44,068 nucleotides of DNA from Hydrurus foetidus (taxonomy: Eukaryota): NCBI GenBank assembly GCA_900617105.1, contig UYFQ01000235.1, positions 1-44,068 of the forward strand. Direction: 5' to 3'. Below the pieces are notes generated by a model. That model was not told the origin of the DNA and did not search any database. It saw only the letters and a list, made by a program, of their open reading frames with translations. Shown here piece by piece: positions 1-44,068 of the stretch; positions within the stretch are counted from its first letter, which is position 1; the number at the start of each line of letters is the position of its first letter. The translations under genes were made by a program, and so were the position numbers.

Positions 1-2416
1 CGGCCACACCCCAACATTCCAGCAATGTTTGAACGCATTGGCGCTCGTCAACCTGACATCTTTGGAGTTATGGACTTAACGTCCGGCTACCATCAAGCAC
101 CCCTTACAGCATCAGCCAAAATCCTGACTGCATTCATATGCTTCTCTGGAATTTATCAATTCACTCGATTGCCTTTCGGCCTCAAACGTGCCCCATCATA
201 CTTCCAGGAGATGATGGCCACGGTTGTCCTTGCGGGCCTTTTTATATGTAACATGTGAGATGTATCTCGATGATTGCATTGTATTTGGTAATGGGCCTGA
301 CGAGTTTCTGCAGAGACTTCGTGATGTCTTCATCCGTTTTCGAGAAAAGAATTTATTCTTGAAAGCTAAGAAGTGTAAGTTCGGAGTTACACGCCTCGAA
401 TACGTCGGACGTGTGATCTCCAAAGAGGGGTTATCTATGTCGGCTGAGAAAATAAAATCTGTTTTAGATTTTCCTCGCGCCCTAAAACCGTTACTGCCCT
501 TAGGGGATTTCTCGGTTTGGCGAACTATTTTAGAGGTTTCGTACCAAACCACTCCAACATAGTAGCACCGTTACATAAAATGACGGTGTCTACAACTCAT
601 AAACATTCCAGAGTAACTTGGAATGCTGAAACCATTAAAGCGTTTCAAGACATTAGGCAGGCAATCTCTCAATGCCCCCTGATGCACTTCATTGATAATG
701 TATCACCAATACATTTATACACCGACGCATCGGATTATGGTGTAGGTGGTGTATTGTTCCAAAAAGTTGGAGATGAAATGAAACCCATTTCATTTGTGAG
801 TAAGTCACTCACCTTCTCACAGTTGAACTGGTCAACAATCCAGAAAGAAGCTTATGCTATCTACTTGTGTTGTACAAAACTTGATCCACTATTACGTGAT
901 CGCAAGTTTACGATTCACACAGATCATAAAAATCTGACGTACATGAAATCCTCCCCTAACTCGATGGTAGGGAGATGGTCCATGGCTCTACAAGAGCTCG
1001 ATTACACAATCGCATACGTGCGAGGGTCTGAGAACACGGTAGCGGACGCTATGTCTCGCCTCTGTGCTAATCTCTCCGACCTTGTCATCAAGGTTCAACC
1101 AGCCACCACTGGCACAGAACCGGATAACTTGCCGGGCCCGTTTTGCGGCGCCCTCAAGGTCATACCAGAAATGACTGATACGCAGCGCGACGCACTCCAC
1201 ATGTGCCACAACAAGTTTGTCGGACACGGAGGCGTTAAACGCACCGTAGAAAAGCTGAAAAGCTTACCCATGGAGTGGGAACACATGGTTCAGCACACTC
1301 ACTTGTTTATACAACAATGTGCGTGCTGCCAGAAGATGAACGCTACACGCGTACCGATACGTGTACACAAATACGTTACGTCTGCGTACAAACCTTCCCT
1401 CACACGTTCTTGTCGTCATCTGTGCTTTCACACGGTGGACAGAACTCTTTTGGTGTGCGGATAATACGGCCAAATCGGCTACCGATCGCCTTCTCCAACA
1501 CTTTGGAAGATACGGTGCACCCCAAATGATCAGATCTGATCGGGGTTCACATTTTGCTAATGAATTGATCAAACAATTCCTAATGTCAACGGGTACACCC
1601 CACAACCTGACACTAGCATACTCTAAACAAGAGAATGCCATAGTTGAACGAGTTAATAAAGAAATTAACCGGTACTTACGTTCGTTCCTGTATGATACAA
1701 ACGACGTGTACCAGTACAAAAACTGCTTACCGTTTATACAACGCATTTTGAATTCTTCAATTCACAGCAGTACCAATGCCTCCCCAGCAAGTTTATTGTT
1801 TGGTAACCAAATCAATCTTGATTCTGGCATACTTTCACCATTCCCACAATTACCGGAAGTGGAAACTTCCGCATCGAAAGTGGTCTGTGAGATGTATCAC
1901 ATCCAGGACACCCTGATTGCCCAAGCACAAACTGCTTTGCGCACAATGGACGCGGCGCATGTTGCCACAAGTCCACAGGATATAACGGTTTTTCCCGTCG
2001 GTTCATATGTGTTGGCTAGATACACCACACAACCGCCCACACGTTTACATACGTTGTGGCGGGGACCGTTCCAAGTGATATCGATTCACAACTCGGATTA
2101 TACATTGTTAGATATAACTACGAAGAAACATAAACATCTTCATATTAGTAATCTTAAACAATTTGTTTTCAATCCAAAACATACGGATCCTGCTGATGTA
2201 GCACGCCGCGATTATATGGAATTCTTTATCGATTCCATTCTTCAGCATCAAGGCAATTCCAGACGCAAAACCCAAATGCGGTTTTTAGTCAAATGGACTG
2301 ACTTTGATGACTCACACAATACGTGGGAGTCGTGGAAGAATCTTCGTCTTACAGACGCTCTTCACACATATTTACGCCTTCACGGCATGTCGAAAATAAT
2401 TCCGACAGAAAAGTAA
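1..2416 (+). pseudogene. pol: Gypsy pol fragment (RT, RNase H, integrase, chromodomain) broken by several frameshifts
   Basis: ORF pieces 25-258 (DLTSGYHQ, LPFGL), 224-562 (YLDD), 517-1464 (TDASDYG, QKEAYA, TDHKNL, ADAMSR, H..GHGG..CACC), 1361-2416 (SDRG, VERVN, WRGPF, chromodomain FLVKWTDF..NTWE). Confidence 0.93.
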
Positions 2417-2718
2417 GTTCCCAAGGAACGACCTACACATTATCTTTTGAAGATTCCTCCTCATTTTTACAACTTTAAGTTGCTTTTCAGGAGGTTTAGT
2501 CAGTAAAAATCTGACATAAATGTGTAGGGGAACACTTAGATACAACACATCTAGGCACTCTCGTTTCTCACTTCCCCATCTCTCACATGTACAAATATCT
2601 GTATATTCGTGTATTTACTGAATTGATTTTATTTTTATTTTATTACATCTTTTTCTGCATTTTGCTTTCAAGCAGCGTATGTGTAACACATTGTCGAACA
2701 CCCAATAAGAGGAGGCAC

Positions 2719-2935
2719 TGTGACCCGCACACCCGTACGGGCTGTACGGGTACAGGCGTACGTTCGGACCGGATCGAGGACGATCCGATCCATCCGATTC
2801 ATTGCCATGATACCTGCTGTGTTTACCTGTAAGCTAACCACATTGTTTCCATAGCAATAGCTCTCCCAGCTTCCTTTCCCTTGCTCCCGCTCCCAGCCGT
2901 CCCGCTCCCAGTGCCCAGATCCTGGCAAGGCCACA
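2719..2935 (+). repeat. LTR (217 bp) serving as 3' LTR of Gypsy A and 5' LTR of Gypsy B
   Basis: TGTGACC...GGCCACA termini; direct repeat of 9813-10029 with 3 substitutions counted by eye. Confidence 0.95.
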
Positions 2936-3487
2936 ATACCGGTATTTGGAACCAGCTAGTGATCTCTAAGATCCAAGTTGACCAAACGTCCCAACAAAAA
3001 ATCCCGCAACGACCGTAAAACAGTCTGAGCAACAAGTTGAGTAACTCTCCAAGAGTGAAAACCACCCAAAACGATACTACAAAGGTCTCGTCAACGCGAC
3101 AGCCTCTGAATCGTAGTCGTTCGCGACCTCAAATATTGGCGATTTATTCCCAAAATATCGTGCAGCTCTTCTACGCGAAGGCTTACGAAGGAAAGGAACT
3201 TGCAAGCAAGTAACACCTCCCAAACTCGTTCACGAACGAAATCCAACGCGCCCACGCCCAGCTTCGTTCCTTACGAAGCCGCCGCCCACGTCCAAATTTT
3301 GTTGCGATTTCCTCCCGAAATCGCACCAAACCATTCCAATCCCCCTGACTTCTACTACCACATCCTTAACCTACTAGTCCTCACCCTCGAACAACCTACT
3401 CCTCTTTTCCCTGAATCACCGCGTCCGAGTTCCGTCGCTGTCCAAGACGCAGAGTTCCAGTGAGATTTCCCACGCCAAGTTTTCAAG

Positions 3488-6206
3488 ATGGTTAAGGCCC
3501 AAAAACCAAGAAAGAGAGCTCTAGCGAAGCTAGCTCGTCTTCCAAACGCTCCAAACCCCAAAATATCCTCTTCCTATCGGATAAAGAGAAGGCTAAACTC
3601 GAGCGTCTCGCTCGAGAAGACAATATAGCCAACTCCATGAAGACGCTGGGCAAATCGGCTATCAAAGCCTCGAGCACCCATACGCGCATATCCGATGAAT
3701 TGGCGGCAAACGAAGCACGCTTCCTGCAGCTACAACAAGAACGTGAACGCAATCGCGTGCGACTTGAAGTGCTGCAGGAACAGGCTGACAACAGATCTGA
3801 TCTCGAAGATCAAGAACTGAAAGACTTGTCAGCCTGGATGCAAGAGACAAATGACTTACACAGTCTAAACCCTCAGTCAGATGAGGATGGCTCTCCAATC
3901 CGACCCCAAACCGAAGAAGAAGAGGATATCAATCCTTCTCAAACGGAAGAGGGCGACGACAAAATCGGTACCAAAATATCTCCGAAGGAAATTCTCTCCG
4001 ACGATGATAACGTCTCGGTGTCTGACAACGCCTCGGAAGAGGCGGAAGACGAACAAACCAACGACGAGGACGAAGAGGAAGACAACAACCCCGACGATAC
4101 CAAGTCCAAATCGGACGAGGAAGATCAAAGTGAGTCGGAGGCGTCAACCCCACCGTCACCAAAACCGAAAAAGAAAAAGGCTATGCCAATCAAACCCCTT
4201 GCCAAAACAAGGGAGGCAAAACAACTCTCTGCCGTCCAATCTGAAGACAAACCCACGCGTGCCACCAGATCCAAAACGTCGAAAGCAACGGTAGCAGCTG
4301 CAAAGAAGTCAGCGACAGCTTCCACGAAAGCGGCTGCCACTTCAAACCGCAAGCGCAAAACCGAAGAGGCTGACACAGTCTTCGAACAACAACGAACACC
4401 CCAAGCACTCACAACCTCCCTCATCAACATGAAGGAAGTGTTCTATGTAACACGTGAGACATTACTGAAGGACATGGACGGCACAGCCCGAAAGTTCTAT
4501 ACACAGGCGCACCGCCCTCAGTTTAATGCACCTTGGAAGGATCTCATCGAAGACGAAGCTGTCCATGTGATCCGAGACAGTCTCCTTCAAAATCGAAAGA
4601 CTCTCGGATACACAATCAAAATGTGTCAAACCTGGCCCATCATCGACGACAAACTCCTGTCCATTCGCGACATGGCCACCGATCTCAAGAAACTATTCTT
4701 CAGTGATCGCGCCACAGAGTCTACCTATGACTTGGACCTTGCCCTGAAAAACTGGCAAATGAAGATCAAATGGCAAAACCCAAACGTAGAGTTGGCGGCA
4801 ATTGCACGACTCCGAGACATCCTCTTCGGATACTACGGCAGCTACGACAATATACCTGCAGACCGCCAACATGAGATCTGTAAGATCATCTACAAAAAGC
4901 TCCCTCTTGATAATAAGTTCACTGAAAACTTCATGAACATTACAAAGGACAAAACAAGAAACAACAAAAAGGATTCCATCCCAAACATGTTGTGCCGAAT
5001 GAATCTCTGCCTCAGTGAAGCTCGGCAAACAGTTATCAACGCGTCCAACATGGGTGGTCTTCGTTACGACTTCGAGACCAAAATCACCCCGACTCATTGT
5101 CGTCCAGCAACACAACGCAGCTCTCCGCCTCCTACCGCACGATACCCAAACGCGAATCCGACGCCTACCCAGGTCTGAGCAAAACAATCGATAATTGCCA
5201 CACCTGCGGTCGCCAAGGACACAATCGCTACGATTGTCGCAATTTCATGAATCCTCATTGCAACAACTCGTATACCACGTGGAGTCAATCCACGTTGGCA
5301 ACAGAGTTCAGGAGAATTGGCCACGACCATTTCGTCCCAAACGTCCTACTCAATGGCGAAATGACCAGGACAACCAACAATCCTGGCGCGGCAACATACG
5401 TCTACCCAACAGACGACGTCGAAAATGACATGGGTCCCGCTGCAAAAGACGACCCTCGCAAGTCCAACAACAACAACAACAACAACAAGGCCAAAGCCAA
5501 CAACAACAACAACAATCGCAACAACGACCGGTCCAACCGCGACAACGACCGCAAAGACAATCGCGACACCGATCGCAACGAAAACCGCGATACTCGCGAC
5601 ATCAAAGACCGCGGGTACAAAGGAAAACGTGAGTCCAAAATTCCGTATGCGGAAAATATCTCAGAAAATCGTATTTTGCCAAACATGCAAATGCTTTTAT
5701 CAACAATCATACCTAACGAGATTGATGATTACTTACAAGTAACAATATATCTTCCTCAGACCCAATCCCCGGCTACCGCTTTGGCGACCGAGTTGACAGC
5801 CGCGACCGCGACTCCAACCGCAAAGACGACTCGCGCCAAGCGGAAAAGGACAAAGACAAAGATCGCCGCGATCGAGACCGGTCCCCACCCAAATCCTCCT
5901 CCAGCTATGGACCAAAATAACGGCATGGCCGCCTTAGCCCAAATCGACACCGGATGTCAAGTTGGGGACGTAATCAATCGTAGAGTCCTTCGGGGCCTAC
6001 GTGGTGAACCCCAACTCCGCACCACCGACTCTCCCATATGGATGTGTTCGGGTCTAAATAATCAATGTATTGAATCCACTGCTGTCCTTGATATTGTTGT
6101 ATCATTTAACAAAAACGGTTTAAAATACACTTTTTCTCTTCCGGTGCGAATTGCAGAAGATTCCAAAGTCGACCTAATCTTAGGATTAGAGACCATAAAA
6201 AACTAA
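3488..6206 (+). pseudogene. gag: Gypsy B gag (long acidic/basic N-terminus, CCHC zinc knuckle, poly-Asn) plus aspartic protease; frameshifted
   Basis: ORFs 3637-5178 and 5097-6206; knuckle CHTCGRQGHNRYDC; protease motifs QIDTG and DLILG; the upstream ATG at 3488 is inferred as the start, across a frameshift. Confidence 0.8.
5466..5526 (+). repeat. (AAC)n microsatellite encoding poly-Asn in gag
   Basis: Two runs of AAC repeats visible in the sequence. Confidence 0.9.
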
Positions 6207-6208
6207 AT

Positions 6209-9200
6209 TTGGTTAAAATCATTCCGGAATTCTTCCAATCTCCGGAAAATATCCAAAATGAAAAAATTCACTCATTACAAAAACTGAATCAATCCACAAA
6301 CATGGTATTAAACCACGTGGACGTTCCACTCATGCTAGAAGCAGAGTCGGACACAGTTACGAGTATTACAAGTCCAACCTTACCTCCGGTTATAACTAGC
6401 CGAGAGGGGATAAAACCCTCAGACACAGACAGTCGATGGCAAGACGACCTGGTGGCTCGAGGTGCTTGTACAAGCAAGACATGCACTCCTTCATGTGGGT
6501 GTCCCACTAGCTTAGCTGCGGCAGCGGCTAGGCTAGATTCTGATGAGTTCATTTTGCACTCTACGGTCGAGGCAGCAGTTTTGTTGTCACCTCCCCGACA
6601 AAATGATTTAGGTGTAACAACCGACAGGAGTCCGGAATTAGCTACTCCTACTCCCTCATCCAAGGCACCAGCCCAAACACGTGGTTTAGTTGCTGCTCTA
6701 CTCCGGGAGCGTGAAGAACTCCCAGAGGTTCAACCCTTCGGACCCGAAGAGATTGACTACAAGTCGAAGGATACCTTCGCTCCTTTCCAAGACAATCCAA
6801 CAGAGGACAAAATGTACCTCATCGATCTCATACAAATCGATGGTACCCCTGAACAACAAGCAAAAATTAGAGCAATTTGTGTCAAACACATAAAGCTATT
6901 CAACAACAAACTCGGACCAGAGCCCGCGCGAATTCCCCCTTTGGACTACCCGTACGGGATCCAGAGTGGAAAGTTTTCAAAAACCGCGTAGCACCACGAC
7001 CAACGTCTACACGAAAACAAGTCGAAATCCGAAAACAAGTTGAAACTATGCTTGAACAGGGTATAATAGTCAAATCAGAGGCATCATACTATTCGCAAGT
7101 AACACTCGCGGCAAAGCCAGACGGTTCATACCGATTCTGTATTGACTATCGTCACCTCAACGACGCAACGGAATCAGCAAGCTGGCCAATCCCTAATATT
7201 AAACAAATGTTAGCAAGATTAGGTTCACAAAAAGCAGACACATTCGGTGTAATAGACCTCACAGCAGGATATCACCAAGCACCGTTAACTCTAAGTACAC
7301 GTGTGTATACAGCTTTCATAACATTTATGGGCATCTACCACTTTACCCGACTACCTTTCGGACCCAAAAGAGCCCCCTCATATTTCCAAGAAATGATGGC
7401 CTCAATAGTCCTTTTAGGACTAATATACCAAATCTGTGAAGTATACCTCGACGACATCATCGTTTATGGTAATGGATTTGATCAATTCTGCGAGCGATTA
7501 GAAATCCTTTTTCAACGCCTAGAAAACAAAAACATTTCACTAAAAGCCGCAAAGCTAAAGCTAAATGTGCGAATAGTTGAATATGTCGGTAGACAAATAT
7601 CTAAAGAAGGTATAACTATGAGTTCCAAAAAATAAGAGGTGTGACCGACTTTCCTATGCCACGAAAGACGACTGAACTTAGATCGTTCCTCGGACTCACC
7701 AATTATTTTCGGGATCATGTACCAAATCACTCCAACGTGGTAGCACCACTGCACAAAATTATAGATCACGCCGCGAAAAAGCAATCAATGCTAATCTGGA
7801 CAGATGACGCCGCAAATTCTTTTCAAAAGATAAAAGATCTAATTGCAAAGAGTCCTTTATTATATTTCATACACGATACAGCGCCCATTACCCTCATGAC
7901 CGATGCGTCAGATTACGGGATCGGCGGCTATTTGTATCAAGAAGTCGACGGAGAAAAACAACTCGTCGCTCTCGTAAGCAAGTCTCTTACCAAGACTCAA
8001 CTGAAATGGTCAGTAATACAAAAAGAAGCCTTCGCGCTATATTATTGCTGTACTTATCTCGACGCACTGCTGCGAGACCGTAAATTCACAATCCTAACAG
8101 ACCACAAAAATCTTACGTTCCTAGAAAAGGATAAAAACGAGATGGTCGGCAGATGGCGTATGGCCCTGCAGGAACTAGAATATACGATAGGGTACATCCC
8201 GGGAAAACAAAATGAAATTGCTGACGCAATGTCTCGCCTATGTAAAAACAGAATGCCTCCTAAAACAGGAATAATAGCAGCAATTCTGACACACAAACCA
8301 ATAACGACAGAGCAATATAACCTAATTGCAACGTGCCACAACACAATAGTCGGACATGGTGGTGTACAACGCACACTGCGTAATTTAAAGAAAACAAATA
8401 ACATATGGCTGGGAATGCGTGACGCAGTAAAAACATTCATTAAAAATTGTCCGTGTTGCCAAAAGATGTCGGCAATGAAATATCCCATCAACGCATACCG
8501 GTACACAACCTCAACATACAAACCAATGGAATGCCTTAACATAGACTTCATTGGTCCATTTCCCGATAAAGGATATATCCTTGTTATGATCGACACCTTC
8601 TCAAGGTTTGTCGAACTCTACGCAACACCTGATGCAACAGCCAAATCAGCGTGCACAGCACTTGTAGAACACGTGGGACGCTACGGCTCACCATGTATAC
8701 TTCGATCAGATAATGGACCCCACTTCGCAAGCCACATCATAGATGAGTTTGTGAAGATTGTTGGAACAACACACAACAAAATATTACCATACTGTTCAGA
8801 AGAAAACGCTATCGTCGAGCGAATCAACAAAGAAATCAATCGCCATATAACCGCGTACGCATACGAACGCGCAACTACGGAAAACTACGCGGAAATATTA
8901 CCGTTTGTACAAAGAATACTAAATTCAACCGTAAATGACCGGATGAAAGTGTCTCCAGCACAACTCATCTATGGCAACGCGATCGACCTCGACGCAAACA
9001 TCCTCCTTCCGAGAGATGAAATTGATTTAGATTTCGACTCACTCACACGGTCAACTGATAAAATGTTAACGTTGCAAGATGAACTCATCGAAATCACCGC
9101 ACGTCTACTCAAAGAATCCGACGACTTGCACAATGCACAACAACTTCCCAACGTCACACAGTTCGGAGTCGACACATTTGTACTTGTCCAACAAAGAACA

Positions 9201-9602
9201 TCACCAGAAACGCGCATGCACACACTGTGGCGCGGCCCAATGCGAGTTGTCAGCCACAACTTCGCAGAGTATACATTACTCGATCTGGTAACACACAAAG
9301 AAAAGTTGTACCACATGACCCAACTAAAACCGTTTCACTTTGATCCTACGCATGTCGATCCAACTGACATTGCTCGTAGAGATTATCTAGAATTCTTCAT
9401 AGAGGAAATCCTAGAAATGAAAGGAAACATAAGAGCATACAAATCACTCACATTTCATGTGAAATGGCTCAACTACACCCATGAACACAACACATGGGAA
9501 CCGTGGACACACATGCGTAAAGCGCAAAAAGTACATGAGTTCTTAATCAAAAAGAACCTCAAACACTTAATACCACGCGAATTCATCGCAAACTACCGTT
9601 AA
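6209..9602 (+). pseudogene. pol: Gypsy B pol (linker, RT, RNase H, integrase, chromodomain), frameshifted
   Basis: ORFs 6209-6991, 6877-7635 (RFCIDYR, DLTAGYHQ, YLDD), 7641-9602 (TDASDYG, IDFIGP, SDNG, VERIN, WRGP, FHVKWLNY..NTWEP). Confidence 0.95.
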
Positions 9603-9812
9603 CCGGTAAAAATAAAAATAAAAATTGATTAACTAAATCATAAAGATTCCTCCTAAATTGGATCCTCAGGGATTTTAAGGAGGTTTATTCAGTAAGGAAC
9701 TTTCAGTTCTTAGTCTGAAATAGTTATTCAATAAGTTAGTTACTTACTCATAGTTAGTATTTTGATGATGAATTTTGTCATTTAGTACACCCCTTTAGAG
9801 AGAGAGGGGCAC

Positions 9813-10029
9813 TGTGACCCGCACACCCGTACGGGCTGTACGGGTACAGGCGTACGTTCGGACCGGATCGAGGACGATCCGATCCATCCGATTCATTGCC
9901 ATGATACCTGCTGTGTTTACCTGTAAGCTAACCACATTGTTTCCATAGCAATAGCTCTCCCAGCTTCTTTTCCCTCGCTCCCGCTTCCAGCCGTCCCGCT
10001 CCCAGTGCCCAGATCCTGGCAAGGCCACA
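9813..10029 (+). repeat. 3' LTR of Gypsy B (217 bp)
   Basis: Direct repeat of 2719-2935, preceded by PPT plus CAC. Confidence 0.95.
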
Positions 10030-10270
10030 GAGAGATGAGAAAACGAGAGATAAGTAGGGGTAGTGTGGCTCCCTCAGGGTCTGCTACCCCATTCAGCCGA
10101 TTAGATGCTGTTTCCACCTTAGTACCTTCGTGTTCACAGCCACGACTATCAGTCACTAGCTAGTTTGTGCTGCTTTGCAGAAGTTACTAGCGTACCTTCT
10201 GTTTGCATCTCTAACTAACAAGCTCCTTTTAGCCTTTAGACCTCCCTTCTCTTTGCCTTCCAAGGTCACA
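10030..10270 (+). mobile_element. 3' end of another Gypsy-like element D: PPT region (10030-10063) and LTR (10064-10270, 207 bp)
   Basis: Purine-rich GAGAGATAAGTAGGGGTAG resembles the Gypsy C PPT (GAGTAAGTGGGGGTAA). TGTGGC...GTCACA termini; the end CAAGGTCACA resembles LTR B CAAGGCCACA. It truncates the Copia G RT exactly at 10270/10271. The partner LTR is not in the window. Confidence 0.7.
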
Positions 10271-13200
10271 GTAGTGAGTTAGAGGTATCCGGTTTAATCG
10301 TAAATAAATCCGGCTTGGCCGGTGTAGGTGCCACCCCTAAAATCTCTTTGCAGTCTTCTAGCAGCTCTTTGATAAATCCTTCCATGGTTATCTTCACTTG
10401 TCCCGCTGTCTCGAAGTTAAAAGTCATACCTATATAATTAAGTATTTTTCCTCGATGTTTTGTTAGTCCGGGATATAGTATTTCAATTTCATCGATCACC
10501 ATATCAACATATCTGTCACTGCAACATGATATCATGATATCATCAACGTGAATTATCAGTGTGGTTTGTGATTTGTTATTTTCGGTTCGATTGAATACAC
10601 ACATGTCATATGCATTAGCAGTATACCCTAACACGGACAAGTCATGTGAAATTTTATCGTACCACAATTTTGCAGATTCAACACACCCATACAATGCTTT
10701 TTTCAATTTAACAATGCATGTGCCCTTATCATTAACATATTTCATATATGATTTATCAATGGACGTCAAAACTCCAGTCAAATATTTATTCAATCTCATA
10801 AACACAGTGTGACTACCCTCTAGTGGCATATCGCTATTTAAAAATGCTCCTGGAAAATCTATCGTAGCTAATGATCTATTCTCTTTCGCAGCAATTGAAG
10901 CAATTATAAACACACTAGTGGTACTAACCGTAGGTGATGAGCCATTATCGTAAATATCTCTATCCTGTAAATGACCTCCTGCAACTAATCTCGATTTTAA
11001 CTTATCGAATTTACCTTCTGCAGTATATTTATCTTTTAAAAACATACTACTGGTTATGGTGTTGTTACGTTGTAATGGTGTTAGTGAGTTGATCAACACT
11101 CCTTCTCACACATCTTTCTCACACATCTGTTGCATTTCTTTTCTAATGGAATCGATAGCTATATCACCTAACTTATCGATACCGTCTTTAACAGTCATGT
11201 TAAAAGCATATGAACAATCAAGGCGATGCAACACTTCAGGTATGCAGCATCCTATGTTCCTATTTCCTCTGTTGGATGCCCATCTACCTGGCTGGTGATT
11301 TCTAGCACTACGTCTCAAAGCAGGCTGTTCTATCTCAGGTAGTTCATATGTAAGTACGTCATCTACTGTGTACGTATCTTCTATGGCATCAACAATTTCA
11401 TCATATGTAAGTACATCGTCATCAACGTACGTGCTGTTTACATCGGGTGCATCATATTCCATCGCAACATCGTCATGTTCAACAGATTCAAAATCAGCAT
11501 CATCAGTATCTAGCTGCACTGCATAATCATCCATCATGGCATCATTATCAGGCATATCATTAATATTATTTTCATCAGTCACCATTTGCACATCAGGTGG
11601 TTGAGGCAACTCAAACGGTTCAGCATCATATGAATCATCATACATTTCATCTGAATGTGGTGTGGCTGAATTACTAAATCTTCTCATATTATTATTATAG
11701 ATTTTCTCATCATCATAATCTAGTCCATCATCCACTATCAAACGCCTATTCTGTTCAAACACAGGTTGGTTAGTGTTATTACCCTTATTAATGTTTCTCT
11801 TATCAGATAATCCATTAAGGTAAGTAATCACTTCATCAGGCATAGGTAGTGATGTGGCTTTAGTGCGTTTAACTATCTGTTCATTACTGAGTAACATGTA
11901 ATACCAAGATCCTTCTAGATTGCCTGCACTCATTAGAGCGATAGCACCTGAAGTTCTGGCTTTATTACTATTATCAATATTGTCAGAATGCACTTGTACA
12001 TAGTCACTAAAACCATGTTTCAGTTCTTTATCTACATTTATCTTCCTGCCGTATAGTTTCTCTCTGGGGCTGACGTAGTCTACAGTGTTCCTTGTCGGAA
12101 CCAACACTATACGGTTTACAGCGTATCTAACTAACCATCCTTCTAACTTCTCGGTTAATCTAAATGGTAGTGTATTGATTACTGCTCTAACTCTTTCTTT
12201 AATCTGTCTGATCTTACGCTCAACTACTGTAACTGCCTCTCCTGCACCTGTCGTGTCTAATGCAGTACCTATTGTAGCTAACTTAGTCTCAAACCATACT
12301 GAATTGATCAACTCTGACTAAATTTAAACTGAAACCATACTTAGTTATATGTCTAATATCACTCTCTAAGCTAGTCCAAAGCGTAAGATTGGCTCTGTTG
12401 TTTAACTTATTTACCATGGTATATTCTAATGGCTTAACAACGGCAATTAAAAATGGATTGCCGTTAACAAACATAATGTCTATATACATGATTTGATCTC
12501 TTTGCTGCATATTATCTAACAGTGGTTGCTCCTCTTCAACCTGTGCCTGATGGCTTGGCGTTTTTCCCTTTAGGGAGCCTAAGTCAGGACCCCAGATATC
12601 CAAGGATCTAACTACATCTTGTGCTGTTATATTACTGTTGACTAGTTTACCCTGTCCTATCAGCTTAATTAACTGTCCTGGACTAGCGTATCCTAATTTC
12701 CTCTGATATTCTCTAGCTAACTCGGCTTGTTTTACCTGTGTAACTGTGTACTTCTTCATCTTATCTGTCACTGTCGTAACTAACATTAACTTAGGCTTAC
12801 TTACCATTGTGTCTAAATTACATATTTATATGTTATACTTTTCGTCTCTGTTAAAGTAGTAGCAACATCCGCCTCGTTTGATTTGCAAACAATAAAAATC
12901 GCTCCCACTACTATACTTCATAGAGTAACTATTATTTACCATATTAGCAAAAGACAAGATGTTAGCTATACAATTAGGATCATAGTATACTGATCCGAAA
13001 TCCGTCGTCCCGCGTTCTCTGATTACCATAGGCTCTCCTCTACTGTTAACTCCATTAACTACCATGGGTGTATCAGCAGGCACTATGTCATAGAACAGTG
13101 TAGCAGTTCTAAAAACAGATTCACCAGCACAAGTGTCAAGTAGCGATTGATTGTCAGCAAATACATCAGAATCATTCGTGATATCTATGCTAAATATATT

Positions 13201-13287
13201 GCTATCTACTGCTGGGGTCTCCGTCACTGGAGCTTCATCATCTATAAATTTAATATGCACATATTTAGATATTTTTATCAACGACAC
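10271..13287 (-). pseudogene. pol: Copia G pol: protease, integrase, truncated RT
   Basis: 12826-13287 LLDTCAG and NILS (protease); 12289-12807 KLGYAS and DIMFV, 11106-12311 VERKIRQIKERVR (integrase); 10266-11099 KSRLVAGG, DFPGAFL, KALYG, HVDD (RT). Confidence 0.9.
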
Positions 13288-13347
13288 TAGTCACATCATT
13301 GTTCACATCACTAGCTATAAAATCATGTAAAGAATCATGTATGCGAC

Positions 13348-14569
13348 TTACTTTCCCATCCCAGGTGGTGTCATTGATTTCCCTCCAGGGCTCTTGCCTC
13401 CTTCCTCGCCCCAGTACTGAGCTACAGTCTCCGCCGAGTCCGCTCTGCATTCTCTAGCCAAGTGTCCAAATTTCCCACAGTTGTTACATGGCCCTCGCTT
13501 GTACCCCGCTGGTGGGGATTTGTTGGATGTGTAGGCAGCAATAGGAGATCCCTTTTCGCTGCTGCTGCTTCCTTCTGGAGAGTCTGCTCCATCCTTCACC
13601 CATCTAGCGTTCGGCGCACTTTTTCCTTTGTACCCTCCGGGGTAGCCTCCTCTGCCGCCCCTGCCTCCCCTGCCAGTCATGGCGAAAGCATTCGCTCTTT
13701 CCATTCCAACTGGTGAGTTGGACGCTGCTCGTTTCGGGTTGTACTTAGCCGCCTCCTGGTACGCTGTCTCTAGACAGTCGGGCCACGGCTTCAACCCATT
13801 AGTGAAGAAAGACTTGAATTCCCCGTAGTTGCTGTTGAGTCCAAGGATAAACTTCACTGACATTTGCCCCTCAGGATATGTGTCATCAAGTGCACCACGG
13901 CCTGCCATTTCGTAGGCTTGTTGGATGGCCGTGAGAGCTGACTTGGTATTTATATAATACATGCTGAGGTTGTCGTACTGTCCCATAACGAGGTTGTTGT
14001 AACGCTGCGTTATCATATACATCTGGTGTTGGACTCCTAACGGTGAATCTCCGATGTGTGTGACTAGAATAGCTTGCATGAGCTTCCTCGGCTCGAACTC
14101 GTTCTCGGCTTCTATGCCGGTCTGCACCTCTGAGACTCTCGTCTTCGAGCTCTCGGACATTTGTCCGAGCATTGCTCCGTACAGGTTCCCTTTATCTTCT
14201 TCGAGAGTCTTCACATTTTTGTTGTAGTCCGTCATCTGCAGTTCCCATATTTTTCTGTCATAGACAGTTGCTCCTTCTGCCGGTTGATCAGGCAGCGCGT
14301 ATGCCGGGTAGTCACCCAACGTTCCATCTGCACCAAAGATCATAATGACTCTCGACTTATAAGTCGTCATGGCATATTCTTTCATCTTGGACATCCACTT
14401 GGTAACCGTCCCATGGGCGATGTCCTTCCCAGGCGGTAGATCCAAGTATGCACCTATCGTAATATATATTCCCTCGATGGTGGCTCTGCGTCGCTGGAGA
14501 TCATCTCCCACCACGACCCGCAAAGTAACCTCGTCCACGTCCCTGCTGGGGACTTCCACGACCTTTCAT
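13348..14569 (-). pseudogene. gag: Copia G gag with RGG tracts and CCHC zinc knuckle
   Basis: ORF 13348-14559 with CNNCGKFGHLAREC; the probable true start MKGRGSPQQGRGRG is in another frame and contains a stop. Confidence 0.8.
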
Positions 14570-14780
14570 CGTTGCAACTTCTTGTTGCAACGATGAGTGC
14601 TAATTATGTTGTGAAAAGTGGACTTAAAGGTGTGCCGTATGTCCCATACGGTTGGTCACAAGCTCCCCACTGCACTCTCCGATGCGGCTTCACTCGCTCT
14701 GTCTGGACTCAGAAGAGAAGTTTCGCTGTCGGCTACGAGTTTGGGTTAATTAGCACTGCTGCAACGCAGTAGTAGTCGAG

Positions 14781-14959
14781 TGTAGTCGGTAGTTGTCGCA
14801 ACAGGTTGATGGCTATCCTAGATCAAATACGTCATATCGTATGTAGTACGGTACTGCTGTGGTGCAACACCGTACGTGTGGTTCAAATATGAAATACAGA
14901 TAATAGAATCACAATTCGTATACGGAATATCTAGTCTACATAATACTGATATTACTACA
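14781..14959 (-). repeat. Putative 5' LTR of Copia G (179 bp; inner boundary uncertain)
   Basis: Perfect 6-bp inverted termini TGTAGT...ACTACA; the outer end coincides with the break in the YR-element A repeat; no partner LTR or clear PBS visible. Confidence 0.5.
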
Positions 14960-15260
14960 CTCTGGAGCGGCTAGGAGCAAAGGCCGCTGACCGGTGCCGG
15001 TCCCTAAAGGGACGGCTGCGGAGGGGGAGATGTCTGGCAACAGGACGGGGACGATGACGATGACAGCGTTGGACTGACAAGCATCGGGAATTAGTTTCCC
15101 CAACTATCATCGCGTCATATCAGTTTTTCAAATAATTATTTAGTAGTTTTTTCAAATCATCAGCTTAGCATGCATGCTCGGAATGGACACGCTTTGTTGA
15201 GAGTGTTCTCTCACAACCTTTTGATCAGCCTTAGTCCATTCAGTCTAATATATTTTGTTA
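14960..15260 (+). repeat. Split direct repeat A1 (first ~32 bp removed by the Copia G insertion)
   Basis: Near-identical to 21447-21747; ends at the gag ATG (15260). Confidence 0.92.
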
Positions 15261-16881
15261 TGTCCAATACCGCCTCTTCCGTTCAAACTGGCGACGTGGT
15301 GATCCCAGCCTACCAGGCGGCTACCGGTGCATTGGTCCGTGCCTTGGAGAACGTAGTTTTGATCGTGGCGGGCCACACCGATGACAACGGCGAGCAGTAT
15401 GCGATGCAGATGGCCTTATCGGTACCGGCGGCAGATGTTCCGGCCAATGCGATTGTGGTAATCCCGCTGGACGCACCCAAGGCGGACGAGGTGTTTGATT
15501 TCACCTTCATCGCGTCCTGAAAGTCTATGTACTTTCAGGTTCACGAGAAACCGCAAACTTGGATGACATATGGTCATTGTGCTAATTTCTCGGCGGGTAC
15601 CGTTGATCGGCCGATCTCGATCGGAACGCTACTTAAGTTCCCTTCAATGGGTCACTACCTAGTAGCTCAACCACGTTTGTTGCAGGCGGTGCGTGCGTCG
15701 CTAGAGCCTGTGGGAGAGTGTGCGACGAGGGGGGAGTCAGCAAAGCGTCCTTGTCTTCGCCCACTGGAGGGGGGGGTGAGCAGGCGGAAGACACGACGGG
15801 CAAAACAAAAGGTATGTCTATCGTAGACTTAGACGGAGGAGAACACCCTACACGCAATAAGACGGATTTGCACTTACGTGAGAGGCAATTATGGTTCACT
15901 TACCGCGTTATGGATGCGGCCAAGCAGTGTTATAGTATCAGATCCTACGTTAGGTTGCAGCCGGAGTACTATCGAGGGATGCTGTTTGAGCAGGGGGACA
16001 CGCAAACCATCGATAGGCACCCCGCCTTTATCTCCTGCGGCCTTATCAACCGTATCGAGAAACTACCGGTTCTCGGCGAGAACGGTAAATTCAAACTGCT
16101 ACTTGTCGGTTCAGTCCTGACGGACAACAGTGAACCCACGCTGCGTCTGGAGGACTTCATTTCTGGGGAGAAAATTTCGAGCAGGTCGTCGCCATGCCCA
16201 TCCAACAACGCGGGCTTGGTGACGGTGCTCAAGAACGTGCAAATGGTCTTGCAAACGTGTTTCTCGGACGTGTTTGGGAAGGCTCTGGAATCCTTCATCG
16301 ATAAGCTGGAAGGGGTATGCAGACCGATGGAGCTGGTGCCGGCGGATTTTTTAAAGCATTCCGTCGAGTTGAGCCTCAAGAAGTGGTTTCGAGAGGTGTC
16401 AACGGTGAGAGGCTCAGACCTGCAGGCTGGCCTCTCATTCAAGACTGTAGAATTGTGCTCGGCGTTCCTTACCGGATTGTTTGACAAGCTGGCCGTGGAT
16501 CTCTCGAATCACCCTTTCATGGTGATGAGAGACGCGTATTTTCGTCTGCGTATACGGCCCGCGACAATTTCTTGGATGGATAAAACACCAGCAAAGAAGG
16601 AGGCAACGGGCGTGAAAGCGGAGGGGCCGGCGACCACTACCGTTACTCCGTCCAAAGACAAGAAGGAGGCGAACTCGAGAATATGCGTTGGCCATCTAGG
16701 TCAGTTGCTTGGAGCCGTAAATAAAGGCGGTCGAACCTACGCGTGTAAGTTCGGAAATGACTGTACTTATCGGCATATCACCGTAGAGGACAAGTCGAAG
16801 CAGCGATTGCTTGACATTGTCGGTGCGCTGACGGCTGTTCCTCGAGCTGATCTGACGAAGGCGGTTATCAAGCGGTCCTGA
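15260..16881 (+). pseudogene. YR-element ORF1 (gag-like) with C-terminal Cys/His finger; one in-frame TGA and one frameshift
   Basis: Pieces 15260-15520, 15527-15826 and 15718-16881 align to the continuous ORF of copy 2 (23219-24171); motif CVGH...CKFGNDCTYRH. Confidence 0.82.
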
Positions 16882-16912
16882 CTTCCGGAAGCGGTGCTGT
16901 CTGCCGACACAG

Positions 16913-17337
16913 GTGTGTACTGATTTACGTCAGAATATTAGTCGGGTCGATCATTTGATCGGCAGCCTGGTGCAACCTCATCTGTTTTGCGTGTTGACGA
17001 TGAGTGTTTGTGGCAGTGCTGTGTCAGCGGCCTCTCGCGATTATCACGGGGCTGCTACCGAGAGTAGGCAGATCAACTGGTTGTTGACTGTCTTGATAAC
17101 ACTGACGCATGCGGTCGCGTGTTGACGATCAGCGAAAGCGGGGTTCCAGGGGTGTCTGGACCCCCCGCATGCGGTTTGAGTGATGCATATCGTCGCATGA
17201 TACCCATGTTCTGGGCTGTGCTTATCATGCGACCGTATCATCGGGCATTACGCTGACGCACCCGAGTGCAATGCGATGCCTTCAGTTTATCTTTGTATGT
17301 GCGGAGACTCACTCTTTGACCTTGTTGTATTATACAG
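16913..17337 (+). other. Predicted spliceosomal intron (425 nt) between gag and RT, containing structured RNA
   Basis: ACAG|GTGTGT donor, CTCAC branch-like motif, T-rich tract, TACAG| acceptor; same phase and signals in copy 2 (39394-39825). Confidence 0.62.
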
Positions 17338-19525
17338 TCATGGAGAGCACGAGGCATGGCACGGCACTCCGTCCGACCCAGCGAGAGTCGAGACCGGAAG
17401 TGGCAGGAGAACTTGGGAAATATAAGGACCTCGGTTACAGCGAGTCTGCGCCAGTGATCGGGTCCTGGATCGAAGCGTGCTTTCCGGGGGACTCATCTAC
17501 AAGTAAAGCCGGGATAGAGGAGCTCATAGCGGAGGCAGCGGAAGCCGCGCGAAGTGACTTCGGTGTCGACGCCGCCAATGAATGGGCAAACGGGTACACT
17601 TTTCCTCCAGAGTTCGTGGCAAGCGACGTCCAGTGCTTGCACAGCTGGACTTTCGGAGCATGGTGCAGCGGCGTTTGAAGATATTATCAAAGGACCGTCT
17701 TAGCCGGACGAGTGTCGCGTCCCTCAGTCCGGACAACCCCGAGTTAGAACGCATGCTGGATTTAGCCGAGGGTATGAGGGTGGCCCTACCGGAGGGGTTC
17801 ACCCCTATCGGCCTTCAGCCTCGCCAACCACTGCGTACGTCTTACGAGACCGTGTCGAGCGCCGTCAACAAGCTGCTGGGTGCAGTAATAGAGCAACGAT
17901 TGGCATTTATACTCCCCCTTGAATTAGCTCAAGCCCACGTCCCCAACTTCCATTTGTGCAAAGCGCACTGGACCACCAAGAAGGGGAAGGCGTCAGGACG
18001 CCCCTTAGGGGATTTGAGCAACGTAGACGGCACCCCGCTTAACACGGACGCCACAGCCGACGCCGCAACTGCATTCTATGGACCGATCACGCATCCAACC
18101 ATAGAAGACATCGCGATCATGGTCCACCAGTACTGGAAGGAAGCCTCAGCGCGTGACTCGTCGCTTCGGTATGAGGATCTCCGCGTGTGGAAGATGGACC
18201 TCAAGGGAGCATATACCCTCCTGTCGTTCCGAGCCGAGTACGTCGGGTTGTTGGGGATGCTGCTCACGGACGATCTCGTTTATTTTCAGCTCGCCGGTAT
18301 TTTTGGCTGGTCTGGCACACCAGCGGCATACCAAGTGGTCACGCGAGCGATCGCATGGGAGCTCAGGGCCAGGCTCCGCAGTCGCACCGTCATGTACGTA
18401 GGTGACATCATCGGCATCGGATTCAAGATGGACATCGCGGCCGACCTTGCCCTCACCAGGAGCATATGCACGACTCTGCTCGGATCCAACGCCGTCGCAG
18501 ATGACAAGACCGAAGTCAGCCGGCGCCTGGATGTGATAGGGTATATCATAGATTTAGATACCGGTAGAGTGCTGATAAATAAGAAAAATTTCTTAGCAGC
18601 ACTCAACGGTTTTCTTAATGTGGATACCTCGGCACGAGTTAACCTCAGGACTGCGCAGCGCCTCGCCTCCTGGAGCACGCGTTACGGTAAAATATGCCGG
18701 GTCATGCGGCCGTTCTGCAGCGCCCTATACCGGTTAATGTGGGGCTGGACGGACCCTCACGCGCTTTTTAGCCTGTCGTCGGAGGCGATCGTGGCGATTC
18801 AGTGTTGGCGGGCGATGCTCTGCCTGGTGCGGCATAGAGAGTCTGAGTTCACCCGCTCAATTGCGTCATTCGCGCCAGAGACCCCGACGGTTATGGTCGA
18901 GTTCGACTCGTCGCTGAGCGGAGGCGGTCTTATATGGTACAGCAGAGTCAGCGGCGCAGAGGTGGCAATGGGTGTCGGTGCAGCTGATCTCCTATTTCTC
19001 GGTTTTGGTGAAGACTTATCGTTCCAGAATTTATCTGAGTTCCTTGGAGCAATCTTAGCTATTCTCGGGCAAGTTGCCCTTGGATACCAGGGGAGGAGTG
19101 TGGCCCTCAGGGGTGACAGCGTCACAGCACTGACGTGGGCCATAACGGAAAGACCAAGGGGCGAGAGGGTGACGAAAGCCGCGACGGTGTTCTCACTGCT
19201 CTGCATCGCGGCCGGCGTGGACGTGAAGGAGGTTACTCACATCCCAGGCACGGAAAACAACAAGTGCGACAGGCTCTCCAGGAGGGGCCGTGCACCGCCC
19301 ATGTCAATTATCGAGGAGGCGGAAACGATGGGAGTGCGGGGCGTCTGCGTGGTTGAAATCGATGGCGATGAAGATATCATCGCCATTCTCAAGTTGTGCG
19401 ACCCGAGATGCGAACTGAAGTCTGAACAGGAGTTCATAGGATTCTGGTCCGCCGCAAGGAACACCATTGATTCCTTCTTATGGCGCCACGTACAGTCAAG
19501 GGAGTCAGCGCGTCTGCATCAATAA
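17338..19525 (+). pseudogene. YR-element RT/RNase H, copy 1 (inactive)
   Basis: KMDLKGAY, GIFGW, YVGD (YVDD in copy 2), RH motifs FDSS, NLSE, GDS, CDRLSR; a ~7-nt deletion near 17638 relative to copy 2 causes a frameshift. Confidence 0.9.
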
Positions 19526-19628
19526 GAGCAACATCAACTCTGACCGGCTTGTCCTGACGTTGTCGGCAGCGGTGAGCGCCTCGGGCAAGGAGGGTTGTAG
19601 GCGTCGCCATGCAGTGACACCTGCTGTT

Positions 19629-19752
19629 GGCAGCGGTGGGCGCCGTGCACGAGGAGTATCATCGGACCCGCTATGCATTGGCCCCTTCAACGCGGGCAGC
19701 GGTGAGCGACGTGCATCAGGGGTGTCATCAACCCTGCCCTGCAATGGCCCCC
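19629..19752 (+). repeat. Imperfect 66-bp tandem duplication between RT/RH and YR
   Basis: GGCAGCGGTG...ATTGGCCCC and GGCAGCGGTG...AATGGCCCC; reads as a 22-aa repeat in ORF 19467-19772. Confidence 0.75.
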
Positions 19753-19878
19753 ACCGCGACCCCGCGCACTGAGTGATGTCCTTCCTGTGTAGAAAAATGT
19801 TAAGGAGCGCCAACAGACCCTGCTCAGCCCATACTCGACTACCACACTCCTCCACTTGCTCAATTCTCGATCTTCCTA

Positions 19879-21105
19879 GTGCAGCTAGTTCTTGTAACCA
19901 AGTCGTCGTCTCAATGTTGCTCTAACAGGAGTCGGAGGGATAGTGTCAGCGCAGAGCCGGCAGGAGCTGTCGGGAGGTCGGTGTTACCGAACACCAGCCG
20001 AGTGTACGATAAGTATTGGGAGCACTGGATTTCCTTTTTGAAGAGCGAGGTGAATGAGGACGATCCCTTCGTGGGGAGCGCAGGGGAGGAAGAGAAGGCG
20101 TCCCTCGTTGGAATCATGATGCTGAGGAGGCACGAGCAGGGCTTGCGAGGCAAGCAGGCCACTGCGTTCACGGCATCTATCCGTATGCATTTCGTGCAGC
20201 AGGGAGTTTCGACCAATTTCCTGAACTCGCCCGTGATCGCGACAGCGAGGGCGGCATGCCAGCCCAAGCCTGAGGAGCTCCGGGAGAGGAAGGACAGCGG
20301 TGCGGTGACCAGTGTCAAACTCCCGATCTGCGAGAGCATGTTGGTCGGCATGAAGGCCAGGATGTGGACCGGGCGCAGGTGGACAGGCGTGGACATGCGG
20401 GACCGGATGACCTATCTCGGCTGTATGTGGGCTTTTGAGATGGGGGCCCGAGTGTCGGAGTACACTGCCACTGAGCCCAGAGGAGTCGACCACTGTGTTC
20501 GCGTGGATGACCTAGTATTCATCGGTGAGTCTCCCACCGGGACCAGGACCCTTTGCGGTAGTCAGCTTACCGGTGTCGGCACCGCGGGTGGTGTAGTCGG
20601 TAGCCTCAACATTATTGAATGCCGGGCAACCGCGGTGTCCACTAAGGGGAAGAAGGTGGTCAAGCCGAAGATCGTCGGTCGCCGTTCGGTAGAGGAGAGC
20701 GGTTTCCTCGATGATCTCCTGGATTTTATGGCGCACAGCGGGAGCACTGGGAAAGACGAGCTGTTCAGCTTCCGATGCGAGGACAACACGCAGGTTAAGC
20801 TGCGGTCAAGGGACGTACGGGAAGCACTCAAGAGGGAGTGTGAAGAGAACGGCCTGGACTCCAATTACTTCAGCTCACACTCCTTGCGTAAGGGGGCGAT
20901 TACAGAGATGCGTTCGCTAGGGGCGTCGGAGGACGACAGGAGGGATAGAGGCAATCATGCGCCGAACTCTCAGGTGATGAACATCACTTACGATTACGGC
21001 GCGGGGATCGGCCCACTCGCTTCCAATAGTTTGGTCGGCGGGCACAAGCCCACTGTTGAAGACGTGAGGAGACTGCTACCACCGGCGAGGAGAGTTGAGG
21101 AATAA
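19879..21105 (+). CDS. Tyrosine recombinase (true start unknown, probably spliced)
   Basis: N-terminal TSRVYDKYW..W..F segment, GARVSE (Arg), STK (Lys), HSLRKG (HxxR), GNH and C-terminal Tyr (ITYD). Confidence 0.9.
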   Translation: MQLVLVTKSSSQCCSNRSRRDSVSAEPAGAVGRSVLPNTSRVYDKYWEHWISFLKSEVNEDDPFVGSAGEEEKASLVGIMMLRRHEQGLRGKQATAFTASIRMHFVQQGVSTNFLNSPVIATARAACQPKPEELRERKDSGAVTSVKLPICESMLVGMKARMWTGRRWTGVDMRDRMTYLGCMWAFEMGARVSEYTATEPRGVDHCVRVDDLVFIGESPTGTRTLCGSQLTGVGTAGGVVGSLNIIECRATAVSTKGKKVVKPKIVGRRSVEESGFLDDLLDFMAHSGSTGKDELFSFRCEDNTQVKLRSRDVREALKRECEENGLDSNYFSSHSLRKGAITEMRSLGASEDDRRDRGNHAPNSQVMNITYDYGAGIGPLASNSLVGGHKPTVEDVRRLLPPARRVEE

Positions 21106-21159
21106 GGAGCTGTCCCCTTGGAGAGACCAGACCGGGTCAGAGCCTTGGTAGGATATTGG

Positions 21160-21414
21160 GTGAAGGGAATTCTGACCCAAGGTCCGCCCCCAGTACCCGA
21201 GATTGGTTCGAAAGTGAGAACAGCAGGGGAGGCGGACGGGTGAGCCCAGGCGCGCAGGCGCAGCCATTATGTAAGATAACATCGCTTCTATTCCCATCGC
21301 GCTTTACTCGACTTAAGCATCTAGGGTGTAGCGGAGAGTGCAGAAGTAAACGGCGAGAGGTCGCACTTGGGACGACTCCCCCTAAAGGGACACACCTCTG
21401 AGAGCGGAATAGAA
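21160..21414 (+). repeat. Split direct repeat B1 (255 bp)
   Basis: Near-identical to 21830-22084. Confidence 0.95.
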
Positions 21415-21747
21415 TTAAAGGATACCGGACGGTAGTATGGGGGGTTCTCTGGAGCGGCTAGGAGCAAAGGCCGCTGACCGGTGCCGGTCCCTAAAGGGAC
21501 GGCTGCGGAGGGGGAGATGTCGGGCAACGGAACGGGGACGATAACGATGACAGCGTTGGACTGACAAGCATCGGGAATTAGTTCCCCCAACTATCATCGC
21601 GTCATATCAGTTTTTCAAATAATTATTTAGTAGTTTTTTCAAATCATCAGCTTAGCATGCATGCTCGGAATGGACACGCTTTGTTGAGAGTGTTCTCTCA
21701 CAACCTTTTGATCAGCCTTAGTCCATTCAGTCTAATATATTTTGTTA
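21415..21747 (+). repeat. Split direct repeat A2
   Basis: Matches 14960-15260 and, more distantly, the start of copy 2 at 22882 (TTAAAGGA...). Confidence 0.93.
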
Positions 21748-21829
21748 CCCCGTGGCCAACCAATCCTACGTTGTTATAATGATAGTTCATATGTTTGGTA
21801 ATGTTATCTGACCACTTGCGTGCCAGTTA

Positions 21830-22084
21830 GTGAAGGGAATTCTGACCCAAGGTCCGCCCCCAGTACCCGAGATTAGTTCGAAAGTGAGAACAGCAGGGGA
21901 GGCGGACGGGTGAGCCCAGGCGCACAGGTGCAGCCATTATGTAAGATAACATCGCTTCTATTCCCATCGCGCTTTACTCGACTTAAGCATCTAGGGTGTA
22001 GCGGAGAGCGCAGAAGTAAACGGCGAGAGGTCGCACTTGGGACGACTCCCCCTAAAGGGACACACCTCTGAGAGCGGAATAGAA
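21830..22084 (+). repeat. Split direct repeat B2 (right terminus of copy 1)
   Basis: Near-identical to 21160-21414. Confidence 0.95.
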
Positions 22085-22142
22085 CTTGTCGTCTGCATAT
22101 TAATTTGCAGAAGCACCCCATATATCCTGGACTTGAACTTGA

Positions 22143-22881
22143 CCCTTAGCCGGTCACCCCGATTTGGACCATATGGTCCAAATAAGCCGTTTTGCTGATT
22201 TACAGAATACAAGCGAACCAGACTGTTTCAGTGAAAAGTTGGCATTATGCAAGGTACTGTAAGGAATTTGATTCTACGTCTATATCAAATCCGTAAAAAT
22301 AAAACTGAAATATTCCTGAACTTTTACCCGGGATTTCAGTTTTTTCACCAATCATAGACTTCAAAAACTAAACCTGCAATATCTTCTCTAGTAATAATCT
22401 GTTTTCATCGCTTTTTCGGGAAAAATCTTCATTATGCCTTCGCGCAACTATCATACCTATAATACCTATAATATAAAGTTAATTTTATTTTTGACGGCGC
22501 GTTTCTCATATTATTCCTAAAAAAATGGATTCATCATATCTCCCTAACGATCGACATTCACAAAAAATGCTTTCCACATTAACTGTGCAACTTTTCAAAC
22601 TGCATATAGTGCATAATATTTTCATTTTTTTTGGCGATATTTGCATTTGGCGATACTATCGCCAAATGCATACGGCGATTTTGGCGATAACTTTCTAGAA
22701 CCTTCATGGATGATTCAACGATGGCACAAATAATCAAAAGTGTAGTATATGATGTGTACAATCTGAATAACATATTTGTTGGCTCTTAAAAGATCATTGT
22801 CGCATTTCGTTTTCACTTTTCCTAAAAGACCAATAAAATTGGACCATATGGTCCAAATAAGGGGTAGTGACGGGCTAAGGG
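22143..22881. mobile_element. Non-autonomous piggyBac-like DNA transposon (MITE, 739 bp)
   Basis: TIRs CCCTTAGCCGGTCAC / GTGACGGGCTAAGGG (14/15 match), CCC...GGG ends, right flank TTAA and left flank TTGA, subterminal palindrome TTGGACCATATGGTCCAA at both ends, AT-rich non-coding interior. Confidence 0.8.
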
Positions 22882-23218
22882 TTAAAGGACACCAGACGGT
22901 AGTATGGGTTCTCTGGAGCGGCTAGGAGCAAGGACCACTGACCGCTGCCAGTCCCTATAGGGACGGCTGGGGAGGGGGAGAAGCCGGGGGGGGGGGGACA
23001 AGACGGGGAACGATGACGATGTCAGCGTTGGATTGACTCGCAGCGGGAACGAGTCCCCCTTGTTATCGTTGCGTCACACTAGTTTTTGAACTAATTATTT
23101 AGCATATTTTCGAATTATGAATTTTGCATGTCTGCGCGTAATCGACGCGTTCGAGTGAGAGTATTATCTCACAATTTTTTGATCAGCCTTAGTCTATCTT
23201 GTCTAGCATATTTGATCA

Positions 23219-24171
23219 ATGTCTACGAGTGCCTCTTTCGGTGAAACCAGTGGTGTGGTGATTCCAGCGTACCCGCCGGTCACAGGTGCGATGGTGCGTG
23301 CTTTGGAACACGCAGCGGCGATCGTGGCAGGATACTCTGACGATGAGGGCGAGCAGTTCGCGATGCAGATGGTGTTCTCTATCCCAGCTGCGGACGTTCC
23401 GGCCAACTCGGTGATTGTCATTCCTCTGGACACACCGAAGACGGACGAGGTGCTCAACTTCACGTTCCTGGCATCGTGCAAGTCCATGTACTTCCAGGTC
23501 CACGAGAAACCTCAGACCCGGATGACTTACTGTCACTGCGCCAACTTCTCGGCGGGTACCGTGGATCGACCCATCCCGATTGGAGGTCTAGTCAGGTTTT
23601 CCTCGATGGGTCACTATCTGGTTGCTCAACCACGCTTGCTGCACGCCCTGCATGTTTCATTGGGGCCTGCGGGCGGGGATGCGGCAGGGGTAGAGTCAGT
23701 GAAGCGTCCCTGTATTCACCCACTGGCAGGAGGGGGTGAGCAGGCTGAAGACACGGCCGGTAGAACAAAATTTATGTCCATCGTAGATTTAGATGGAGGC
23801 GAGCACCCAACACGAAACAAGGCGGAACTTCACCAACGTGAGAGAGATTTGCGGTTAACGTACCGCATTATGGATACGGCTAAACAGTGCTGTAGTATTC
23901 GATCCGACGTCACCCTCCAGCCGGACGACTATCGAGGAATGCTATTTGAACAGGGGGACGCACAGGCCGCCGACAGGCATCCTGCGTTCTTATTTTGCAG
24001 CCTTATGAACCGTATTGAGAATCTACCGGTTCTCGGCGAGATCGGTAAACTCACACTGCTGCTTGTTAGTTCAGTCCTCACTGATAACGGTGCTCCGACT
24101 TTGTGCTTGGAAGATTTCGTCTCAGGGGAGAAAATCGCGTCCAAGCCGTCGCCATGCCCATCCAACAACGC
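23219..24171 (+). pseudogene. YR-element copy 2 ORF1, 5' part, interrupted by Gypsy C
   Basis: ORF 23219-24214 is homologous to copy 1 up to PCPSNNA, then runs into the LTR. Confidence 0.88.
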
Positions 24172-24389
24172 TGTAGTCCAAATGAAGCTGGGAAGGTGCA
24201 GAAAGGTAGTTTAGGCTTACAACGAGAAGAGGGTGGGTGAGCTTGCAGAGGTGTAAAACTCTGCATGCAAAGCGTTGCAAGGTAGACTAACAAGCTACGA
24301 GATGTCAGAAGGACTCTCAGCCACATGTACAGACGGCTATACGGTACTACGTAGGGTAGGAATGTGGTACTAAATCCTGTACCATCACA
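24172..24389 (-). repeat. 3' LTR of Gypsy C (218 bp)
   Basis: Direct repeat of 38468-38685 with 2 differences seen; TG...CA termini. Confidence 0.95.
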
Positions 24390-24619
24390 TTACCCCCACT
24401 TACTCCTTTCCGAAATGACCTTAGTCTCGCTTCTCTCTTTTGAACTACTTAATTGTAACTAAGACTAGAAAAAAAATTGAACTAACATCAAAGTAGAAAA
24501 ATACATCAAGAGTGTTAATAATGATGCAAATAACTAGACTAAAAGAGAGTTTGGGACTAGGTCCTCTGCGTGAGTGTCCGTGCATCCGACAGCAGCGGTC
24601 TTGACCGTGTGAGAGCATG

Positions 24620-26594
24620 TCAGGTTTCACTGACTAAAACCGTAAAACCCACGTAGGGCAAAAAAATGGCTAAATTTTGAGCAAAATCTCGCACCGGCAT
24701 ATCTTCGCCACGCAGCTTGTGCGGAACTAGCGCCTTCAGTCCGGCGTTCTTGAGGTAGGTGTGCAGCTGGTCCGTGAGTCTCAGAGCACTCCATGGCTCC
24801 CATGAGTTGTGTTCCTCGCTATAATTAAGCCACTTGACGAGGAAGGTCAACGTGGAGACCTTTCTGGTGTTGCCCTTGTGGGCTGTGATCGCCTCGATAT
24901 AGAATTCCATATAGTCGCGTTGGGCTGAGTCCATGGGTTCGATCCTGGCCGGATCGAAGAGGAACATCTTGAGTTTTGAAGCGTGAATTCTTTTAGTCTT
25001 CTTATAGACGATGTTAAGGAGTACATACTCCGAATCGCGATGGGAAATTACCTCCATCGGACCTTGCCAGCGGGTGTGTAGTCGCGTAGGGGGGCCTGTA
25101 GCGTACTGCGCTAGTACGTGCGAACCGACGGGGAAAACGGTTGGATCCGGCTGATCCGTTAAACGCTGTGCGGCGTGTTCTTGCGCCATTTCTTGGACTG
25201 TCCTGTGCGTCGTATCCTGAGCGTTAATCATGTCAGCCATGATGCGTGAGCCCGGAGTCTTTGATGGAAGGGCTTGTTGAAAGGGCGTGAGGATGCCTCT
25301 GTTCAGATCCAAGCGGTTGCCGAAGAGCAGATTACCCGGTGACACCCCCGTGGAGCCATGAACTGGGCTGTTCATGATCCGTTGGACAAAGGGGAGGCAA
25401 AGCTTGTACTGGTCCATCTCTAGTGTCTCGAACACAAACGAGCGCAAGTGGCGGTTAACGTCCTTGTTGACCCGCTCCACGATGGAGTTCTCCTCCTTTG
25501 AATAGGCCAGTGTGAGGTTGTGCGGTGTTCCAACCGCCAAGAGAAACTTCTCTATGAGTTCGTTTGCAAAATGCGGTCCGCGATCGGAGCGTATCAGATT
25601 GGGAGAACCGAAACGACCGAAGTGTTCCAGGAGACAGCGGCATGCCGATTCCGCCGTGCTGTCCTTGCAGTGGAACAGCTCTGTCCATCTTGAAAATGAG
25701 TCCACGATGACTAGCACGTGTGTGCCGTCGGGGAAGGGACCGATGAAGTCGATATTGAGGACATCGAAAAGTATCTCGCCTGCCGTCGTGAACTTATGTA
25801 CGTTTATTGGAATGCGTACTGCACTCATCTTCTGGCAGCACGGACAGTACCGTACGAATAACCGGACGTGGTTGCGCATGTACGGCCAAGACCGGCCCAT
25901 GAGACCTAGCTTATGCATCGTTCGGTCTACGCCGCCGTGACCGACGCGGAAGTTGTGGGATTGCTCCATCCACTCCGATTCCTCCTCTGAAGCGAGTGGG
26001 CAGGTGGTTACTGCTGCTACAATAAAACCTGGGGCGTCCATGACCCTAGGGGTGTAATCCATGGCGAGTTCCATAAGGTTGGGACACAAGCGTGACAGGG
26101 TGTCTGCCCATTTGTTCTGGGAGTCTGGCACGAAGTGAATCTTGAAATCTAGTTCCTGCATCGCTATGGACCAGCGGGTGACCATAGAGTTTGGGTTGTT
26201 GGTCATATACGTCAGATTTAGGTGATCTGTGTGTATAGTGAACACCCGGTCGCGGAGGAGAGTGTCCATCTGCTGGCAGCAATGGAAGATTGCGTATGCC
26301 TCCTTCTGTATCGTTGACCAACGAGATTGGGTGGCGTTGAAAGACTTGCTGACGAATGATATCGGTCGCCCGCCAAATGTCGTCAACAATCTGGAATAAT
26401 ACACCGCCTATACCGTAGTCGGAGGCGTCCGTATACAGCCGTATAGGTGCGTCACTGTCATCCAGGAAGTGCATGAGCGGGCAATGCGATATGGCTTTAC
26501 ATATAGCTTGGAACGTGTCGGAACTCCCCTGTGTCCACACCAGTGGTGAGTTTTTCTTGCCCTTGTGGTCAATCATATCTTGTAGTGGTTTTAC
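24620..26594 (-). pseudogene. pol: Gypsy C pol 3' part: RNase H, integrase, chromodomain
   Basis: ORFs 26046-26618 (TDASDYG) and 24620-26404 (QKEAYA, GHGG, CPCC, IDFIGP, SDRG, WQGP, FLVKWLNY..NSWEP). Confidence 0.93.
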
Positions 26595-27102
26595 TGTCAG
26601 TCCAGCATATTCATGCATGATCTGTTAGCATAGTTTCATCTGTAGATTAGCATTCACATGTCACAAGTAGTGTAGCGCTTCCTCACCCAAAACACCGCCA
26701 TACACTGTTGTGTACATACGCTCATCGTTCTTCTAGCGATATCCCCCTTCGGGGCCATCACCAAGCATCCGGTTTTTCACCACCAAGCATCCGGATTTCC
26801 ACCAGGTATCCGGTTTCCACCAAGCATCCGATTTCATGAGCAGCGAGGGTTCCGCCCATTGCTCAATCGCCAACTTGAATATTCGCTGAATATGTTTCCA
26901 CTTCGGCGATCACCATTTCATGCACAATGGATGCTTTGCTTTGCTTCTTTGATGGTTGTCTTCTCTGATATCATCGCCAGTTGTTTTACTACTTGATCGT
27001 TGTAAGTAAACACGTCTTCCGAGACCACTTCCATCAGCCAGTCTTTCCTTTGCGCTTCCGCAGCCAACAGGTAGCTCGCTTCACTCCACAGTCTGACTCA
27101 CA
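26595..27102 (+). repeat. 5' LTR of Copia E (508 bp) with four internal ACCAAGCATCCG-like repeats (~26760-26832)
   Basis: No differences from 33936-34443 seen by eye; TG...CA termini. Confidence 0.96.
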
Positions 27103-27114
27103 TGGTAGCGATTG
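27103..27114 (+). promoter_or_regulatory. Primer binding site TGGTAGCGATTG (probably tRNA-iMet)
   Basis: Immediately after the LTR, starts with TGG; the same 12-mer follows the Copia F LTR at 42140; tRNA identity inferred from the TGGTAGC start. Confidence 0.8.
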
Positions 27115-27192
27115 CATAGAAAGTTCAGCAATCATCGATATAGTATCAATATATCAACGGTATCTCATCACAACAGATATCTCAAGTCGGCC

Positions 27193-28971
27193 ATGATGCT
27201 ACGATCGTCCGACAACACAGACCAAAACAACGAGGAATACCATGACCCAACTGGGCTAGAGACTCCCAGCCGCGCCCAGCTGCCGCGCATGCTCTCCATG
27301 ACCCTTGCAGAGTTCGATGAACGTGTCGCCGAGGCCATAAGAGCCCAAACTCAAAATTTGGTCACCAGCTCGACGGCAAATCGGCAAAATCCCTCGACAC
27401 CAAACCGACCTCGACGAGGCTCCCATGCAGAGGAAGCCACGCCACCGCGCCAAACTTCGGCAGAAGTTTCAGCAAGTGGGCTATCATATAATGCCGCGTT
27501 GGAATCCGTTTTGGAGCTCAAACGGCTAAAACTCGATCTCGTTCTGACGACCTCTTCAGAAATGGATAGCATCAAGCAAAACCAGATCACCACAACGACT
27601 GTGGGATCTAACAAGCGCTTCAAAGCTCTTGACAACATGCTCCATGTCGTTGGACTCTACCCAATGGCGATGGGCACGCGTCGCGAGCCAATCCCAACGA
27701 GGCACAACCCATCAGGATACTCGGAGCCTACAACGTCGGAGAATCTTGACGGAACCTTCAATTATGTACCTGCCGACGATGTTACACGATGGGCCCACGA
27801 CAAGAAACGTTTATACAACGTCATGTTGAACGCTTTCAGCGAGTCTACCCACTATTTATGTGCCGATTCCTTTACCTCTCGCGATGGGATCGCTATTTAT
27901 AAACGTATGCACAAGCACTACTACGGACATACTGAAGCAGACATCAACCGACTTAGGCGGCTTCTACAAAACTTCAAGGGCTCCACGGCTACTTGTTTTC
28001 AAGAGGATTTAGTGAGGTTTACAACGTTGATGACAGAATTCGAGTATGCCCAGGCCAGACCGAGCACCGAGCAGGAGCGCCTTCAATTCCTTCACAACGC
28101 CTTCATGAACGACCACCGCCCCAACACCAAATCCTACTTTATGTCCTGCCATAGCAACATGCTCACCTATCACCAAACTTTGGAGAGAGCTGTTGTCTAT
28201 TCCGAGTATGCCCTCCTCCAAGACAAGCCGGTCAAGATAGCTGCCTTGTCCACTACCCCTGAAGCCTGCCGCAAGTTCCTCGCTGGTACCTGCCTTCTCG
28301 GTAACAAGTGCAAGTACTATCATGCTCCTGCTAAGCCACCGGCAGCGACACCTCCCTCTGGCAAAGCACATCCTCCTGCCCCACCTGGATCCGCTCCAGT
28401 CACGGACAAGAACCGGATCAAAGCCAAGGGCAAGTACCCTCCCAAGCAGACCTTCCCAGTGACGAGTATCGATGGCCGCGTCCCTTACCTCAAGAGCAAC
28501 ATCCCCATGAAGCTTCTTACCAACGGACCCAACATCAACCCTGAGGACGGATGGCAGAACAACACGCTTTTGGATAACGCCGAACCCTCCGGGTATGTGC
28601 GCTTCTCCCTCAACATGTTCCGAGTCACCGACACTGACCCAGCACCTCCTCCGGATACACCGTCTAATCCTCCTCTCGAGTTAGCACTTCCGCCAGGACT
28701 CCCTCCATCAGGACACTCACCACTGCGATCTCCAACTCGTCCATCTTCTAATGCCGCCTCTCCCTTAATGCTCCGACCGTACGTACGTTCCGAACATACT
28801 CAACCAGCATCTACCCCAGTACTCCTGGGTACCCCCGACTCCTGTCGCCCCAGAGAATGCTACAGCATGGGACACGCCGCGCCATCAGAACATCTCCTCG
28901 CCAACATATGGGACCCCAATGCAAGAAGAAGTCGATGCCTTCACACGTACCTGGGCCTTCCTCACCAATGA
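27193..28971 (+). CDS. gag: Copia E Gag with CCCH zinc finger; frameshifts into the downstream polyprotein
   Basis: First ATG after the PBS in ORF 27112-28971; DG..Y..HY..G capsid-like segment; CRKFLAGTCLLGNKCKYYH. Confidence 0.78.
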   Translation: MMLRSSDNTDQNNEEYHDPTGLETPSRAQLPRMLSMTLAEFDERVAEAIRAQTQNLVTSSTANRQNPSTPNRPRRGSHAEEATPPRQTSAEVSASGLSYNAALESVLELKRLKLDLVLTTSSEMDSIKQNQITTTTVGSNKRFKALDNMLHVVGLYPMAMGTRREPIPTRHNPSGYSEPTTSENLDGTFNYVPADDVTRWAHDKKRLYNVMLNAFSESTHYLCADSFTSRDGIAIYKRMHKHYYGHTEADINRLRRLLQNFKGSTATCFQEDLVRFTTLMTEFEYAQARPSTEQERLQFLHNAFMNDHRPNTKSYFMSCHSNMLTYHQTLERAVVYSEYALLQDKPVKIAALSTTPEACRKFLAGTCLLGNKCKYYHAPAKPPAATPPSGKAHPPAPPGSAPVTDKNRIKAKGKYPPKQTFPVTSIDGRVPYLKSNIPMKLLTNGPNINPEDGWQNNTLLDNAEPSGYVRFSLNMFRVTDTDPAPPPDTPSNPPLELALPPGLPPSGHSPLRSPTRPSSNAASPLMLRPYVRSEHTQPASTPVLLGTPDSCRPRECYSMGHAAPSEHLLANIWDPNARRSRCLHTYLGLPHQ

Positions 28972-31900
28972 CGAAGTCACCTCCTCCACTGTCTTCCAGG
29001 GTATCTGCCGACAATGCTCCACGTACATCCTTCAGTACTACACTGTGGTCCACCACCGCATTCATCAGCAGCCCCTCTCAGCAAATGACTTCATCATCTA
29101 TGTGAACCGTCCCGCCTTGCCTGGATCCCCTACACCGGCGCCTCATATATACCTCGCTATTTTCGGCTGGGTATCCCCAACCACCCTCAGCAACTGCCGC
29201 GCTGATGTCAGAGACGGATACTCTCGGTATATGAACCTCATCCACAAGATTGCTCGCAACCTGCTGCTCGCCAACACTGAGCCGCCGACTCCACCCAATC
29301 TTGAGTATGACCCAGGGCACTACCGCACCTTCAATCCAACCTTGATTGAAGACATCACCACCTATCAGTCCACAGTCGGGAACATTTTCTTTTACTTCCT
29401 CGTCCACACTGCTCTGTACCTCGACGACCAGATCAGTCCAGACCACATGGCGATATTTGAAAGTGTCCTCATCTATGACTGTGCCTCCTGGGTCGCAGCA
29501 CAGCTTGCCCGATATGCCAATGCACCCGGCAACTCCTGGCACAACATTCCCACTCTTCGCATACTCATGCTCACGGAAGTTGATGCACACGTTGACGGTC
29601 TTATGACACGAACTGGATCGAACGAGTCATTCATCCAAGCCATTCGAGTCGTAATCCAGCATGTCCTACCCGACGCATTTCATGTTACACCCAACAGCCT
29701 CTTCGTCGGACCTGATCCTGTTGAACCCACCGAGTCACACTACCGCACAGTATCTCTCGCCAGGGACCTCGCAGCATCTACAGCCCCACAGAACATACGC
29801 CAAAGATACACTTTGCGGAACTATGAGAGCGATTCAGAATCCTCTGTCGAAGACTCCATCTGTTTCCTCCCGTACAACATGTCCTGTCCAACACATAACA
29901 TCAGTGGCCCTCGATGCGCCCTCTCTTATGTCAACTACCTACATGGAGCCGTCACACGTCTCATGGTCCCTCCATCAGACGCATCCCCATGGGTACCACC
30001 GGACGCATCCATGGAACTTCAGCGGTACAACGCCAGGAAGCGCGGCATCGCATTCCAGAAAGACCAGGCTCAAGGGGACACTAAGCGTCAAGACACTACC
30101 TCGTCCTCGTCAGCATCCTCTTCCGCCTCACCTTCTGCATCGATTCCCACTACGCTTCCGGAGTTCAATACTCCGTTACCACCTGTTCCATCGACACCCT
30201 CTGACCCTCTTACCGGGTCACTCAAACGTTGGCAAGCCGCGCAACCACTTGCATCCGACTCGCCTTTCACTATGCCTCGTGCCCAGCGCCACCGAATGAC
30301 TCCACCAGTCGGATCTCAACGCTCGACAAATGTCCGACATGCCTTCAACAGTACTCGCCCTCCGCTTGCATCAGCTCGCCCTCCTGCACCATCCGGCGGT
30401 ACCTCCGACTCCAAGCTCAACACATTCGTCGTCAAGTCCCAACATGAGAGACTCAACTCGTTCCACGTTCCCGACAAGGTCATCTTCGACTCTGGTGCTT
30501 CACGCTCTGGCACCGGCCGCTCCCAACGTCTTACCAGCATTGAACCTGTCAGCACATCCGTCACAGTCACCCCTGCATTCGGTCCGTCCATGACACCAAC
30601 ACACCAAGGCAGCCTCGGACCGTTGGAGCTTAGCACCCTCCTTCTCCCTGCACTAGGCGACAGCACCCTTGTCTCTGTCTCCCAGTTCTGCGCTGGCGGT
30701 GTCACCAACGACCACTTCATCGGCATCTTCACTCATAAAGACTTCCGCTTCTATGAGACTGCATCAGCCCTTCCCTACATTGCACTGGTAGCTCAGCATG
30801 GAAAGGAGGTCACCCGTGGAACCGTCCAAGACGGCCTCTACGTGGAGACTCCCTACTGACCAACCACTCGGGAGAGTCTTTTGGTCACACACTATACTCC
30901 CGCTTCACTGTACGACCACGTGCATCAAGCCACAGGCCACCCCGGTCTTCCAGGCATGGCATGGCACCGCGATCATTCCCTCAATGCTCGCTTCACCACC
31001 AAAGATGCACACACCTCCCGTCCGGTCTGTCCTGGATGCGCCCATGGCGCCATGCGTCAAGCATCCACAGACTATCGTCGCATTCACAGAGACACAACTA
31101 CCCTCGTCGGCCAGCAGTTCTCCTTGGATGCCTATACCCACTCGACTCCATCATTCCGTAACTACCGTTACACTCACATCCTCACCGACCTCGCGTCGGG
31201 ACAATACTATCCTGTATATACAAAGACCGGTCCGCCTCTGAACTCTGTGCCCGCATTGCAGCCTTCTTCGACCTAACCCCCAATGGAACCACAATACCCC
31301 TGGGGTTGATCGCTTCATCCGGCATGACCCAGAGGCCAACTACCGATCTGAAGAATTTACTGCGCTTTGCGCCCGATACCGATACCGACTTGAGCACACT
31401 GCACCTCGTGACAAACATGCCAACGGCATCGCTGAGCGAGCAGTCGGCATTGTAGCTCTCAAGACCAACGTTGCCATGATAACCCCTGTTCCGCATGTGC
31501 CAATGAAGTTCTGGGACCTTGCAATGTCCTATGCATGTGTTACTCATTCCTTTAACCTTAACAAGCGTATTGGTACTTCTCCGTATCACTTCACTTCTGG
31601 GCAACACGTGGACATCAGGATGCTTCGACCATTCTGGGCACCCTGCTATGTCAAGCACGCACCCAAAGATCAGAAAAGTAAAGTTGGGTCACCTCGTGCC
31701 TACCGTGCTCGGTTCGTTGGTTATAGTTTTACATCTATACTAATACCACAATATTTAGTATTAGAAATACTACCCAAGAACACCTACGGTACTGTTCGAG
31801 TCAGTAAGGATGTCATCTTCGACATGCACAACAACTTCAAGCATGACTCAGATGCACACTTCCCTACCGACGAGGCCTTCGCCCTCATCCCGTCCCTCTA

Positions 31901-33728
31901 CTATACTGATAATGATAATGACCCTATTGTGGTGCCTGAGCGAGTCGACCTACCCGGCCTCCCCTCACCTGCACCCCTTATCGACCCCGACTATATAACC
32001 CCTGTACCTGAGACAGAGCACTCAGTCAACGATGACATGATATACTGGTCCACCTACACCAGTTCTTCCACATGCTTCCCTGTTCACCTCTTCCGTGTCC
32101 TGCACTACAACATAGCAGTCCAAATCAAGGATCCCTACATCCCCAAAGACTTCTGGACCGCAATGCAGTACCCAGAGTGGGAACAGGCCATCAACACTGA
32201 GCGCACAAAGTTTGAAGTCAACAACTGCTTCCGGTCTGTCCCCTTCACCGGCCAGCACCTCGTACCAATGATGTGGCTCTTCAGTATCAAGACTGACGGC
32301 ACCAAGAAGGCCCGCCTCGTAGGTCGTGGTGATCTCATGATACCCTGGGTCGACTTCGACCCCTACGCAGTATACTGCGGTAATGTCAATGCGTCATCGA
32401 TCAAGATTGCACTCGTCATAGCCGCAACCTACAAATTATCCATGCGGGGAGGAGATTTAGTAGGCGCCTACTTAATCACACTCGCTAACCCCGACTTTCC
32501 CGTTCACATCAAGACACCTCAAGGTTACACCACACCTTTTGGCACATGCTTTCAAGCCATTGGCAACCTCTACGGTTTTCCACCAGCAGGCCAGAATTTC
32601 TCAAAGGAATTCGACAAATGTGTACGCGAATGTGGATACGAAAACACACCGTGGGACTTAAAGTTCTTCTTTAAGTGGGTCCAAGGTCAACCCCTGATAC
32701 TGATAGCACACTCAGACGACTTCAGATGGTTCGGACCACTTGCACTCATTAGCGAATGGGATCTCCTCATCGCTACATTCAACTCCCACAAGTATGAAGT
32801 CACCGACGCGACCTCCAAAGAGTTCGTCGGCATCCGCATTACATGCGATGACAACTTCAACTACTACATGGATCAGTCACGCATGATCACATCCATCGTA
32901 TCGGAGGCCAACCTTGCTGGCGCCGCCGATGAGCATCTACCATATCCACCTTCTGGTGAGAGTCTGTCCAAGGCGGACAACTCTACCGATCTCGATAGGC
33001 ACATGTATAATAAGTATCCCTACCGACGGGTAGTTGGTCAACTTATGTACGGAATGGTACACACATTGATTACAATCATGTACGCTCTCAACATACTATC
33101 AAGATATAGTAACAGTCCAGGTGCACGACACATCAAGTTCCTTAAGCACTTACTTCGATATGTCAAGTACGCCAAGATGGATAGACTGAAATTCACCACA
33201 CACGACGGTCCCACCGACATCGCTACGATGACCAGTCTACTGCAGTTGAAGTTCCAATGCGACGCCGACCTCGCCGGTAACAAAGACAACCGTCACTCCC
33301 AGACCTCCTACATTGGCTACCTCGCCGACAATGTCATCTGCTGGAAGAGTACCGACCAAGGCAGCATCTCATCATCAACTGCGGAATCCGAAATCAAGGC
33401 AGTTAATCACGCACTAAAATCCGATGTCATTCCCCTCCGGGGCATACTAAACCACATGGGATGGACACAAGCTCCTACAGTCATCGAAGAAGACAATTCT
33501 GCTTGTGTTGATGCTTCAAATCATACACACATGACCAAGAACCTTCGTCACATTGACCTGAGCGAAAACTACTTTAAGGACAAAGTCGCCGATGGTACCT
33601 GTGTCATTGTTAAAATCCCTTCGGGCGAAAACAACTCAGACATAGGTACGAAAAGAGTTCCACTACCACTTTTCGAATACCTAACGCACAGGCTCGTTGA
33701 CAAGTCTTTACGAACTAATATTAAATAA
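28919..33728 (+). pseudogene. pol: Copia E pol: uncharacterised region, protease, integrase, RT, RNase H (frameshifted)
   Basis: IFDSGAS (PR), HQATGH..CPGC (HHCC), FSLD..RHD..AERAV (INT), KARLVGRG, NLYG, HSDD (RT), CDADLAG, SSTAESE, EDNSAC, RHID, DIGTK (RH). Confidence 0.93.
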
Positions 33729-33935
33729 CATAAATACTTAATATCCATATTTCTAACATACGTATTAATTTTACTATCTTATATGAGTGCACGCATATAT
33801 TATAACTAACTTTTTACACTTTTTGCCAAATCTCTCGTACGGGGAGTACATCCTCAGTACGGGGAGTATATATACACATATCATTCATTTCGATACTCTC
33901 AATAACACGTTCAGCTACATCTTCACTACGGGGAG

Positions 33936-34443
33936 TGTCAGTCCAGCATATTCATGCATGATCTGTTAGCATAGTTTCATCTGTAGATTAGCATTCACAT
34001 GTCACAAGTAGTGTAGCGCTTCCTCACCCAAAACACCGCCATACACTGTTGTGTACATACGCTCATCGTTCTTCTAGCGATATCCCCCTTCGGGGCCATC
34101 ACCAAGCATCCGGTTTTTCACCACCAAGCATCCGGATTTCCACCAGGTATCCGGTTTCCACCAAGCATCCGATTTCATGAGCAGCGAGGGTTCCGCCCAT
34201 TGCTCAATCGCCAACTTGAATATTCGCTGAATATGTTTCCACTTCGGCGATCACCATTTCATGCACAATGGATGCTTTGCTTTGCTTCTTTGATGGTTGT
34301 CTTCTCTGATATCATCGCCAGTTGTTTTACTACTTGATCGTTGTAAGTAAACACGTCTTCCGAGACCACTTCCATCAGCCAGTCTTTCCTTTGCGCTTCC
34401 GCAGCCAACAGGTAGCTCGCTTCACTCCACAGTCTGACTCACA
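33936..34443 (+). repeat. 3' LTR of Copia E
   Basis: Direct repeat of 26595-27102, preceded by PPT ACGGGGAG. Confidence 0.96.
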
Positions 34444-34448
34444 TTTAC

Positions 34449-37400
34449 TATTAGGGAGTGATTTGGTACAAATCCCCGGAAATAGTTCGCCAGTCCCAAT
34501 AGGGATCTTAGGGCGTGAAGGTTCCGCGGTTTCTCAAAGTTGAGTACCGATTTAATCTTGACCATGGACATAGACAGTCCATCTTTAGAGATGACTCGCC
34601 CGACATACTCTATTTGGGGCAGCCCAAATTTGCACTTCTTAGCCTTCAGAAGAAGGCCGCGCTCTCGGAAGCGTTGGAATACCTCCTTCAGTCTGGTTAG
34701 GAACTAATCTTCATCCGATGCATATACAATGCAATCGTCCAAGTACATCTCGCAGGAGACGTACAGCAAGCCTTGAAGGATCGTGGTGGCCGTTTGTTCC
34801 TGGAAGTAGGAGGGGGCCCGTTTCGGTCCGAACGGTAACCGTGTAAATTGGTACAGGCCGCAAAAGCACAGGAATGCGGTGAACACTCGGTGCGGTGGGT
34901 ATAGTGGGGCCTGGTGGTATCCCGCAGTCAGGTCCATGACTCCAAACACCGTCGGTTTGTTATGGCCAATTCTTTCGAATAGCCCGCGTATGTTAGGGAG
35001 GGGCCAGCTGGCGGGCTTGATGCAATCGTTTAGGTTCCTGTAGTCGATGCAGACCCGCACTTTATCTTCTGTCTTCTGTACAATCACGGGGTGACTGTAA
35101 TAAGAAGCGTTTGATTTCTCAATGATGCCATCCGCAAGCATCGTTTTGATAGCTTTCTCTATCTCGATGTTGTTCTTGACCGACTGGGGTCGACATGGGG
35201 TCCTGTTCCCTGGGGTCTCCCACAGGGGTTCCTCCACGTTAAACCGGAACGGAGTTAGGTCCGCGGCTCTTTCTACAAGCACATCACTGAAGATGTCTCG
35301 GTATTCCATGACAAGATCTTTTAATCTGTGCACTTGGGTCTTACTACCCGCGAACACAAATTGTTCCAAGAAGGCTTTAGTGTCGTCCTCCACTCTATGA
35401 AGGTCCTTGTTGTTGCTGAAGAAAGCACTGAAGGTGTCGACTTTCTCATTATCAATCTCATCGACGGAGACTATGATACCACTGGGCTTAACGCAGACAG
35501 GGTGGAGAATATCTTCGCTTGTTATAAGTGGTGTGTGCGAAGGGGTGTGATGGAGGTCAACACCCGGACGCGGTGTATCGTCCGTACGTACAGCCAAGGC
35601 AGCAACTACGTTGCCTGGAAGCTGACGACCCTCGTTGCCACGAGCCGGGCGGTTAGCAAGACCGTTGTGGGCTGCACACTTACAATCTGGCGAGCATATA
35701 GTCTGCTGAGTGTCGGTGACGGGTACCAAAGATGCAACGACATGGTCTACGGTAGATGGTGTGGGACCATACTTAGCCTTCATCTTCTCCGCGAGTTTCG
35801 CTCTTTCCTTTGCTGCTTTCTTGCGCTGTGAGGGGTTCAACTTCTCAGGAGTACGTGCTGGCAACGTCTCCGCGTCAGCGACAGCTGGTGTCGAAGCAGT
35901 CACCTTAAAGGTTAGAGGTTTCGCCTTGGCCGTCTTACGGGAGTAGTCCTTAGGGGGCTTATCCGGTTTGTCCGAGACGGGCTTTTTAGCTGCCAAAGGT
36001 GGCGGTTGTGATGCGGACGGTGCTTTGAAACCCAAAGCGGATGGTGTCAAAATGTTAAAATTATTTATCGCTTGGGTAGTCCGACCCACAATTAAATCGA
36101 TTTCTTGGTCAGGGTTAACGTTAACCGTGAAGTACACCGTGTGTATAATATCATCGTGTGATTGAAAGATAATGCCTATGTCTACAACATTGACACTTAG
36201 ATAGCAGGTGCGATCTAGGCCACTGCATACAGTCATGGGAACAGGTGAGGTGTAGATGTATGACAGTGCATTCATTCTGACTAAGCAGTCACTCGAAATG
36301 AAATTCCCCGGAAAGCTTCCCGTGTCCAGCAGCGCATCCCCCTCGACTTGTTTCGAATGTCCCATTACCGCGTCCTGCGTGTCCTTACGCTGTACAGCAA
36401 AGATATTACAAGACAAGTGATCAGTCGGGTTAGTCGAGATGGGCGGTTGCACATCCGAGGGTACAAGGTCCGTACGTACGGGGATGGGTAAGACAACTGA
36501 AAGTGCAGGTAACGCAGTAAGCGGCTGTATGGCAGCAACAATGTCAGATGCAGGCGCGAGTGCATGGACAGAGTCTACAGCAGCTAGAGACTTACTTCCT
36601 TTGTTGGATCTTGGTTGGGAACTGCTCCTTGGCTGGGAGCTGCCCCTGGCCCTGTTGTGGCGTGATCCCTGTCCGCCTCCCTTCTTGTTGTCGTACTTAC
36701 GACTGTCTCGGCGGTCATCGTCTCTGTCACGACTGCGTTCACGGTTGGAAGAACGGCCACGGTCTGCGCGTCGCTCGCGTGCTTTGCGTTCGTTCAGATC
36801 GCGGTCATCTCTCTCCCGCTCCTGCAGCGTGCGTCGGTCTCGTGCGGGACGGTCGTCCTCAGACTCGCTGTTGTAACGGACGCGTTTGGATGTATCCGCA
36901 TCCTCTGAGGACTCCTCCGCGCGTTTCTTCCGACGAAGTTCCCATCCTGGTAGATACAGGTGCTCTACGAAGGTGTCATGACCCTCAGCCATCCATGCCT
37001 TTCCCATCGTAGACTCACTCCATAGCACGTGGTACTGGTTGTTCGTGTCATGAAGGCCCTTGAAGGGGCAGTCCGCAACCCGGTGTGTTGTGAAACCGCA
37101 GCACTGGCATTCAGTCGGATCCGTGTTGTACGCTCGGCGCTCGCTCCTTTGTTGCACTAGGTCCGACGTCGAACGAGTGGAGGCTGACGCAGCAGAGTTG
37201 CTGGGACCAGACCATCCCACCGCTGATGCCGTAGACTTGACGCTAGTGGGTGGGAAGGTGTGGACGATAGAGGTATCGCCGTACTGAGCCACCTTGAATA
37301 ACGCCTGGCGTGCGACTGCGAGTGTCTTGCAGAACCTGTAGACACATGTCAACCAGGTGTCTTCAGTCTGAGGGTTGTTGGGGTTCGACACGAACGCGAC

Positions 37401-37631
37401 CATCCTCTCGACTTTGTCTGCCTTCTTCATGTCGAAGTAGTCGTGGCGGATCTGGGACTCTTCCGCCGCGACACGCTTCTCGAAGATCTTGATGAGGTCT
37501 CTCTGTTGTTCCTCAGTGATCTCCCCCACCGTACGGGTGTACCCCTTGATGACCTCCTTGTAATCCGCCATCATCAGTATCTCATGATCTTCATTATCAA
37601 TGCAGTACTGGAACTTGACTTTGGAGAACAC
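34449..37631 (-). pseudogene. Gypsy C gag-protease-RT (5' start further upstream, frameshifted)
   Basis: ORF 34704-37631: CQCCGFTTHRVADC knuckle, LLDTGS protease, RVCIDYR, DLTAGYHQ, LPFG, YLDD; RT continues in another frame to the Copia E insertion. Confidence 0.92.
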
Positions 37632-38467
37632 CTCGGCCAGGGTCTTCTTCTCATCGTGTCGCTTGCCAAAGTACTGGCTGACAAGACGGGCGATTTGGAG
37701 GTGCGACAGTCTTGTCCTCCACAGGGAAACCTCCGACTTTCTGAAGAGCTGCTAAGCAGGCTGCTTCTGACCGGAGCGCTTTTAATTGAATTCCTCTAAG
37801 TTTCCTCCCTCTTGAAAAAAAAATTGCAAGAGGTTTGCCTCGTGCCGTATCGGTTGGACAGGTGTCTGATCGATGGGGGTTAGCAAAAGAAGCAGGTGAA
37901 AAATATAAGTCAAAGGTCTTCGACTATAGGCACTTGAGATCCGGACTTCGGCTCACCAAACAGGTTCCTGTTGGCGGATCCAAAGGAGCAGGTGTTGCTG
38001 CTTTGATTCTTGAACAGACTGGAAGTCCTGTTGATGATTGCCCGCCAAGTCTTTTGCAATTCAGATAGGGGATACCTATGTTGCTTCAAACAGGTATTGA
38101 CTTCTGTTCTTCAGCTGGCGTCGAAACGGCTTAGAGCTGGCAACCGATGTGGCAATCGGGAATCCGTGAAGATCTTAAAGTCCTCCTTTGAAAATCTTGA
38201 AAGCTCTTGAGATTCTTGAGCTTGAGAGTCTTGATCGGCTGTTGAAATTAGGGGATACCTATGTTTCACCGATGTCGCCAAGTGATGCGAAACGTGTCGT
38301 TTGATTGACAACGTTTGCTCCAATCCTGAGTTCTCCAACCAAATGCTTTGGAAGGACTTCTGAAAACTCGGTGGACCGCGTGGACAGAAGTCTAGCTAAA
38401 TAGATGGATTGGTAGTAGGGGGCCAGGTAGTAGAACTCAGAAGGCAAAGCGGAACGAGTAGATCTAC

Positions 38468-38685
38468 TGAAGTCCAAATGAAGCTGGGAAGGTGCAGAAA
38501 GGTAGTTTAGGCTTACAACGAGAAGAGGGTGGGTGAGCTTGCAGAGGTGTAAAACTCTGCATGCAAAGCGTTGCAAGGTAGACTAACAAGCTGCGAGATG
38601 TCAGAAGGACTCTCAGCCACATGTACAGACGGCTATACGGTACTACGTAGGGTAGGAATGTGGTACTAAATCCTGTACCATCACA
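38468..38685 (-). repeat. 5' LTR of Gypsy C
   Basis: Direct repeat of 24172-24389. Confidence 0.95.
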
Positions 38686-38689
38686 ACGC

Positions 38690-39362
38690 GGGCCTGGTGA
38701 CGGCGTTGAAGAACTTGCAAATGGTGATGCAAGTCTGTTTCTCGGACGTCTTCGGGAAAGCGTTGGAGTCATTCGTTGACAAGCTGGAGGGTGCTACTAG
38801 GCCCATGGAGCTCGTAGCCTCAGATTTTCTGTAACATTCCGTCCAGTTCAACATCAGACGATTCTTTCGTGAAGTCTCAACCGTGAAAGGGACTGATCTG
38901 CAGGCTGGCCAGTCGTTTAAAACTCCAGAGCTCTGTGCAGCCTACCTCACAACTCTCTTCTATAAGCTGGCGGAGGAGCTCTCGAATCATCCCATGATGG
39001 TGATGAGAGAGGCGCATTTTCGGCTACGGGCTATACGTCCTCTGGTGTCGTTTTCCTCGGAGAAGACGCCTGCGAAGAAGGAGGCAGCTTTAGTTAGAGT
39101 GGAGAAACCGGCGGCATCGGTAGTTACCCCTTCCGACGACAAGAAGGAGGTTAACGTGAGGCCTTGCGTCGGACATTTGGGACACTTACGGGGTGCGGTA
39201 AATAAGGATGGCCGACCATATACGTGCAAATTCGGAAAGGACTGTGCATTCCGGCACCTTACGATAGAGGATAAATCGAAGCAAAGGTTGCTCGACATCG
39301 TCGGCTCATTGACCGCGATTCCTCGAGCGGATCTGACGCGGGCTGTCGTTAAACGCTCCTGA
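38690..39362 (+). pseudogene. YR-element copy 2 ORF1, 3' part
   Basis: Resumes exactly after the TSD; homologous to copy 1 up to ...VVKRS*; one in-frame TAA near 38832. Confidence 0.88.
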
Positions 39363-39393
39363 CGTCCGGAAGCGGTGTCGCCTGCCAACACAG

Positions 39394-39825
39394 GTTCGTA
39401 CCAACTGATATAAGAGCATTGCTCGGGTCGATCCTCTAATCGGCAGCCTGTTGCGTACTCATCTGTTTGCGTGTTGACGATGAGTTTGCGTGATAGTGCT
39501 GTGTCATCGGCCCTTCCCGAATACTATGGGGGCCGCTGCCGAGAAGTAGACAGTGGCACTGGTTGTTGCCTGTCTTGTGTTTAACACTGACGCATGCGGT
39601 CGCGTATGAACGATCAGCGATAACGGGGTTCCAGGGGTGTCTGGACCCTCCGCATGCGGTATGAATGAATGATGCATATCGTCGCATGATACCCGTGTTC
39701 TGGGCTGTGTTTATCATGCGACCGTATCATCGGGCATTACGCTAATGCACTTGAGTGCCATGCGATGCCTGCAGTTTGATCCATAGCGTATGGAGACTCA
39801 CCTCCGATCTCATTGTTATTTGCAG
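39394..39825 (+). other. Predicted spliceosomal intron (432 nt), homologous to 16913-17337
   Basis: ACAG|GTTCGT donor, CTCAC motif, T-rich tract, TGCAG| acceptor, phase 1. Confidence 0.62.
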
Positions 39826-41226
39826 TTGTGGAGTGCACGAGGCATGTTAAGGCACTGAGTCCGACCCAGCGATAGTCTGGACCGGGGGTCACGTGCAGTT
39901 CGGTGGGAAGAGGTGGAGTCGATCCGGGCGAAGCGGAGCCCATGATAGGCTCGTGGATAGAAGCGTGCTTCCCAGGAAGCGCACCCACGAGCAAGACTGG
40001 GATACAGGAGTTGATAGCGGAGGCTGCAGAAGCCGCACGTAACGACTTCGGAGCGGACGCAGCCAATGAGTGCGCCGACGGATATACTTTCCCACCAGAG
40101 CTCCTAGCCAGCAACATCCGCTGCCTTAGGGCGGCCCAGCTCGACTTCAGGAGTATGGTGGAGCGGCGGTTGAAGATCCTGTCAAAGGACCGCTTGAGTC
40201 GGAAGAGCGTGACCTCTCTTAGCCCCGACAATCCGGAGATAGCGTTAATGGAAGATCTAGTTGACGGAATGAGGGTCGCCATACCTGAAGGTTTCGTCCC
40301 CAACGGTCATCAGCCCCGGTCGCCGCTGCGCGCTTCGTACGAGACGGTGTCGACCGCCGTAAAGAAGATGCTAGGCGCCGTGATAGAGCAACGCTTAGCG
40401 TTCATATTGCCATTGAATTTGGCCCAAGCCCATGTCCCTAACCTCCACTTGTGCAAAGCGCACTGGACGACAAAGAAAGGGAAGGCGTCAGGACACCCTT
40501 TGGGGGATCTAAGTAATGTGGACGGGACACCGCTCAACACGGACGCCACAGCCGAAGCCGCCACCGCATACTATGGACCCATTACACACCCAACCATAGA
40601 AGACATAGCCATGATGGTGGACCGATTCTGGAGGGATGCCTCTGCACGCGACCCCTCGCTTAGGCATGAAGACCTTCGGCTATGGAAGATGGATCTTAAG
40701 GGGGCGTATACCCTCCTATCGTTCCGACCCCAGTACGTCGGACTGTTCGGAATGTTGCTTACCGACGATCTTGTTTATCTCCAACTCGCCGGCATCTTCG
40801 GCTGGTCAGGCACTCCTGCAGCCTTCCAAGTGGTAAGGCGAGCGATCGCCTGGGAGCTCCGATCAAGACTCCATAGCCGCACCGTTATGTATGTGGATGA
40901 CATAATCGGTATCGGTTTCAAGACAGATATTGCTGCCGATCTTGCCTTGACACGGAGCATATGCACTAAGCTGCTTGGACCCGGCGCCGTCGTAGACGAA
41001 AAGACGGAAGTAAGCCGGCGCTTAGATGTCATAGGCTATGTCATTGATTTAGATACCGGTCGAGTGCTGATAAGTAAGAAGAATTTCTTAACAGCACTTA
41101 ACGGTTTTCTGAATGCGGACACAACGGAGCGGATTAACATGAGGACCGCGCAGCGTCTCGCATCGTGGAGCACGCGTTACGGCAAGATATGCCGGGTGAT
41201 TCGACCGTTTTGCAGCGCTCTATACC
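39826..41226 (+). pseudogene. YR-element copy 2 RT, truncated by Copia F
   Basis: ORF 39903-41327 with KMDLKGAY, GIFGW, YVDD; homology to copy 1 stops at PFCSALY; in-frame TAG at 39873-39875. Confidence 0.92.
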
Positions 41227-42139
41227 TGTCAGACCACTTGATTCTATCAAGATATGTCTGTAGTAATATAGTTGCAAATATAGTTTCAAATATATACATG
41301 TACGTTATGCGACACGTACGTACGTAAGTACACATGCAGATATGATGACATGCACACGTACACACGTACTTACACATGTTAGTGCATACTCATTTATGCA
41401 TACGTACACACATGTACTTACACATGTACGTACATAGTCAATATGTACGTACGTACGTACGCACGCATATAGCATAGCGTACACTTGTATGGTCACGCAC
41501 ACACGTACATACGTACGTGCACATGCTAGTACAAATTATTATATGCATACGTACACACACGTACTTACACATGTATGTACATATATAATATGTACGTATG
41601 TACGATCGCCAATAGCGTAGTACATAGATGTATAGGCGTACATACGTAAGTACCACTGTACTTACGCATGTACGTTCTTACACATACACATGCATACGTA
41701 CTCCTATAATATCGCCATATAGCAGTTAGTACTCACGCATGTACGTTCATATACATATACACGCATACGTACCCCTGTACTATCGCCATGTATCAGTTAG
41801 TACGAACCCTCTGACCTCACGCAAATGAACGTTCGCCTTTCATGATTCTTCAGTATCGCCAAAACACTTCGTTACTATAAGCATTCATGCAACGTTCCTC
41901 AAGCACATGCTATGAACAACACATCTCGCTGTGAACTTTGTCTCAAGGTAGTTTCACTGTCATGAACTGTTCTGATAGCTCTTTTGCGTGGCTATCTGTA
42001 AACTCTAATCAGAATTTAATACGTTGTACTTCACAGCTTCGTCTACTCGATAGCTCACTGAATTGAGACAGTAGCCTGCAGCTGCTTCTCCACCTTCGCT
42101 GCGAACGCTAGAAGGTGACATCTTGTATTTAGTCTTACA
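41227..42139 (+). repeat. 5' LTR of Copia F (913 bp) with a ~500-bp low-complexity TACGTAC/ACACATG tract (~41295-41800)
   Basis: Bounded by the break in the host RT and by PBS TGGTAGCGATTG at 42140-42151; partner LTR not in the window. Confidence 0.78.
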
Positions 42140-42226
42140 TGGTAGCGATTGTTTATAGTGATTAAACGATTGCCGTGGATTCCAGGATTCTGAATTTCCT
42201 TCCTCAACTTTCAGAACCCTGCAATC

Positions 42227-44068
42227 ATGAGTGATAATGGATCTGAAGACGAGTTCGAGCTGTCCAACACAGACTCTCCGCCGGCTCTTGCCGACCTCCT
42301 TCAACATCCGTTCAGAACTCTGATCGAAGCAGCTCAACCCATCTTCACTGGTCGAGTTACAAGATCTAGGACAGGAGCAATTCCTCCTTTAGAAAATCCA
42401 AATAGTGATTTTCTAGACGAGGTGGAATTAGCCCTTCAAAATCAGGAGGTTGTTCCGACACCACCTTTAGCACCTCGGGCGCGGAATCTCGGAGCCACAG
42501 CGCCAACTTTATTTTCGGACAATTTGGAGGCTCAGGATGCAGAGACAAGATTTTCCTTCGCCGATGTGGCAAGGCTCATCGACATAATGTCTTCTAAGAT
42601 CCAACAGCCTCCACCGTTGGTCTCCCAACCGAAATCAACAGTTGGATCTGCTTCTATTCCAACTGCTTCAACGCCCAAGGCTTCTTCTATCTTATCGGTG
42701 CCCATATCGGAATACCTGGATACCACCTCTGCGCAATCGAAATTCTTCTTTTCGATGCCCAAGTTTTCCAACTCTGGGAAGGACAACCGCGACAACATGG
42801 AAACGTTCATGGTCGCTCTAGGTGAATGTAAACTTCTTACATTAGCCAAAGGCGATCGTGAGTTACCAGTCATTACTGCTCGGAACCCTGGAGGGTATTC
42901 ACCTAGGTCACTGGTATTAGCAGAAGAAGGATTGTATGATGCCATCCCAGCTGATGACATCTACAAAAGATTACACGATTTGGATCGCTTATTGGTTATT
43001 CTCAATATGGTTACTGGGAAGATTTACATTACTCAATCTAGCGTGTATTTGCCGACAACGATGCGGTCTTATGGTTCAAGACTATCTACGATCACATCAA
43101 CGGCACAAAGAACAGCGACATCAGGAAGGCAACGGATCAGCTCCACTCCCTGAAGCTCAAGTCCACACAAACCATTCAGGAGAATGTGGCAACCATCGAA
43201 GAGGCCTTCAGAGTCCTCAAAGTCGCAAGTGGCGTGCCCGTCACTGATGATCAAAAGCTTTATCATCTACAAGAAAAGCTGGAGCATGATGCAAGATTCA
43301 GCGTCTTATCAATCATGGCCTCATCAAAGACGTCAAAGGCATCCTACGACGACACCATCAAATACCTTGTGCTTCTTGATCCTGCCCCAGCGGTAGCTCA
43401 CAAGATGGCTTCCCTTACTCCAACCTTGGAGCTGTGCAGACGTCACATCGCTGGCCTATGTACCAACGGTTCCTCATGCAAGTATTCACATGCAGCAGCG
43501 CCGCCAAACAAGGGAGCACCATCTGACAAGAAGCCCAACAAGAACCCACCTCCTCTCAAGAAAGATCAGAAGACTCCACCGAAGTTTCCTTTCAAGAAAC
43601 CAATCATCGTGTCAGATTCCCATCGGTCACTTGTTGGATATCCCAAAGGAGTTGCAACGGCAAAGAATCCAGCTGGATATTCACTGAACCAACTTACAAC
43701 CATCAGGACTTTGCAATCTGCTGATGTTGACGGCTGGACATCAGGAGATCCTCAGTATTTCAATGGCGATGGGTCGAGCAACCATATCGATCGATTCAAT
43801 GTTCTTCGCTTCAAGGAACAATCAACGACATCCATTGCAGAGTTCCCAGAGTTCTACCACCTTGAGCCCTTTCCAAGGCTTCGTGAGATCAGACGTCACC
43901 TGTTCACAATGCTCAACTCGGTCGAGAAGTATAACAGATTCGCCGGTTCATCTCCCAGCGACTACGATGGATCTCCTACTGATCCTCTCTCCGGGATTGT
44001 TGTCAGCTTCCAAGACCTGACAGCAGCTGAACCAAGGATGGTACACATCTTGGTTGCATTGCATGGCT
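42227..44068 (+). pseudogene. gag: Copia F gag (frameshift near 43017 and a stop), CCCH finger at 43435-43491
   Basis: ORF 42227-43153, then a shifted frame reading ...DAVLWFKTIYDHINGT...CRRHIAGLCTNGSSCKYSH. Confidence 0.75.

Follow-up and report, generated by a model that had tools for sequence, protein, structure and literature searches.

Ngaro elements (order DIRS) have been described in Cafeteria burkhardae (PMC8547959), Ectocarpus (PMC12477816), fungi (PMC3783388) and Xenopus (PMC9210276) and are defined by split direct repeats (PMC8547959, PMC13465315). PAT-like and DIRS1-like elements both carry a methyltransferase, and the latter have inverted repeats with an ICR (PMC7192593, PMC4157794). 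In the consulted parts of this literature, tyrosine-recombinase retrotransposons are drawn as three open reading frames (ORFs), and the expression of the reverse transcriptase (RT) and the tyrosine recombinase (YR) is not worked out there. We found no report of readthrough or of splicing of gag, RT or YR in the DIRS/Ngaro literature; reviews and Repbase notes may mention it.

Foamy virus pol, Drosophila copia gag and retroviral env are made from spliced RNA. In these systems, the balance between structural protein and enzyme depends on splicing, the genome being the unspliced RNA; retroviruses as a rule carry a packaging signal within the intron. To our knowledge, none of these three cases requires splicing and readthrough together for one protein. 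The Candida albicans LTR retrotransposon Tca2 is a Copia-type element with an integrase. As far as the consulted account of Tca2 goes, gag-UGA-pol forms a single frame, no intron is reported, and the flanking sequence alone gave no readthrough in a yeast reporter test (PMC2194720). Gammaretroviral gag-UAG-pol and alphavirus-type UGA readthrough sites are described with one stop between structural gene and polymerase, in the context UGA-C or UAG-G, with raised nucleotide conservation and a predicted stem past the stop (PMC3159437).

The window, i.e., the whole 44,068-nt stretch of DNA analysed here, holds two copies of a Ngaro-like element. Unlike the separate, overlapping or frameshifted ORFs of the Ngaro descriptions cited above, its ORFs are non-overlapping, splice signals are present, and gag ends in a leaky-type stop. 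One stop between structural gene and polymerase and raised conservation are shared with the gammaretroviral and alphavirus-type sites, and a stem is predicted here too, with modest support; those junctions, as described, have no intron, whereas here frame and stem would arise only after splicing and the context is UGA-CUU or UGA-CGU. From these signals, we propose that RT is made as full-length Gag-RT, the predicted 425-nt intron being spliced out and the UGA then read through, and we assign this reading a probability of roughly 0.55. The Tca2 reporter result calls for caution about readthrough in this element.

Element identity and layout

Both copies are a Ngaro-like tyrosine-recombinase retrotransposon, and each is broken (Table 1). 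Copy 1 carries an early stop plus a frameshift in its gag-like ORF1 (~540 aa in intact relatives), and its RT and YR are frameshifted as well; copy 2 is interrupted by stops and nested insertions and is truncated at its 3' end. As in Ngaro, the split direct repeats are arranged as A1-[ORFs]-B1A2B2 (repeat families D2 and D8), and gag-like, RT-RNase H and YR ORFs follow in this order.

A structure model of the related RT protein P0001 (pLDDT 89) matches the RTs of MMLV, CaMV, foamy virus and Ty3 (best E 1.7e-13). Pfam RVT_1 matched 7 of the 14 RT proteins scanned, all below the cut-off, and an RT profile found no match among PDB sequences. The recombinase, which lies 3' of RT on the same strand, is a tyrosine recombinase and not a DDE integrase: it shows the H-x-x-R and Tyr motifs and matches PF00589 (E 4e-4, below the curated cut-off). 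No Pfam methyltransferase was matched among the RT and YR proteins scanned, a search that a very divergent domain could escape, and the definitions of PAT-like and DIRS1-like elements do not fit.

Table 1 Features of the two element copies (positions in the window; a slash marks the cut)
Feature	Position	Strand	Remarks
Split direct repeat A1, 5' end of copy 1	14960..15259	+	98% identical to 21447-21746 (repeat family D2)
Gag-like ORF1, ends in TGA	15260..16881	+	C-terminal Cys/His zinc-finger-like motif
Donor D1 inside gag, AAG/GTATGT	15809..15817	+	Phase 1; cut 15811/15812
Gag stop TGA then C; predicted readthrough site	16879..16882	+	
Post-stop exon, 31 nt (10 codons + 1 nt)	16882..16912	+	Nucleotide-level conservation
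Predicted retained intron, 425 nt	16913..17337	+	Donor D2 CAG/GTGTGT, phase 1; branch-like ACTCAC near 17307-17312; acceptor ACAG
Intron core, structured, conserved	17100..17290	+	89% identity between copies vs 71-80% in coding regions
RT exon start, predicted to pair with post-stop exon once spliced	17338..17401	+	Joint in hairpin loop
RT-RNase H ORF2, no conserved start codon	17338..19525	+	Copy 1 frameshift near 17640
Predicted recombinase acceptor, CTCAAT ... CTAACAG	19908..19928	+	Phase 1
Tyrosine recombinase ORF3	19929..21105	+	Copy 1 frameshift near ORF3 start
Split direct repeats B1 21160-21414, A2 21447-21746, B2 21830-22084	21160..22084	+	Repeat families D2, D8
Copy 2, 5' half: A repeat and 5' gag	22906..24170	+	D1 site decayed
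Copy 2, 3' half: 3' gag, TGA 39360-39362, intron 39394-39825, truncated RT	38686..41227	+	

The junction between gag and RT

The first-pass annotation had described a TGA, a short exon and an intron at the end of gag, and this arrangement was recovered in both copies. The TGA (16879-16881 in copy 1, 39360-39362 in copy 2) is followed by 31 nt, a GT (16913; 39394) and an AG ending at 17337 or 39825, which gives predicted introns of 425 and 432 nt. Removal of either intron joins gag in frame, via LPEAVLSADT in copy 1 or RPEAVSPANT in copy 2, to the RT N-terminus, and CTCAC lies ~25-30 nt upstream of the AG in both copies. A GT donor, a branch site and a YAG acceptor, as expected of a spliceosomal intron, are kept across the copies.

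Donors were scored with a generic donor matrix. Only 15812 and 16913 reach a score of at least 4 between 15262 and 19930 of copy 1 (4.7 kb), and copy 2 has a single such donor, 39394, within its 2.5-kb 3' half. The two copies agree at 29/34 positions of stop and exon, at 6/8 of the donor and at 11/22 behind it; the exon has no indel, the intron 19 gap columns. High-depth contigs of the element family from runs X4 and X10 cover 16196-17006 with five differences and no gaps, and none of the differences falls on stop, exon or donor. Four contig runs of DNA or unknown kind contain 44 joints; the 15 listed include none from 16912 to 17338, a result that speaks neither for nor against splicing. For the clade of the window, junction DNA was compared in the two copies only, and donor conservation rests on these and the X4 and X10 contigs. 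An Rfam scan gave no match in the intron and one chance-level match outside it, and a profile of the two introns matched none of 63 distant loci.

The similar post-stop peptides had been taken as a coding signature, which did not hold: all five differences between the copies in this exon change amino acids. Third positions are identical in 10/10 post-stop codons, compared with 109/224 in gag and 191/343 in RT (copy 1 vs copy 2). As the differences all alter the peptide and the third positions do not vary, the pattern points to constraint on the exon at the RNA level.

Folding predictions lend modest support to a hairpin of the post-stop exon that spans the splice joint. This hairpin has 21.0 expected pairs, compared with an average of 10.4 for 26 other windows, one of which reaches it; at other widths, 2/35 and 0/21 windows do. 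Three of the five post-stop differences keep the pairing. In both copies, the spliced 100 nt are unremarkable in folding energy (z -0.6); the duplex takes rank 113 among 1791 windows, and 72 of the 163 joins used as controls fold equally well. Conservation behind the stop is raised as in readthrough sites, where a stem is expected ~7-12 nt behind the stop; the hairpin partly begins inside the ribosome footprint. Among relatives, 7/23 sequences behind the stop have z < -2 compared with 15/300 control windows (p=0.014, for a window picked after the 100-nt test had given p=0.09).

The gag-stop-RT layout in relatives

For comparison, we used the 63 distant loci, which share 31-54% identity in the best segment and include none from the clade of the window; viral sequence collections yielded no loci. 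The junction is visible in 41 of them, and the remaining 22 lack it or are too broken. In 35/63, gag and RT stand in one frame with a single TGA or TAG between them. The other six junction loci are L008, which has a spacer, and L024, L040, L009, L018 and L039; L024 and L040 were left out of the stop tally, having only 19 codons open upstream, and L009, L018 and L039 allowed no clear call. The 24 distinct junctions comprise TGA-C (9), TGA-G (8) and TAG-G (7). TAA is found in 0/24 junctions compared with 8/25 RT ends (Fisher p=0.004, ignoring kinship).

The type II readthrough signal is described as UGA-CUA or UGA-CGG (PMC3159437). Five of the 24 distinct relative junctions carry it exactly; the window copies, with UGA-CUU and UGA-CGU, do not, and their contexts recur in L058 (TGA-CTT) and L014 (TGA-CGT). 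Of 123 gag proteins, 120 stop 34-35 aa past the zinc finger and none later. The protein P0590, a gag that extends beyond the stop, reads C-L-E-Q-Q-V-E-S-K-S-N-T-V-S-F there, as would be expected for a mutated TGA-C followed by a frame-keeping 11-codon exon (a single protein, seen without its DNA). No natural Gag-RT or Gag-YR fusion occurs among the proteins examined.

On the RT tree (FastTree, 61 rows, 19 P proteins left out, midpoint root without outgroup, only the relatives found here), the clade of the window nests among loci with an in-frame stop, grouped with L005 and L037 at 98% SH-like support. Because the one-stop frame is so frequent and the clade lies among its carriers, readthrough probably goes back to the ancestor, with the intron acquired later. 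In the sister group, L008 carries a spacer ahead of RT together with a tight TAG-TAA, which suggests that readthrough is dispensable once a spacer is present.

Proposed expression scheme and competing explanations

In the scheme that we propose, the ancestor would have had gag, stop and RT in one frame and made RT by readthrough. The clade of the window would later have acquired an intron within the linker, apparently at the hairpin loop behind the stop, so that splicing would restore frame and hairpin together. Unspliced RNA would yield Gag only and act as the genome. The folded intron core is a candidate packaging or export signal, by which the intron would survive copying. The recombinase would arise from a second splice, from D1 to the phase-1 acceptor at 19928, and, since all four splice sites are phase 1, some D1-to-RT splicing may run alongside.

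More tentatively, the whole may form one system: a leaky stop together with two donors and two acceptors, all of phase 1, would give Gag, Gag-RT and GagN-recombinase from one transcript. The intron, gained in the loop of the readthrough hairpin, would let splicing switch readthrough on; as it would also contain the packaging signal, copying would be restricted to unspliced RNA and the intron would be inherited. The family offers junction coordinates for this full scheme, with readthrough for RT, splicing for YR and one clade with an added intron, which would place RT under two serial controls. If true, a recoding signal would be assembled by splicing, and a retroelement would have a route to gain and keep an intron. 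The scheme would also account for the erratic RT and YR gene starts given by annotation pipelines.

D1 likely serves the recombinase. Its motif K/R-G-[MTS]-[SF] occurs in 83/85 gag proteins, and in 10/14 distant loci the best-scoring donor is of phase 1 and lies 1000-1450 nt upstream of the stop; in 200 codon shuffles, such loci numbered 1.7 on average and 5 at most, for a range set after D1 was found. Loss of D1 in the family of copy 2 was considered and rejected, as six of the seven cluster members listed retain K-G-M-S. Use of D1 for RT is also possible: an upstream donor that bypasses the TGA had been named as a finding that would refute the two-step scheme, and D1, overlooked in the first-pass annotation, is indeed in frame when joined to 17338 and skips the TGA. 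The claim of combined splice and readthrough control stands in part, with layout, clade position and conserved signals in its favor and the D1 bypass and absent coding signature against it.

RT might even be made without readthrough, by splicing D1 (15811/15812) alternately to 17337 or 19928, which would fuse ~185 aa of Gag to either enzyme; the TGA-C would be merely inherited, and D2 would trim the Gag mRNA only. The conservation of D1 fits this, as do the loss of the leaky stop beside the spacer in L008 and the donor scores (6.8 for D1, 6.1 and 4.1 for D2). We regard it as less likely than the two-step scheme; it leaves unexplained the retention of D2 in both copies, the indel-free, in-phase 31 nt, the kept TGA-C and the cross-joint pairing, and D2 is far closer to the RT acceptor (425 vs 1526 nt).

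Initiation of RT from its own ATG or a near-cognate codon, with the spacer left unspliced or spliced incidentally and acting as a structured RNA (IRES or reinitiation) or an internal promoter, is improbable. Conservation of the intron core exceeds that of the coding DNA, and its predicted folding is stable (z -3.2 and -3.1). Of the 124 pairs in a structure that was itself predicted from these two sequences, 6 show two-sided and 15 one-sided changes that keep the pairing. An ATG directly follows the acceptor in copy 1 and some relatives, and the gag-pol junction of Tca2 is described as holding a minor promoter (PMC2194720). Against this, the pattern of donor, branch and acceptor is retained together with its phase, the spacer contains many upstream ATGs, and RT has no fixed or conserved start codon. 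The first-pass annotation had argued against independent initiation from ATG in copy 1 and GTG in copy 2, a contrast that is weak alone because both copies are dead. Homologues argue more strongly: in 78 of them, the gene-called RT start precedes the first conserved Trp by 0 to 130 residues, with 48 different offsets. About 15/120 RT gene calls extend upstream into residues resembling a branch site and a phase-1 YAG (judged by eye from amino acids).

Least probable is a chance GT..AG pair within conserved non-coding RNA, with RT made otherwise, e.g., by frameshifting or from other copies: just two broken copies were compared as DNA and a phase match occurs 1 in 3 by chance, but D2 is among only two strong donors in 4.7 kb. 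Frameshifting through the spacer is excluded by 3-8 stops in every frame of both copies. A changed nuclear code was likewise rejected, as both TGA and TAG serve as the single junction stop and also terminate RT ORFs.

Gag stop, predicted intron and element identity

The first-pass annotation proposed that RT is made as Gag-RT by UGA readthrough together with splicing of a retained intron, and its coordinates for stop, exon and intron proved exact in both copies of the tyrosine-recombinase (YR) retrotransposon (see table). Excision of the intron-like piece fuses gag and RT in frame in each copy, as it had stated. The spacer between gag and RT contains 3–8 stops per frame in all frames. Both copies are broken, and copy 2 is a single element interrupted by nested LTR insertions.

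Donors were scored with a generic matrix. In 4.7 kb of copy 1, only 15812 and 16913 reached a score of at least 4, and the 3' half of copy 2 had a single such site, 39394. The copies are identical at 29/34 and 6/8 positions before the donor and at 11/22 just inside it. About 15 of the 120 RT gene calls reach upstream; inspected by eye, their amino acids there run T-H, T-N or T-D and then pairs such as A-G, T-G, L-G or A-V, as expected if a branch site and then a YAG in phase 1 were translated. We infer from the sequence that the piece is spliced out.

Coordinates of features in the window and, where prefixed, in distant relative loci
Feature	Coordinates	Strand	Remarks
Gag stop TGA	16879-16881 (copy 1); 39360-39362 (copy 2)
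Post-stop exon	16882-16912 (copy 1)		31 nt in both copies
Predicted intron, GT to AG	16913-17337 (copy 1); 39394-39825 (copy 2)		425 and 432 nt
Best partner of post-stop exon	17003-17068		inside intron
Intron core	17100-17290
Predicted GagN-YR donor (D1)	15809-15817		joint 15811|15812
Predicted GagN-YR acceptor	19908-19928		phase-1 YAG at 19928; donor and acceptor also in L001, L005, L011, L015, L019, L022, L026, L031, L038, L043
Tandem repeats between RT and YR	19565-19751		3 repeats of ~64 nt, each beginning GGCAGCGGTG
Nested insertions in copy 2 gag	24171-38685
Gypsy-like element, LTRs	24171-24389; 38467-38685	minus	99% alike; label from ORF motifs by eye
Copia-like element inside it, LTRs	from 26595; to 34235		identical; label from ORF motifs by eye
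Further insertion cutting copy 2	41228-41800; 42200-44068		GTAC-rich tandem region, then gag-like ORF
Very long third ORFs	L031:6716-10255; L043:4519-9315; L039:5039-7933		960-1600 aa, downstream of RT
Gag end and AT-rich spacer	L008:3200-3820		gag ends in TAG-TAA; spacer ~380 nt, ending in pyrimidine tract and CAG, then RT
RT and YR in one frame	L017:3051-3130; L019:3763-3870; L016:1984-2060		single TAA between
Other strongest gag donors	L047:846; L049:1338		phase 2; phase 0

The element fits the structural definition of Ngaro in PMC8547959, PMC13465315 and PMC7192593: its repeats have the order A1 ... B1 A2 B2, its ORFs agree, and no methyltransferase was found in the RT and YR proteins scanned. 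The Ngaro-like assignment is a structural one. The predicted structure of ORF2 of a close relative resembles the retroviral and Ty3 RT fold, and ORF3 weakly matches phage integrase. The family is large, as the scored candidates included 272 RT, 49 gag and 233 YR clusters, and its high-depth contigs have the same stop, post-stop exon and donor as the window. The very long third ORFs of three relatives are perhaps recombinases with extra domains; tblastn gave no match between them and the window YR. The eukaryote-type retroelements L001, L002 and L003 lie on short contigs assigned to bacterial MAGs, probably through binning contamination.

Stop layout in distant relatives

Of 63 distant loci, 22 were without a junction or too broken, 5 were unresolved, one (L008) had a spacer, and in 35 gag and RT lie in a single frame split by one stop. 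Among these 35, a frameshift follows further on in L005 and L013, and 4 loci have fewer than 25 codons upstream before the contig end. The upstream ORFs end like the window gag, with the same Cys/His motif and a short helical tail, and the gag end is at a fixed place in 120/123 proteins. P0590, one of 33 distant gags scored, runs far beyond this end; it reads Cys-Leu where the stop would lie, together with a comparable stretch of 11 residues.

The 24 distinct junctions comprise TGA-C (9), TGA-G (8) and TAG-G (7); TAA occurs at 0/24 junctions versus 8/25 RT ORF ends (p = 0.004, not corrected for kinship). UGA-CUA/CGG and UAG-G are type II and type III readthrough contexts, respectively, according to PMC3159437. 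Predicted hairpins lie behind the stop at 7/23 junctions versus 15/300 control windows (p = 0.014; this window was picked once a 100-nt test had yielded p = 0.09). In the RT tree (midpoint root, long branches), the window's clade is nested among the one-stop elements and adjoins L005, L037, L008 and L018. Hence, readthrough is likely the ancestral state, to which this clade would later have added the intron. A gag-stop-pol layout can conceal other mechanisms, as described for Tca2 in PMC2194720.

Post-stop exon and intron core

The post-stop peptides had been noted as similar, but this similarity is not a coding signature. All 5 differences between the copies in this exon change amino acids, and 10/10 third positions are identical, more than in gag (109/224) or RT (191/343), which argues for constraint at the RNA level instead. 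A long hairpin common to both spliced sequences is predicted; its loop holds the joint, which 25 pairs bridge, and 3 copy differences preserve its pairing. The number of expected cross pairs is 21.0, whereas control windows average 10.4 and 1/26 of them reaches this value (2/35 and 0/21 at other widths). By contrast, the folding energy is ordinary (z −0.6): 72/163 control joins fold equally well, and the duplex takes rank 113 of 1791. The best predicted partner of the post-stop exon is a segment inside the intron (summed duplex −66, versus −57 with the start of the RT exon), which could give the unspliced RNA another fold.

The intron core is 89% identical between the copies, more than the coding regions, and its fold is stronger than that of shuffled sequence (z −3.2 and −3.1). 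The structure predicted for it, itself derived from these two copies, has 124 pairs, among which 21 changes keep pairing. The core gave no Rfam match, and a profile of the two introns gave no match in the 63 loci. By analogy with retroviruses, it may be a candidate packaging or export signal within the intron, which would explain why the copies retain the latter.

Proposed routes to RT and to the recombinase

We give a probability of about 0.55 to RT synthesis via splicing and readthrough, with or without some use of D1, a strong phase-1 donor within gag. Removal of the intron would join gag and RT in frame, and the UGA would then be read through to give Gag-RT. This model accounts for the retention of TGA-C, the presence of a second donor, an exon free of indels, the hairpin and the ancestry. 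An upstream donor bypassing the TGA had been named as evidence against readthrough; D1 is such a candidate, as in the window's clade it can also be joined in frame to the RT acceptor. That D1 alone serves RT is less likely than splicing plus readthrough, even though in the sister lineage L008, where a spacer precedes RT, gag ends in a tight TAG-TAA; in L008, splicing or a separate RT start possibly replaced readthrough independently. Each of these two models leaves one 1-in-3 phase coincidence unexplained, unless both donors are used. An own start, IRES or internal promoter for RT is improbable, as the RT start is not fixed (48 different offsets in 78 proteins), and a chance GT..AG arrangement is more improbable still. 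The DIRS/Ngaro and genome papers covered yielded no account of readthrough, or of splicing of gag, RT or YR, in these elements, and the predicted intron between a putatively leaky stop and RT appears to be new for a Ngaro-like element.

The YR ORF is also without a fixed start. A phase-1 YAG precedes it in the window and, judged by eye, in almost every one of 25 loci (L008 ambiguous). The amino-acid motif matching D1 occurs in 83/85 gag proteins, and a D1-type donor scores highest in 10/14 distant loci versus a shuffle mean of 1.7 (position range chosen after a first inspection). This family-wide donor and acceptor pair predicts a GagN-recombinase splice that would skip RT; across the whole family, YR is likely to use D1. 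In L047 and L049, the strongest gag donors are in other phases. At the RT-YR junctions of L017, L019 and L016, splicing looks likelier than readthrough because a pyrimidine tract and a TAG acceptor follow the TAA.
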